NCBI GenBank assembly: GCA_045591885.1
Contig: JAZNTT010000080.1
Coordinates: 1 to 57,825 of the forward strand
Length of the DNA: 57,825 bases
Direction: 5' to 3'
Origin: Eubacteriales bacterium
GTDB taxonomy: Bacteria; Bacillota; Clostridia; Oscillospirales; CAG-272
Shown: positions 1 through 57,825 of the stretch, one piece after another
How the letters are laid out: each line of letters opens with the position of its first letter
How positions within the stretch are numbered: position 1 is the stretch's first letter
The notes under the pieces: generated by a model
Databases searched by the model: none
Told to the model about the DNA's origin: nothing
What the model saw: the letters and a program-made list of their open reading frames with translations, nothing else
Translations under genes and position numbers: made by a program

Positions 1-2
1 CT

Positions 3-293
3 CACAGAACGACATGGCTACGATCCGACTTGATACTTCATCTTGAAGACAGGGACATCAGCACGCTCAGCGACGGAGAATTCCAGAAGGCATGCATCGC
101 ATCCGCCCTTGTAAGACATTCCGGGATCATACTTCTGGACGAACCGACTGCGTTTCTGGATGCTGAAAACAAGGTGTCAGTCCTGCAGACTCTGAAGGCA
201 TTGTGCCGACGCCCCGATGCTCCTGCAGTGATATTCTCGACCCATGACATACATGAAGGCCTCAAGGCATGCAACAAGGTCATCGCCCTCGGT
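3..293 (+). CDS. ABC transporter ATP-binding protein, C-terminal fragment (5' end outside window); reads in frame into the next feature
   Basis: Frame open from nt 3. Translation contains LSDGEFQK (signature-like), IILLDEPTAFLD (Walker B/D-loop), FSTHD (H-loop) and CNKVIALG, as at the end of an ABC ATPase. Confidence 0.7.
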
Positions 294-1244
294 GCGGACA
301 AGGTCTTCGACATCGACTTCGGTGCTGACGTTACCATCGTTGAAGAAGCAACCGAACTGCTCGACCGTGTCAAGAACGGCGGCGTTCTCCCGATGATCAC
401 CTCCTGTTCGCCCGGTTGGGTCAAGTTCTGCGAGTTCTACTATCCGAACCTCATCGATCACCTTTCTTCCTGCAAGTCTCCTCAGCAGATGGCAGGCGCA
501 GTAATCAAGACATACTACGCTAATAAGATGGGTATTGATCCTAAGGATATCGTATCCGTTTCCGTAATGCCTTGTACCGCTAAGAAGTTCGAGATCGGTC
601 GTCCCGATCAGAGCGCTGCAGGTGTTCCTGACGTTGATATCGCTCTTACGACGAGAGAGCTTGCAAAGATGATCGACCGTGCAGGTCTTAAGTTCACCAT
701 GCTTCCCGATGAAGAGTTCGATTCTCCTCTCGGCGAGGATACTGGTGCAGCTGTAATCTTCGGTGCTACCGGTGGTGTTATGGAGGCAGCTCTCCGTACC
801 GCTAACGACTGGCTCACCGGCAAGGACAACCTTGACGTTGATTTCCACGCAGTACGCGGAACTGAGTCCATCAAGGAAGCTACCGTTAATATTAACGGTA
901 CTGACATTAAGGTTGCTGTTGCAAGCGGCGCTACCGCAGCTCAGGAAGTTATGGAGAAGATCAAGAACGGCGAAGCTGATTGGACCTTCATCGAGATCAT
1001 GGGATGTCCCGGCGGCTGTGTAAACGGCGGCGGTCAGCCCATTCAGCCCCAGTATGTTCGTGATACCGTAGACCTCAAGGCAGTTCGTGCTAAGGCGCTC
1101 TACGATCAGGATGCAGGCATGGCTCTCCGTAAGTCTCATGAATCTCCCGTTGTTAAGGCACTTTACAGCGAGTGGTACGATGGCTTTGGCGGTCATAAGG
1201 CACATCACGACCTCCACACTACTTACGTTAAGAGAACTAAGTAA
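294..1244 (+). CDS. [FeFe]-hydrogenase catalytic H-cluster domain, C-terminal ~316 aa only (no own start; N-terminal domains missing)
   Basis: DKVFDIDFGADVTIVEEATEL, PMITSCSPGW (L1-like), MPCTAKKFE (L2), EIMGCPGGCVNGGGQP (L3). Colinear with the clostridial HydA C-terminal half. Stop TAA at 1242-1244. Confidence 0.85.
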   Translation, partial: ADKVFDIDFGADVTIVEEATELLDRVKNGGVLPMITSCSPGWVKFCEFYYPNLIDHLSSCKSPQQMAGAVIKTYYANKMGIDPKDIVSVSVMPCTAKKFEIGRPDQSAAGVPDVDIALTTRELAKMIDRAGLKFTMLPDEEFDSPLGEDTGAAVIFGATGGVMEAALRTANDWLTGKDNLDVDFHAVRGTESIKEATVNINGTDIKVAVASGATAAQEVMEKIKNGEADWTFIEIMGCPGGCVNGGGQPIQPQYVRDTVDLKAVRAKALYDQDAGMALRKSHESPVVKALYSEWYDGFGGHKAHHDLHTTYVKRTK

Positions 1245-1247
1245 TAT

Positions 1248-1282
1248 AAAAAAGAGAAGCTGTTTTACAGCTTCTCTTTTTT
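1248..1282 (+). terminator. Rho-independent terminator after the hydrogenase ORF
   Basis: Stem AGAGAAGCTG / CAGCTTCTCT followed by a T-run. Confidence 0.75.
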
Positions 1283-1289
1283 GATAAGT

Positions 1290-1314
1290 AAAGGCATCGC
1301 CAAGCGATGCCTTT
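1290..1314 (-). terminator. Terminator hairpin downstream of pheT
   Basis: AAAGGCATCGC..GCGATGCCTTT hairpin directly after the pheT stop on the minus strand. Confidence 0.6.
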
Positions 1315-1326
1315 AGTATTTTGATT

Positions 1327-3690
1327 TTAAGCTCTCAACGAGATTCCTATTGCATTAAGCTCAGCGATGATCTTATCAACGCTTGCCTGTACCTCTTCCA
1401 TCGAAAGAGTTCTTTCGTCAGAGGAGAAGGTGAAGCGAACTGTGATACTCTTCGTTTCGCCGTTGTCGTATATGTCGGTAACGATAACGTCGGTAAGGTT
1501 TTCAAGCTCAAGCTTCGTCCAAGCGTTTTCGGCGTCAGAGAAGCGGTTACCAGCGCCCATTACTATCGAAAGGTCGTAATCGATTCCGGGGAACTTGGAT
1601 GGCTCCTTGTAGGAAAGGGAAGCAACAGTAGCGGTATAGAAATCGTCAAGGTCTATCTCAACACAAGCAACTGCCGCATTCTTATCGATCTTACCGAGTA
1701 CGGTAGGATGAAGTGTATTGATAACACCACAATCAACTCCGTTTACGGTAATAGAAGCTGTGTTCTTCGGGTGCTGATATGCGTGAACAGGTGCGATCTT
1801 AGCGAAGGTCGGCTCGCAGTGCTTGACCTCGGTGCAGAGCGTACGAAGCATCGAAAGAGCCTTCATATAAAGCTCCTTTTCGCTTACGCGCTTGCTGTAA
1901 AGAGTGTAGCAAAGAGTGCGTCTTTCGTTGCATTCGCCGTTTTCCTTAAGTCCCTTAACTACACGTGCGATCTCGAAGATACCGAAGGTGTCAGCAAATC
2001 CCTTGTTTTCATAAACGAAGGAAAGCAATGTCGGAATCATAGAGTTTCTGACAGTGCCGTTTTCGGGCGTCGGAATGTTAAGGATTCTTACGTTGTTTTC
2101 AACGTCAATTCCGAGCTTCTTATATTTCTTACCGTCACACCAAATATAAGAATGAACCTCATGAAGTCCGAAACGCTGAACGAGAATATTCTTGATCGAC
2201 GCGTCCTCGTCCTTGTTTACAGAACGGCGAACGGGCTTAAGAAGCGATTTTGTTGACGAAATATCGAAGTTATCGTAGCCGTAAACACGGGTGATCTCTT
2301 CAATAATGTCTGCCTTGATGGTAACGTCCTTGGTAGCACGCCAAGAGGGAACAGTAACGGTAAATACGCCGTTATCAAGCTTAACACCGAATCCGAGAAG
2401 AGTAAGAGTGCTGACAATGCGTTCCTCGGAAATATCAATTCCCGTATATCGGTCAACGTATTTCTTATCGAACGAAAGGATGATCTCGGGATACTTCTGA
2501 ACGTAAAGATCGGAAAGATTAGATGAAATATATGCGCCCTCGTCAATAGAGGTGAGAAGCTTGACGAATCTCTTGATAGCGGTAAGGGTAAGCTCGGGAT
2601 CGAGGATCTTTTCGTAACGCATACTTGCGTCGGTACGAAGTCCGAGACGCGAGCTCGACTTTCTTACACAAACGCCATCAAAGTTTGCTGATTCGAGAAC
2701 GACCGACGAAGTGTCGTCGATGATCTCGGAATCAAGACCGCCCATAATACCTGCAATAGCGACAGGGGTGTCGTTATTGTAGATCATAAGCGTGTTGTCG
2801 GTTATCTCTCGTTCAACGTCATCAAGAGTTTTGAAATTAAAGGATTCGCTCGGGGTGCCAACCTTGATTGCGTCGATCTTCTTCGCGTCAAATGCGTGAG
2901 TCGGCTGACCGAGCTCAAGCATGATGTAGTTAGAAAGGTCGGCAAGAAGGTTGATTCCTCTCATACCGCAGTAGTACAGACGTATTTGCATAGCAAGGGG
3001 GCTTCTGTTCTTGGAAATTCCCGACATTTCAAGGCAGGAATAACGGTATAGTAGGTCCTCTCTCGTCGTCGAAACCGGGATCGTCTTATCGCCGCTGTAT
3101 ATGATCTCGCCGAGGTCAAGGGGCTTGAGCTCCTTGCCGGTAAGAGCCGCAAATTCTCTTGCTATACCGTAGTGCCCCCAGAGGTCGGGACGGTTGGTGA
3201 GAGACTTATTGTCTACTTCAAAGATAATGTCGTCAATCGGATAAACGTCCTTGATATCCGTTCCGAGAGGAGCGTCAACGTCGATAGGCATAAGTCCTGT
3301 GTGTCCCTCTCCGATACCAAGCTCGTCCGCACCGCAGCACATACCGTAAGAATCGTATCCTGCAATAGTTGCCTTGCCGATCTCGCCCGCGCAAACACGT
3401 CCGCCGACAGTCGCAAGAGCGACCTTCTGACCTACCTCTACGTTAGGTGCGCCGCAAACTATGTCAAGGATCTCAGATCCTGTATCGACCTTAAGAAGAT
3501 GAAGCTTCTTTGAGTTAGGATGATTCTCAACTTCCTTGATCTGCGCGATAATTACTCCGCGCACGTCAGTACCCTTGTAAATTATATCCTCAACTTCAGC
3601 AGTAGACAGGGTGAAGCGATGGATAAGCTCTTCAATATTTTCATTAGAAAGATCAACGTATTCCTTGATCCAGTTCATTGATACAAACAT
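1327..3690 (-). CDS. pheT: Phenylalanine--tRNA ligase beta subunit
   Basis: 787 aa. Starts MFVSMNWIKEYVDL. tRNA-binding N-domain, B3/4 and B5 regions. Immediately downstream of pheS. Confidence 0.95.
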   Translation of the reverse strand: MFVSMNWIKEYVDLSNENIEELIHRFTLSTAEVEDIIYKGTDVRGVIIAQIKEVENHPNSKKLHLLKVDTGSEILDIVCGAPNVEVGQKVALATVGGRVCAGEIGKATIAGYDSYGMCCGADELGIGEGHTGLMPIDVDAPLGTDIKDVYPIDDIIFEVDNKSLTNRPDLWGHYGIAREFAALTGKELKPLDLGEIIYSGDKTIPVSTTREDLLYRYSCLEMSGISKNRSPLAMQIRLYYCGMRGINLLADLSNYIMLELGQPTHAFDAKKIDAIKVGTPSESFNFKTLDDVEREITDNTLMIYNNDTPVAIAGIMGGLDSEIIDDTSSVVLESANFDGVCVRKSSSRLGLRTDASMRYEKILDPELTLTAIKRFVKLLTSIDEGAYISSNLSDLYVQKYPEIILSFDKKYVDRYTGIDISEERIVSTLTLLGFGVKLDNGVFTVTVPSWRATKDVTIKADIIEEITRVYGYDNFDISSTKSLLKPVRRSVNKDEDASIKNILVQRFGLHEVHSYIWCDGKKYKKLGIDVENNVRILNIPTPENGTVRNSMIPTLLSFVYENKGFADTFGIFEIARVVKGLKENGECNERRTLCYTLYSKRVSEKELYMKALSMLRTLCTEVKHCEPTFAKIAPVHAYQHPKNTASITVNGVDCGVINTLHPTVLGKIDKNAAVACVEIDLDDFYTATVASLSYKEPSKFPGIDYDLSIVMGAGNRFSDAENAWTKLELENLTDVIVTDIYDNGETKSITVRFTFSSDERTLSMEEVQASVDKIIAELNAIGISLRA

Positions 3691-3703
3691 CGTTCTTCCT
3701 CCC

Positions 3704-4732
3704 TTACTTATCTGTGAACTGCGAAAGCGCCTTTAAGCTTCCGGAATTGAGCATACGGATGTCCTTGATGCCGTATTTCATCATAGCAAGACGTGTAAGA
3801 CCGAGACCGAAAGCAAAACCTGTGTACTTTTCGGTGTCGATTCCGCCGTAGGTAAGTACGTTCGGATGAATCATACCGCAGGGGCAAAGCTCGAGCCATC
3901 CCGAGTTTTTGCAGGACGGGCAACCCTTACCGTGGCAGATGGTACACTGTATATCAAGCTCAAATCCCGGCTCGACGAAGGGGAAGAATCCGGGACGAAG
4001 ACGTACTGTAATATCCTGCTTGAATACCTCGGAAAGCATCGTCTTCATGAAGTAGATGAGGTTAGAAATAGAAATGTCCTCGTCGATCATGATTCCTTCA
4101 AGCTGGAAGAAGGTGTTTTCGTGGCAAGCGTCGGTAGACTCGTTACGGAAGCAGCGTCCGGGGAATATTGCACGGACCGGCGCGCCGTATTTTCTCATGA
4201 TATAGTTCTGAGCAGCAGAAGTATGTGTCTTAAGAAGCTGACCGTTATCGAGATAGTAGGTATCCTGCATATCTCTTGCGGGGTGATGCTTCGGGATATT
4301 CAGCGCCTCGAAGCAGTGATAGTCGTCAACTATCTCACTGTAATCCTCAACGATAAAGCCCATTGACGAGAAGATGTCCTCGACCTCTCTCTGAATGAGA
4401 GTTATCGGATGATAAGAGCCGAGACCGAGGTCGGTAGGAAGCGATTCATCATAAGATTCCGCTTCGTCGATCTTTCTCTGTTCTTCGAGCTTTATAAGCT
4501 CTTCTGTCTTAAGCTTAAGCTGTTCCTCAACAAACTGCTTGACCTGATTGATAACCATTCCCGCTTCTTTTTTCTGATCGTTAGGAACGTTCTTAAGGTC
4601 GTTCATAAGCGAGGAAACGAGACCCTTTTTGCCCGCGTACTCGATACGAAGTGTATCAATTTCAGCGGTAGTAGTTACTTTTGAAAGTGCTTCCTCAAAT
4701 TGTGCCTTTAAGGCGTTTGCATTCTCAAGCAT
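3704..4732 (-). CDS. pheS: Phenylalanine--tRNA ligase alpha subunit
   Basis: 342 aa. Class II aaRS motifs (HPARDMQDTYY, FPGRCFRNE, GFAFGLGLTRLAM). Confidence 0.95.
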   Translation of the reverse strand: MLENANALKAQFEEALSKVTTTAEIDTLRIEYAGKKGLVSSLMNDLKNVPNDQKKEAGMVINQVKQFVEEQLKLKTEELIKLEEQRKIDEAESYDESLPTDLGLGSYHPITLIQREVEDIFSSMGFIVEDYSEIVDDYHCFEALNIPKHHPARDMQDTYYLDNGQLLKTHTSAAQNYIMRKYGAPVRAIFPGRCFRNESTDACHENTFFQLEGIMIDEDISISNLIYFMKTMLSEVFKQDITVRLRPGFFPFVEPGFELDIQCTICHGKGCPSCKNSGWLELCPCGMIHPNVLTYGGIDTEKYTGFAFGLGLTRLAMMKYGIKDIRMLNSGSLKALSQFTDK

Positions 4733-4795
4733 ATTTTTACCTTTTCTCCGACTGAATTTATTTTATTCTACCCCCGTCGGCAGGGAAGAATTGGG

Positions 4796-5032
4796 GAAAA
4801 AGAAAAACCGCCCCATAGATCATGGGACGGGATTACCCGCGGTACCACCCAAGTTCGGAAAATTTCCGCACTCTCTCGCCTTAATGCGGCGACAACATTC
4901 TGCTTAACGCGTTGCTTTTCGCAGAAAAGCTCCACCGCTGAAATTCAGTCCTGAATCGGTAAGACGCTCACAGCCAAGGCGTCTCTCTCTGATACCAAAA
5001 TAACAGTACCTACTTACACGGCTTCACAGCTA
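4796..5032 (-). promoter_or_regulatory. T-box leader (Phe specifier) with terminator, upstream of pheS
   Basis: Minus strand shows AGAGAGAG..GGCTGTGAG stem I elements, a TTC in the specifier region, the T-box core GGGTGGTACCGCG (plus 4838-4850), then a CCCGTCCC..GGGGCGG hairpin plus T-run. Promoter TTGACA(5062-5067)-17nt-TAGAAT(5039-5044). Confidence 0.85.
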
Positions 5033-5152
5033 TAAATTATTCTACCATTATACTATGAATTTGTCAAGAAGAATTGCGAAAAAACACTATTTTACTTGCA
5101 AAAACTAAAGGTTTATGATAGAATAATAGAAGTTTATTTCCGAGGTGTAAAA

Positions 5153-6856
5153 ATGATAAAGAGATTTATATCTTATTACAAGCCACATAAAGCGATATTT
5201 ATAATGGATATGATCGCGGCGCTTCTGCTTTCTGTTTGTTCTATGGTGTATCCACTTATAACAAACCGTATGCTGAAGAATCCGCAGGTCAAGCCGCTTA
5301 TTACCTGGGCGATCATTCTTGCGGCGATATATCTTATAAGATGCGGTCTTAACTACTTTGTTGCGTATTACGGACACGTGATGGGCGTTAAGATGCAGGC
5401 ACAGATGAGACGTGACGTTTTTACACATCTTGAAAAGCTTCCGATAACCTATTTTGACAACAATAAAACTGGAAATATTATGTCTCGAATCGTAAACGAC
5501 TTGATGGACGTTTCCGAGCTTGCGCACCACGGTCCCGAGGATCTGTTTATTTCCGTAATTATGCTCGTAGGTTCGTTTATAGTAATGGGAAGCATTTATA
5601 TGCCGCTGACGCTCATAATTTATGCACTTCTGCCGTTTATGTGCTTCTTTGCTTACAAATCCCAGAAATCGATGCGTTCGGCATTTGCCGAGTCTCGCCA
5701 AGAGGTCGGAAAGATAAACGCAACTCTTGAAAACAGTATAGCGGGAATCAGAATTTCCAAGGCATACACTAATTCGAAGTTTGAATTTGACAGATTCGAG
5801 CGCGACAATAAGGGCTTTGTGAGAGCAAGAAAGCGCGCGTATAAGTCGATGGGAATTTTCCATTCGGGCATGACCCTTTGTATGGACGTCCTCAGAATTG
5901 CTATGTATTTAGCGGGTGGCATATTCGTAGCAACGGGCGAAATAGATATAATCGTATTTACAACCTTTTCTCTATACATAACACTCTTTATGTCGCCTAT
6001 CGAAAAGCTTGTCGGATTTATTGAGCAGTATCAGAACGGTATGACCGGATTCAAGCGCTTTATCGAAATAATCGATGAAAATCCCGAGCAGGATTCACCT
6101 GATGCAATCGACCTTGAAGACGTACGCGGCGAGATCGTATTTGATAACGTTTCCTTCGGTTATAACGAATCAAAAACAGTGCTTTCCAATCTTTCATTTA
6201 AGCTTGAAGAGGGAAAGACGCTTGCACTTGTTGGTCCGTCAGGCGGCGGCAAGACTACAATATGCCACCTTATACCGCGTTTCTACGAGCTTGAAAGCGG
6301 AAATATACTTATCGACGGTAAGAACATTAACGACGTAACCCTTGAATCCCTTCGCCGAAATATCGGTATAGTTTCGCAAGACGTATTCCTCTTTGATTCG
6401 ACTATATACGAAAATATTGCATACGGCGCGCCCGATGCTACGAAAGAAGAGGTTGAGCGCGCGGCTCGTCTTGCGAATCTGCATGAGTTTGTTGAATCAC
6501 TGCCCGACGGGTATGAGACGCTCGTCGGTGAACGTGGCGTCAAGCTATCTGGCGGTCAGAAGCAGAGAGTATCAATTGCGCGTGTATTCCTAAAGAATCC
6601 GCCCATACTTATTCTTGACGAGGCAACGTCTGCTCTTGATAACGCAACTGAGCTTATGATCCAGCAGAGTCTTGAAAAGCTGTGTGCAGGCAGAACGACA
6701 ATAGTCGTTGCCCACCGTCTGACAACCATAAAAAACGCTGACGAAATCCTCGTTATAAACGATGAAGGAATCGCCGAGCGAGGTACTCACGATGAGCTAC
6801 TTGATAAAGAAGGTATATACGCAAATCTCTGGCGCGGAATAACTAAAGTATCATAA
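5153..6856 (+). CDS. ABC exporter, fused permease/ATPase (MsbA/multidrug type)
   Basis: Six-TM N-domain plus GPSGGGKTT (Walker A), LSGGQKQR, ILILDEATSALD. ATG at 5153 is preceded by GAGGTG; the ORF-track start at 5096 (TTG) lacks an RBS. Confidence 0.9.
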   Translation: MIKRFISYYKPHKAIFIMDMIAALLLSVCSMVYPLITNRMLKNPQVKPLITWAIILAAIYLIRCGLNYFVAYYGHVMGVKMQAQMRRDVFTHLEKLPITYFDNNKTGNIMSRIVNDLMDVSELAHHGPEDLFISVIMLVGSFIVMGSIYMPLTLIIYALLPFMCFFAYKSQKSMRSAFAESRQEVGKINATLENSIAGIRISKAYTNSKFEFDRFERDNKGFVRARKRAYKSMGIFHSGMTLCMDVLRIAMYLAGGIFVATGEIDIIVFTTFSLYITLFMSPIEKLVGFIEQYQNGMTGFKRFIEIIDENPEQDSPDAIDLEDVRGEIVFDNVSFGYNESKTVLSNLSFKLEEGKTLALVGPSGGGKTTICHLIPRFYELESGNILIDGKNINDVTLESLRRNIGIVSQDVFLFDSTIYENIAYGAPDATKEEVERAARLANLHEFVESLPDGYETLVGERGVKLSGGQKQRVSIARVFLKNPPILILDEATSALDNATELMIQQSLEKLCAGRTTIVVAHRLTTIKNADEILVINDEGIAERGTHDELLDKEGIYANLWRGITKVS

Positions 6857-6857
6857 G

Positions 6858-6888
6858 AAAATGACCCGACGTTGTCGGGTCATTTTAT
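6858..6888. terminator. Bidirectional terminator between the ABC exporter and the HAD hydrolase gene
   Basis: GACCCGAC-GTT-GTCGGGTC hairpin flanked by an A-run and a T-run. Confidence 0.75.
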
Positions 6889-7512
6889 ATATTCAAATAT
6901 ATCGCTGGGAGCCGTTATAACGGTCTTTCCGAGCGCTTTTAGAGTCGAGTAGCTCTGATGTCCGCCTGTTATCATAAGGCACTTAGCGCCGATGATTTCG
7001 GCGCTCTCAGCGTCGTGCTCGGTATCACCGACGTATATAACCTTCTCGCTTTTATGCGTACTCTTCCAGTAACGGGCAAGCTCAAGCTTCGAGGTAGCAT
7101 ATATGTCGTTAAGACCAAAGATCTCGTCAAACTTATCTGTAATGCCAAAGGAATCGATCTGTCCTCGCAGCATATTTTCCTCGGTCATTGATAGTATCGT
7201 TTGCTTAACGCCAAGAGAATTAAGCTTATCAACTGTTTCGATGATTCCTTTGCGTAGCGCAGCGTGTGGCATTTTGCTGAGATAAATATCGACCCATTCG
7301 TTAGCAAGAACAGAGAAGTCGTATTTGGTAAAGTCAAATCCGACGCGCTCGTAATATCCGATTATCGGAAAACCGAAAACCGAATAATACTTTTCAACGT
7401 CACCTATAGGCGGAAGATCATATCGGGTCAGAAGCTCGTCTGCCGATTCTACTGAGATCTTAAGGTCATCAAGTATAGTACCGTTAAAATCCCATATAAC
7501 CCTGTCAATCAT
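6880..7512 (-). CDS. HAD-superfamily hydrolase (phosphoglycolate-phosphatase-like)
   Basis: 210 aa. N-terminal WDFNGTILDD (DxDGT-like motif I variant) and VGDTEHD motif IV. Confidence 0.7.
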   Translation of the reverse strand: MIDRVIWDFNGTILDDLKISVESADELLTRYDLPPIGDVEKYYSVFGFPIIGYYERVGFDFTKYDFSVLANEWVDIYLSKMPHAALRKGIIETVDKLNSLGVKQTILSMTEENMLRGQIDSFGITDKFDEIFGLNDIYATSKLELARYWKSTHKSEKVIYVGDTEHDAESAEIIGAKCLMITGGHQSYSTLKALGKTVITAPSDIFEYIK

Positions 7513-8108
7513 ATCTCTTTTCTACCGTCCATAGCGTGAAGAAGAGTCATCTCGTCTGCGTAATCAAGATCTCCACCGACGGGAATTCCTGAAGCGAGTC
7601 GCGTTGTAGCGATTCCAAGTGGCTTGAGAAGCTTAGACAGATATATTGCCGTAGTTTCGCCGTCAAGGGTCGGATTTGTTGCGAGAATGACCTCTTTAAC
7701 ACCGCCGTTATTAACTCGGTCAAGAAGGGAAGCGACGTTAATATCGTCGGGACCTCTGCCGTCAATTGGCGAAATAGTACCGCCGAGAACGTGGAAAACG
7801 CCCTTGAAGCTGCGCACCTTTTCGATCGCCATAAGCGCCTTTACGTCCTCAACTACGCAAATAATGCTGCAGTCGCGCTCGGGTGAAGAGCAAACGGCGC
7901 AAAGATCGCTTGTCGAGAGATTGTGGCAAACAGTGCATTCCTTTATAGCACGCTTCGCTTCAAGAAGTGAATTTGCGAAGCGCTCAAGCTTATCGTTATC
8001 CATTTCGGCAACTCCGAAAGCCATGCGTACAGCGCTCTTTCTGCCAACGCCGGGTAGTGAGCGGAGCTGCTCTATGATTATTTCTATCGGCTCAATAAAT
8101 TCTGCCAT
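7509..8108 (-). CDS. recR: Recombination protein RecR
   Basis: 199 aa. LPGVGRKSAVRMAF helix-hairpin-helix, C4 zinc finger CxxC..CxxC, Toprim region. Confidence 0.95.
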   Translation of the reverse strand: MAEFIEPIEIIIEQLRSLPGVGRKSAVRMAFGVAEMDNDKLERFANSLLEAKRAIKECTVCHNLSTSDLCAVCSSPERDCSIICVVEDVKALMAIEKVRSFKGVFHVLGGTISPIDGRGPDDINVASLLDRVNNGGVKEVILATNPTLDGETTAIYLSKLLKPLGIATTRLASGIPVGGDLDYADEMTLLHAMDGRKEI

Positions 8109-8113
8109 ATTTA

Positions 8114-8461
8114 TCAGAACATTCCGGGAATAGATACGTTACCGGTAATCTTCGACATTTCGGCGGAGTTTGTATCCTCAACCTTCTTGATCGCCTCGTT
8201 AACAGCCGCAACGAGAACGTCGGAAAGGGTCTCAATATCGTCGGGATCAACGATCTCGGGCTTGATGTCGATGGAAAGGATCTCTTTTTTACCGTTGATC
8301 TTAACAGTGACTACACCGCCGCCTGCCTTTATCTCGTATTCGCGCTCGTCGAGGTCTGCCTGAAGTGCGGTCATATCGTCCTGCATCTTCTGAACCTGAC
8401 GCATCATGCTTTGCATATTCTGCGGGCCGCCGCCCATACCCTGAGGAAGTCTTGCTTTCAT
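8114..8461 (-). CDS. ybaB: Nucleoid-associated protein YbaB/EbfC
   Basis: 115 aa. MMRQVQKMQDDM..GGGVVTVKINGKKE pattern. Sits in the dnaX-ybaB-recR context. Confidence 0.9.
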   Translation of the reverse strand: MKARLPQGMGGGPQNMQSMMRQVQKMQDDMTALQADLDEREYEIKAGGGVVTVKINGKKEILSIDIKPEIVDPDDIETLSDVLVAAVNEAIKKVEDTNSAEMSKITGNVSIPGMF

Positions 8462-8485
8462 AATTGTATCCTTTTCTAGTTATTA

Positions 8486-10027
8486 TTAGAACGAATTGAG
8501 TGGATCTTCTTCGTCCTTAAGATTCTCGTCAACTGTAATTTCTATTGAGTCAGGAGTTATTCCGTTCAGATCTCCGACAAGGTTGATTCCCGTTGCAATT
8601 AACGCTTTAACGTCTGGACGCCCGAGAATATTCGGAGAAAATGAGTTTGAGGTTTTAATAACGATCCTTGTGCCGTCCGTGTAGCCCTTTGACTGTTTTA
8701 GCATTTGCGCCGCAAAGTTGTCACTGCGCTCGACGGTCTCGATCACCTCGGCCCAGGAGGAGAGAGCAGAAAGGGAAGCGGAGGCAACCTTTTTAGGCGG
8801 CTCTTCTACCTTTTCTATCGGTTTGCTCTCGGGAATCTTCGCTTCTACAGATGATACGGAAAATGAGCCGGAAGCGAGTTTTTCTTCAAGAGATGCAATT
8901 CTCGAAAGCAGGGCTTCGGTTGTAACCGAAATTCTGTCGTCCGTGAGTGAAACAAGCGCCATCTCAGCTGTTACGCGCTTGACGGTTATGCTTCTCTGCA
9001 TTGCGTTGTAGGCATCAGCTAAGCTCTTTATATGATACAGTAGCTTTTCCTTCGTAAAGTGCTCGCAAAGGTCGGACGTTGACTTGTATTCCTCGTCAGT
9101 GAGATCGAGATACGCTTTTGCGTCCTTAGTACTTTTAACTACAAGCATATCGCGGTAAAATTCAATGAGCTCGCCAAAGAAAATCGTGAGATCGGCAGAT
9201 GCGGCTGTTATATCTCCGATAATCTCAAAAATTCTCTGTATGTCTTTTTTGAGCACGGCTGTTACAGCTTCAGCCGACACACCGCGTCCCATAACGCCCG
9301 CCGTTTCATTGACGAGCGAAATATTTATGGATTTGCCTTTTCCTGAGCAAAGCTCAAGCAGACTGATCGCGTCACGCATTCCGCCTTGCGAAATTCTGCC
9401 TATTAGCTTTGCAGCTTCATGAGTGACAGCAATGTTTTCTTTTGATGCAATGTACTCGAGGCGGGCAGCTATATCGTCTGTCGAGATGCGTTTAAAATCG
9501 AATCTCTGACAGCGTGATGTGATCGTCGCCGGAAGCTTCTGAAGCTCTGTTGTTGCGAGAATAAACACAACGTGCTGAGGCGGCTCTTCGAGGGTCTTAA
9601 GTAGCGCGTTAAACGCGCCGGAGGATAGCATATGAACCTCGTCGATAATGTAAACGCGTTTCTTTAGCGCGGCAGGAGTATAAACGACCTCTTCGCGAAT
9701 ATCTCTTATATAGTCAACGCCGTTGTTAGACGCGGCATCCATCTCGATTATATCAGTGTCGGCACCGCTTTCAATGAGCGTGCAAGCCTCGCATTTTCCG
9801 CAGGGATTACCGTCTATCGGTGACAGACAGTTTACGGCTTTAGCGAGTATTTTTGCACAGGTGGTTTTACCGGTTCCGCGGCTTCCGCAGAATAGATAGG
9901 CGTGAGAGGATCTGCCGTTTGCAATCTGGTACTTGAGAACGCTCGTAATATGGTCTTGACCAACTACTGATGCAAAGTCTAACGGACGCCATTTTCTATA
10001 TAAAGTTGTATGTTCAGACATTGACAT
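8486..10027 (-). CDS. dnaX: DNA polymerase III subunit gamma/tau
   Basis: 513 aa. GSRGTGKTT Walker A, zinc module CGKCEAC, IIDEVHML, SRCQRF. Confidence 0.95.
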   Translation of the reverse strand: MSMSEHTTLYRKWRPLDFASVVGQDHITSVLKYQIANGRSSHAYLFCGSRGTGKTTCAKILAKAVNCLSPIDGNPCGKCEACTLIESGADTDIIEMDAASNNGVDYIRDIREEVVYTPAALKKRVYIIDEVHMLSSGAFNALLKTLEEPPQHVVFILATTELQKLPATITSRCQRFDFKRISTDDIAARLEYIASKENIAVTHEAAKLIGRISQGGMRDAISLLELCSGKGKSINISLVNETAGVMGRGVSAEAVTAVLKKDIQRIFEIIGDITAASADLTIFFGELIEFYRDMLVVKSTKDAKAYLDLTDEEYKSTSDLCEHFTKEKLLYHIKSLADAYNAMQRSITVKRVTAEMALVSLTDDRISVTTEALLSRIASLEEKLASGSFSVSSVEAKIPESKPIEKVEEPPKKVASASLSALSSWAEVIETVERSDNFAAQMLKQSKGYTDGTRIVIKTSNSFSPNILGRPDVKALIATGINLVGDLNGITPDSIEITVDENLKDEEDPLNSF

Positions 10028-10045
10028 CTCCTCCTTAATACCATA

Positions 10046-10232
10046 AAAGGCAGGGAATATTGGGGGAGACGAATGACATTGTTCAAAGCAGGCAACCTCT
10101 CACGCCCTGACCGCAGCTGCTTAATGCTGCTCGGTTCCCCGCCTGACATGGTTCGCAGTCGTCAGTCGCGAAAGACCTGCTTTGAACAACGGCATCCGTC
10201 ATTTTTACCCAATGAATGCCTGCCCTAAAGTT
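10046..10232 (-). ncRNA. ffs: Signal recognition particle RNA (boundaries approximate)
   Basis: Minus strand contains GTCAGGCGGGGAACCGAGCAGC, a domain IV-like core. The arms are long and complementary (GGCAGG..ATTGGG pairs with CCCAAT..CCTGCC). Position just upstream of dnaX is typical for Firmicutes. Confidence 0.8.
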
Positions 10233-10308
10233 AATATTATTATAACAGATTTATCTGCTTATTTCAATAGTTTTATTGAATTTTATTGATATTTTTAATG
10301 ATTTACCG

Positions 10309-10731
10309 TTAAACTTTTACCTCGAAAGTATTACTGCATCTGGGACAGACTGCACGGTGCTTGCCCTTGATCTTTTTAAGGCGAAGAACCGCCTTGCAGC
10401 GTGGACATTTTTTATAAACGTGAGTCTTTCTGTCTCTGTATTTCGATTTTCTGAGAGTTAACTGTGTCTTTAACTTCGTAGAAAACTGAATGTATTTGTA
10501 ATTCTCGACTTGACGTTTAACCAGATTTCGCGAAAGAGCGCGGAAAAAGATGTAGAATGCAAGAAGCATTATGCATATATTCATAATTAGCGACACCATC
10601 GGGGGTACAAACAGGGAAATTATCCACTGACTTACTACGAGAATAATATAGAGAACAAACAGAAAACGTCCCAATTTATCAAAGCCGTTTCTGCCGTACA
10701 TAAATGAAAATATTTTATCTCTGAAACGCAT
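10309..10731 (-). CDS. Membrane protein with C-terminal zinc ribbon, unknown function
   Basis: 140 aa. Two hydrophobic helices, then CPRC..17 aa..CPRC. Confidence 0.6.
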   Translation of the reverse strand: MRFRDKIFSFMYGRNGFDKLGRFLFVLYIILVVSQWIISLFVPPMVSLIMNICIMLLAFYIFFRALSRNLVKRQVENYKYIQFSTKLKTQLTLRKSKYRDRKTHVYKKCPRCKAVLRLKKIKGKHRAVCPRCSNTFEVKV

Positions 10732-10872
10732 TATAAATCACCTACCGAGTATATGATAAACCTTTTTTGTGAACGCATATAGATATAATTTTAACCTTTT
10801 GGTTAATATAAGATATCTACTTGCTTTTTATGAGGATATGTGCTATGATTTGTATGGGAATAAGGTGATATT

Positions 10873-11553
10873 ATGGAACTGAAAATAATTGCAAGAATTA
10901 AGAATGATTTTCCGACAAAATTTGGCCTGCCGCGGCAAAGCGGGCTATCGGGCTTAGCTTCGGAAATTGTTTTTGAAAAGGAATATTCTGTTGATGAAGC
11001 GTTTCGCGGAATTACTGATTTTTCACATATAATAGTAATATGGGGATTTTCTGAAACCGAACGCGATAAATGGTCACCGACAGTTCGTCCGCCGCGGCTG
11101 GGCGGTAATAAACGAGTTGGTGTGTTCGCTACTCGTTCACCGTTTAGGCCTAATTCAATTGGTCTTACAGTTGTAAAGCTTCTTTCAGTTGAAAAGCGCG
11201 ATGGCAGGACCGTTATTACGGTTTCGGGCGCTGATATGATGAGTGGTACGCCGGTTTATGATATTAAACCCTATCTTTCATTTGCAGATTCTGTCCCGGA
11301 TGCCGTATCTGGATTTGCTGATGTTGTAAAAGAACATTCCCTTGAAGTAGTTATAGATAAGGACGATTCTGACGTGCTTGATAAGAAACGCTTCAAGGCG
11401 CTCATCGAGATACTTTCTCAAGATCCCCGTCCCTCGTATCAAAATGATCCGAATCGCGTTTACGGCTTCGAATATGCTGACTGTGAAATCAAGTTCACTG
11501 TTGACGGTAGGATTCTTTACGTTAAAAGTATAACAAAAAAATCCGAAGCATGA
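10873..11553 (+). CDS. trmO: tRNA (t6A37-N6)-methyltransferase TrmO (YaeB/TsaA family)
   Basis: 226 aa. FGLPRQ..., GVFATRSPFRPN, GTPVYDIKPY family hallmarks. Promoter TTGCTT-17-TATGAT upstream. Confidence 0.85.
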   Translation: MELKIIARIKNDFPTKFGLPRQSGLSGLASEIVFEKEYSVDEAFRGITDFSHIIVIWGFSETERDKWSPTVRPPRLGGNKRVGVFATRSPFRPNSIGLTVVKLLSVEKRDGRTVITVSGADMMSGTPVYDIKPYLSFADSVPDAVSGFADVVKEHSLEVVIDKDDSDVLDKKRFKALIEILSQDPRPSYQNDPNRVYGFEYADCEIKFTVDGRILYVKSITKKSEA

Positions 11554-11567
11554 GCTTCGGATTTTTT
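11535..11567. terminator. Bidirectional terminator between trmO and rplS
   Basis: ATCCGAAGC..GCTTCGGAT hairpin with an A-run and a T-run. Confidence 0.75.
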
Positions 11568-11586
11568 CGATGTTAAGTTTCCGTAA

Positions 11587-11928
11587 TCAGATGCGTTCCT
11601 TAACGCGGGATGCCTTGCCGACTCTATCACGGAGATAGTAGAGCTTAGCACGTCTAACCTTACCTATTCTGGTAACAACTACCTTCTCAACGTTGGGAGA
11701 ATGAAGAGGGAAGGTTTTCTCTACACCAACACCGTATGCTACGCGGCGAACGGTGAAGGTCTCGGAGATACCGCCGCCATTTTTTGCGATAACGGTTCCT
11801 TCGAAAATCTGGGTACGGGTGCGCTCACCCTCGACTATGCGGCAGTAAACCTTAACGTCGTTACCGATGTCGAACTTGGGGGCGTCAGTCTTGAGCTGCT
11901 CATTTGTAAAAGCCTTAATAAGATCCAT
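11587..11928 (-). CDS. rplS: 50S ribosomal protein L19
   Basis: Protein begins [13 protein letters not shown] after the RBS AAGGAGGAG. The longer ORF-track start (11982) has no RBS. Confidence 0.95.
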
Positions 11929-12062
11929 TGTTGGCTCCTCCTTATATTCAGGGTGTTCGTGCAGAGCGTCGCAGAGGACCACCCATAGTTAACAGGAGCA
12001 TTATAGCATATAATTTGTTGTAATGCAATAGGAAATGCGAAGTTTACATTTTGTTTACAATA

Positions 12063-12743
12063 TCAATTTCCGCTCGAGAAGAACGGGGCAAGGGAAGATG
12101 CAACGCTGTGAATAGGCATTGACTGAAGAGTTACCTTCCCGGGGCCGGTGATTACAGTATTAAAGAATCCCTCTCCGCCGAAGAGCTTGTTTTTAAGGCC
12201 CTTGACAGTTGTGATATCCATCTGACAAGTTGAGTCCATTTTTGCAAGATATCCTGTATCGACTACTATTTGCTGACCGGGTGCAAGCTCATAGTCAACA
12301 GCGTGACCGTCTATCTCGACAAAAGCAATTCCGCGGCCGGAAAGCTTTTGCATTATAAAGCCCTCTCCGCCAAATAGTCCCGCGCCGAATTTTCTCTGAA
12401 AATGCACAGAGAGCTGAACGCCCTCGGTTGCAGCAAGAAATGCTCTTTTTTGAACAATTATCGGAAGCTCGGGAGTTATCTCAAGAGCCATAATCGAGCC
12501 GGGGAAGCTTGATGCAAATGCAATTGTGCCCTCGCCACCCTGTGCTGTATATCTGTTCTGGAACATAGCCTCTCCAGAAAACATTCTTCCAAATGCCTTA
12601 CCGAGACCGCCGTTAGACGTTGTTTCCATCATCATATTTGGACTCATCCAGCTCATGCTTCCGCGTTCGGTTATCATGCTTTCACCGTTATCAAGAGTAC
12701 AGATCACTACCGGAAGCGGGGTTCCTTCAATTTTGTATTTCAT
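12063..12743 (-). CDS. AIM24/TIGR00266-family protein (DUF124), unknown function
   Basis: Starts MKYKIEGTPLPVV... with repeated GGEGF segments typical of this family. RBS GGAGGA lies before the ATG at 12743. Confidence 0.7.
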   Translation of the reverse strand: MKYKIEGTPLPVVICTLDNGESMITERGSMSWMSPNMMMETTSNGGLGKAFGRMFSGEAMFQNRYTAQGGEGTIAFASSFPGSIMALEITPELPIIVQKRAFLAATEGVQLSVHFQRKFGAGLFGGEGFIMQKLSGRGIAFVEIDGHAVDYELAPGQQIVVDTGYLAKMDSTCQMDITTVKGLKNKLFGGEGFFNTVITGPGKVTLQSMPIHSVASSLAPFFSSGN

Positions 12744-12877
12744 AATGTCCTCCAGCAAAATTTGTTACTATTATTTTAACATTTGGTGGTGTTTGTGTCA
12801 ATAGTTGAGAAAAGCTATTTACAAAATCGTCGGATAATGTTATAATAAGCTATATTTATGCGAAAGGATCAAGTATT

Positions 12878-13345
12878 ATGAAGTGTCCGATATGTGATTA
12901 TGCAGACAGTAAGGTTATTGATTCCCGCCCGACTGATAATGGCGGTATTCGCAGACGCAGAGAGTGTCTTGCCTGTAAAAATCGTTTCACGACGTATGAG
13001 ATGTATGAAGTTACTAACACAGCGCCACTCGTTGTTATAAAGAAGGATAATTCACTTCAGCTTTTTGACAGAAACAAAATTTTGACGGGTCTGCTTCAAG
13101 CTTGCTATAAGCGACCGGTTACTAATGAGCAGATAAAAAAGATAGTAGATGATATTGAAGATGAGCTTAAAAATACGCTCAAAACCGAGTTCCGCTCGGC
13201 GGACATTGGCAAGCTGGTTATGTTAAAGCTCAAGGAGCTTGATGAGGTTTCATACGTTCGCTTTGCTTCAGTTTACCGCGAATTTAAAGATGTTGAGACC
13301 TTTATGGACGAATTAAATCATCTCAAGAGCGAAAAAACGGAATAA
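12878..13345 (+). CDS. nrdR: Transcriptional repressor NrdR
   Basis: 155 aa. [33 protein letters not shown] zinc ribbon plus ATP-cone. Confidence 0.95.
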
Positions 13346-13386
13346 AAAATGACCTGCATATCAATCAAGATGCAGGTCATTTTTTA
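13344..13386. terminator. Bidirectional terminator between nrdR and argD
   Basis: ATGACCTGCAT..ATGCAGGTCAT hairpin flanked by A/T runs. Confidence 0.8.
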
Positions 13387-14559
13387 TTCAGCGCAGATAT
13401 CGCAAATTATGTTTAGAGCCTTGAGTAGTAGATCATCGGGGATATTTAGTGCAGGGAGGAGACGAATCTTGTTCTTCGCAGTAAGGCAGAGAACTCCTCG
13501 ATCAATGCACATCTTGACAATATCGGAAGCCTTCTTTTCGGTTTCAATGCCGATCATAAGACCCATTCCACTTACAGAAATGATACCTTTCTTCCCCGAA
13601 AGAGTATCTCTAACAAGCCGATTCTTCCTCTTTACTTCGTTTAGCAGTCCGTCATCGATTCGTGACACCACCGATAGCGCGCCGGCAGCACAAACAGGAT
13701 TTCCGCCGTAGGTAGATCCGTGGTCTCCGAAGCCAAGTACATTTTGGACTTTTTCTCCGAGTATAGCGGCACCAATAGGAAGACCTCCGCCAAGGCCCTT
13801 TGCGGTTGTTACAATGTCGGGCTTGATTTCGTAATTCATATAAGCATAGAATTTGCCGCTTCTGCCGTTGCCCGTCTGCACCTCGTCAATTATGAGGATA
13901 ACGTCCTCCATCCGTGCAATCCTGTATGCTTCTTCTATGAATTCCTTCGGAGTGTTAAGAACGCCGCCCTCGCCTTGAATGATTTCTATCATTATAGCTG
14001 CCGCCTTTGTTGATTTTACAAGCGGAAGCAGATCTTCATGCTTGCTTGAATCAACATGAACAAATCCGGGAGTAAGCGGCTGAAACAGCTCGTGATAGTG
14101 TGTTTGACCGGTAGCCGAAAGAGTCGTTAAGGTTCTTCCGTGGAAGCTGTTTTCAAGGGTGATGATCGTGTAGTGATCAGCGCCTTTTTTCTCGGCCGCA
14201 TACTTGCGTGCGACTTTAATTGCACACTCGTTAGCCTCTGCTCCCGAGTTGCCGAAAAAGACCTTTTTAAGTCCCGTCTTCTTGCAGAGCAGCTCTGCAA
14301 GCCTTGCACAGGGTTCTGTATAATACAGGTTAGACATGTGCTGTACTTTGGAAATCTGTTCCGTAACAGCTTTCTGCCATTCGTTATCGGCAATACCGAA
14401 CGCAGTAACTCCGATTCCTGAACCCATGTCAATATATTCTTTGCCGTTTTCGTCATAAACGAGCGAACCCTTGCCGTGAGTTATCTCAACAGGGAAGCGC
14501 GCATACGTTCCGGCAACGTATTCTTTATCAAGTTCCTTGATGTTCGACATATTATTCAC
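13384..14559 (-). CDS. argD: Acetylornithine aminotransferase
   Basis: 391 aa class III aminotransferase. Motifs GSGAEANE, IDEVQTGNGRSG and TTAKGLGGGLP (PLP Lys). Sits in the arg operon. Confidence 0.9.
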   Translation of the reverse strand: MNNMSNIKELDKEYVAGTYARFPVEITHGKGSLVYDENGKEYIDMGSGIGVTAFGIADNEWQKAVTEQISKVQHMSNLYYTEPCARLAELLCKKTGLKKVFFGNSGAEANECAIKVARKYAAEKKGADHYTIITLENSFHGRTLTTLSATGQTHYHELFQPLTPGFVHVDSSKHEDLLPLVKSTKAAAIMIEIIQGEGGVLNTPKEFIEEAYRIARMEDVILIIDEVQTGNGRSGKFYAYMNYEIKPDIVTTAKGLGGGLPIGAAILGEKVQNVLGFGDHGSTYGGNPVCAAGALSVVSRIDDGLLNEVKRKNRLVRDTLSGKKGIISVSGMGLMIGIETEKKASDIVKMCIDRGVLCLTAKNKIRLLPALNIPDDLLLKALNIICDICAE

Positions 14560-15415
14560 CCATTACCATCGTACCCGCTCCCTCGTCAGTAAGAAGCTCC
14601 ATAAGGATCGCGTGGGGGATACGGCCGTCCATTATTGTAACGTTCTTTACACCTGCGTTTATTGCTTCAATGCAGCAGTCGACTTTAGGAATCATTCCAC
14701 CCGAAACAATACCGTCATCGTAAAGCTTTTTCGCTTCGGAAACAGTGACTTTAGGAATCAGCGTCGATGGATCGTCCTTATCTCGAAGAATACCTGCTAC
14801 ATCCGTCATCATAATTAGGCGCTCAGCGTCCATAGCTCCCGCAATATATGCGGCTGCAGTATCACCGTTGATATTGTAAACGTTACCCTGACGGTCGGAA
14901 GCCACAGTCGAAATTACGGGAATATAATTCTTTTCAAGAAGGTCAGTTATCGGCTGAGAACGAACCTTTACGATCTCTCCCACAAAACCGAGACGATCGT
15001 CCTTGATCCTTGCCTCGATAATTCCGCCGTCCATACCGGAGAGACCTACGGCGTGTCCGCCCTTCATTTGAAGAAGAGTTACAAGCGACTTGTTGACCTT
15101 ACCTGCAAGGACCATCTGAACGATGTCAACGGTCTCCTTATCGGTAACGCGCAAGCCGTCAACAAACTCAGGCTGCTTTCCGAGCTTCTTCATCATATCG
15201 GAAATCTCAGGTCCGCCGCCGTGAATAAGTACGACCTTAACTCCGATAAGCCAAAGCAAGGCAATGTCTTCCATTACCTGCTGCTTTAGCGTTTCATCTA
15301 TCATGGCGTTGCCGCCATACTTAATTATAACGACCTTGCCGACGTACTGTTTGATATAGGGGAGCGCTTGAGTAAGTATTTCCGCGCGCTCTGCGTTAGA
15401 AACTGATGTGTTCAT
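14552..15415 (-). CDS. argB: Acetylglutamate kinase
   Basis: 287 aa. VIIKYGGNAM, HGGGPEI, NINGDTAA motifs. Confidence 0.95.
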   Translation of the reverse strand: MNTSVSNAERAEILTQALPYIKQYVGKVVIIKYGGNAMIDETLKQQVMEDIALLWLIGVKVVLIHGGGPEISDMMKKLGKQPEFVDGLRVTDKETVDIVQMVLAGKVNKSLVTLLQMKGGHAVGLSGMDGGIIEARIKDDRLGFVGEIVKVRSQPITDLLEKNYIPVISTVASDRQGNVYNINGDTAAAYIAGAMDAERLIMMTDVAGILRDKDDPSTLIPKVTVSEAKKLYDDGIVSGGMIPKVDCCIEAINAGVKNVTIMDGRIPHAILMELLTDEGAGTMVMGE

Positions 15416-15424
15416 ATTAATTCC

Positions 15425-16639
15425 TTATGTACGGTAGTCACCGTTGATCTTTACGTAATCGTATGTGAGATCGCAGCCCCAAGCAGTTGCCTCCGAATCT
15501 GCCTGATTAAGAGCTATCTCAATTGTAATTTCCTTTTCAAGAAGGATCTCTTTTGCTTTTTCTTCAGAGAAAGGAACGCCTGCGCCGTTCTTGCATACGT
15601 TAATCTCGCCCTTTGGTGAAACGAATGTAACGTCTACTCTGTTTACATCAATGTCTGCGCCGCTGTAACCGATAGCACAGAGTACACGTCCCCAGTTAGC
15701 ATCAGCTCCGAACATAGCGGCTTTTAGCAGGGAAGAGCAAATAACGCTCTTCGCAACGGTTTTTGCTGTAGGAAGGTCCTTACCGCCGCTTACGTGACAC
15801 TCAAGAAGCTTTGTCGCTCCCTCTCCGTCGCCTGCAATCATTCTGCAAAGATGGATCGTGACAGTGTTAAGTGCCTTCATGAATTCGGAGAAGTCATTGC
15901 CTTCGCTTACGATTTCTTCGTTGCCTGCAAGTCCGTTTGCCATAACAGAAACCATATCGTTCGTAGATGTGTCTCCGTCAACGCTCAACATGTTGAACGT
16001 GTCTGCAATATCAGTCTTGAGTGCCTTAGAAAGCATTTCGGAAGAAATTGCGGCGTCGGTAGTGATAAATACCAGCATTGTTGCCATGTTGGGATGGATC
16101 ATGCCCGAGCCCTTGGCTATACCGCCAATGTGACAGGTCTTTCCTCCGACTTTAAATTCAACCGCGATTTCCTTTAAAACGGTATCCGTAGTGAGAATCG
16201 CCTCACCAGCATCTGCTCCGCCATCGTAGGAGAGGGCGTTTGTCAAAGGTGCCATTCCGTTCTTGATCGGCTCAAGGTTCAGCGGCTGACCGATAACACC
16301 GGTAGATGCAACAATAACGTCGTTTGCCTTCACGCCGGTATATTCAGAAACGAGCGCGCTCATTTCCTCTGCGATCTCAACGCCGTTAGAGTTGCAGGTG
16401 TTAGCGTTTCCGCTGTTGCAGATAACTGCTTGCGCCTTGCCGTCACTGATATGATTCTTGGTCACGGTAAGAGGCGCACCCTTAACGAGGTTAGTAGTAT
16501 AAACTGCCGCCGCGTTGCAAATAACGTCACTCACGATAAGAGCGAGATCCTTCTTTGTGCGGTTTTTACGGATTCCGCAGTGAACACCTGATGCCTTAAA
16601 TCCTTTTGCGGCTGTAACTCCGCCTGATACTATCTTCAT
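15425..16639 (-). CDS. argJ: Bifunctional ornithine acetyltransferase / N-acetylglutamate synthase
   Basis: 404 aa. Autoprocessing site region HPNMATML. KGFKASGVHCGIRK N-terminus. Confidence 0.95.
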   Translation of the reverse strand: MKIVSGGVTAAKGFKASGVHCGIRKNRTKKDLALIVSDVICNAAAVYTTNLVKGAPLTVTKNHISDGKAQAVICNSGNANTCNSNGVEIAEEMSALVSEYTGVKANDVIVASTGVIGQPLNLEPIKNGMAPLTNALSYDGGADAGEAILTTDTVLKEIAVEFKVGGKTCHIGGIAKGSGMIHPNMATMLVFITTDAAISSEMLSKALKTDIADTFNMLSVDGDTSTNDMVSVMANGLAGNEEIVSEGNDFSEFMKALNTVTIHLCRMIAGDGEGATKLLECHVSGGKDLPTAKTVAKSVICSSLLKAAMFGADANWGRVLCAIGYSGADIDVNRVDVTFVSPKGEINVCKNGAGVPFSEEKAKEILLEKEITIEIALNQADSEATAWGCDLTYDYVKINGDYRT

Positions 16640-16643
16640 TTCA

Positions 16644-17573
16644 TTATCCTTTCAGTGAAAGTCCCGTTGTTTCATCACAACCGAGAACTATGTTCATATT
16701 CTGTATTGCCGCACCCGATGCGCCTTTTCCAAGGTTATCGAATCGAGAAATGAGCAGTATTCTGTCCTCGTTTCCGAGAACCGAGATCTCCATTCCGTCG
16801 TCGTGATCAAATTTAGACGCGGACATAAGTCCGCTTTCCGACGGATCATCGCTGTATTTAACGACAGGTCCGTTATAAATGCTCCTGTAAATCTCTTTAA
16901 TATCATTTGCATCACCCTTGATCTGCCTTGCAAAAATCGGAACGGTTACTTCCATGCCGCAATAGAAATCAGATACTATCGGTGAAAAAATAGGGAGATT
17001 GCTAAGAGACGAAATCACGGACATTTCCTTAAGGTGCTTGTGATTTTGCGTCAGCGCATATTGACGCGGAGCGGAAAGAAGCGGATCACGCATTTCGCTT
17101 TCGTAATCGGCTATCATCTTTTTACCCCCGCCCGAATATCCGGTTATTGAAAAACAGGTCAGAAGCTCGTCCTTCGAAATGACGCCTGCCTCAACAAGCG
17201 GTTGAACAAGAGCGATAAATCCGCTTGCATGGCAACCGGGATTTGCGATTCTCTTGCTTGATTCAATTCGTTTCCTATATCCGTTAAGCTCAGGCATACC
17301 GTAAGTCCAATTTGGGTCTGTCCTGTGAGCCGTCGACGTATCAATGACAACCGGGCCGCCGTTGCCTATATTTATAACCGATTCTCTTGCTGCATCATCG
17401 GGCAAGCATAAAAACACGATGTCAGCAGAGATTGATATTTCTTTTTTAGCATCAGGGTCCTTACGAAGCTCGTCCGGAAGGGAGAGGAGGGTTATATCTT
17501 TTCTTATAGATAGTCTCTCGTGGATGCGCAAACCGGTAGTTCCTGCACTGCCGTCAATAAAAACCTTTGTCAT
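16644..17573 (-). CDS. argC: N-acetyl-gamma-glutamyl-phosphate reductase (short type)
   Basis: 309 aa. GSAGTTG Rossmann motif and active-site NPGCHASG. Confidence 0.9.
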   Translation of the reverse strand: MTKVFIDGSAGTTGLRIHERLSIRKDITLLSLPDELRKDPDAKKEISISADIVFLCLPDDAARESVINIGNGGPVVIDTSTAHRTDPNWTYGMPELNGYRKRIESSKRIANPGCHASGFIALVQPLVEAGVISKDELLTCFSITGYSGGGKKMIADYESEMRDPLLSAPRQYALTQNHKHLKEMSVISSLSNLPIFSPIVSDFYCGMEVTVPIFARQIKGDANDIKEIYRSIYNGPVVKYSDDPSESGLMSASKFDHDDGMEISVLGNEDRILLISRFDNLGKGASGAAIQNMNIVLGCDETTGLSLKG

Positions 17574-17590
17574 TAATATTCTCCGTTAAT

Positions 17591-17656
17591 TGTGAATATA
17601 AATTCAGTCGAAAACAAATATGCATATATTATACAACATTTAAATTGTCATGTCAA
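17591..17656 (-). promoter_or_regulatory. argCJBD promoter with ARG-box-like operators
   Basis: TTGACA(17651-17656)-17nt-TATAAT(17628-17633) on the minus strand. Palindrome TGAATATAAATTCA at 17593-17606 matches the ARG box core. A second AT-rich box (~17617-17634) overlaps the -10. Confidence 0.7.
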
Positions 17657-17790
17657 GTTGGTTATCTATATAAATTATAGCTAAAATAACGAATCTTTTA
17701 GTGCATAATATTAAAATACCGCACAGACGAATATTTCTGTGCGGTACAAATCAGTTTGAATGAATAAATATACCAATAATATGCATTACC

Positions 17791-18339
17791 TTATATGCTA
17801 AAATCAGGAATGCCAAAGTCCTCGGACAGAGGGTCACGAAACAGTTCGATCATTGGCGGATCAAAGGTAAAATACATAAACATTATCATCAAAGACGTAA
17901 TCAACATTATTCCTATTATAGATTCGCGTTCTCCGAAATTACATTTCGTTAGAAATAGATATGTAAGTATCGATGTCAAGCCTGTTGCTAAAATGAATAG
18001 TATTATATCGCAAAGAAAATAATTTGTGCCTACTATGCCGCTATAAGTGTAGTACCCGCATAGAACAAAAAGCATCCCGATTAAAGTTGCGAATCCTTTT
18101 GCGCCGAAATAGCCCTTGTACGCCTTACCAAATATTAAGTATTCCGGAATACTCATAATGATCGAGGGAATCAATACAAGCTTCAGATGCTCCCATATAC
18201 TTTCGTTTACCGGAGCAAATGCTCCTACAATAGTGCTCCTGCCGGCAAATTCAAAGGCAAAATGGAGCAGAGTACCAAGTATAATTGAAACAAGAAACGA
18301 AAAGAACAGCGTTTTTTCGGCCTTTCTTTTAATGTTCAA
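17791..18339 (-). CDS. Polytopic membrane protein, unknown function
   Basis: About 5 hydrophobic helices. Likely TTG start at 18339 after the RBS GGGGGTGA; the ORF-track start is 18375. Confidence 0.55.
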   Translation of the reverse strand: MNIKRKAEKTLFFSFLVSIILGTLLHFAFEFAGRSTIVGAFAPVNESIWEHLKLVLIPSIIMSIPEYLIFGKAYKGYFGAKGFATLIGMLFVLCGYYTYSGIVGTNYFLCDIILFILATGLTSILTYLFLTKCNFGERESIIGIMLITSLMIMFMYFTFDPPMIELFRDPLSEDFGIPDFSI

Positions 18340-18421
18340 ATAATCACCCCCACGGTAAAATATATTACACAGCAAGAATAATTATAACAAAAAGCGGCAT
18401 TTCTGCCGCTTTAAGTCTATA

Positions 18422-20308
18422 TTATCGTCTCTTTTCCGCAATTTCAATAACGAGGTCGGAAATGAACTTGTCAACGTCAACAGAGCCGAGGTCGCCGTTC
18501 TTCCAGGAACGAACCGCAACAGCGTTTTCCTCCATTTCCTTATCTCCGATTATGAGCATGTAAGGAGTCTTTGAGAGCTGTGCCTGACGGATCTTGTAAC
18601 CGATCTTTTCGTAACGGTCGTCAACCTCAACGCGCATTCCGAGGTCTTCCATACGCTTAGCGATCTTGTTAGTGTATTCAAGATGCTCGTTTCCAATGGG
18701 AAGAAGCTTTACCTGAACGGGTGCAAGCCACGTCGGGAATGAACCTGCGTACTTCTCAATAAGGTAAGCAAGCGTTCTCTCGTAGCATCCGAGGGATGTG
18801 CGGTGGATGATGTACGGCGTCTTCTTCTGTCCGTCGGTGTCGGTATATTCCATTCCAAACTTTTCAGCGAGAAGCATATCTATCTGAATGGTTACGATGG
18901 TATCTTCCTTACCGAATACGTTCTTATACTGAATATCGAGCTTAGGACCGTAGAAAGCAGCCTCGTCAATACCGATCTCATAGTCGATTCCGATATTGTC
19001 AAGAATGTTCTTCATGACGTTCTGGGCTTCATTCCACTGCTCAGCTGTTCCTTCATACTTCTTAGTATTGTTGGGATCCCACTGAGAGAAACGGAACGTG
19101 CAGCCCTCAAGCATTCCAACGGTATCGAGCACGTATTTAGCAAGCTCAAGACAGCCCTTGAATTCTTCTTCAAGCTGTTCGGGACGAAGAACGAGGTGTC
19201 CTTCGGAGATCGTAAACTGACGGACACGGATAAGTCCGTGCATCTCTCCCGAATCCTCGTTGCGGAAAAGGGTAGAGGTCTCGCCGAATCTCATGGGAAG
19301 CTCACGGTAGGAACGCGGCTTGTTAAGGAATACCTGATACTGGAAGGGGCAGGTCATGGGACGGAGAGCGAAGCATTCCTTGGTTTCATCATCAGCATCG
19401 CCGAGAATGAACATACCGTCGCGGTAGTGATCCCAGTGTCCCGAGATCTTATAAAGGTCACGCTTAGCCATGAAAGGAGTTTTGGTAAGGAGGTAACCTC
19501 TCTTCTGTTCCTCATCCTCGATCCATCTCTGAAGAAGCTGAACAACTCTTGCACCCTTGGGAAGAAGGATCGGGAGGCCCTGTCCGATTGTATCAACGGT
19601 AGTGAAAAGCTCAAGGTCGCGTCCGAGCTTGTTGTGGTCGCGCTTTCTTGCTTCTTCAACCTGAGTGAGATACTCATTAAGTGCGTCTTTGTTAGGATAT
19701 GCTGTGCCGTAAATACGCTGAAGCATTTTATTTTGCGAATTTCCTTCCCAATATGCACCCGTACACTGAGTAAGCTTAAACGCCTTTACAGCGCCCGTGC
19801 TGTGAAGATGCGGACCTGCACAAAGATCGGTAAACTCACCCTGACGGTAGAAGGAAATATCGCTGCCCTCGGGGATTCGGTCTATAAGAAGCACCTTGTA
19901 AGGCTCGTTCTTTTCTTCCATGAGCTTTTTAGCTTCGTCGCGGGGAAGAGTAAAGCGCTCAATGATAAGGTTCTCCTTTACGATCTTCTTCATCTCCGCC
20001 TCAATCTTAGTAAGGATCTCGGGTGAAAAAGAAACGTCACTGTCGATGTCATAATAAAAGCCGTTGTCAACGGACGGACCAATCGTGAGCTTCGCATCGG
20101 GATAAAGACGCTTTACCGCCTGCGCAAGAATGTGAGATGCGGTGTGCCAAAAGACCTCTTTTCCTTCCTTGCTTTCGAAGGTAACGGGAGTTACTTCACA
20201 GTCACCGATCTCAGTAGAAAGAGCGATCACGGTATCTCCGCATTTTGCCGCAAGAACTTCGCGGCTCATAAGCTCTTTTTCTTTCAAGAATTCATAAGCA
20301 GTTTTCAT
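18422..20308 (-). CDS. thrS: Threonine--tRNA ligase
   Basis: Starts MKTAYEFLKEK. TGS domain, editing-domain HTASHILAQAV, class II core. RBS GGAGGG lies before the ATG at 20308; the ORF-track extension covers the leader. Confidence 0.95.
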   Translation of the reverse strand: MKTAYEFLKEKELMSREVLAAKCGDTVIALSTEIGDCEVTPVTFESKEGKEVFWHTASHILAQAVKRLYPDAKLTIGPSVDNGFYYDIDSDVSFSPEILTKIEAEMKKIVKENLIIERFTLPRDEAKKLMEEKNEPYKVLLIDRIPEGSDISFYRQGEFTDLCAGPHLHSTGAVKAFKLTQCTGAYWEGNSQNKMLQRIYGTAYPNKDALNEYLTQVEEARKRDHNKLGRDLELFTTVDTIGQGLPILLPKGARVVQLLQRWIEDEEQKRGYLLTKTPFMAKRDLYKISGHWDHYRDGMFILGDADDETKECFALRPMTCPFQYQVFLNKPRSYRELPMRFGETSTLFRNEDSGEMHGLIRVRQFTISEGHLVLRPEQLEEEFKGCLELAKYVLDTVGMLEGCTFRFSQWDPNNTKKYEGTAEQWNEAQNVMKNILDNIGIDYEIGIDEAAFYGPKLDIQYKNVFGKEDTIVTIQIDMLLAEKFGMEYTDTDGQKKTPYIIHRTSLGCYERTLAYLIEKYAGSFPTWLAPVQVKLLPIGNEHLEYTNKIAKRMEDLGMRVEVDDRYEKIGYKIRQAQLSKTPYMLIIGDKEMEENAVAVRSWKNGDLGSVDVDKFISDLVIEIAEKRR

Positions 20309-20320
20309 ATAAAAACCCTC

Positions 20321-20532
20321 CAAAAAATAAGATAACACCCCGAACAATAATCTGTTCGGGGTGTGGAAATTACAAGAATCGCCGCACGGTTCCACCCAAT
20401 ACTTTAACTCATTTGTGTTCGGTTGTGTCACGGCGGTGGTACCTTATATACGCTGCCGACGCAGTTTTCAGCTACCCTGCGCTCTCTGTACGGTGCATTT
20501 ACATAAGACGTGTCCGTCGAGGTATTTCTACA
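20321..20532 (-). promoter_or_regulatory. T-box leader (Thr) with terminator, upstream of thrS
   Basis: Minus strand shows AGAGAGCGCAGGGTAGCTGAAAA (stem I), an ACC candidate specifier, the T-box core GGGTGGAACCGTGCGG (plus 20382-20397), and hairpin ACACCCCGAACA..TGTTCGGGGTGT plus T-run. Promoter TTGACA(20562-20567)-17-TAAAAT(20539-20544). Confidence 0.85.
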
Positions 20533-20601
20533 TAGCCAATTTTAACATCAAAAGGCGGATTTGTCAAGCACTTTTTTGATAACCTTTCTTTATCATTTAT
20601 G

Positions 20602-20630
20602 TTGACAATTATTTTTACATTTGGTATAAT
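20602..20630 (+). promoter_or_regulatory. alaS promoter (consensus sigma-A type)
   Basis: TTGACA(20602-20607)-17nt-TGgTATAAT(20622-20630). Confidence 0.75.
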
Positions 20631-20672
20631 TAGTGAGTTAATAAAATGTATTCCCTTTTTGGAGGTTTCACA

Positions 20673-23303
20673 ATGAAGTGGACTGGCTTAAATGAACTGC
20701 GCGAAAAGTACCTTTCTTTTTTTGAAAGCAAAGGCCATCTTCGCCACAAGAGTTATCCTCTTGTACCGATCAACGATAAATCTATCCTTCTCATAAACGC
20801 GGGTATGACTCCCCTTAAAAAGTATTTTACGGGAGAGCTTGAGCCGCCCCGCCACAGAATGACGACCTGTCAGAAGTGTATTCGAACGCCCGATATTGAC
20901 CGAGTTGGTATTACTGCGCGTCACGGTACATTCTTTGAAATGCTCGGTAACTTCTCGTTTGGTGATTACTTTAAGAGAGAAGCTATAAATTGGGCATGGG
21001 AATTTATTACCGAGGTGCTCGAGCTTCCGAAGGATCGTCTTTGGGTAACTATTTATCTTGACGATGATGAGGCGTATGACATCTGGGCAAACGAGATCGG
21101 CGTTGATCCTGCTCATATTGTCCGTCTCGGAAAGGAAGATAACTTCTGGGAGCACGGCTCCGGTCCTTGCGGTCCTTGCTCCGAGATACACTTTGACCGC
21201 GGTCCTGAATACGGATGCGGCTCTCCCGACTGTAAGCCGGGATGCGATTGCGACCGATTTATGGAATTCTGGAACCTCGTTTTCACGCAGTTCGATAACG
21301 ACGGTAACAATAACTATACTCGTCTCGCAAAGCCCAATATCGACACAGGTATGGGTCTTGAGCGTCTTGCTTGCCTTATGCAGGGTGTAAACAACCTTTT
21401 CGAGGTCGACACTGTACGTAATATAATGAAGGCGGTTGAGGACGCGGCTAACGTTAAGTACGGAGATAACGAAAAGAATGATATTTCGCTCCGCGTTATA
21501 ACCGACCATATCCGTTCGTCGAGCTTTATGATCTGCGACGGTGTTCATCCTTCGAATACCGGACGCGGATACGTTCTTAGAAGACTTCTTCGCCGTGCCG
21601 CAAGACACGGTAGAATGCTTGGTATTTCCGGTACGTTCCTTTCCGATATTTGCACAGTAGTTGCAAGAGAAAACTATTCCGAGTATCCCGAGCTTACCGA
21701 AAAGCTTGATTTCATCAAGAGAGTTATCGAGAATGAGGAAAAGGCGTTTGCCGCTACAATCGACGCAGGTCTTTCTATCCTTTCGAATCTTATTCGCAAG
21801 GCAACCGAGGACGGCATGAAGGTTCTTTCGGGTGACGACGTTTTCCGTCTTTACGATACATACGGCTTCCCGCTTGACCTTACACGTGAGATTGCTGAGG
21901 AGCACAAGCTCGAGATCGACGAAGAGTCCTTCAAGCGCTTCCTCAATGCACAGAAGCAGAGATCAAAGGATGCAAGATCTAACATTTCCGGTTGGAGCGA
22001 CGCTTCCAAGTCGATCATAACCGCCTTTGATAAGACCGAATTCTGCGGATACGATAATACCTCGTGCGAGGCAAAGGTAATCGCAATTCTCGACGGCGAC
22101 GAGTCTGTCGATGAAATCACAGAAGGCGAGTTTACTCTTATTACCGATAAGACCGTCTTCTATGGAGAGGGCGGCGGTCAGGTCGGTGATACCGGTATCA
22201 TCTATGATGAAGACACGATGATTACCGTAACCGATACGAAGAAGGTTGACGGCGTTTATATTCACATCTGTTCTCTTGCAAGCGGCGACGTCAAGGTTGG
22301 TGATACCGTTAAGCTTGAAATCAACATAGGCAGAAGAGTCTCGATCATGAGAAACCATTCGGCATGCCACATGCTTCAGGCGGCGCTTCGCCAGGTCCTC
22401 GGAAACCACGTTGAGCAGGCGGGTTCTTACGTCGATGAAAGCAGAGTTCGCTTTGACTTTACACATTTTGCGGCTCTTACTGATAAGGAGCTTCGCGAAG
22501 TCGAGGCACTTGTAAACTACCATATTCTTCTCGGCGAAACTATCAATACCGTTGAGACCGACATCGAAACTGCGAAGAAAGAGGGTGCAATGGCGCTCTT
22601 CGGAGAAAAGTACGGTAGTACTGTCCGTATGGTCAAGATGGGCAACTTCTCGACCGAGCTTTGCGGAGGTACTCACCTTGATAACACGGGCAAGGCAGGA
22701 CTTTTCAAGATCATTTCCGAGACCTCGGTTGCGGCAGGCGTAAGAAGAATCGAAGGAACGACAGGTCTTGGCGTTCTTGCGCTTCTTGCTGAAAAGGACA
22801 ACCTGATCGGCGATACCGCGAAAGAGCTTAAGGTCGGAAATCCTCTCGATCTTCCCAAGAAGGTCGTTCAGCTTCAGACTGAGCTTAAGGCGGCTAAGAG
22901 CGAGATCGAATCGCTCAATAGCAAGCTTGCGGCAGGTCAGACCGATGCTATCAAATCAGGAATGAAGACCGTAAACGGCATCAATCTTATTGTTCACACG
23001 CTTAAGGATGCAGCATCCGATATGCCAAGAAGTATTTGTGACGAGCTTAAAGCAAGTGACGACAATGTTGTTGCGGTGATTGCGCTCGTTAACGGTGGCA
23101 AGCTCACGTTCAGTGCTTGCTGCGGAAAAAATGCAGTTGCGAAGGGCGCACACGCAGGAATGATCCTAAAGAACGTCAGCGCCATCTGTAACGGTGGCGG
23201 CGGTGGTCGTCCCGACAGCGCTTCGTCGGGCGGTAAGGACATTTCCAAGCTTGATGAGGCTCTTAATGCAGTAGAAGAAATACTTCTGTCTCAGCTTAAA
23301 TAA
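20673..23303 (+). CDS. alaS: Alanine--tRNA ligase
   Basis: Starts MKWTGLNELREKYLSFFESKGH. Editing-domain HxxxH/CxxxH motifs and a DHHA1-like C-terminus. RBS GGAGG lies before the ATG at 20673. Confidence 0.95.
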   Translation: MKWTGLNELREKYLSFFESKGHLRHKSYPLVPINDKSILLINAGMTPLKKYFTGELEPPRHRMTTCQKCIRTPDIDRVGITARHGTFFEMLGNFSFGDYFKREAINWAWEFITEVLELPKDRLWVTIYLDDDEAYDIWANEIGVDPAHIVRLGKEDNFWEHGSGPCGPCSEIHFDRGPEYGCGSPDCKPGCDCDRFMEFWNLVFTQFDNDGNNNYTRLAKPNIDTGMGLERLACLMQGVNNLFEVDTVRNIMKAVEDAANVKYGDNEKNDISLRVITDHIRSSSFMICDGVHPSNTGRGYVLRRLLRRAARHGRMLGISGTFLSDICTVVARENYSEYPELTEKLDFIKRVIENEEKAFAATIDAGLSILSNLIRKATEDGMKVLSGDDVFRLYDTYGFPLDLTREIAEEHKLEIDEESFKRFLNAQKQRSKDARSNISGWSDASKSIITAFDKTEFCGYDNTSCEAKVIAILDGDESVDEITEGEFTLITDKTVFYGEGGGQVGDTGIIYDEDTMITVTDTKKVDGVYIHICSLASGDVKVGDTVKLEINIGRRVSIMRNHSACHMLQAALRQVLGNHVEQAGSYVDESRVRFDFTHFAALTDKELREVEALVNYHILLGETINTVETDIETAKKEGAMALFGEKYGSTVRMVKMGNFSTELCGGTHLDNTGKAGLFKIISETSVAAGVRRIEGTTGLGVLALLAEKDNLIGDTAKELKVGNPLDLPKKVVQLQTELKAAKSEIESLNSKLAAGQTDAIKSGMKTVNGINLIVHTLKDAASDMPRSICDELKASDDNVVAVIALVNGGKLTFSACCGKNAVAKGAHAGMILKNVSAICNGGGGGRPDSASSGGKDISKLDEALNAVEEILLSQLK

Positions 23304-23313
23304 TTATAATTTT

Positions 23314-23347
23314 AGAGCACCGTTTTAATGACGGTGTTCTATTTTTA
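23314..23347 (+). terminator. alaS terminator
   Basis: AGAGCACCGT..ACGGTGTTCT hairpin plus T-run. Confidence 0.75.
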
Positions 23348-23368
23348 TTATTAAATTATGAATATTTC

Positions 23369-23397
23369 TTGACAAAATCGGTACTTTGTTATACAAT
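23369..23397 (+). promoter_or_regulatory. Promoter of the PadR-led cluster
   Basis: TTGACA(23369-23374)-17nt-TACAAT(23392-23397). Two GGTACT repeats flank the -10. Confidence 0.65.
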
Positions 23398-23446
23398 ATA
23401 CTGGTACTATGCTATGCAAGGTATCAATATTTACGGAGGAAAAGAT

Positions 23447-23776
23447 ATGACGTTTGATAAATCCCAGCTGATGCGCGGTACCCTTGAGGGATGTATTCTC
23501 AAAATTATCAGTGAAAAGACAACGTATGGATACGAGATACTTCTTCGTTTGAAGCAGCTTGGCTTCTCGGATATCTCCGAGGGCACTATATATCCTTTGC
23601 TTCTGCGCCTTGAAAAGCAGGGAAGCATTGTTTCAAAACTTTTACCGTCTCCGCTTGGTCCCAAAAGGAAGTACTATTCAATAACCGATGAGGGAACAAT
23701 GTATCTTGCGTCATTTATAAACGCTTGGACACAAATTTCTGATTCCGTAGCTGTTATTATCGGAAGGGAGGACTGA
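23447..23776 (+). CDS. PadR-family transcriptional regulator
   Basis: 109 aa. LEGCILKIISEKTTYGYEI..GTIYPLLLRLEKQG winged-helix signature. RBS GGAGGA lies before the ATG at 23447. Confidence 0.85.
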   Translation: MTFDKSQLMRGTLEGCILKIISEKTTYGYEILLRLKQLGFSDISEGTIYPLLLRLEKQGSIVSKLLPSPLGPKRKYYSITDEGTMYLASFINAWTQISDSVAVIIGRED

Positions 23777-23779
23777 GAC

Positions 23780-24457
23780 ATGAAAAAGGATATTAAGAAT
23801 TCGTGGCGAGTTTTAACTAAAGAGAATAGGAAAATTATAATGAAGATCGCTCACTATCTTGAGAGCAGATATATAAATCAGGTTGCAGGCGAGGAAATAT
23901 TTTCCGACATCGTCGGTATGGCGCTTGAATGTCAGGAACGCGGCGATTCGTTTGCTAATATGATCGGATCAGACCACGAAGCGTTCTGTCGAGAGCTTAT
24001 TAGAAATTCCCCTCGACAGCACTTTCATGAAAGAATACTTCACGTTCTTCACTGGTTCTTGCTCTTCGCAACGTTTATTATGCCCGGCTTGTTTATTGTT
24101 GAATTTCTGATGCCGCATTATTTTCCCGGCAGTGTTGACGGTCTCATTTTTACCGTTAAGCTGTCGTATATTCTCAAATATTATATAATAATGTTGGTTC
24201 TTGTCATCGGATGGTTCATTGTCCGTATGCACACCTATAAACCAACCGAATACGTTCTTGGCACCTATTTCGCAGTGTTCATGCTATTCTTTCTTTTTAC
24301 GGATGGTGTTCTGGCATTTATAATGAACGATACTGTTTTAGAAATCAATATAATAATCTGGACAATAGTTGTTGCAATTCTTTTGGTTATTTGTGATCTC
24401 ACCAGAAGAGTTATTGCAATGAGTATTGCATATGCAAAAAACAAAAATAACAAATAA
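23780..24457 (+). CDS. PadR-associated membrane protein (soluble helical N-domain plus ~4 TM)
   Basis: 225 aa. Begins 3 nt after the padR stop. This architecture is typical of membrane partners encoded next to PadR regulators. Confidence 0.6.
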   Translation: MKKDIKNSWRVLTKENRKIIMKIAHYLESRYINQVAGEEIFSDIVGMALECQERGDSFANMIGSDHEAFCRELIRNSPRQHFHERILHVLHWFLLFATFIMPGLFIVEFLMPHYFPGSVDGLIFTVKLSYILKYYIIMLVLVIGWFIVRMHTYKPTEYVLGTYFAVFMLFFLFTDGVLAFIMNDTVLEINIIIWTIVVAILLVICDLTRRVIAMSIAYAKNKNNK

Positions 24458-24470
24458 AGAGGTACGATTT

Positions 24471-25352
24471 ATGGAACAGAGAAAGCGCCGCAGAGGTGAC
24501 AGAAAAGACGGATACCTTGTCCGAGACATCGACTCGATGCATGCACTTGCACCGTATATGCTGCCTAATCGCGCTGATAATGAGGCGTTTCTTACCGAAT
24601 CGTTTGATATGACCAATGTTATAACTTATATCAACGGTAAAAATGCCGATAACCCTGAATTCAAGTATACATTCTTTCATTTTATCGTTGCGGCCATCGC
24701 TAAAACGATCGTCCTTCGTCCGAAGATGAATAGGTTTTATTCCGGTCACCGTCTCTATGACAGAAAAGACCTCCTTTTCTCATTTGTAGTAAAAAAACAG
24801 TTTTCTGACAATGCCGAAGAGGTTCTTGCCACGATTAAAGTAGATCCTGACTGTGACGTTCCTCCGATCGAGCAAGTGTATGAAAAAGTAAAGAAGATTG
24901 TTTTTAGTGTCCGCAAGGAAAATAAAACTGATTCAACAACTGAAAAAATGGATATACTCCTTAAAATACCTCGTCCAATTCTTCGCTTAGCGATAAAGGT
25001 GCTTCGATGGCTTGAATACCACGGCAAATATCCCAAATCTCTTATGAGAGATGACCCGTATTATTCCAGTGTTTTTCTTTCTAATCTCGGAAGCATTAAA
25101 ATGAGTGCGGATTATCATCATCTTGCAAATTGGGGAACAAATTCTATATTCGGTATCATCGGTGAGATGAAACCGATGCCATTCTACGGTGCTGATGGTA
25201 GTGTTACAGTAAAGCAAGGTTTAAATATTAGTCTTACCATTGACGAGAGAATTGCAGACGGTTTCTACTTTGCTAACAGCATAAAGATTCTTCGAAAGCT
25301 TATTGAAAACCCGGCTCTTATAGACGAACCGATAAATAAACCCGTCGTATAA
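24471..25352 (+). CDS. Stand-alone acyltransferase of the 2-oxoacid-dehydrogenase E2 / CAT / condensation fold
   Basis: 293 aa. No lipoyl or E3-binding domains. C-terminal ...LTIDERIADGFYFA aligns to the DHRxxDG / HHxxxDG active-site motif. RBS AGAGG lies before the ATG at 24471. Confidence 0.7.
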   Translation: MEQRKRRRGDRKDGYLVRDIDSMHALAPYMLPNRADNEAFLTESFDMTNVITYINGKNADNPEFKYTFFHFIVAAIAKTIVLRPKMNRFYSGHRLYDRKDLLFSFVVKKQFSDNAEEVLATIKVDPDCDVPPIEQVYEKVKKIVFSVRKENKTDSTTEKMDILLKIPRPILRLAIKVLRWLEYHGKYPKSLMRDDPYYSSVFLSNLGSIKMSADYHHLANWGTNSIFGIIGEMKPMPFYGADGSVTVKQGLNISLTIDERIADGFYFANSIKILRKLIENPALIDEPINKPVV

Positions 25353-25364
25353 AGGAGATGGAAA

Positions 25365-27110
25365 ATGGAGAACGTTAAAGCCCCTTGGCTTAATAATTAC
25401 GGCGACGTGCCGCATACACTTGAATATAAACAGGGAAGTATGTGGGAAGCCGTTCTCGATATGGCCAAGCTTTATCCTGAATACATATCATTCGTATTTA
25501 TGGGTAAAAAAACAAAGTATTCGGAATTTGTAAAACAGGTAGACTCTTGCGCAAAAGCGCTTAAAAGCATTGGCGTTAAGGAAGGCGATCGCGTAACAAT
25601 CTGCATGCCGAACTGCCCTCAGGGAATTATTATGTTCTATGCTGTCAACGTTGTAGGCGGAATTGCAAACATGATACACCCCCTCTCGGCGGAAAAGGAA
25701 ATTGCTTTCTATCTGAATGATTCTAAGAGCGTAGCTGCAATTACTCTTGATCAGTTTTATCCTAAGTTTGAAGCAATAAGAGATCAGGTTTCAATCAACA
25801 CTCTCATAATTGCGGATATTAAAGACGCGCTATCTCCGGTTATGAAGTTAGGCTATGCGCTGACATCCGGCAGAAAAATCAAGAAGATTCCTGCTGATGC
25901 GCCTATAATTAGATGGAACGATTTTATTAAGGCCGGTAAATCTTACCATGGAAAATATAAGGTAAAGCGAGTTGCGTCCGATCCCGCTGTTACACTTTAT
26001 AGCGGCGGTACAACAGGCGTAAGCAAGGGAATCTTGCTGTCTAACCTTAACTTTAATGCTCTTGCTGCACAGATAATTGCGACAAACCCTGTCTTCTGTC
26101 CCGGCGATACAATGCTTGCGGCGATGCCTATATTCCATGGATTCGGTCTTGGCGTAAGCATTCATTCCATGCTTGCAAACGGCGGAAAATGTGTTCTTGT
26201 ACCAAGATTTACTCCGGCAAGCTATGCTAAATTGATTGTTAAATATCGCTGCAACTTTATGGCCGGCGTTCCGACACTTTATGAAGCGCTTCTTCGACAG
26301 CCCGTCATGGAGGGGGCGGACCTATCTTGTCTCAAGGGCGTCTACAGTGGCGGAGATTCGCTATCGGTTGAACTTAAAAAGAAACTCGATGCTTTCTTGA
26401 CAGAGCATAATGCAACAGTTAAGGTAAGAGAGGGATACGGTACTACAGAATGTGTTACCGCGAGCTGCCTTACTCCTCTCCATCTCGCTAAGGAGGGAAG
26501 TATCGGTCAACCGTTCCCCGACACCTTCTATAAGATTGTCAGGCCGGGAACACAAGAGGAGCTTCCATACGGCGAGGACGGCGAAATCTGTCTTTCCGGG
26601 CCAACTACCATGATGGAATACGTTGGTCACCCTGAGGAAACCGCTCAAACCTTGCAAATTCACGCAGACGGAAGAAAGTGGGTTCATACCGGAGACCTTG
26701 GACATATGGACGAGGACGGATTCATCTATTTCAAGCAGCGAATTAAGAGAATGATTATTACAAGTGGATATAATGTCTATCCGTCTCAGCTTGAAAATAT
26801 ATTGGATGCACATGAGATTGTACAGATGAGCTGTGTAATTGGTGTTCCCGACCCGATAAGGGTGCAGAAAATTAAGGCATTCGTTATGCTAAAGCCGGGC
26901 ATTCAGAAGACCGTCGAGAACAAATCTGTACTTATTGAATATTGCAAAAAGAACATAGCAAAATACGCAATTCCTTATGACATCGAATTCCGCGATCAGC
27001 TTCCCAAGACCTTGGTCGGTAAGGTAGCATATAGGGTCCTCGAAGAAGAGGAGAACGCTAAACGTACAGAGCAAGAAAATACTACAGATGCTCTGACAGC
27101 CGCTAACTGA
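25365..27110 (+). CDS. Adenylate-forming enzyme (acyl-CoA/acyl-carrier-protein ligase family)
   Basis: 581 aa. YSGGTTGVSKG, GYGTTE, TGDLGHMDEDGF, GKVAYRVL motifs of the ANL superfamily. Confidence 0.85.
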   Translation: MENVKAPWLNNYGDVPHTLEYKQGSMWEAVLDMAKLYPEYISFVFMGKKTKYSEFVKQVDSCAKALKSIGVKEGDRVTICMPNCPQGIIMFYAVNVVGGIANMIHPLSAEKEIAFYLNDSKSVAAITLDQFYPKFEAIRDQVSINTLIIADIKDALSPVMKLGYALTSGRKIKKIPADAPIIRWNDFIKAGKSYHGKYKVKRVASDPAVTLYSGGTTGVSKGILLSNLNFNALAAQIIATNPVFCPGDTMLAAMPIFHGFGLGVSIHSMLANGGKCVLVPRFTPASYAKLIVKYRCNFMAGVPTLYEALLRQPVMEGADLSCLKGVYSGGDSLSVELKKKLDAFLTEHNATVKVREGYGTTECVTASCLTPLHLAKEGSIGQPFPDTFYKIVRPGTQEELPYGEDGEICLSGPTTMMEYVGHPEETAQTLQIHADGRKWVHTGDLGHMDEDGFIYFKQRIKRMIITSGYNVYPSQLENILDAHEIVQMSCVIGVPDPIRVQKIKAFVMLKPGIQKTVENKSVLIEYCKKNIAKYAIPYDIEFRDQLPKTLVGKVAYRVLEEEENAKRTEQENTTDALTAAN

Positions 27111-27252
27111 TTTGTTTGATCCTCAAGCGACGTGTTAGCTTATATTAATCAAAACGTTATAAATTGATCTGTGTTAGTTCATAAAATTGGCTTATTATAT
27201 ACTTGTTAAGTTTCTATGAGTCAAGTTATACTTAACAATAAAGGAGACACTT

Positions 27253-27492
27253 ATGTATCAGGAAATCTTGGAAAAAATAATTTCTACCATCGTAGACGAG
27301 CTTGGAATTGACAGAGAGGAAATTAATGAGAACTCAAAGATCGTGTCAGATCTTGATGTCAATTCACTTGAGCTTCTTAACGTTATAATGGCAATAGAGG
27401 AGGATTTCGAAATTACCTTCGAAGAGGGCAGACTTAGGAAGATAAAGACTGTTGGAGATATCGTTAAATACGTTGTTGAGCTCAAAGCGTAA
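27253..27492 (+). CDS. Free-standing acyl/peptidyl carrier protein
   Basis: 79 aa. DLDVNSLELLNVIMAIEEDF matches the carrier-protein helix II with the phosphopantetheine Ser (NSL). RBS AAGGAG. Confidence 0.8.
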   Translation: MYQEILEKIISTIVDELGIDREEINENSKIVSDLDVNSLELLNVIMAIEEDFEITFEEGRLRKIKTVGDIVKYVVELKA

Positions 27493-27506
27493 AGGAGGAT
27501 TAGGAT

Positions 27507-29183
27507 TTGTCAAACTCAAAAGCGCGGATAAGCAAAAAGAATAAATCGACCGGTTATTATGAGGTCGAGCCGGTAATAAGTATCAAAGAAATGCTAAAAA
27601 AAGCAAAAAATGAAGCAGGCGATTGGGATGCGTACCAGTATAAATTAAACGAAACCGAGACCAAGCATGTTTCATATAATGAGTTTTATCAAAATACTGA
27701 AGATCTTGGTGCAGCGCTTTGCAATCTTGGCCTTGGCAATGCGCATATAGCTTGCGTAGGTGATAACAGTTATCCTTGGATAGTCGTATACCTTACTGTT
27801 CTTAAATCTGAGGGAGTTTTTGTGCCGATTGACAAGGAGTTGCCCGAAGATGATATGTTTAGAATCATAAATGATAGCGATAGCACTGCTATTTTCTTTG
27901 CGTCACGATTCGAGGAGACTATTATATCTAACAAAGATAAACTTCCAAATATTAAATATTTCATTTCACTTGATAGGGAAGAGTCGAACGATGATTTTCT
28001 ATCGATGCGCCAGCTGATTTCCGAAGGATCTGTACTCGATAAATCTAAATATGATTCCTTGCAATCAAACGAAAATGATCTGAAGCTTCTTGTTTATACG
28101 TCCGGAACCACAGGTATAGCGAAAGGTGTTATGCTTACTGAACATAACCTAATTTCCGGAGTATATTACGGACTTCACGTTTCGCAAGTCTTTGGTACAG
28201 GATTGTCTGTCTTACCTTACAACCATACGTATGAAGCAGTATGCGATATCCTTGTTTCAATTCACAAGCATACCACACTGTGCATAAATGATTCTCTTAA
28301 AGCAGTGCTAAAAAATCTGCAGTTCTATAAACCGGATTATATATACATTGTACCTGCTTTTTTGGAGTTATTTTACTCGGGAGTTCAGAAGAACATTCGC
28401 AAACAGAGAAAAGAGAAGCTTGTAAATAAGATGATCGGCATATCAAACGGTTTGAGAAAGATCGGAATTGATATGCGAAAGGTTTTCTTCAAACAAATTA
28501 CTGACGCTTTTGGTGGAAATTTAAAGAAAATCGTGTGTGGCGGCGCTCCGATTCGTCCCGAAATCGGCAAATTCTTCGGAGATATTGGTATTTGGGTTAT
28601 TGGAGGATACGGAATAACTGAGTGTTCGCCTCTTGTTTCTGTTAATGACGAACAGGCCAATGATTACAACACAGTTGGTCGGCGTTTACCTTGCCTTGAG
28701 TGGAGGGTGGATTCTCCTAACGAAGAGGGAATAGGTGAGATACAAGTTAAAGGCGATGTTGTTATGCTTGGATACTACAAGCAACCCGACAAGACCGATG
28801 AGGTTCTTAAAGATGGATGGTTTTCAACCGGTGATTACGGATATATTACCCCCGAAGATTGGTTAGTGATAACGGGACGCAAGAAAAACATCATAGTTCT
28901 CACAAACGGAAAGAACATTTATCCGGAAGAGATTGAGAGCATCATAATGCAAATTGAATATGTATCTGAGGTCATTGTCAGCGGTATCAAAAACGAACAC
29001 GGGCAGGAGACCGGTTTGCAGGCAGAAGTGTATCTTTCTGAAGAGCATACTGAGGAGCACGTTCTGGACGACATACAAAATAAGCTGGATATTTTGCCGG
29101 GATACAAAAATATCTCTAAAGTGATTATACGCGACGAACCATTTGCAAAAACAACATCTAACAAGATAAAAAGAAAATATTAA
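27507..29183 (+). CDS. Adenylate-forming enzyme (long-chain fatty-acid ligase-like)
   Basis: 558 aa, TTG start after AAAGGAGGA. YTSGTTGIAKG, GYGITECSP, TGDYGYI, GRKKNIIVLTNGKNIYPEEIE. Confidence 0.85.
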   Translation: MSNSKARISKKNKSTGYYEVEPVISIKEMLKKAKNEAGDWDAYQYKLNETETKHVSYNEFYQNTEDLGAALCNLGLGNAHIACVGDNSYPWIVVYLTVLKSEGVFVPIDKELPEDDMFRIINDSDSTAIFFASRFEETIISNKDKLPNIKYFISLDREESNDDFLSMRQLISEGSVLDKSKYDSLQSNENDLKLLVYTSGTTGIAKGVMLTEHNLISGVYYGLHVSQVFGTGLSVLPYNHTYEAVCDILVSIHKHTTLCINDSLKAVLKNLQFYKPDYIYIVPAFLELFYSGVQKNIRKQRKEKLVNKMIGISNGLRKIGIDMRKVFFKQITDAFGGNLKKIVCGGAPIRPEIGKFFGDIGIWVIGGYGITECSPLVSVNDEQANDYNTVGRRLPCLEWRVDSPNEEGIGEIQVKGDVVMLGYYKQPDKTDEVLKDGWFSTGDYGYITPEDWLVITGRKKNIIVLTNGKNIYPEEIESIIMQIEYVSEVIVSGIKNEHGQETGLQAEVYLSEEHTEEHVLDDIQNKLDILPGYKNISKVIIRDEPFAKTTSNKIKRKY

Positions 29184-29187
29184 TCTA

Positions 29188-29224
29188 TAAAACTCTCCGC
29201 GATAAATCTTTGCGGAGAGTTTTA
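29188..29224 (+). terminator. Terminator closing the acyl-activation cluster
   Basis: ACTCTCCGC..GCGGAGAGT hairpin plus T-run. Confidence 0.75.
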
Positions 29225-29411
29225 TAACATATAAAATTTACAGAGGGTAGTGCAATTTATTCTATTTAACGCAAATGCCTAATTGTACTAAATTAAGATT
29301 TAACTTAATATGGGGAATGACTTGAAGCGTAATTTTGTATTTGCGGCATCAGCTAAGTAATTTAATTTTTATGGGTTCCTATCGGTATATTTCATCTATA
29401 TTCAATAATAT

Positions 29412-29450
29412 AAGCGTTCCGCATCGAAATTGTATCTTTGCGGAACGCTT
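29412..29450 (-). terminator. Terminator hairpin downstream of the DUF378 gene
   Basis: AAGCGTTCCGCA..TGCGGAACGCTT 12-bp stem just after the stop. Confidence 0.6.
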
Positions 29451-29471
29451 AGTCATTCGTTGTGTTTAATA

Positions 29472-29684
29472 TTATCTATGGTCAGTACGTGTCACAGCTT
29501 CTTCTCTGAACAACAGTGATATACACCAAATCGCTGCTAATCCAACCAGAGAGTAAACGATTCGACTGATTGTCGCGGTCTGGCCACCGAATAACCATGC
29601 GACTATATCAAAACGGAATAAACCGATGCTTCCCCAGTTAAGTCCGCCAATAATCGCAAGAACAAGTGCAATTTTATCCAACAT
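29472..29684 (-). CDS. DUF378-family small membrane protein
   Basis: 70 aa, two TM helices. IIGGLNWGSIGLF motif is characteristic of the family. RBS AAGGAG. Confidence 0.75.
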   Translation of the reverse strand: MLDKIALVLAIIGGLNWGSIGLFRFDIVAWLFGGQTATISRIVYSLVGLAAIWCISLLFREEAVTRTDHR

Positions 29685-29797
29685 ATCTTAATTTAGCTCC
29701 TTTATATTTATTGGGCAATAGTATATTTCCCCGTTTTACTATAAATATTCAGGCTAATAATTGTACTAAATTTTATACGACAAAGATGTAATGATCA

Positions 29798-29835
29798 AAC
29801 AAGCGCGCGAGCATTCGTTTGCTCGCGCGCTTGTT
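29798..29835 (-). terminator. Terminator after the DUF4097-like gene
   Basis: AACAAGCGCGCGAGC..GCTCGCGCGCTTGTT 15-bp GC-rich stem abutting the stop codon. Confidence 0.7.
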
Positions 29836-30725
29836 CATTCTATTATTTCAAGATTATTGTCTTTAATTACAACTGTTGCGTCAGTTGCATCTATCTTGAC
29901 AAGGCACTGCTGGATATCTGACGGTGTGATTATCTTTAATTGCCCATCAGCAATTCCGGATTCATTATAGTTTAGGGTGCTATTTTCGGTCTTTACGTTA
30001 TATGAAACAAATTCAGCGGCATAATTGGTAGTGTCAATGTTGATATTGCCGCCTACTAAATTTGCATTTAAGGTTGTTGCTTTGGTGTTGTTTACGTTTA
30101 GATTGCCTGCACTGACCTTAGCGTTGATTACAGACGAGGTTACGACATCGGTAAAAGTTGCGTTTCCTTCACTTACCGTTATGTTATAATCAACGGTTTC
30201 GTTCCAGATGTTTTTCAGTGTAACATTTCCGTTTCTGACGGTCAAATTAAGTGTTTTTATGCTTGACGCATCTGAAATGTAGATTGTAACGCTTCTTTTA
30301 TGTCCCTTTAAGGGTTTATCTGCAAAGAAATAGCGAAGTCCTTTAAATCTTAGACCACCGCCGCTCATGTCGAGAAATGAGGAAAGACCGCTAACTGTGC
30401 CATCAACTGAAACGCTTCCGCCTGTTAGCGTTGTAGAATAGCCGTAAGGATCAAAGTTTTTGAGCTCAACATAGCTGCTTTTTGCAGATCCGATTACCGT
30501 TACGTCTACGTTAGAAAAATTGAGCGAGAGCTTAGAAAGCTTTTGATCTGACAGGCTATAAGCATATACAATGTCGCCCTTTTTATTGCGCGACTGTTCG
30601 TAGATTGAAACACCTTGAGCGTCTGCCATAGAAGATGCTATAGAGCAAGTAAACCATCCGGTGAACAAGAGAACCGCGGCGAGTGCAAGGAAAATTAATG
30701 ACGTTGGCTTCATAATCCGATACAC
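29835..30725 (-). CDS. DUF4097-like beta-helical (putative adhesin/LiaG-like) protein with N-terminal anchor
   Basis: 296 aa. N-terminal TM/signal anchor, then repetitive segments rich in G-N-V/I-T/N. Confidence 0.55.
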   Translation of the reverse strand: MYRIMKPTSLIFLALAAVLLFTGWFTCSIASSMADAQGVSIYEQSRNKKGDIVYAYSLSDQKLSKLSLNFSNVDVTVIGSAKSSYVELKNFDPYGYSTTLTGGSVSVDGTVSGLSSFLDMSGGGLRFKGLRYFFADKPLKGHKRSVTIYISDASSIKTLNLTVRNGNVTLKNIWNETVDYNITVSEGNATFTDVVTSSVINAKVSAGNLNVNNTKATTLNANLVGGNINIDTTNYAAEFVSYNVKTENSTLNYNESGIADGQLKIITPSDIQQCLVKIDATDATVVIKDNNLEIIE

Positions 30726-31621
30726 TCCTTCTTAAGATTTACATATATCTCACGATATTTACGAATTACAAAGTGGACAAACTTCAGAAGCCATTTTGCT
30801 ACGATTGGCATGAATCTAACTGCGAAATTGTAAACGAGTATTCCGATTGCAAGAGCAAAAGCACCGATCATTATAGCAACGCCGCATTCATATAGCCCAA
30901 TCGGTACGCTTGTCAGCATTTGAGATACTCCAAATATAAGTCCAAAGACAGATACGAGGGTTCCTGCAGCTGTTACAAAAATAAGCGTGCCGATAGAAAT
31001 AAGAATCACAATTGCTACGCCGAAGAACATCAAACCGAACCCGAAAGCAGTACCGACTAAAACCGCGAGGGTAATCGGGAGAGCTGCCGCAAACATTATC
31101 CAGAATTTGCGTCTGTTTTGCTCGATGATTTCCGGATCAATCGGAGCTGGGGTAACCGAGGAATCCGTGTCAGATTTTACGATCTCACCTCGCTTAGTAC
31201 CGTGAGCCTCGGTGAGTTTTTCGTCAACGTCTTCCACTTCAAGCTTGTTAGATTCGGCTTTTTCAAATACTACAACATCATCATCAAGGTTGTCTGAGGC
31301 ATTATCTGTTATGTGTGCTATTTCCGGTTCGATATTATTTTCATTTGATTCACGGTTGATTATGACCGGCTCATTTTTGTCGCTCGGATTGATAGCATTT
31401 TCCTCTTTGGCTTCCTTGATAGCTTTTTCGGTCATTCGTTTAATTCTTGCCGCAACTTTATCAAGGTCACCGAGCTTGGCAATCTCTGCCGCAACCTCTT
31501 CATCGTTCTTTCCTTTGAAATATCCGTCAAATTGAGTCAGGTGCCGATCAATGTATTCACGGCTTAGGCCGATGTTCTGAAGACGTTCGGTCAATTCGGC
31601 GTAAAAAGTCTGCTTGTCCAT
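30710..31621 (-). CDS. DUF1700-like membrane protein
   Basis: 303 aa. N-terminal MDKQTFYAELTERL..REYIDRHL..DGYF, an acidic linker, and ~4 C-terminal TM helices. Overlaps the downstream gene by 16 nt. Confidence 0.55.
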   Translation of the reverse strand: MDKQTFYAELTERLQNIGLSREYIDRHLTQFDGYFKGKNDEEVAAEIAKLGDLDKVAARIKRMTEKAIKEAKEENAINPSDKNEPVIINRESNENNIEPEIAHITDNASDNLDDDVVVFEKAESNKLEVEDVDEKLTEAHGTKRGEIVKSDTDSSVTPAPIDPEIIEQNRRKFWIMFAAALPITLAVLVGTAFGFGLMFFGVAIVILISIGTLIFVTAAGTLVSVFGLIFGVSQMLTSVPIGLYECGVAIMIGAFALAIGILVYNFAVRFMPIVAKWLLKFVHFVIRKYREIYVNLKKECIGL

Positions 31622-31744
31622 TAACTTTTCCTTTCGAAAGTATTATCGTGTCAAAAATTGATTTTAGTGTTGAAAATAATCAAAATTTAGAGTATAATAT
31701 TATTCGTACATATTATTATAACAGAGATTGTGAGAAATTTCAAT

Positions 31745-32356
31745 ATGAGAATGAGAAAAAAGAAGCATGGTGCCGAAAGAATTTCTGCTTGCGGCGAATA
31801 TTTTGTTCCCACAGGCACAGTAATAAGCGATTGTCCGATTGAACTCGAGATAGGCTGCGGGAAAGGTTCATTCATATCCGGACTATCAAAAAAATATCCG
31901 CAAAAGAATTTTGTTGCAATGGAGCGAGTATCGGATGTCATTCTTCTCGCCGCAGAACGTATTAAGGCAGAGGATGCAAAGAACGTTAGGTTTATAATTG
32001 GAGACGCAAGGAATCTAAGAGAGTACTTCCCTGTCTCCAGTATATCGAGAATTTATCTTAACTTCTCTGATCCGTGGCCCAAAAAGGGATATGCGAAGCG
32101 TCGCTTGACACATAGAGCGTTTCTTGAGTTGTATAAGGAGATACTTGTCCCTAACGGAGAAATCGCTTTTAAAACCGATAATATTGGTCTGTTTGAGTTT
32201 TCGCTTGAGGAATTTACTGCTGCGGGCTTTAAATTAAGAGAGCTTACATATGACCTTCATAACAGCGAATATAATGATGACAATATAGTTACAGAATACG
32301 AAAGAAACTTCTCTGAAAAAGGCTTTAAGATAAACAGAGTTGTCGCTTATCTTTGA
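31745..32356 (+). CDS. trmB: tRNA (guanine-N7)-methyltransferase
   Basis: IELEIGCGKGSF SAM motif and NFSDPWPKK. Start is ambiguous (ATG at 31745 or 31751; ORF track gives 31730). Confidence 0.85.
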   Translation: MRMRKKKHGAERISACGEYFVPTGTVISDCPIELEIGCGKGSFISGLSKKYPQKNFVAMERVSDVILLAAERIKAEDAKNVRFIIGDARNLREYFPVSSISRIYLNFSDPWPKKGYAKRRLTHRAFLELYKEILVPNGEIAFKTDNIGLFEFSLEEFTAAGFKLRELTYDLHNSEYNDDNIVTEYERNFSEKGFKINRVVAYL

Positions 32357-32919
32357 TCATCTTTAATTCTCTTATTATCGAATTTTGAAACAACGAGACC
32401 GCCCAGCTTGGTACCGACGATTCCAAATATAGTTCCAAGGAATATACCGGCTAAAACGTCAGTGGGATAGTGAACGTATAGATATAGGCGCGAAAATGCA
32501 ACGGCAATTGCAATTATAGTGGCGCCAATTGCTATCGACTTATATTTTCCTTTAAGCATAATCAGCAGAACGACGGCAGTCTCGAAGACAATTAGAGTAT
32601 GGCCCGACGGAAACGAATAATCGGAAAGACGCTCAATAAGAATATCTGCACCAGTCAAGTCATATGGTCTGATTCTTCCAACAACATTTTTTAGAAACAG
32701 ATTTCCGATTAATCCGCCGCAAATAAATGCAATTCCCATAGAAAGGCCAATTTTTCTTGTTTTATTAAAAATCAAAAGAATAACTGCAATTACGATCGGA
32801 ACAATACCGTGATCTCCGATTTTTGTAATCAGCGAAAGCATCTTGTCAAGAAATTCGCACTTTAAGTTATCCTGAATAAATTCAAGAATATTTAAATCTA
32901 CCTTAGTGATTGGATTCAT
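32347..32919 (-). CDS. PAP2-family phosphatase (undecaprenyl-diphosphatase/BcrC-like)
   Basis: 190 aa. KxxxxxxRP, PSGH, SRxxxxxHxxxD motifs (RIRPYD, FPSGHT, SRLYLYVHYPTD). Confidence 0.8.
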   Translation of the reverse strand: MNPITKVDLNILEFIQDNLKCEFLDKMLSLITKIGDHGIVPIVIAVILLIFNKTRKIGLSMGIAFICGGLIGNLFLKNVVGRIRPYDLTGADILIERLSDYSFPSGHTLIVFETAVVLLIMLKGKYKSIAIGATIIAIAVAFSRLYLYVHYPTDVLAGIFLGTIFGIVGTKLGGLVVSKFDNKRIKDDQR

Positions 32920-33074
32920 AATGTTACCTCACACGACATTACCGTAAGGAAATTATATCATTAAATGTAATTCCGTGTCAAGTCGTTTGAGAAAACTGAA
33001 GTATTTACATTTTATTAACAAACTAAAGCGAAATTTGTGAGATAATAAGTTATATTTTTCCCTGGAGGAACAAA

Positions 33075-34139
33075 ATGGTTAAAGTAGCACTTTTGGGATT
33101 TGGAACGGTCGGCTCCGGAGTTGCCGAGGTTTTGCTTGAAAACGGCAAGCTTATCAAGAGCAAAACCGGTATCGATTTTGAAATTAAATATATTCTTGAC
33201 TTAAGAGAATTCCCGGATCACCCTCTTGGTGACCGCGTTGTTCACGACATAAATGTTATTCTCGACGATCCCGAGGTTTCGATAGTTGTTGAAATGATGG
33301 GCGGCGTTCATCCGGCTTATGATTTCTCCCTTGCAGCAATTAAGGCAGGAAAGAACGTAGTTACGTCAAATAAGGCAGTTGTGGCAGAGTTTGGCCCCGA
33401 ACTCCTCAAGGAGGCCGCTGAACGCGGTCTTCGCTACATGTTTGAAGCGAGCGTTGGAGGAGGAATTCCGATAATTCGTCCGCTGACTGATCTTACTGCA
33501 GAAGATGAGATAACAGAGATCGTTGGAATTCTTAATGGAACTACTAACTATATTCTTACTGCGATGAAGGATGAAGGAACGTCATTTGAAGAAGCTCTCG
33601 CAACTGCACAGTGGATGGGCTATGCAGAGGCGGATCCCACCGCTGACGTTGACGGATTTGACAGTTGCAGAAAAATATGTATTCTTGCGGCGGTTGCTTT
33701 CGGAAATCTTGTTTCGTATGAAAACGTTGAAACCATAGGCATCAGAAATATTACAGCTGATGATATTAAGAGCGCCGAAGAAAAGGGTGCCTCAATCAAG
33801 CTCATTGCAAGAGCTATAAAGACAGATGAGGGCAAGGTGCATATTTCTGTAAAGCCCTTTGCCGTTCGCAGAAATAACCCCTTATATGCAATTTCCGACG
33901 TTTTCAACGGTATACTTGTTCGAGGAAAGATTTCGGGGGATCTTATGTTCTATGGTAAGGGTGCAGGCAAGCTTCCTACGGCCGGTGCGGTAGTATCCGA
34001 TATAATTGATATTGCGTCACGAGGTGAAGATCAGCCGGCGCAAACCATCTGGACAACAAATACCGACATGCTTCTCCCCGCCCTTCCCGAATCGCTTGTG
34101 GATGCGACTTTTGCAGATCTCGGATATCCTGTCAACTAA
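33075..34139 (+). CDS. hom: Homoserine dehydrogenase (short form without an obvious ACT domain)
   Basis: 354 aa. GFGTVGSGV NAD motif, VTSNKA, GILNGTTNYIL. Confidence 0.9.
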   Translation: MVKVALLGFGTVGSGVAEVLLENGKLIKSKTGIDFEIKYILDLREFPDHPLGDRVVHDINVILDDPEVSIVVEMMGGVHPAYDFSLAAIKAGKNVVTSNKAVVAEFGPELLKEAAERGLRYMFEASVGGGIPIIRPLTDLTAEDEITEIVGILNGTTNYILTAMKDEGTSFEEALATAQWMGYAEADPTADVDGFDSCRKICILAAVAFGNLVSYENVETIGIRNITADDIKSAEEKGASIKLIARAIKTDEGKVHISVKPFAVRRNNPLYAISDVFNGILVRGKISGDLMFYGKGAGKLPTAGAVVSDIIDIASRGEDQPAQTIWTTNTDMLLPALPESLVDATFADLGYPVN

Positions 34140-35404
34140 GGAAAATATTCATCTGTAGATTCTTTTACTTCTCTCCATAGCTTAACAACGCAAACTGTGT
34201 TGATTATTGCCATAATGGAAACAGTAAAGTCCGATATTTCCCACACGAGAGATGGAGCAAAAATTGAACCAAAAATTCCCGCCATGCTGTATACGAATAG
34301 ATACAGAAGGCGGGCTTTTTTCTTTCCGCCGAGATATGTGATAGATATGACTCCATAATAAGACCAACACACGACTGAAGCTAACGCATATATAGCTGTT
34401 GATACACCGATAAACATACGCAGCCAGTCACCATAATAACCGTATGCATCAAGCGCGACCTTAATTCCATTGTCGCTTAGCGGTATGTCTTTGGTCAAAA
34501 GAACTACGAATGCGGTCAACGTACATAGGAGAATGGTGTCAACAAATACCTCAAAAATCCCCCATATCCCCTGCTCTGCCGGATGGCATTCAGTTTTGTG
34601 AGCATATCCCGCAGTACCGCATCCCGCTTCATTAGATAAAATACCTCTTGATGCACCAAGTCGAATTGCATCGGAAAATAAGAAACCGATCGCCCCGCCG
34701 GATAGTGATCCGGGATCGAACGCTCCATGAAAAATTTGAGAAATTGCATAAGGAATTTCATTATAATTTGATCCGATTATTGCAACTGAAGCAATGACGT
34801 ACCCGAGCGACAATAGCGGGATTACAACTGATGAGGCTTTCTCGATCCGATTCCGTCCGCCGTATATCATAAGCAAGGTTATTATCGAGAATACTACTCC
34901 CGTAATTATATTCGGTACCCTAAAGCAAACGCGCATGCTTTCGGCGGCGGCTGAACTTTGGATTGTGTTGCCAACGCCAACAGACGATATTAGAATTGTA
35001 ACGGAGAAAACAGTTGCAATAATCGGTTTTCTTAATCCGTACTTCATATATAGTGCGGCGCCGCCATCACCGTGTCTTTTATAGCGCATTGCGAGAACAA
35101 CTTCAGCGTATTTAATTATCATAGCAAGAAACGCGAATATCCACATCCAGAAAACTCCACCTGCTCCGGCGACGCTTATCGCTGCGGCTACACCGGCAAT
35201 ATTGCCTACTCCGAGTGTCCCGGAAAGCGCAAGACAGGCTGATCTGAATGAAGACTTATTGTTTTTGCCCTGTAGTCCTTTCAAAAGTTTATGCGGTTGA
35301 TTCAGCGGTTTAAACGAAAGCTTTACCAACAGAAATACACCTGATAGAGCCAACAAAATTGGAAGTATTGGACCCAGAACGTTAGAATTGATAAACGAAA
35401 GCAT
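34136..35404 (-). CDS. Sodium:alanine (amino acid) symporter family protein
   Basis: About 10-11 TM. GTLGVGNIAGVAAAI and SNEAGCG motifs of the AGCS family. RBS GGAGGA lies before the ATG at 35404. Confidence 0.8.
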   Translation of the reverse strand: MLSFINSNVLGPILPILLALSGVFLLVKLSFKPLNQPHKLLKGLQGKNNKSSFRSACLALSGTLGVGNIAGVAAAISVAGAGGVFWMWIFAFLAMIIKYAEVVLAMRYKRHGDGGAALYMKYGLRKPIIATVFSVTILISSVGVGNTIQSSAAAESMRVCFRVPNIITGVVFSIITLLMIYGGRNRIEKASSVVIPLLSLGYVIASVAIIGSNYNEIPYAISQIFHGAFDPGSLSGGAIGFLFSDAIRLGASRGILSNEAGCGTAGYAHKTECHPAEQGIWGIFEVFVDTILLCTLTAFVVLLTKDIPLSDNGIKVALDAYGYYGDWLRMFIGVSTAIYALASVVCWSYYGVISITYLGGKKKARLLYLFVYSMAGIFGSIFAPSLVWEISDFTVSIMAIINTVCVVKLWREVKESTDEYFP

Positions 35405-35499
35405 TTTTCCTCCATTTTTAGAAAAAAAGACTTGCATTTTATTTGAATTTGTGATAACATATCACTGTTATATGCATATTTATTTGCGTAAAGTAATAT

Positions 35500-35586
35500 G
35501 CCGGTGTGATGGAATTGGCAGACGTGCCGGACTCAAAATCCGGTGGTAGCGATACCGTGCGGGTTCGACCCCCGCCACCGGCACCA
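35500..35586 (+). tRNA. tRNA-Leu (anticodon CAA)
   Basis: Acceptor GCCGGTG/CACCGGC, anticodon stem CCGGA/TCCGG with loop CTCAAAA, long variable arm, T-loop TTCGACC, encoded CCA. Confidence 0.9.
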
Positions 35587-35587
35587 T

Positions 35588-35620
35588 AAAAAAGACAGCT
35601 TGTGTTGCTGTCTTTTTTTA
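35588..35620 (+). terminator. Terminator after tRNA-Leu
   Basis: AAGACAGC..GCTGTCTT hairpin plus T-run. Confidence 0.75.
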
Positions 35621-35688
35621 TTCAAATATTTTAATGCAACCGTAAGTTTACGTTTTGATCCTCGAAATTTCTTGTTCTAAACTCTATT

Positions 35689-35707
35689 TGACGATATAAT
35701 ATCGTCA
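35689..35707 (+). promoter_or_regulatory. Perfect 19-bp palindromic operator candidate overlapping the -10 of the XRE gene
   Basis: TGACGATAT-A-ATATCGTCA. Contains TATAAT, with TTGTTC 17 nt upstream. Confidence 0.6.
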
Positions 35708-35731
35708 CCATGTTGTGAAAGGAGAATAATA

Positions 35732-36124
35732 ATGACATTTGGAGAGAAATTAGCAAAGTTAAGGAAGGAGGAAAATTATACTCAAGAGCAGTTAGCAGAG
35801 CTTCTTGATGTATCACGTCAATCTGTAAGCAAATGGGAGTCAGACATTTCTTATCCTGAAACGACCAAGCTTATTGAGCTCGGAAAAATGTTTAGCTGTT
35901 CGATGGATTACCTGCTTAAAGATGATATAACAGAGAAAAACGGAGAAACTATTGGTGCTATGAATGAAAAGACAGAAGAAATAAAAAGCAAGGTCATTAA
36001 CGAAAAGAACAAGAAAAGATATAAAAACTCAATCAAAATCGGAACGCGGATTATATCTCTATTAATTATCATTGATATAATTTCATTCATTATATATTAC
36101 TTAATTTTTGGCCTGCCAAACTAA
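35732..36124 (+). CDS. XRE-family HTH regulator with C-terminal TM helix
   Basis: 130 aa. LRKEENYTQEQLAELLDVSRQSVSKWE HTH and a hydrophobic C-terminus. Confidence 0.8.
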   Translation: MTFGEKLAKLRKEENYTQEQLAELLDVSRQSVSKWESDISYPETTKLIELGKMFSCSMDYLLKDDITEKNGETIGAMNEKTEEIKSKVINEKNKKRYKNSIKIGTRIISLLIIIDIISFIIYYLIFGLPN

Positions 36125-36202
36125 TGATATCTCTTTCACGCGTTAAACTCCTTACATAATCAGTATGATAATTGTAATAATAAAAAGAAAAAGGAGTTAA
36201 TT

Positions 36203-36637
36203 ATGATAGAATCCGATACAATTAAATTATTACGAGAGTGTGACGCGGGAATTAAAATGGGAGTAAAATCAATTGATGACGTTATTGACCGCGTATACAG
36301 CAAGCATTTTAAAGAACTTTTGAATAGCTGTAAGGACAAGCATGAAAAGCTTGACGCTGAGCTTCAGGCGCTTCTCGATAGATACGGAGATGAGGGTAAG
36401 AATCCAAGCATAATGGCTGAGGGTATGTCAAAAATGAAAACCGGAATTATGCTGACAATGAAAGATACAGATGAAACAATAGCAGATCTTATGACAGACG
36501 GCTGCAATATGGGTGTAAAGTCACTTTCAAAATATCTTAATAAGTATGCGGCAGCCGATGAAAAGTCTAAGGATATCTGTAAGCGGCTTATTAGCCTTGA
36601 AGAAAACCTTGCTTCCGAAATAAGAGTATATCTATAA
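36203..36637 (+). CDS. Hypothetical all-helical soluble protein
   Basis: 144 aa ORF with a good RBS (AAAGGAG). No motif that I recognise. Confidence 0.5.
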   Translation: MIESDTIKLLRECDAGIKMGVKSIDDVIDRVYSKHFKELLNSCKDKHEKLDAELQALLDRYGDEGKNPSIMAEGMSKMKTGIMLTMKDTDETIADLMTDGCNMGVKSLSKYLNKYAAADEKSKDICKRLISLEENLASEIRVYL

Positions 36638-36670
36638 AAAGAGAGGGCGAATTTCGCCCTCTCTTTTTAT
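36636..36670. terminator. Bidirectional terminator
   Basis: AGAGAGGGCGA..TCGCCCTCTCT hairpin with A/T runs. Confidence 0.8.
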
Positions 36671-36735
36671 ATCATAAAACCACGTAATAGTAGCAGTATA
36701 TTAGAGTTAAAAATATTAAAGAAATTAAAAGCTTG

Positions 36736-39279
36736 TCACTTATCAGATATCTGTTTGTTATTATGTTTCTCATAATCCTTTGTAAAATATTCTACGATTC
36801 TATGCATCCAGGATCCAAAGTTGTTAAATACTTTCTGAATAAGAGAATCTATAGGATACGCGATCAACATAAGGACTGAGAGAACAAGTACAGCACCAAG
36901 CTTTAGAGGATGCAGGTCAAACATATCAGATAAGAGATATGCCCCACCTACATATAATAGTCCGCAACCGATTACAAGTATCTTATGGATCAAATTAAGT
37001 GGTCGTGCTACTCTTATGAGCATAAGATAAGCAACAAAAGAATAGAGGAAAATTGCAACTGTAGATGACTGTTCAATATCGAGTATCGGTTTGAAGGCGA
37101 ATGCAAATAGCATTGACCAGCCAACAATAATCGCAGCAGATAATGCGGCCGGGAACGCCTTGAAAAGAACGTTTCTCAAGAATTTACCGCTTACTCTGTC
37201 ATGATTGGATTCGAGAGCAAGGAAGAATGAAGGGATTCCGATAAAGAAATAGGATACAAGGGATATCTGAGCTGGCGTAAGCGGGTAATCGGCGACGAGC
37301 GCTATTGTAATTATCGAAAGAATAAAGGAAAAAATGTTCTTGACAAGATAAAGCGAAGCTGATCTCTGAATGTTGTTGATTACTCGTCTGCCCTCATCTA
37401 CTACTGATGGCATGCTTGCAAAGTTGGAGTCAAGAAGAACGAGATCGGAAACGCTTGCTGCGGCTTCACTTCCCGACGCCATTGCTATGCTGCAGTCGGC
37501 ATCCTTTAGCGCCAGAACGTCATTTACGCCGTCTCCGGTCATGGCAACAGTATGGCCTGCCTTTTTCAATGCGCGAATAAATAAGCGCTTCTGCTCTGGA
37601 GTAACGCGCCCGAAGACGTTATATTCAAGAATTGCCTTTGCAACCTTTTCCTTTGTATCAAGCAAAGATGCGTCAACGTATTTATTTGCACCCTCTATAC
37701 CTGCTTCCTCCGCAGCTTTCGAAACGGTGAGCGGGTTATCGCCGGATATGACCTTGATTTGAACGCCCTGTTCTGCGAAATATCGGAACGTCTCCTTTGC
37801 CTCGGGACGGATTCGATTAATCAGAGTAACGAGGGCAACGGGGATAATGACACCGCCCAAAACTCCGTCGTTGAAAATATCGTCTCGTGAGTTTTCAGTG
37901 TATCTGTATTCTGCAAACAGAAGTACTCTCTCTCCAAGCGATGAGTGCTCTTCGATAACGCTTCTGAAACGGGAAAAGTCGTTTTTAAGAATAAATTCGG
38001 GCGCTCCTATCAAATATCCTTCGCCGTTTCCAAAGCTGACTGCACTGTATTTAGTGGCTGATGAAAAGCCTTTGATCGCGTTTGCGCCGCGATAGTTTTT
38101 GTGATCGTCAAAATGCTCTTTCAGAGCAGCCATAGTTATGTTATCATTATCCATATTTAGGACAAAGTCACGAACCAACCGCTCAGCACGGTAAACGTCA
38201 TCAGAGCTATCACCGTCAAGCGGCACAACGCCTTTAACGTGCATCTCCGGCTCTGTAACCGTTCCGGTTTTATCAACGCAGATAACGTCTACGCGTGCCA
38301 GAGTTTCTATACACTTCATATCATGAACGAGAGTCTTTCTTTTTGCAAGACGTATAACACCAAGAGCAAGAGCGATTGAGGTAAGAAGATATAGTCCCTC
38401 AGGAATCATACCAATAACTGATGCGGCTGTTTTTTCAATGCTGACCTTAACCGGATTAGCGGCATCAGAATTAATTTCCATCTGAGTAAAGTACATTGCA
38501 ATCGACATCGGAATTATAAGTATGCCTATTATTTTTATGAGAGTAGTCAAGGACTTCATCATACCAGGGCGCTGTTTCTTTTTCGCACGCTTAGCGTCAA
38601 CGGTCAATTTTGAGGCAAATGATTCATATCCGACTCTAATAAGCTGCGCTTTGCACTTACCGGATACAATGAAGCTGCCTGACAGAAGCTCATCGTCCAG
38701 AGCTTTTTTAATCTCGTCGGATTCTCCAGTGACAAGAGCCTCGTTAACACTGACGCTTCCTTCGCATACTATTGCATCAGCGCAGACCTGATTACCTGCT
38801 TCAAAGATTACAATATCATCAAGCACCAGTTCGTCCGACGTAAGTAGTTCTTCTCTACCATCGCGAATCGTTTTGACAAGTGGAGATGAGACAAGAGAAA
38901 GGTTTTCAAGTGTTTTCTTAGCTCTCAGCTCTTGTATGATACCAATTATAGTATTTATCGCAACAATGGGCAAAAATGTCAGATGTTTAAAAGAACCGAC
39001 TGAAATCAGGAGCGCACCAATTATGAAAAAGATAATGTTAAAATAAGTAAATACGTTTGTGATAATTATCTTTCCGATACTTGTTGATGAGTTGTCTACT
39101 GCATTATTAACGTATCCGTTTTCTTTTCTTTCTCTGACTTGAGAAGAGGTTAATCCGATATCAGGATCCGGATCATAGCGTTCGGCAGATTCGGCAGGCG
39201 GCTGATAAATCTGTTTTTCAAAAAGCGATGATTTGACTCTATCTATTAAAGAGTTATCGCTATCATTTTTTTTGCTCAT
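36736..39279 (-). CDS. Cation-translocating P-type ATPase (type II-like; Ca2+/Mg2+ class not resolved)
   Basis: 847 aa. DKTGTVT phosphorylation site, IPEGL in TM4, MTGDGVNDVLALKDAD hinge. Confidence 0.85.
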   Translation of the reverse strand: MSKKNDSDNSLIDRVKSSLFEKQIYQPPAESAERYDPDPDIGLTSSQVRERKENGYVNNAVDNSSTSIGKIIITNVFTYFNIIFFIIGALLISVGSFKHLTFLPIVAINTIIGIIQELRAKKTLENLSLVSSPLVKTIRDGREELLTSDELVLDDIVIFEAGNQVCADAIVCEGSVSVNEALVTGESDEIKKALDDELLSGSFIVSGKCKAQLIRVGYESFASKLTVDAKRAKKKQRPGMMKSLTTLIKIIGILIIPMSIAMYFTQMEINSDAANPVKVSIEKTAASVIGMIPEGLYLLTSIALALGVIRLAKRKTLVHDMKCIETLARVDVICVDKTGTVTEPEMHVKGVVPLDGDSSDDVYRAERLVRDFVLNMDNDNITMAALKEHFDDHKNYRGANAIKGFSSATKYSAVSFGNGEGYLIGAPEFILKNDFSRFRSVIEEHSSLGERVLLFAEYRYTENSRDDIFNDGVLGGVIIPVALVTLINRIRPEAKETFRYFAEQGVQIKVISGDNPLTVSKAAEEAGIEGANKYVDASLLDTKEKVAKAILEYNVFGRVTPEQKRLFIRALKKAGHTVAMTGDGVNDVLALKDADCSIAMASGSEAAASVSDLVLLDSNFASMPSVVDEGRRVINNIQRSASLYLVKNIFSFILSIITIALVADYPLTPAQISLVSYFFIGIPSFFLALESNHDRVSGKFLRNVLFKAFPAALSAAIIVGWSMLFAFAFKPILDIEQSSTVAIFLYSFVAYLMLIRVARPLNLIHKILVIGCGLLYVGGAYLLSDMFDLHPLKLGAVLVLSVLMLIAYPIDSLIQKVFNNFGSWMHRIVEYFTKDYEKHNNKQISDK

Positions 39280-39383
39280 AATTTACCTCATTTCGGAGAT
39301 ATTATATATTAATATTATAACACAACGCTTGACAAGTTGTAAATACCTTAATATATTATTTTCTTTTAACAAGAGGTAGCTAA

Positions 39384-39821
39384 ATGAATAATAAGACAGA
39401 TTACTCAAAATACAGCGAGAAACGCGCAAAGAAATCTCCTCTGTTGACAGACGTTTTAAAGGCATATTTAGTAGGCGGATTAATATGCACATTCGGTCAA
39501 GGCCTGACAGAAATATATACCGCGTTAAATTTGAAAGCAGATACTGTTAAAACCCTTGTTCCTGTTACATTGATTTTTATTGCATCTTTGCTTACAGGAC
39601 TTGGTGTATTTGACAATATAGCGAAATTTGCAGGAGCAGGAACTCTTGTTCCGATTACCGGCTTTGCAAACGGAGTTGTATCACCCTCACTTGATAGTAA
39701 AGGAGAGGGCTTTGTATTGGGTGTTGGAGCAAATATGTTTAAGATAGCGGGACCTGTTATTGCGTATGGAACGGTTGCAAGCGTTATTTACGGAAGCATC
39801 TATTGGTTAACGACTTTATAA
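39384..39821 (+). CDS. spoVAC: Stage V sporulation protein AC
   Basis: 145 aa. YLVGGLICTFGQ, GAGTLVPITGFANGVVSP are characteristic SpoVAC segments. Confidence 0.85.
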   Translation: MNNKTDYSKYSEKRAKKSPLLTDVLKAYLVGGLICTFGQGLTEIYTALNLKADTVKTLVPVTLIFIASLLTGLGVFDNIAKFAGAGTLVPITGFANGVVSPSLDSKGEGFVLGVGANMFKIAGPVIAYGTVASVIYGSIYWLTTL

Positions 39822-39837
39822 TAAAATTCGAATAGAT

Positions 39838-39872
39838 TAAAAAAGCTTGACCATTTTGGTCAAGCTTTTTTA
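39838..39872. terminator. Bidirectional terminator
   Basis: AAGCTTGACC..GGTCAAGCTT hairpin with A/T runs. Confidence 0.8.
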
Positions 39873-39879
39873 ATCGGTA

Positions 39880-40509
39880 TTAAATACCAATGGGTTTGTC
39901 GGTATACAGTGCTTCCTTATAGGTGATCTCGTCAGTAATGCCAAGTGCCGGAACAACGTAGGATAGAACTTGATTCGCGAAGGTTTCGGTACCAATTGGA
40001 GTATAATAATGCACTGCATCGGAATGGGCATCGTCGGGTAGAGAAATCGAAACAGCATACAAATCATTTACCACAAAGCCGTGTTTCTTAACGATCTCAA
40101 CGGCAACCTTGTTATAGGCTTCAATTTCCTCATTATATCGCTTAAAGTTTATGCTCGTTTTCTCAGACTGTACAGACGTAGAGGTTGCAAATATAACCTT
40201 AGCATCAGGAAACAATTTCTTGATACGAACGCATATACGCTCTATATAATAGGCGTAAACCTCGATCGGTGTATGTGGGTCTTCCTCAAACAAACGAAGG
40301 CAATCCCATAGACCGGCATTCCAATGAATCACGTCAACCTTGCCGTCCTCAATAAGTGATCTGTATTCATGAAGATAACGGAGGACGTATGACGCAAAGC
40401 GCGTATTTTCGTCAGGAAAATATACATTTGCCTTTCCATCAAGTGTTTTTTTTACGGCTTTGTCGTATCCCATACGAATGGAATCGCCAAGAATTAAAAG
40501 ATTTTTCAT
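39880..40509 (-). CDS. SGNH/GDSL-family hydrolase
   Basis: 209 aa. N-terminal ILGDSI block I. DAVHY near the C-terminus (block V DxxH). Confidence 0.7.
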   Translation of the reverse strand: MKNLLILGDSIRMGYDKAVKKTLDGKANVYFPDENTRFASYVLRYLHEYRSLIEDGKVDVIHWNAGLWDCLRLFEEDPHTPIEVYAYYIERICVRIKKLFPDAKVIFATSTSVQSEKTSINFKRYNEEIEAYNKVAVEIVKKHGFVVNDLYAVSISLPDDAHSDAVHYYTPIGTETFANQVLSYVVPALGITDEITYKEALYTDKPIGI

Positions 40510-40539
40510 AATGAGTACCTCTTTAAATATTATTTGTTA

Positions 40540-41753
40540 TTAAATCTTGTTTGAATATAGCTTCGCAAGACCACCCTCGGATGTTTCACGGTAAAGATGC
40601 GAAAGATCTTTTCCGGTTTGGTACATCGTCTCAACAACGACATCAAACGAAACCTTACGGCTCGCGAATAGGAAGTTTGAAAGTGAAAGGGCGTTGATTG
40701 CACGCATAGCGGCGACCGCATTTCTTTCTATGCACGGTATTTGAACCAAACCGCATACGGGATCACAGGTCAGCCCGAGATGATGCTCCATTGCTACCTC
40801 TGCGGCGTACTCAATCTGGTCAATTCCCATTTCAAACAGCTCGCAAAGCGCCGCTGCCGCCATACTGCATGCAGTACCTATCTCAGCTTGGCATCCACAT
40901 TCAGCTCCGCTAATTGATGCGTTAGTGCTTACAAGGTTTCCAATCAGTCCAGCAACGGCGAGTGCGCGCAATATATCGCTGTCAGAGAAGTGATTTTTAT
41001 CTTGCATATATTTCAGTACTGCCGGCACAACTCCGGAAGCGCCACAGGTTGGCGCGGTCACGATAATTCCGCAATCTGCGTTCTGTTCGCTTACTGCAAA
41101 TGCGTATGAGCAAACGAGACGGTTTTCCTTTGTCTGGGGGCTTTCGTCAATGTGCTTTTGATTAAAAAGGAACTGTGCCTTTCTTTCAACGTCAAGTCCA
41201 CCCGGAATAATCCCCGTCTTGCTGAGCCCCTCGGAAATTGAATTCTGCATCGTTTTCCAAACCTCAAGTAAATATGTTTTTATGTCACTGCCCTCGTGAT
41301 CAAAGACATAATCTGAAAGACGGATATTTTTCGATTTGCAATATGAAGCAATTTCAGTGAAGGTTTTATGAGAATATATATCTTCAGGGTAAAGGCATTC
41401 GTCACCGTCGGCTCGTATTTCCCCGCCGCCAATACTGTAATAACGTTTTCTGCCCTGCTCTGTGCCGCTTTTAAAAGCTATGAAATGACGGTGTTTGGAT
41501 GAGCAAAGTCGTTCATTTCTTCATTGTAAACGATCTCTACGCTTACTTTACCAATAGTTTCCTTTATTGCCCTGTCCGTTGCGTGACCTTTACCGGTTTT
41601 TGCAAGTGAACCGTAAAGAATAACTCGTACCTCATCTACATCAGGATATTCGTTAAGAAAATTAGAAGCAGCATAGGACGGCCCCATAGTATGAGAGCTT
41701 GACGGCCCATAACCGATTTTATAAATGGTTTTGATAGATTTAATAACGTACAC
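40540..41753 (-). pseudogene. sdaA: L-serine ammonia-lyase (iron-sulfur type, single chain), interrupted by a 1-nt frameshift
   Basis: The N-fragment (41478-41753) has [12 protein letters not shown]. The remainder continues in another frame with no stop: ..AFKSGTEQGRKRYYSIGGGEI.. into ORF 40540-41250 ([23 protein letters not shown]). Total length is 1214 nt, which is not a multiple of 3. Confidence 0.8.
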
Positions 41754-42147
41754 CTCATTTAGTTATGTCATAATTGTATCATAAACTAATCAGATTGTAA
41801 ACATGTATTAAAAAATAGAAATCAAAACCATATCAATGTATATCACATAAATGACAAAAAAACTAAAATAGCACCCGCTTTTCAGGTGCTTTTTCTGTTT
41901 ATGAGCGAAAAATAAGATATTTTACGCAGTTTTGCGTATGAATTCGAGCTCTCACATAATCGTTAGTTATAAGCAAATCGCTCGCTTGCGCTCACGGTGA
42001 AATAATTTGCTCCGAAATTGTGAAATTTGATGCTGTCGCATCAAGTAAAATTAAATCCACCCACCGCCGTAGCGATTTCACCCGGACGAAGTGAGGATTT
42101 CACATTGCAAAGCAATATTTCATTCACCCGAAAGGGTGGATTTAGTT

Positions 42148-42180
42148 GAAAAACCGACAAGTCGAAACTTGTCGGTTTTC
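42148..42180 (-). terminator. Terminator after tRNA-Gln (bidirectional shape)
   Basis: AAACCGACAAGT-CGAA-ACTTGTCGGTTT hairpin. Confidence 0.8.
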
Positions 42181-42254
42181 TGGCTGGGGATGAAGGATTT
42201 GAACCCTCACAAACAGAGTCAGAGTCTGTCGTGCTGCCATTACACAAATCCCCA
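42181..42254 (-). tRNA. tRNA-Gln (anticodon CTG)
   Basis: Minus strand reads TGGGGAT..ATCCCCA-G-CCA acceptor, anticodon stem ACAGA/TCTGT with loop CTCTGAC, T-loop TTCAAAT. Confidence 0.9.
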
Positions 42255-42266
42255 TCAACAGGAGAC

Positions 42267-42295
42267 ATTATAACAGATTCAAACCAATTTGTCAA
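42267..42295 (-). promoter_or_regulatory. Consensus promoter of tRNA-Gln
   Basis: TTGACA(42290-42295)-17nt-TATAAT(42267-42272) on the minus strand, ~12 nt before the tRNA 5' end. Confidence 0.75.
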
Positions 42296-42313
42296 TAGAA
42301 AAACGGAAGATTT

Positions 42314-43219
42314 TTAAACTTTTTTTAGAAGTTTTAGAATTAATGCTTTTCTCTGGTCCATGTACGAATATGCTTTTTCGAAATCACCGAGTGCGACAGC
42401 TGTTTTTTCAAGTAAGGTGAGCAAATAGGAACGTATCGGCGACGGCAAAATGCCGGAATTTGCTTCAATAAATCTCGAATAAGCACCGCGGTTATCATTC
42501 ATTTTCAACTTTAAAATACCGTCGGTCAGGTATAGATACGCCTTGTTTTCATAAAGAGGCATCTCAGCTGCACCGCTCAACACATCTGTATTGGTGTTTT
42601 CTGACAACTGAACAAATCGTGCAAAGTTAACAATGTCGCATGAAGAAAGCGCATAATTTGATACCCGTGAAATAAATTGAACTTCTTTTCCGCTTTCGTA
42701 TGAAAATGTAAACCCGTCAAGCAATGCTCGGTAGGTCTTACCCTCATTAATCATGTGCTTTTCGAGCAGGTCTTCTCTTTTCAGTGCGTCCGAAATGAGC
42801 TTCTGCGCTTCCTTAATAGGCGCGTTTCCGTTCATCTTATCGACGCCAAGAAGATACATAGATCTAACCGTGTAAATGTCTTTTTCGTCAGGATAATATT
42901 CCAGACCATCAAGATATTGAAGGCAAAGATCATAGTTCCCTGCAGCAAACTCTTTCTTAATCATTGAGAGTAGACGCTCGTTCTTAAGCTTTGTTCCGTC
43001 ATCGTGATCGTCTGTCAAATACCCGACCGGCACCGATAGGCGGGTTGAGATGGCTTCAAGTGTTGACAGAGACGGAAGGGCTTCACCGTTTTCTATACGG
43101 CTTAGCATGTTGCGCGTGACAATGCCCTCGGAAAGCTCCTTCTGAGTCATTCCGAGCTCGTTTCTTATTGCTTTAATCTTGTCACCAAGCTTTGAAAACG
43201 GTTCGCCACGGTATTTCAT
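42314..43219 (-). CDS. XRE-type HTH regulator with helical-repeat (TPR-like) C-domain
   Basis: 301 aa. IRNELGMTQKELSEGIVTRNMLSRIENG HTH, followed by ~230 aa of repeated helices. Confidence 0.7.
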   Translation of the reverse strand: MKYRGEPFSKLGDKIKAIRNELGMTQKELSEGIVTRNMLSRIENGEALPSLSTLEAISTRLSVPVGYLTDDHDDGTKLKNERLLSMIKKEFAAGNYDLCLQYLDGLEYYPDEKDIYTVRSMYLLGVDKMNGNAPIKEAQKLISDALKREDLLEKHMINEGKTYRALLDGFTFSYESGKEVQFISRVSNYALSSCDIVNFARFVQLSENTNTDVLSGAAEMPLYENKAYLYLTDGILKLKMNDNRGAYSRFIEANSGILPSPIRSYLLTLLEKTAVALGDFEKAYSYMDQRKALILKLLKKV

Positions 43220-43235
43220 AAATTTCTGCCTTTAC

Positions 43236-43889
43236 TTATTCATCACTGCGTAGAGTTAATTTAGCTTCGATTTCTTTTGATTTTGTTTCAAGTGTGCTAA
43301 GAAGAGCTTCAGATCTGGATTTAAGGTTATCTGCAACGCTCTCCAGCTTAATATTTGTTTCGCCTATAACAGCACCGTATTGTGTGACACATTCAATGGC
43401 AAAATCCCTTACTTTCGAGTTAACATTGCAAATTATCTCGTCTCTTAGCTTATTAGCCTCTTCCTTAACACTATTCGCGTAGGTATCTGCTTCGCTTCTT
43501 ATAAGTGCGGCTTGGTCATTTGCTTCTGCTACTATTTTTTCGGCGTTCGTATTTGCAGAAATAATGATGTTACCCACCTGAGCACTCATCTCATCATAAA
43601 TTTTGCTCTTTTCCGCTTCATTCTTTACTGCGTTTTCCTCGTTAATACGACTAATTTCGTTATTTGCATCCTCGAGTTTTGTTAAAAGCTCATTATATTC
43701 CTCATTTGTATGCTCGGGAATTGGCTGTTCAAGAGCGCATTTTAGTTTAGCTTCAAGCTCGGAAATATATGCATGCATATCCGCTTCTTTTCGCGCAAAT
43801 ATACCGTTCAACTGCTCGATATATGCGTTAACGTCGTCACGGTTATATCCTCTGAACGACTCTCTGAATCTGATTTCGCGATTATTCAC
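43236..43889 (-). CDS. DivIVA-domain coiled-coil protein
   Basis: 217 aa. N-terminal FRESFRGYNRDDVNAYIEQL DivIVA motif, then coiled coil. Start overlaps the ygiQ stop by 4 nt. Confidence 0.7.
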   Translation of the reverse strand: MNNREIRFRESFRGYNRDDVNAYIEQLNGIFARKEADMHAYISELEAKLKCALEQPIPEHTNEEYNELLTKLEDANNEISRINEENAVKNEAEKSKIYDEMSAQVGNIIISANTNAEKIVAEANDQAALIRSEADTYANSVKEEANKLRDEIICNVNSKVRDFAIECVTQYGAVIGETNIKLESVADNLKSRSEALLSTLETKSKEIEAKLTLRSDE

Positions 43890-45805
43890 TTCAACTTACC
43901 GTTCCTTCTACTCTTATTTATCTTCTTATTATTATCGAATTTAGAATTTTTATTATTTTTCCTTCCAACATTTCTTCTGATTTCGGCAAAATTCGACCTT
44001 CTAAACGCAGCAGGTGCTACAAGGCAATCCTTTCCTGTTCCGATAAGTTCTTCTCTCTTGCAAATACGGATCGCCTCGCGTATAAGATCATGGTTTTCTT
44101 TTCTGTTATACTGGAGTAACGCCCTTTGAAGCTGCTTTTCTTTATAATCCGTTGTGCAATAAACGGGTTTGCCGCTCAACGGATTAATACCCGTATAATA
44201 CATTACGGTGGAAACTGTCCCGGGGGTCGGGTAAAAATCTTGAACCTGTTCGGGACGTATTCCGTTTCTCTTGAGATACAAAGCAATTTCAAGCGCATCA
44301 TTAAGCGTGCTGCCGGGATGACTGGACATCAGATATGGAACAATATACTGTTCCTTTCCGCACTCTTCACTATACTTGAAGTATCTTTCCTTGAACTTTT
44401 CGTAAACCTTCACGCTCGGCTTACCCATCATGTTAAGGACGTTATCGCAGATATGCTCGGGAGCGACCTTAAGCTGACCGCTTACGTGGTCGGTTACAAG
44501 CTTGCGGAAAAAGGTTGGATCCTTATCCTCAAGCATATAGTCGTAGCGAATTCCCGAACGGATAAATACCTTTTTTACACCTTTTACGCGCTCGATCGCG
44601 CGGAGAAGCTCGATATATTCTGTGTGATCCGCCTTAAGGTTTTTACAAGGCGTGGGGGCAAGGCATTTTCGGTTAAGACAAACGCCGTCCTTAAGCTGTT
44701 TTTCGCAGGCGGGACCTCTGAAGTTTGCGGTCGGACCGCCCACGTCATGGATATATCCCTTGAAATCGGGCATTGAAGCAATTAGCTCGGCTTCTTTTAC
44801 ACAAGATTCAATGCTACGAGATCGCACAGTTCTTCCCTGATGGAATGTGAGCGCACAGAAATTACAGCCGCCGAAGCAGCCGCGGTTGTGTGCTATTGAA
44901 AACCTGACCTCTTCGATGCCGGGTACACCTCCAGCCTTTTCATACATAGGATGATAGGTTCTCGTATAAGGAAGCGCGTAAACAGCGTCAAGCTCTTCCC
45001 TTTCAAGAGGCGGCATTGGTGGATTTTGAACAAGCATTTTACCATCGTATATTTCGATAACCGCTTTTCCGCTTATACTGTCCTGGTTAAGATATTGGAT
45101 CTTGTATGCCTCTGCATACTTTTTCTTATCGGTCTTTAGCTCGTCATAGGTAAAGGTATCAACTCGCGGAAAATGTACCTTATCGTCAATCGAAGTAAGG
45201 TACACTGTTCCTCTGACATCGTGTATCTTCTTTACAGGCACACCCTTATCAAGAAGTGAGGCGATTCGCAGCAGAATATTTTCGCCCATACCGTACGTCA
45301 GAATGTCAGCACGGCTGTCAACGAGAATACTTCTTCTTACCTTGTCGTCCCAATAATCGTAATGTGCAAATCGACGAAGCGACGCTTCAAGACCGCCTAT
45401 AATTATCGGAACGTCGCCGTATGCTTCTCTTATTCGATTACAATACACTATCACAGCGCGGTCGGGACGGTTTCCCATCTTTCCGCCGGGTGAATAGTAA
45501 TCATAGTTGCGTTTTTTCTTTGATACCGTATAATGCGCGACCATAGAGTCGATATTACCGGCGCTTACGAGAAATCCAAGGCGCGGCTTGCCGAAACGCT
45601 TGAAATCACCAGCGCTCTTGTAATCGGGCTGTGAAAGCATAGCTATTCTAAAGCCTGCATTTTCAAGCACTCTCGAGATGATTGCCGGCCCAAAGGACGG
45701 ATGGTCAACGTAAGCGTCTCCGTTAACGTAGACGAAATCGGGTCTATCCCATCCGCGCTCTGTCATTTCTTCGCGCGTAACGGGCAGAAACATATTATCC
45801 TTCAT
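43886..45805 (-). CDS. ygiQ: YgiQ-family (UPF0313) radical SAM protein
   Basis: 639 aa. N-terminal FLPVTREEM..DFVYVNGDAYVDHPSFG, CxxxCxxC (CFGGCNFC). Basic Lys/Asn-rich tail. Confidence 0.85.
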   Translation of the reverse strand: MKDNMFLPVTREEMTERGWDRPDFVYVNGDAYVDHPSFGPAIISRVLENAGFRIAMLSQPDYKSAGDFKRFGKPRLGFLVSAGNIDSMVAHYTVSKKKRNYDYYSPGGKMGNRPDRAVIVYCNRIREAYGDVPIIIGGLEASLRRFAHYDYWDDKVRRSILVDSRADILTYGMGENILLRIASLLDKGVPVKKIHDVRGTVYLTSIDDKVHFPRVDTFTYDELKTDKKKYAEAYKIQYLNQDSISGKAVIEIYDGKMLVQNPPMPPLEREELDAVYALPYTRTYHPMYEKAGGVPGIEEVRFSIAHNRGCFGGCNFCALTFHQGRTVRSRSIESCVKEAELIASMPDFKGYIHDVGGPTANFRGPACEKQLKDGVCLNRKCLAPTPCKNLKADHTEYIELLRAIERVKGVKKVFIRSGIRYDYMLEDKDPTFFRKLVTDHVSGQLKVAPEHICDNVLNMMGKPSVKVYEKFKERYFKYSEECGKEQYIVPYLMSSHPGSTLNDALEIALYLKRNGIRPEQVQDFYPTPGTVSTVMYYTGINPLSGKPVYCTTDYKEKQLQRALLQYNRKENHDLIREAIRICKREELIGTGKDCLVAPAAFRRSNFAEIRRNVGRKNNKNSKFDNNKKINKSRRNGKLK

Positions 45806-45839
45806 ACCGGCAACCTCCTTTAAGTGTTTTCATAAAAAT

Positions 45840-48425
45840 TTATTTCTGTACTTCAACCATTTCGAAGGCCTCGAGAATGTCGCCTTCCTTGATATCGTTG
45901 AACTTTTCAAGTCCGACACCGCACTCGTAACCGTCGTTAACTTCCTTAACGTCGTCCTTGAAGCGGCGGAGCGAGGAAATCTTATCCTCAAAGATTACTA
46001 TACTGTCGCGGAGAACGCGGATAGACGCCTTCCTTGTGATCTTACCGTCAAGGATGTAGCATCCGGCAATTGTTCCGACGTTGGGAACGCGAATCGTCTG
46101 ACGAACCTCTGCGTGACCGAGAAGCTCTTCCTTGAATACGGGAGCAAGAAGTCCCTTCATAGCCGCAGTGATCTCTTCAATGCACTCGTAGATGATACGG
46201 TAGGTGCGTACGTCGACCTTCTGGCGCTCAGCAGAATCGAGAGCTACGCGGTCGGGACGAACGTTAAATCCAACAACGATCGCGTTAGATGCAGATGCAA
46301 GGGTAACGTCGTTCTCGGTTATACCGCCGACTGCGGAGTGAATAACGCGGACCTTAACTTCCTCGTTAGAGAGCTTTTCAAGCGATGCCTTGACCGCTTC
46401 TGCGGAACCGACGACGTCTGCCTTAACGATGACGTTAAGCTCCTTAGCACCGTCAGAGATCTGTGCAAAGAGATCGTCAAGACTAACTTTGGAGTTCGCC
46501 TTGAATTCCTCTTCCTTGATCTTTGCCTTGCGCTTATCAGCAAGCTCTCTTGCCATTCTTTCGTCTTCAACAGCATTGAACTCGTCACCTGCGGTAGGAA
46601 CCTCGGCAAGACCGATTATCTCAACGGGAACGGAGGGACCTGCCGTCTGTACGTTGTTGCCCTTATCGTCCTTCATTGCTCTTACACGGCCGACTGCGGT
46701 TCCTGCGATGATAGTATCGCCTCCCTTAAGCGTGCCGTTCTGAACAAGGATGGTAGCAACGGGACCGCGGCCCTTATCAAGCTTAGCCTCGATTACGATA
46801 CCCTTTGCACGGCGGTTCGGGTTTGCCTTAAGCTCCTTCATTTCAGCGACCATAAGTACGCTTTCAAGGAGATTATCAATACCCTTCTTGGTAAGCGCGG
46901 AAACAGGACAGCAAATTACGTCTCCGCCCCATTCCTCGGGAATAAGGTCGTACTTCGTAAGCTCCTGTTTTACGTTATCAGGGTTAGCTGCGGGTTTATC
47001 CATCTTGTTTATAGCAACAACGATGTCAAGACCTGCTGCCTTTGCATGATTTATCGCCTCAACAGTCTGCGGCATGATTCCGTCATCTGCTGCAACAACG
47101 AGAATTGCTATATCGGTAGCCTGAGCACCTCTTGCACGCATCGCGGTGAACGCTTCGTGACCGGGCGTATCGAGGAATGTTATCGGCTGACCGTTAACGG
47201 TAACGCTGTATGCACCGATGTGCTGTGTAATACCGCCTGCCTCACCTGCCGTTACGTTTGCATGCCTGATAGCGTCAAGAATAGAGGTCTTACCATGGTC
47301 AACGTGTCCCATAACGACTACGACAGGGGCGCGGCCGACGAGGCTTTCTTCGGTATCTTCTGCTTCGTCGAAGAGCTTTTCCTCAATGGTGACGGTAACT
47401 TCATGGTTAACCTTAGCTCCAAGCTCATCAGCGATAAGATATGCAGTCTCGTAATCAACTATCTGGTTGACGTTAGCCATAACGCCGAGCATCATGAGCT
47501 TCTTGATAACCTCGGATGCTGTGACCTTAAGGCGTGTAGCAAGCTCTCCAACCGAGATCTCGTCGGGAATATTAACGGTAAGCTGCTGCTTTCTTGCCTT
47601 TTCGAGCTCTGCCTGCATTTTCTGCTTTTCCTGTGCTGTACGGCGGTCCTTTGCTTTGTGGGGCGCTTCGGGACGTTGATTATTATTCTTGCTCTTGCCG
47701 AACTTCTGCTTTTCGGCGAAGAAGCTATTTCTTCTGTCGTCATGAGCAACGAAATTGTCGAGCTTTTCATCGTATTTTGAAAGGTCTACGTTTGTAGCTC
47801 TTGTGTCCACGACTCTTGTCATGCCGACGTGGCTTTCCTTGTGCTCTTTAATAACAGTTCCGCTCGGCTCGTCGTTTCCGTTTGAACGGAAGGGCGTCAT
47901 CTGCTGCTGAGCCGGCTTTTTCTTTTCTTCTTTAGGCACAATCTTTGTTCTGTTGAAGTCGGGCTTATTATCAAAGCGCGAATTATCCTTGCCCTGACGG
48001 CTGTCGGGACGCTTGATATTCTTCTTTGCCTCTTCCTCGGCTTTCTTCTTTGCTTCCGCTTCAGCTTTTGCTTTTGCCTCTGCGTCTGCCCTTGCCTTTT
48101 CTTCGGCTGCCTTCCTTGCAGCTTCCTCGGCAATTCTCTTTTCTTCTGCTTCTTTTTCTTCTCTTAATTTTGCCTCGGCCTCAAGCTCTTCTTTAGAGAG
48201 AACCTTGACGATGGTTACCTTTCCTGCCATATAGTCGTCGAAATTGGCGACCTGCGCCTTAGAGGTAAGCGCTTCGAGAATAATATTGAACTCGTCAGAC
48301 TCTATAACTGAGGAATGCTTTCTGTCGACCATTCCAAGAGAAGTTACGAGATCAAGAAGGTCCTTGCTCTTTATATTGAGGTCCTTTGCGAGAGTACTGA
48401 TCTTATATTTGGTGTTATTTATCAT
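45840..48425 (-). CDS. infB: Translation initiation factor IF-2
   Basis: 861 aa. Lys/Glu/Ala-rich N-region. GTPase motifs [17 protein letters not shown]. Confidence 0.95.
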
Positions 48426-48448
48426 ACTGTATCCATCCTTTCCGGCTA

Positions 48449-48853
48449 TTAGCTTTTAAGTGACGAAAGCGACTGTGGGAGTGCGATAGCTTTTCTTATA
48501 CCGTCTGCAAAACCGCGGTCAAAGGTCGCACACGCCGCAGCAGAAGCCTTACCTATACGGTCGGCTATTTCCGTCTGGCTCAATGCGGAGATATAAAACT
48601 CAACCCGATAGTATTTGCAGGCGTTAATAATGCGCTTTTTAGTGTTTTCCGATGCGTTTGACGCGATAACAACGATACCGTGCGTACTGTATCCCTTTAT
48701 GCTATCATCCTCGCTCGGAAATCCGTGACGTCTTATCTCGTCGCAAATTCTGTCTGTACCGGTTTCAAGCTTTCCCGCCTTCTTCGCAAAACCGAAGAGC
48801 GAAAGAATCTTCGAATTGACGGCTACTTTTACTGCATTGTTATCAATTTTCAC
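48449..48853 (-). CDS. ylxQ: L7Ae-family RNA-binding protein YlxQ
   Basis: [13 protein letters not shown] motif, between ylxR and infB. Probable GTG start at 48853 after AGGTGG; the ORF-track start is 48883. Confidence 0.75.
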
Positions 48854-49130
48854 ATTCAGCCACCTGCCCCTCGAGCTTTTCATAGATTTCGTCGGAAATG
48901 CTTACCGACAAAGATCGTTCAAGCTTTTTCGCTTTTCTTGCTTTCTTGAAACATTCGGAGTCACGGCATATATATGCGCCTCTGCCCGACATTTTACCTG
49001 TCGTATCAAGGAACACATCGCCGTTTTGAGTTTTAACAACTCTAATTAGCTGATTCTTTGGAAACTGATTTCCGCACCCTACGCAGTTGCGTTCGGGAAT
49101 CTTCTTATTCTGTACAGGCAATTTGATCAC
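48843..49130 (-). CDS. ylxR: YlxR (DUF448) RNA-binding protein
   Basis: 95 aa. ERNCVGC...L.RVV...G.V..D..GK.SGRGAYIC pattern. Overlaps the nusA stop. Confidence 0.85.
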   Translation of the reverse strand: MIKLPVQNKKIPERNCVGCGNQFPKNQLIRVVKTQNGDVFLDTTGKMSGRGAYICRDSECFKKARKAKKLERSLSVSISDEIYEKLEGQVAECEN

Positions 49131-50155
49131 TCGCTGACTTTTATATCAATTTTGAAGCCCGTAAGACGAGCCGCGAGGCGTGCGTTCTGACCTTCCTTGC
49201 CGATAGCAAGAGAAAGCTGATCAGCATCTACGTATACGCGGCAGATCTTTTCGCCTTCAAGGATCACGTCGTTTACGGTTGCGGGAGAAAGAGCTGCTGC
49301 GATAAATTCGGCAGGATCCTCGCTATACTTGATTATGTCGATTTTTTCACCGCCAAGCTCGCTGATTATCGTATTGATACGCATACTGCGGTTACCGATA
49401 CAGGAGCCGACCGCGTCTACTGAATCATCTGTAGAGTAGACAGCGACCTTACTTCTCGAGCCGGCTTCTCTCGTTACGTTCTTAATGACAACCGTTCCGT
49501 CCTGAACCTCGGGAACCTCAAGCTCAAAGAGGCGCTTAACAAGACCCGGATGTGTTCTTGAAAGAGTTACAAGGGGACCGCGGCTTTCCTTTTTGACTTC
49601 AGTAACGAATACCTTGATTCGCTCGCCGTCCTTGAAAGCGTCACCGGGGATCTGCTCACCCTTGATAAGGGTTGCAATCGACGTGCCGGTATCAACGGTT
49701 ACGTTTCCGGTAGAGTCATCGGTACGAAGAACGGTTGCGGTAATAATCTCTCCACGCTTATCTTCGTATTCTTTAATAAGCATTCCGCGCTCTGCTTCTC
49801 TTATTCCCTGAATGATAACCTGCTTTGCGGTCTGCGCGCTGAGACGGCGGAAATTCTTCGTATCCATCTTAACCTCAGCCATAGTTCCGAGCTTATAGCG
49901 GCGGCTTACCTTCTTAGCCTGTTCAACGGTAAGCTGGGTTTCGGGATCCTCAACCTCTTCAACTACCTGATAGAGACGGTACATTTGTACGTCCTTCTTC
50001 TCAGGGTCAAGAACTATTCTTACCTGTGCGTTAGGGCCCTGATCCTTCGCAAAGGCGTTCATAAGAGCAGCTTCTACTCTTTCAAGCATATACTCCTTAG
50101 GAATTCCCTTCTGCTTTTCGAGAAGGTCGAGTGCTTCAAAAAATTCTGCGTTCAT
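49127..50155 (-). CDS. nusA: Transcription termination/antitermination factor NusA
   Basis: 342 aa. N-domain, S1 and two KH domains (AIGKEGQNARLAARLTG). Confidence 0.95.
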   Translation of the reverse strand: MNAEFFEALDLLEKQKGIPKEYMLERVEAALMNAFAKDQGPNAQVRIVLDPEKKDVQMYRLYQVVEEVEDPETQLTVEQAKKVSRRYKLGTMAEVKMDTKNFRRLSAQTAKQVIIQGIREAERGMLIKEYEDKRGEIITATVLRTDDSTGNVTVDTGTSIATLIKGEQIPGDAFKDGERIKVFVTEVKKESRGPLVTLSRTHPGLVKRLFELEVPEVQDGTVVIKNVTREAGSRSKVAVYSTDDSVDAVGSCIGNRSMRINTIISELGGEKIDIIKYSEDPAEFIAAALSPATVNDVILEGEKICRVYVDADQLSLAIGKEGQNARLAARLTGFKIDIKVSE

Positions 50156-50181
50156 TTTTTTCTTTATTCCTCCAAATAGGT

Positions 50182-50649
50182 TTAATCTTCAAAATCAAAA
50201 TGTAAGCTTATTCTTGCCGCCTTGTCAAGCGGAATAATAACGTCGTCAACAGTTACGGTCTTTTCTTCTTCGCTGTACCCGTTAAGGATTCCGACGTACT
50301 GCTTCTGACCGTCAACGGCAGTAAACAGCTTTACGTCTACCTTTGAGCCCATACAGACCTCAAAATGGAAAGGACGCGTCAGATCCCTCTCGACACCGGG
50401 TGAAGATACCTCAAGATAATACTGTACGGGAATCGGATCGCTCTCGTCAAGAATGGGATCGATTCCGCGGTGTACCGCCTCACAGTCGTTAATATCAACG
50501 CCGTTTTCCTTGTCGATAGTAACGCGGAGAATCTGTCTTGCGCCCTCTTTAACGTACTCAACGTCCCAAAGAGAACATCCAAGCTCGTTTACCGTCGGAA
50601 GGATCAGATCCCAAACTGTGTCAGCAATATTCTTTTTTGCGTTTGCCAC
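50182..50649 (-). CDS. rimP: Ribosome maturation factor RimP
   Basis: 155 aa. LEVSSPGVERDL motif. First gene of the nusA-infB operon. Confidence 0.9.
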   Translation of the reverse strand: MANAKKNIADTVWDLILPTVNELGCSLWDVEYVKEGARQILRVTIDKENGVDINDCEAVHRGIDPILDESDPIPVQYYLEVSSPGVERDLTRPFHFEVCMGSKVDVKLFTAVDGQKQYVGILNGYSEEEKTVTVDDVIIPLDKAARISLHFDFED

Positions 50650-50670
50650 TATATCACCTCAATTTGTCTC

Positions 50671-50711
50671 AAACAAAGAATTAAGAGTAGGCGTCAACCT
50701 ACTCTTAATTC
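50671..50711 (-). terminator. Intrinsic-terminator-like hairpin inside the rimP leader (it also follows the upstream lipoprotein gene)
   Basis: Perfect 14-bp stem GAATTAAGAGTAGG / CCTACTCTTAATTC, 6-nt loop, T-rich tract on the minus strand. Lies ~20 nt before the rimP RBS. Confidence 0.7.
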
Positions 50712-50734
50712 TCCGTATTTTATTAACCGTAAAA

Positions 50735-50763
50735 ATTATAACACAATGAAAATCAAATTGCAA
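50735..50763 (-). promoter_or_regulatory. rimP-nusA-infB operon promoter
   Basis: TTGCAA(50758-50763)-17nt-TATAAT(50735-50740) on the minus strand. Confidence 0.7.
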
Positions 50764-50794
50764 GAGTTTTTAAAAATTTTTTCGAAAAATATTT

Positions 50795-51913
50795 TTATAT
50801 CGAATAATGAGGATTAGGTTTTATCTGCGAAAGCTTATATCCGTTCATTACCTTTGCGTTGATCTTTACTTTAGCAGCAAGCTCCGAATAGAAATTGTGA
50901 TATACCTCGCGAGTAGCATGTTCTGTGAACTTCAGGTCCGTCAGCTGTGTTATATCCATGTCTGAAAGATCCGCAAACGGAGTTAATTCACAAATCTGAA
51001 TATAGAAAATAGCTTCCTCCTCGTTGACTGTGATAATGTCATCGGTTTTTGCGTCTTTGACCGCCTTTAATATTTCCGGTCCCCATATGTCGATATTGTT
51101 TTCAGAAATAAAGAAACCGTTTGGATACGAGGACGTATCGTATTCACTGTAATCCTTTATCAAACTATCAAAGTCTGTTCCGGATGAGAGCTTTGATTTG
51201 AATTCGTCGATCTTTTTATTCTTTTGAGCAAGCTCCTCGTCGGTAAGAGGTTTAGATACGAGATTTCCCGCATTATCGTAAACGTAATTCCCGTCCTTAT
51301 CAACTTCAATCTCGGTTGTGTAAAATACAACGTACTTGATTCGAGAATAGTGCTTTTCATAGTAATCAATAAGAACAGCGTCAGTAATCTCGAGAGGACC
51401 GTCTTGACCGAAGAGAGTATCGTAAACGTAATCGTGCTTCGCTTCCCAAAGATATATTTCCTCGAGAGCGTCGATGTTAAGCATCATTTTGGAGAGTGTT
51501 GAGTTTAAACTGCCCCTGCCGCCATAGAAATCTATCTTTTCTTTAATATCACTCTTGATCGATTTTTTTATTGTAGACGGAAGCTTGAGTTTGTATCTTT
51601 TGTAAAGATCCTGAGAGATGAGATAATTTGTGATCTCTTCGTTCAAAAGCTCGGTAAAGTATTCTTCAACAGTATGAGTTTCATCAAACATTGAGTTCCA
51701 AAATTCAGGCGTATCAGATGCGTCGGTATATGAAGCAAGAATATTACGTTTGTACGTTGACAGCCAATAATTGTAGAATTCCTCCGTGAGCTTTATTCCA
51801 TTATACTCCATTACCGTGTCATATTTCGAACGATATCCGCAGGATGAGAACAGCAACGGAAACATAATAGCTGTTATCAGGACGGTTGCTATAAGCTTGA
51901 TATATAACTTCAT
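50795..51913 (-). CDS. SurA/PrsA-like lipoprotein (degenerate parvulin-type chaperone)
   Basis: 372 aa. Lipobox LLFSSC. Sits directly after mfd (4-nt overlap), as in many Clostridia. Confidence 0.6.
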   Translation of the reverse strand: MKLYIKLIATVLITAIMFPLLFSSCGYRSKYDTVMEYNGIKLTEEFYNYWLSTYKRNILASYTDASDTPEFWNSMFDETHTVEEYFTELLNEEITNYLISQDLYKRYKLKLPSTIKKSIKSDIKEKIDFYGGRGSLNSTLSKMMLNIDALEEIYLWEAKHDYVYDTLFGQDGPLEITDAVLIDYYEKHYSRIKYVVFYTTEIEVDKDGNYVYDNAGNLVSKPLTDEELAQKNKKIDEFKSKLSSGTDFDSLIKDYSEYDTSSYPNGFFISENNIDIWGPEILKAVKDAKTDDIITVNEEEAIFYIQICELTPFADLSDMDITQLTDLKFTEHATREVYHNFYSELAAKVKINAKVMNGYKLSQIKPNPHYSI

Positions 51914-54900
51914 TGTTTATCCTCCGTTTCGGCGGTATTCATGATCGTTTGATAATCGCTGAGAAGATCGATTGCTTTTTTGAAGACATCGTCACCTGAC
52001 TTGGTTCTCAGTGTAACGTATGGCTTTAGCTCAAGGCTCATGAGGATCGCGCCCTTTCTGTCTGCGGTAAGCATTGACCAAATTCTTATATCCATCTTGT
52101 TGGGGTAGAATATCACAGAGCTTCCGCGCTTAACTATCTTGTTAATGCCGCAAGCAGATCCGTATGCACGAAGAAGCGATACGTCAAGGAGAGACGATAC
52201 AGATCTGGGAATATCACCGTATCTGTCAAGAAGCTCATCAACGATATCCATTTTATCCGCAATGTTTTCAATAAGTGATATCTTTTTATAAGCGTCTATT
52301 CTCTGGACAGGGCTTTTAATATAGCTTTCGGGAATGAACGCGCTGACGTTCATTTCTACTGCACATTCTGTTTTTTCCGCCTTAGTCTCGCCCTTTTCTT
52401 CAAGAATGGCTTCGTTAAGGATCCTCATATACATATCGTAGCCGACATTTTCGATATGACCGTGCTGTTCAGACCCAAGAATATTTCCCGCACCCCTTAT
52501 CTCAAGGTCTCGAAGTGCAACCTTAAATCCTGAACCAAATTCTGTATACTCGCGAATCGCGCCAAGACGCTTTGCGGCAATTTCTGTAAGAATCCTTCCC
52601 TTTTGATAAGTGAAATACGCATATGCGCGGCGCGACGAGCGACCGATTCTGCCTCTGATCTGATGAAGCTGGGAAAGACCGAGACGGTCAGCGTCTTCAA
52701 TGATAAGTGTGTTTGCGTTAGGGACGTCGACGCCCGCTTCAATGATCGTCGTGCTTATAAGAATGTCAATATCTCCCTCGAGCATCGATCTCCAAATATC
52801 GGAGAGCTCTTCCTTATCCATTTTGCCGTGTGCAACTGCAATTTTTGCATCCGGTGCCAGTTGCGAAACCTTGGCATAAACATCAGCCATATTGTCTACA
52901 CGGTTATGCAGATAAAAAACCTGACCTCCACGTCGAAGTTCCTTTGCGATAGCATCAGAGAGTATCATTTCGTCATATTCAAGAACGTAAGTTTGAACCG
53001 GGACTCGGTCGTTTGGCGCTTCTTCGAGGACTGACATATCACGAATTCCGCTCATTGCCATGTTAAGCGTTCGTGGAATAGGCGTAGCAGTTAGCGTCAA
53101 GGTATCAACTCCGGACGAGAGCTGTCGGAGCTTTTCCTTTGCGGCAACTCCGAAGCGTTGTTCTTCGTCTATTATAACAAGCCCGAGGTCCTTGAAAACG
53201 ACGTCTTTAGAAACAATTCTGTGCGTTCCTACAACAATATCGACCTCTCCGCGTCGGACACGGCGGAGGGTTTCCTGCTGCTGCTTTGCGGAGCGGAATC
53301 GAGAAAGCATATCGACTCTCACCGGGAATCCGCGCAAGCGCGAGAGGAGCGTTTGATAGTGCTGAAGAGCAAGAATGGTAGTAGGAACAAGTATCGCTAC
53401 CTGTTTACCCGACTCTACAGCCTTAAATGCGGAACGAAGTGCTACCTCAGTCTTACCAAATCCTACGTCACCGCACAGGAGACGATCCATCGGTCGAGCC
53501 GCCTCCATATCCCGCTTCACCTCGGAAATTGCATTCAACTGACCGTCAGTCTCTTCATACGGGAATGCGGCTTCAAAGTCTCTTTGCATATCATCGTCGG
53601 GGAGAAAAGCAAATCCGGGGCGTCTTTGACGCTCGGCATACAGCTGAATAAGCTCCTTTGCCATTTCTTTTGCGGCTGCCTTTGCCTGACGTTTCGTCTT
53701 GCCCCATTCGGCTCCTCCGATACGGGAAAGCTTAAGCGTTCCGTCCTCTCCTTTTGCTCCGATGTACTTTGAAATACTGTCAAGCTGCTCACATGGGAGA
53801 TAAATGATATCGGTACCTGCATATTTAATCTTAATATAATCTCTCGTTATCCCGTCAACCGTTACACTCTGTATGCCGAGAAACATTCCAATTCCATGCG
53901 TAACGTGAACAACGTAATCGCCTTCGCAGAGATCGGCATATGACATAATCTTCTCTCTTGCCGATTTCTTTTTGGTTCTGTTCTTCCGTCCCTTGATTAC
54001 AGGGAAGTTATAACTGCTTCCCGCGGAATAGGTTGACAGGATCGCAAAACGCGAGGCAGATAGTTCAAAGCCGGGCAGCGAAAGCCCATACCTTATAACG
54101 GTATTTGTTCCAACATCAAAGGAAAAGTCATCATTAACTATCGGAGCGATGATTCCTTCCGCTTCGAGCATTGAAGAGAGATTCTTTGCCATTATCTCGT
54201 TGTCACAAAGCAAGACGGAGTTATACTCACCTTTTATATAAGAACGCAAGTCTTCGATGAGCAATTCAAAATTCTCGCTGTATGAAACGGTCTGTTTAGT
54301 TGACATACTGAAAATTGCAGCAAATCGCATATCAACAATACTGCTCATAAATGAGTCTGCAATTATCCCCGAATGTGTGCAGACAGCCTTGTTAATCGTT
54401 TCATAGTCACCGCCGTAGCTTGCGGCAGAACCGTTGATAAGCCCCTCCTCAAGGAGAGACCTAACATTCTGCTTTGTATGCCACTCATAGGATTTAACTC
54501 GCTCTATACAGGCATTATAATCCTTACAAAATATCACGGAGCGGTCGTCAAAATAATCGAAAAGACATTCGTGTTGTTCATAAATTAGTGAAATATATTT
54601 ATCGGCAAAGCGAAGCTCTGTTTCAGAGCTTATAGCCTCCATTTCGGATGCCAACGTATCTTTTGCCTTTTCATTTTTTGCTTTTTTTATAAGAGCTTTT
54701 ATATTTGACGCAATTCTTTGTCTTGCATCAGCATCAACGATCAGTTCTCTTGCCGGAGTAATCTTTACTTCATCAATCTGCAGGATCCTTCTTTGGGTAA
54801 TGATAGCAAACAGTCCCATACTATCAATATCATCGCCGAAAAATTCTATTCGCACCGGGTTCTCACTTCCGGCAGGAAAGACGTCGAGTATGCCGCCGCG

Positions 54901-55446
54901 CACAGAAAACTGCCCAACACCGTCTACCATATCTACGCTCTGATACCCCGACGTGACAAGCATTTCCTTGATTTTGACCATGTCAGCCGAATTGTTAATT
55001 GACAAATTAAACGTAGCACCTTCAAGCTTTCTTTTCGGCATAGTGTATTGAAGCGCCGCGTCCGGGGTGGTGATTACAACGTCGCATGTTCCGTCGAGGA
55101 TCGAATGAAGCACGCCAAGCCTCTCGTGCTCATACTCACGGGAGGCGGAAATATTATAAAATACAAGGTCACGGTAACTGTAAGGCTTTGCATTCAAACC
55201 AAGAGCCGTGAATGTGTTGAGCGCGCGCATCACTTCTTTTTCATCGGGAACAAGGAGAAGCACTGTTTTGGAACCGTTTTTACGGATATTTTCAATCACA
55301 GTTGCAAATATCGCATTACGCGCGCCGTCACAAAGTCCCACAAGACGCGAAGGGTGCGGAACTCGTGCCGTCATTTGCTCCTTAACAGTAGATAGAAGCT
55401 CATTATACTCGCGCTCGTTTTTTAGAATGTTAGAAATAAAATTCAT
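51910..55446 (-). CDS. mfd: Transcription-repair coupling factor
   Basis: 1178 aa. UvrB-homology N-region, RNAP-interaction domain, DEAD/H helicase motifs (GDVGFGKTEVA, DEEQRFG), TRG motif. Confidence 0.95.
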   Translation of the reverse strand: MNFISNILKNEREYNELLSTVKEQMTARVPHPSRLVGLCDGARNAIFATVIENIRKNGSKTVLLLVPDEKEVMRALNTFTALGLNAKPYSYRDLVFYNISASREYEHERLGVLHSILDGTCDVVITTPDAALQYTMPKRKLEGATFNLSINNSADMVKIKEMLVTSGYQSVDMVDGVGQFSVRGGILDVFPAGSENPVRIEFFGDDIDSMGLFAIITQRRILQIDEVKITPARELIVDADARQRIASNIKALIKKAKNEKAKDTLASEMEAISSETELRFADKYISLIYEQHECLFDYFDDRSVIFCKDYNACIERVKSYEWHTKQNVRSLLEEGLINGSAASYGGDYETINKAVCTHSGIIADSFMSSIVDMRFAAIFSMSTKQTVSYSENFELLIEDLRSYIKGEYNSVLLCDNEIMAKNLSSMLEAEGIIAPIVNDDFSFDVGTNTVIRYGLSLPGFELSASRFAILSTYSAGSSYNFPVIKGRKNRTKKKSAREKIMSYADLCEGDYVVHVTHGIGMFLGIQSVTVDGITRDYIKIKYAGTDIIYLPCEQLDSISKYIGAKGEDGTLKLSRIGGAEWGKTKRQAKAAAKEMAKELIQLYAERQRRPGFAFLPDDDMQRDFEAAFPYEETDGQLNAISEVKRDMEAARPMDRLLCGDVGFGKTEVALRSAFKAVESGKQVAILVPTTILALQHYQTLLSRLRGFPVRVDMLSRFRSAKQQQETLRRVRRGEVDIVVGTHRIVSKDVVFKDLGLVIIDEEQRFGVAAKEKLRQLSSGVDTLTLTATPIPRTLNMAMSGIRDMSVLEEAPNDRVPVQTYVLEYDEMILSDAIAKELRRGGQVFYLHNRVDNMADVYAKVSQLAPDAKIAVAHGKMDKEELSDIWRSMLEGDIDILISTTIIEAGVDVPNANTLIIEDADRLGLSQLHQIRGRIGRSSRRAYAYFTYQKGRILTEIAAKRLGAIREYTEFGSGFKVALRDLEIRGAGNILGSEQHGHIENVGYDMYMRILNEAILEEKGETKAEKTECAVEMNVSAFIPESYIKSPVQRIDAYKKISLIENIADKMDIVDELLDRYGDIPRSVSSLLDVSLLRAYGSACGINKIVKRGSSVIFYPNKMDIRIWSMLTADRKGAILMSLELKPYVTLRTKSGDDVFKKAIDLLSDYQTIMNTAETEDKQ

Positions 55447-55447
55447 A

Positions 55448-56068
55448 TCAGTTGTACTTACACATCGCGTCGTCTATCCTTCCCTGAATCAGAAGAGGAA
55501 TAGCATCTACAGCGTTATTTAATGCGGCATTGAAATCTCCATCAAGTTCAGCGGGAATCCTTCCAAGCACCCAGTTTATCATATTCCCGCCGGAAGGAAG
55601 CTTCCCTACGCCTATACGAATACGCGGAAACGCATCGCTTGAAAGCTGGTAAATAATGTCGCGCAGACCCTTTTGTCCGCCGTCGCTTCCCTTTCGTCTT
55701 ACTCTGATCTTTCCTACGTCAAGCTGAACGTCATCGGAGATCACAACAATGTTTTCGGGTGGGACTTTATAGAAGCTTGCGGCATCGCGGATGGCTTCAC
55801 CGGAACGGTTCATATATAACTGCGGCTTCATTATCAGCACACGCTTGCCGCCTATGTCCGCCTCGGAAGTCAGTGAATTAAACTTAGAGCGTGTAACGCT
55901 TATTCCGTTCTTCTGACAGTAAAGATCGAGCGCCAGAAATCCGGCATTATGCCGAGTTCTTTCGTATTCCTTTCCGGGGTTCCCGAGTCCTGCCAAAATA
56001 TGGGTGATAGGCATGATGGGTGCTCGCTCATATTCAATTTTCTTAAATAAGTCAAAAATATTAGCCAT
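55448..56068 (-). CDS. pth: Peptidyl-tRNA hydrolase
   Basis: LAGLGNPGKEYERTRHNAGF motif. The ATG at 56068 has RBS GAGGAA. An alternative ATG at 56014 would give the usual length but lacks an RBS. Confidence 0.9.
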   Translation of the reverse strand: MANIFDLFKKIEYERAPIMPITHILAGLGNPGKEYERTRHNAGFLALDLYCQKNGISVTRSKFNSLTSEADIGGKRVLIMKPQLYMNRSGEAIRDAASFYKVPPENIVVISDDVQLDVGKIRVRRKGSDGGQKGLRDIIYQLSSDAFPRIRIGVGKLPSGGNMINWVLGRIPAELDGDFNAALNNAVDAIPLLIQGRIDDAMCKYN

Positions 56069-56419
56069 ATTAGTTCCTCAGTGAATAATTTGACAACGAC
56101 CAAAGGCGGACCTTCGTCCGCTTGTAAATATTATATTATATTTCTCACTCTTTTTCAAGTCGTATTTTGTGTAATGGAAATAAATTTACAATTTTTCGTT
56201 CGTAGATATGATTTCGGTAAGTTTTTCGGGCATTATGTTAAATACATTGGTAGTTTGCACAATAACATGAAAAATGCACCTTCATTTTTGAACAGCCGTT
56301 TCAATTTATTAAAAGTTTGTAAATAATTTTGAAAAAGATGGAAATAATAGTATTTATATGGTAAAATGTCGGGTGGACAAAATATAAATTTTGCGAATAA
56401 TTAATTGGAGGATTATTAC

Positions 56420-57825
56420 TATGGCAAAAAAGTATTGCTACCTCTTCTCTGAGGGTAACGCAAATATGCGTGAGATCCTTGGCGGTAAGGGCGCAAACCT
56501 CGCAGAGATGACCAATATCGGTCTTCCTGTTCCCCAGGGCTTCACTATTTCGACCGAAGCTTGTACCCAGTACTATGAAGACGGCCGTCAGATCAACGCT
56601 GAAATCATGGCTGAGATCATGGACTACATTGTTAAGATGGAAGCTGTTACCGGCAAGAAGTTCGGTGACCTCGAGAACCCCCTTCTCGTTTCCGTTCGTT
56701 CCGGTGCTCGTGCATCGATGCCCGGCATGATGGATACCATTCTTAACCTCGGTCTTAACGAAGAAGTTGTTGAGGTTATGGCAAAGAAGTCCGGCAATGC
56801 TCGTTGGGCATACGACTGCTACAGAAGATTTATCCAGATGTACTCCGACGTCGTTATGGAAGTCGGTAAGAAGTACTTCGAAGAGCTCATCGACAAGATG
56901 AAGGAAGAAAAGGGTGTTAAGCTCGACGTTGAGCTTACCGCTGACGACCTTAAGGAGCTCGCTAATCAGTTCAAGGCAGAGTACAAGGCGAAGATCGGTA
57001 CTGACTTCCCCTCTGATCCTAAGGAACAGCTCATCGGTGCTGTTAAGGCAGTATTCCGTTCTTGGGACAACCCCCGTGCAAACGTTTACCGTCGTGACAA
57101 CGATATTCCCTACTCTTGGGGTACCGCTGTAAACGTACAGGCAATGGCGTTCGGTAACATGGGTGATAACTGCGGTACCGGCGTTGCGTTCACTCGTGAC
57201 CCTGCTACCGGTGAAAAGAAGCTTATGGGCGAGTTCCTCACCAACGCACAGGGCGAGGACGTCGTTGCAGGCGTTCGTACTCCTATGCCGATCGCTGAAA
57301 TGGCTAACAAGTTCCCCGCTGCATTCAAGCAGTTTAAAGAAGTTTGCCAGATCCTAGAAAATCACTATCATGATATGCAGGATATGGAGTTCACCATCGA
57401 GAATGAGAAGCTCTATATGCTCCAGACCCGTAACGGCAAGAGAACTGCTCCCGCAGCTCTTCAGATTGCAGTTGACCTCGTTGCAGAGGGCCACAAGACC
57501 AAGGAAGAGGCCGTTCTTATGATCGACCCCAGAAACCTTGACACTCTTCTTCACCCCCAGTTTGATGCAAAGGCTCTCAAAGCTGCTACACCTATAGGCA
57601 AGGGTCTCGGTGCTTCTCCCGGCGCTGCTTGCGGTAAGATTGTCTTCACTGCTGACGATGCAGAGGCATGGAAGGCACGCGGCGAGAAGGTTGTTCTCGT
57701 TCGTCTTGAAACTTCACCTGAGGATATCACAGGTATGAAGGCTTCACAGGGTATCCTCACAGTTCGTGGCGGTATGACTACTCACGCTCCTGGTGTTGCT
57801 CGTGGTATGGGTACATGCTGCGTAT
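56420..57825 (+). CDS. ppdK: Pyruvate, phosphate dikinase, 5' ~470 codons (runs off the window); apparent +1 frameshift at 56700-56702 as written
   Basis: MAKKYCYLFSEGNANMREILGGKGANLAEM...NPLLVSVRS is in the frame of 56420. It continues as GARASMPGMMDTILNLGLN... through ...TVRGGMTTHAPGVARGMGTCCV in the next frame. RBS GGAGG lies before the ATG. Confidence 0.85.

Follow-up and report, generated by a model that had tools for sequence, protein, structure and literature searches.

Proteobacterial sphingolipid clusters unite Spt, AcpR, CerR, AasR and bCerS, as in Caulobacter (CC_1162-1165) and Escherichia coli BL21(DE3) (PMC9386255, PMC11087976), and an acpR-aasR gene pair has also been described in delta-proteobacteria. 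The serine palmitoyltransferase (Spt) of Proteobacteria is fed by a dedicated acyl carrier protein (ACP) and acyl-ACP synthetase, AcpR and AasR (PMC9386255), a precedent for the pathway proposed below. Bacteroidetes sphingolipid enzymes include Spt (Sphingobacterium 3a2b; CFB-type, NF047600) and the reductase KdsR (BT_0972; PMC9278070). Gut Clostridia, in turn, carry NRPS-like fatty-acid-amide clusters composed of OaaA, OaaACP and OaaC, the last being a true condensation domain with the motif DHxxxDS (PMC13310621).

The window analysed here, positions 1-57,825 of contig JAZNTT010000080.1 (Eubacteriales bacterium, GCA_045591885.1), holds at 23369-29227 a six-gene cluster encoding a PadR regulator, its membrane partner, a stand-alone E2-like acyltransferase (E2L), an ANL adenylating enzyme (ANL1), an ACP and a second ANL enzyme (ANL2). 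As in the proteobacterial cluster, a single operon in relatives of the window joins Spt, a reductase, a small dedicated ACP and, next to it, an ANL; of these the window itself keeps the ACP and ANL parts, without Spt and reductase. The two systems differ in several respects: identity to E. coli AasR is only 23-24% for ANL1 and ANL2, and identity to AcpR is 26% for the ACP, the relatives' reductase is a KdsR-type SDR rather than CerR, an E2-fold protein stands in place of a bCerS/YghO-like gene, there is a second ANL and the host is Gram-positive.

The resemblance to Bacteroidetes concerns the two genes absent from the window but present in its close relatives L172 and L173. Their aminotransferase profile scores 481 bits against the Sphingobacterium serine palmitoyltransferase (3a2b/8guh), whereas KBL-type enzymes reach 310 at most, cysteate acyltransferase 279 and BioF about 220. 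The best NCBIfam models of the two genes are CFB-type serine palmitoyltransferase (NF047600, 494-504 bits) and KdsR (NF049977, 224-243 bits), both scores lying under the curated equivalog cut-offs. We take the missing pair to be a putative Bacteroidetes-type Spt and a KdsR-like 3-ketosphinganine reductase. Unlike the Bacteroidetes enzymes, the clostridial genes form a tight, movable pair found inside or outside the E2L/ANL1/ACP/ANL2 operon.

With the Oaa clusters the locus shares a free-standing fatty-acid-activating enzyme, an ACP, a CAT-superfamily transferase and a gut clostridial origin, and the proposed chemistry, attack of an amine on an acyl thioester, could be common to both. The parallel drawn in a preliminary description of this DNA is nevertheless at most an analogy, for E2L (293 aa) belongs to PF00198 rather than PF00668 and carries DERIADG and YHH motifs where OaaC has DHxxxDS; the window, moreover, has two ligases and an ancestry with Spt and reductase.

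Gene content and signals of the locus

The six same-strand genes of the preliminary description are confirmed at the domain level by a Pfam search, and its intergenic distances (3, 13, 12, 142 and 14 nt) proved exact on recount (Table 1). Genes for fab, KS, AT, beta-oxidation, E1 and E3 proteins are absent from the whole 57.8-kb window, the remaining genes of which are housekeeping, so the conclusion that the cluster serves no fatty-acid synthesis and forms no PDH-type complex stands.

Table 1. Coordinates of features in the window
Feature	Position	Strand	Description
Promoter-like site	23369..23397	+	TTGACA-17-TACAAT, just 3' of the alaS terminator hairpin; putative function
PadR-family transcription regulator	23444..23776	+	110 aa; PF03551, 76 bits
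Membrane partner of PadR	23780..24457	+	Weak N-terminal DUF1048 match, then predicted membrane-spanning segments
E2L	24471..25352	+	Stand-alone candidate acyltransferase, 293 aa; PF00198, 47.5 bits (C-terminal part of model only)
ANL1	25365..27110	+	FadD-like fatty-acid-activating enzyme; PF00501 + PF13193
Deletion scar	27065..27288	+	224 nt, against 2093 nt in L172 (Spt, 391 aa, and KdsR-like reductase, 263 aa)
ACP	27253..27492	+	Dedicated carrier protein, 79 aa; PF00550; Ser38 in motif NSL
ANL2	27507..29183	+	Second, divergent ANL adenylating enzyme; PF00501 + AMP-binding_C_3; 14 nt after ACP
Terminator hairpin	29186..29226	+	Closes the cluster; RNA folding

The consensus promoter reported upstream of the cluster is present as a sequence, matching at 11 of 12 positions and joint-best in the 9 kb scanned, where promoter-like sites overall show no excess (23 found, 21.2 expected in shuffled sequence). 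The alaS hairpin preceding it (23313-23341) folds at -17.9 kcal/mol. Since the ORF from 23369 overlaps this site, PadR probably starts at ATG 23444, behind GGAGG. Within the 142-nt gap upstream of the ACP there is a second promoter-like site (TTGTTA-18-TATACT, 27203-27232), which suggests that ACP-ANL2 may form a separate transcription unit. The terminator, previously placed at 29188-29224, folds as RNA into a strong hairpin of -25.1 kcal/mol (17-bp stem, 7-nt loop), which all of 200 shuffled sequences fall short of (z = -9.55); a weak U-tract (UUUUAUA) follows. A consensus scan overlooked it, since 9-10 nt separate its arms at the DNA level and the scan allows loops of at most 8 nt.

The membrane partner matches DUF1048 at 22 bits, under the curated cut-off, and its ortholog in L173 likewise has a weak match. 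The N-terminal domain, some 90 aa long, is conserved and cytosolic, with hydrophobic segments after it; an alignment of 13 sequences has 21 invariant columns. The protein may act as a sensor. PadR, where present, never occurs without this partner; the pair is found in 19 of 80 species.

E2L was previously described as a stand-alone acyltransferase of the E2/CAT/condensation fold. The E2-core fold and the stand-alone nature hold, but it is no NRPS condensation domain and lacks the catalytic His. It matches PF00198 only, with no PF00668 match in the Pfam search, and no NCBIfam model describes it. The AlphaFold2 model (pLDDT 95.8) predicts an E2-core fold as in 2-oxoacid dehydrogenases; the best 50 Foldseek matches listed are all E2-type, almost all of them E2 cores (best E = 7e-15, 3mae). 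Identification as a condensation domain is thus ruled out by the Pfam match, the DERIADG motif and the structural matches together. E2L conserves two features of the E2 core, the frame D-x-R-x-x-D-G and the segment N-L-G-S. In contrast to E2 enzymes, E2L has no lipoyl or subunit-binding domains and no E1/E3 partner, being paired instead with an ANL ligase, and, judging from the model, it has extra helices at about residues 125-195 relative to shorter E2 cores. Within DERIADG (D258-E259-R260-I-A-D263-G264) Glu takes the place of the catalytic His that is common to E2, CAT and condensation enzymes; relatives have Asp, Asn, Gln or Ser there, and His never occurs in the family. An invariant His-His (H216-H217) lies 42 residues upstream of the motif, and the alignment would place it at the active site. 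The family is large (2386 clusters at 50% identity), its distant members residing in unrelated gene contexts. We regard E2L as a candidate N-acyltransferase of a so far uncharacterised family, possibly representing a novel type of ceramide synthase.

The best NCBIfam matches of ANL1 are long-chain-fatty-acid--CoA ligases (384 bits, under their cut-offs), and its nearest solved structure is Archaeoglobus fulgidus FadD-1 (3g7s, 8e-59). The window ACP is not the housekeeping AcpP; it scores 60.3 bits against the AcpP equivalog model TIGR00517, under the cut-off of 70.45, is missing from the close relative L002 and from every locus with the E2L-ANL1 pair only, and shares 37-40% identity with its counterparts in the L081 and L084 operons. 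ANL2 is remote from all solved ANL enzymes; its motifs are intact on direct reading (YTSGTTGIAKG, GYGITE, TGD and a C-terminal NKIKRK), and it adjoins a carrier protein wherever it occurs. ANL2 is a candidate acyl-ACP synthetase for the adjacent ACP, and a dedicated acyl-ACP system is our best reading of the two.

Derivation from an eight-gene operon

Rather than the self-contained minimal cluster first described, synteny and phylogeny reveal a deletion derivative: the window cluster is an eight-gene operon of uncultured gut Clostridia minus two sphingoid-base genes. L172 and L173 hold the same locus with two extra genes between ANL1 and ACP. The order in L172 is argJ, argC, thrS, alaS, PadR, membrane partner, E2L, ANL1, Aminotran_1_2 (391 aa), SDR (263 aa), ACP, ANL2, DUF378, DUF4097, trmB and PAP2, both flanks, from alaS to trmB, being common to the window; L173 has the identical set of eight genes. 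The DNA is collinear on either side of the scar (window 20001-27064 with L172 5517-12594; window 27289-29317 with L172 14688-16707), and the scar contains a 9-bp inverted repeat as well as the second promoter-like site. The seven gap-bearing species are monophyletic (98.5% bootstrap), with the full-operon L172 and L173 as next outgroups (100%), and so indicate a single deletion. No Spt or reductase gene occurs elsewhere in the 57.8-kb window; the pathway therefore cannot run from the window locus alone.

Across relatives, conservation of the layout noted in the preliminary description extends to E2L and ANL1 only. In 72 of 74 species E2L lies directly 5' of ANL1, with a median of 50 nt between them, and the two constitute a conserved core pair, to which ACP-ANL2 is accessory and repeatedly lost. 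L010 and L034/L044 evolved the E2L-ANL1-ACP-ANL2 arrangement independently, so that repeated loss of ACP-ANL2 on the one hand and independent gains on the other leave its role ambiguous. Spt stands beside E2L-ANL1 in 12 of 80 species, ten of them also with the reductase, at scattered places in the E2L-ANL1 tree; in the majority of species no Spt lies within 8 kb of E2L-ANL1. Close relatives of Spt-reductase, too, are mostly solitary pairs whose flanks contain no E2L, and the link between E2L and Spt is accordingly facultative. These stand-alone pairs have no ACP nearby, which implies that ACP-ANL2 need not serve Spt.

Proposed pathway and competing explanations

We propose, at a probability of roughly one half, that the cluster serves a sphingolipid-type pathway as its module for fatty-acid activation and N-acylation, reduced from the eight-gene operon (PadR, membrane partner, E2L, ANL1, Spt, KdsR-like reductase, ACP, ANL2), which is itself probably a ceramide-making lipid operon. 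Under control of PadR and its membrane partner, the dedicated ACP would receive a fatty acid from ANL2, Spt would condense an activated fatty acid with serine to 3-ketosphinganine and the reductase would convert this to sphinganine. ANL1 would activate a second fatty acid, probably to acyl-CoA, and E2L would use the ANL1 product to acylate the amino group of the long-chain base, yielding a dihydroceramide-like lipid. All substrates, the direction in which acyl groups move and the role of E2L as a ceramide synthase are inferred. Two ligases would fit a lipid with two acyl chains. E2L would fill the N-acyltransferase step, since 174 loci (2.1 Mb in all) hold no bCerS/YghO-like gene, nor any CerR-like one, and E2L is the sole acyltransferase recognised in these operons. 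The regulator pair also speaks for this reading, being common to the E2L operon and to L094 and L096, in which it lies directly 5' of Spt-reductase alone. The window lineage lost Spt and reductase in one deletion but retains two activation systems and the acyltransferase, which would here N-acylate long-chain bases obtained elsewhere (from relocated Spt-reductase genes or by uptake) or another amine. In mice, uptake of labelled sphinganine was almost confined to Bacteroides, Firmicutes falling within the unlabelled fraction (PMC7910519), which argues against widespread salvage by Firmicutes.

The E2-core fold invites a different, though doubtful, explanation: salvage of exogenous fatty acids into ordinary membrane lipids. 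The native E2 reaction is acyl exchange between CoA and a swinging-arm thiol; E2L, retaining it, would move acyl groups from the acyl-CoA made by ANL1 to the phosphopantetheine arm of the ACP, with ACP-ANL2 as a parallel, direct acyl-ACP synthetase route. Beside Spt, which in its Bacteroidetes type requires acyl-CoA, ANL1 would merely supply that substrate. The FadD-like character of ANL1 agrees with this, as does the finding that in most species E2L-ANL1 has neither Spt nor a dedicated ACP with it, the pattern to be expected if its function were general; and the L081 and L084 operons, with an ACP but no ANL2, need another loader of that ACP. The consistent lack of His at the E2L catalytic position weighs against retained E2 chemistry, however, and the full operon would be left without an N-acyltransferase and with a redundant ANL2. 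Firmicutes, moreover, usually take up fatty acids by the fatty-acid kinase route.

The logic of the preliminary description, in which an ANL enzyme loads the carrier and the CAT-fold enzyme acylates an amine or alcohol, is compatible with all of the evidence. As functional analogy rather than homology, it leads to a fatty-acid-amide or ester synthase with a non-sphingoid acceptor: a ligase would load ACP or CoA, and E2L would acylate a soluble amine, for example a polyamine or neurotransmitter-like amine, or else an alcohol, to give a signalling or surface lipid. ANL, ACP and CAT-fold transferase do make up the functional set of OaaA/OaaACP/OaaC; in 13 compared loci E2L-ANL1 is followed by a protein of spermidine-synthase fold (PF01564, 29.8 bits), a second amine-producing neighbour, and frequently then by an EamA exporter; and the Spt-less four-gene arrangement arose at least three times, under purifying selection. 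We nonetheless consider this unlikely for the window, given that E2L shares no homology with the condensation domains found in fatty-acid-amide clusters, that the 57.8-kb window has no amine-producing gene and that the immediate ancestors of the locus held Spt and reductase, making a long-chain base the most economical acceptor.

It is far less probable still that the genes remaining after the loss of Spt and reductase are roleless and on their way out. Three independent losses among the seven species of the deletion clade (ANL2 in L003 and in L004, ACP-ANL2 in L002) would accord with decay, but all six window genes are full-length ORFs with intact motifs, and dN is 0.04-0.13, with dS saturated, against L001, L005 and L008, all of which share the deletion. 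E2L-ANL1 and the PadR-membrane partner pair are retained in seven of seven species. Where ACP-ANL2 is kept (L001, L005 and L008), the short motif GTTCA.AAAA also recurs in the ANL1-ACP spacer.

Gene content of the cluster

Pfam searches confirmed all six plus-strand genes of the preliminary description at their positions, and the gaps that it gave between them (3, 13, 12, 142 and 14 nt) are exact. Its promoter, TTGACA-17-TACAAT at 23369-23397, is the joint-best site in the region, but such sites are as frequent in shuffled sequence. The proposed terminator stands: a 17-bp hairpin behind ANL2 folds at -25.1 kcal/mol (z = -9.6), and was overlooked by a consensus scan for terminators because of its loop length. 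Also borne out is the absence of fab, KS, AT, beta-oxidation and E1/E3 genes from the entire window, whose remaining genes are of the housekeeping kind (pheST, dnaX, recR, argCJBD, thrS, alaS, trmB, hom, infB, nusA, mfd, pth).

Coordinates and domain assignments of the cluster genes and of the genes for serine palmitoyltransferase (Spt) and its partner reductase in related loci
Feature	Location	Position	Strand	Assignment
PadR regulator	window	23444-23776	+	PF03551, 76 bits
Membrane partner of PadR	window	23780-24457	+	N-terminal DUF1048 match, weak, below cut-off
E2L (E2-fold acyltransferase)	window	24471-25352	+	PF00198, 47.5 bits, only C-terminal part of model
ANL1 (adenylating enzyme)	window	25365-27110	+	PF00501 + PF13193
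ACP (carrier protein)	window	27253-27492	+	PF00550
ANL2 (adenylating enzyme)	window	27507-29183	+	PF00501
Spt	locus L172	12674-13849
Reductase	locus L172	13842-14633
Stand-alone Spt-reductase pair	locus L097	7540-9961
Stand-alone Spt-reductase pair	locus L096	1731-4703

The PadR winged-helix domain and the membrane protein strictly co-occur in the loci compared, and the pair in the window fits PadR-family regulators with a co-transcribed membrane partner. ANL1 possesses N- and C-terminal AMP-binding domains with core motifs, and its best matches are FadD-type ligases; it scores below every NCBIfam equivalog cut-off, and its thiol acceptor may be CoA or ACP. A second promoter-like site lies at 27203-27232, inside the 142-nt gap between ANL1 and ACP. 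It is overlapped by a perfect 9-bp inverted repeat at 27203-27238 (TTGTTAAGT, 18 nt, ACTTAACAA) that was not seen in the corresponding spacers of the related loci L001, L005 and L008 and folds no better than shuffled sequence.

Several features were observed downstream of the cluster. Between the ANL2 terminator and that of the DUF378 gene, a 40-nt element at 29279-29318 (TAATTGTACTAAATTAAGATTTAAC.TAAT...GGGAA) barely varies among six species, amid intergenic sequence that cannot be aligned. The element, for which Rfam returned no match, resembles a promoter (TTGTAC-17-TAATAT) followed by GGGAA; directly 3' of it a 55-aa ORF was called in L172, a close relative of the window locus, and just a 16-codon ORF is found in the window. 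Further downstream, in conserved synteny, 29835-31621 (minus strand) encodes a DUF4097 (toastrack) protein and a 303-aa protein resembling a membrane protein. Pairs of DUF4097 and membrane proteins are typically envelope-stress modules acting with PadR-like regulators. A PAP2 phosphatase or transferase gene at 32347-32919 (minus strand, 88 bits) weakly matches the PAP2_3 and PAP2_C models, the latter of which we take to be of sphingomyelin-synthase type. The PAP2 region is collinear in L003, L004 and L172, and operons of the type found at locus L081 carry a PAP2_3 gene immediately 3' of their ACP.

The acyltransferase E2L and its family

An AlphaFold2 model of E2L, built on 69 diverse homologs, reached a pLDDT of 95.8. 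Its best 50 Foldseek matches in the PDB are all E2-type, nearly all of them catalytic cores of 2-oxoacid dehydrogenases, led by 3mae (E = 7e-15). PF00198 is the sole Pfam match of the protein, PF00668 giving none, and no NCBIfam model describes it. E2L nevertheless is not a canonical E2: it shares the acyltransferase-core fold but, at 293 aa, has neither lipoyl nor subunit-binding domains, is without E1 and E3 partners anywhere in the window and lacks the catalytic His of the DHRxxDG motif. The motif reads DERIADG, with Glu259 opposite that His in the alignment, and among the motif-bearing members of 150 family representatives the position holds Glu, Asp, Asn, Gln or Ser, never His. Invariant in 69 sequences 27-80% identical to E2L are H216, H217, D258, R260, D263 and G264. 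The WFTP segment of Bacillus E2p aligns with the His-His pair, which we infer may supply the catalytic base.

This large family comprises 6353 clusters at 90% identity and 2386 at 50%, and public records list its members as hypothetical proteins or as E2 subunits. Fusions of some of them to membrane-spanning segments, to a GtrA-type domain or to a WS/DGAT wax-ester/diacylglycerol acyltransferase point to lipid substrates. Among distant relatives the genomic contexts are mostly uninformative: an ANL partner is missing, the neighbouring genes are of housekeeping or polysaccharide type, or E2L copies stand in tandem. At locus L086 (116-5270) a WS/DGAT fusion (P0212, 773 aa) is flanked on one side by an alkaline ceramidase (PF04734 + PF17048) and on the other by an alpha/beta hydrolase, a single case that is suggestive and is weighted lightly. 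Stand-alone relatives of this fusion are labelled Kofleriaceae (Myxococcota). An Aminotran_1_2 gene near an E2L of the Kofleriaceae type bears no resemblance in sequence to Spt-type enzymes; judged by eye, it is probably an ordinary aminotransferase.

The preliminary description had likened the cluster to the fatty-acid-amide clusters of gut Clostridia (published as Oaa and related clusters). At the domain level the window does, like them, have free-standing PF00501 (twice) and PF00550, but it has no free-standing PF00668 domain with DHxxxDS or HHxxxDG. E2L itself was rejected as an NRPS condensation domain by its restriction to PF00198, its DERIADG motif and its E2-type structural matches, and in a sequence search at E values up to 1 its profile matched no condensation-domain chain in the PDB. 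Since a defining feature, the condensation domain, fails, the cluster falls outside the fatty-acid-amide NRPS-like family, and the suggested kinship is rejected on Pfam, motif and fold. The earlier interpretation survives in part, in its gene inventory and in its view that the cluster serves neither fatty-acid synthesis nor a PDH-type complex.

Relatives of the locus and its history

The locus was sampled from 80 species-level genomes. Of the 74 species with sufficient flank, 72 have ANL1 directly 3' of E2L (median gap 50 nt). The two exceptions, L038 and L042 (E2L at 3131-4003 and 5223-6095), carry conserved genes for proteins of ~305 and ~470 aa in its place. Accessory genes are less frequent, with PadR and the membrane partner in 19 of the 80 species, ACP in 16 and ANL2 in 11. 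Immediately 3' of ANL1, twelve species encode an Aminotran_1_2 protein of ~391 aa, accompanied in ten of them by an SDR of ~263 aa. Against Sphingobacterium SPT the aminotransferase profile reaches 481 bits; KBL-type enzymes score 310 at most, cysteate acyltransferase 279 and BioF ~220. The top NCBIfam model of the aminotransferase is the CFB-type Spt, with a score below the curated cut-off; by every sequence measure available the protein is an Spt. For the SDR the best match is the KdsR 3-ketodihydrosphingosine reductase model, which covers enzymes of the BT_0972 type (PMC9278070); its scores of 224-243 bits fall short of the cut-off of 400.

No gene for Spt or the reductase was found in the window by tblastn, although a close relative shows where both would lie. 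In L172 (GCA_965352285.1) the order is argJ, argC, thrS, alaS, PadR, membrane partner, E2L, ANL1, Spt, reductase, ACP, ANL2, DUF378, DUF4097, trmB, PAP2, with both flanks ordered as in the window; L173, a second close relative, has the same eight genes and downstream neighbours. By blastn, window 20001-27064 corresponds to L172 5517-12594 and window 27289-29317 to L172 14688-16707; between them, the 2093 nt of Spt and reductase in L172 are replaced in the window by 224 unrelated AT-rich nt. In a neighbour-joining tree of E2L and ANL1, the window and L001-L005 and L008, all without the Spt-reductase pair, form one clade (98.5% of bootstraps), with L172 and L173 as immediate outgroups and more full-operon loci further out. 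By this topology the arrangement arose in one deletion, and the operon from which the window locus derives very probably included Spt and a KdsR-like reductase. Within the clade, ANL2 was later lost twice (L003, L004) and ACP-ANL2 once (L002). The E2L-ANL1-ACP-ANL2 arrangement also evolved separately in L010 and in L034/L044. The six genes of the window are not pseudogenes: all are intact, with dN of 0.04-0.13 against L001, L005 and L008, a statement limited to low dN, as synonymous sites are saturated for most gene pairs. A further partial operon occurs at L167 (1544-7149), which has E2L, ANL1, Spt, ACP and ANL2 with the reductase missing between Spt and ACP.

A search seeded with Spt yielded 80 metagenome loci (L092-L171); tblastn replaced gene calling in high-GC loci, where the latter gave antisense artefacts. 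In nearly all cases Spt and reductase are direct neighbours, and they usually lie away from E2L; the gene 5' of them is of MarR type in several loci and a PadR-membrane pair in L094 and L096. Contrary to the expectation that most close Spt relatives would have E2L beside them, the pair mostly stands alone, which lowers confidence in an obligate link: the association of E2L with Spt is frequent, not obligate. The system consists of two-gene modules reshuffled among genomes, namely PadR-membrane partner, E2L-ANL1, Spt-reductase and ACP-ANL2. Many gut-metagenome contigs carry Clostridia-type Spt relatives, 72-82% identical, with a KdsR-like reductase as a stand-alone pair. Such contigs suggest that the capacity for sphingoid bases is common among gut Clostridia.

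Downstream of E2L-ANL1, 13 of the compared loci (for example L013 10664-12393, L017, L018, L022 and L027) encode, on the same strand, a protein of spermidine-synthase fold (PF01564, 29.8 bits), and in many of them an EamA transporter comes after it. Such neighbours could form a second amine-supplying module for E2L.

A proposed route to dihydroceramides

The window is an incomplete sphingolipid cluster. Compared with bacterial ceramide clusters it is without an Spt (which L172 and L173 do have at this locus), a 3-ketosphinganine or ceramide reductase and a YghO-like ceramide synthase, for which E2L is only a candidate replacement. No bCerS/YghO-like or CerR-like gene was recognised in 174 loci including the window (2.1 Mb), YghO being presumably representative of bCerS; E2L is therefore the sole acyltransferase recognised in these operons. 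An uncharacterised E2-fold acyltransferase occupies the place expected of a ceramide synthase. The window is best described as a truncated state of a variant of sphingolipid-type lipid synthesis from Gram-positive gut Clostridia.

For the full operon we chose the assignment that uses every gene once. ANL2 would load the dedicated ACP with an acyl group, in parallel to AasR and AcpR, which in Proteobacteria feed Spt (PMC9386255). Spt and the reductase would then produce sphinganine, FadD-like ANL1 would generate a second acyl thioester, and E2L would move the ANL1-derived acyl group onto the amine to give dihydroceramide. The window does have the adjacent ACP-ANL2 pair, yet identity to the E. 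coli proteins is just 23-26% (ANL1 and ANL2 23-24% to BL21 AasR, ACP 26% to AcpR). ANL2 was rejected as an AasR ortholog, the similarity being generic to ANL enzymes; the likeness to the proteobacterial system, an analogy, appears to be functional only.

The chance that this mechanism holds in full, with E2L as N-acyltransferase of long-chain bases, lies slightly short of even. A chemically conservative rival has E2L swap acyl groups between CoA and ACP. Alternatively, E2L may acylate whatever amine its neighbouring module supplies, a reading to which the spermidine-synthase loci lend weak support. In the window, where no local gene provides the acceptor, this could be a long-chain base made elsewhere in the genome, one taken up from outside or another amine. 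Given the shuffling of modules, the genome may keep Spt and reductase at another site; uptake is disfavoured by the finding that in mice Bacteroides are nearly the sole users of sphinganine uptake (PMC7910519). Our most far-reaching proposal is that the eight-gene operon enables uncultured, Oscillospirales-like gut Clostridia to turn scavenged fatty acids into dihydroceramides; that E2L, its catalytic His moved to the His-His pair, adds to eukaryotic CerS and bacterial bCerS a third class of ceramide synthase that evolved independently; and that the six-gene form of the window only N-acylates long-chain bases obtained elsewhere. We assign it a probability of roughly 0.3.

Full-text literature searches (Clostridia and sphingolipids, stand-alone E2 acyltransferases, Bacteroides ceramide synthase) returned no description of the E2L family or of the operon, and both pathway and enzyme family are apparently undescribed. 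Gut bacterial sphingolipids influence host ceramide pools and immunity and are currently credited nearly only to Bacteroidetes. As relatives of the locus show, many uncultured gut Clostridia hold Bacteroidetes-type Spt and KdsR-like reductase, often in an operon that also encodes two ligases for fatty acids, a carrier protein of its own and an E2L-family acyltransferase. A statement in bioRxiv 10.1101/632877 names Bacteroidetes as the only gut phylum with serine palmitoyltransferase; the clostridial relatives contradict it at the sequence level, and the dihydroceramide reading, if true, conflicts with it. Were E2L the N-acyltransferase, it would represent a new enzyme class of ceramide synthesis, and its hosts a new group of gut sphingolipid producers. 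The window alone holds something more modest, a module for acyl activation and acyl transfer that has no locally encoded acceptor.

Though incomplete, the cluster exposes a testable pathway. Together with its relatives it forms a natural deletion series, from the full operon through loss of Spt-reductase and then of ANL2 to loss of ACP as well, which tells experimenters which genes to combine when assigning each step. The cultured Oscillospiraceae species Vescimonas fastidiosa (pMM35_01) offers a possible experimental handle on the E2L family. Its distant member (27% identity; locus L175, 7980-8813, KI236_RS09030), annotated as a hypothetical protein, adjoins glycerate kinase and polysaccharide genes.
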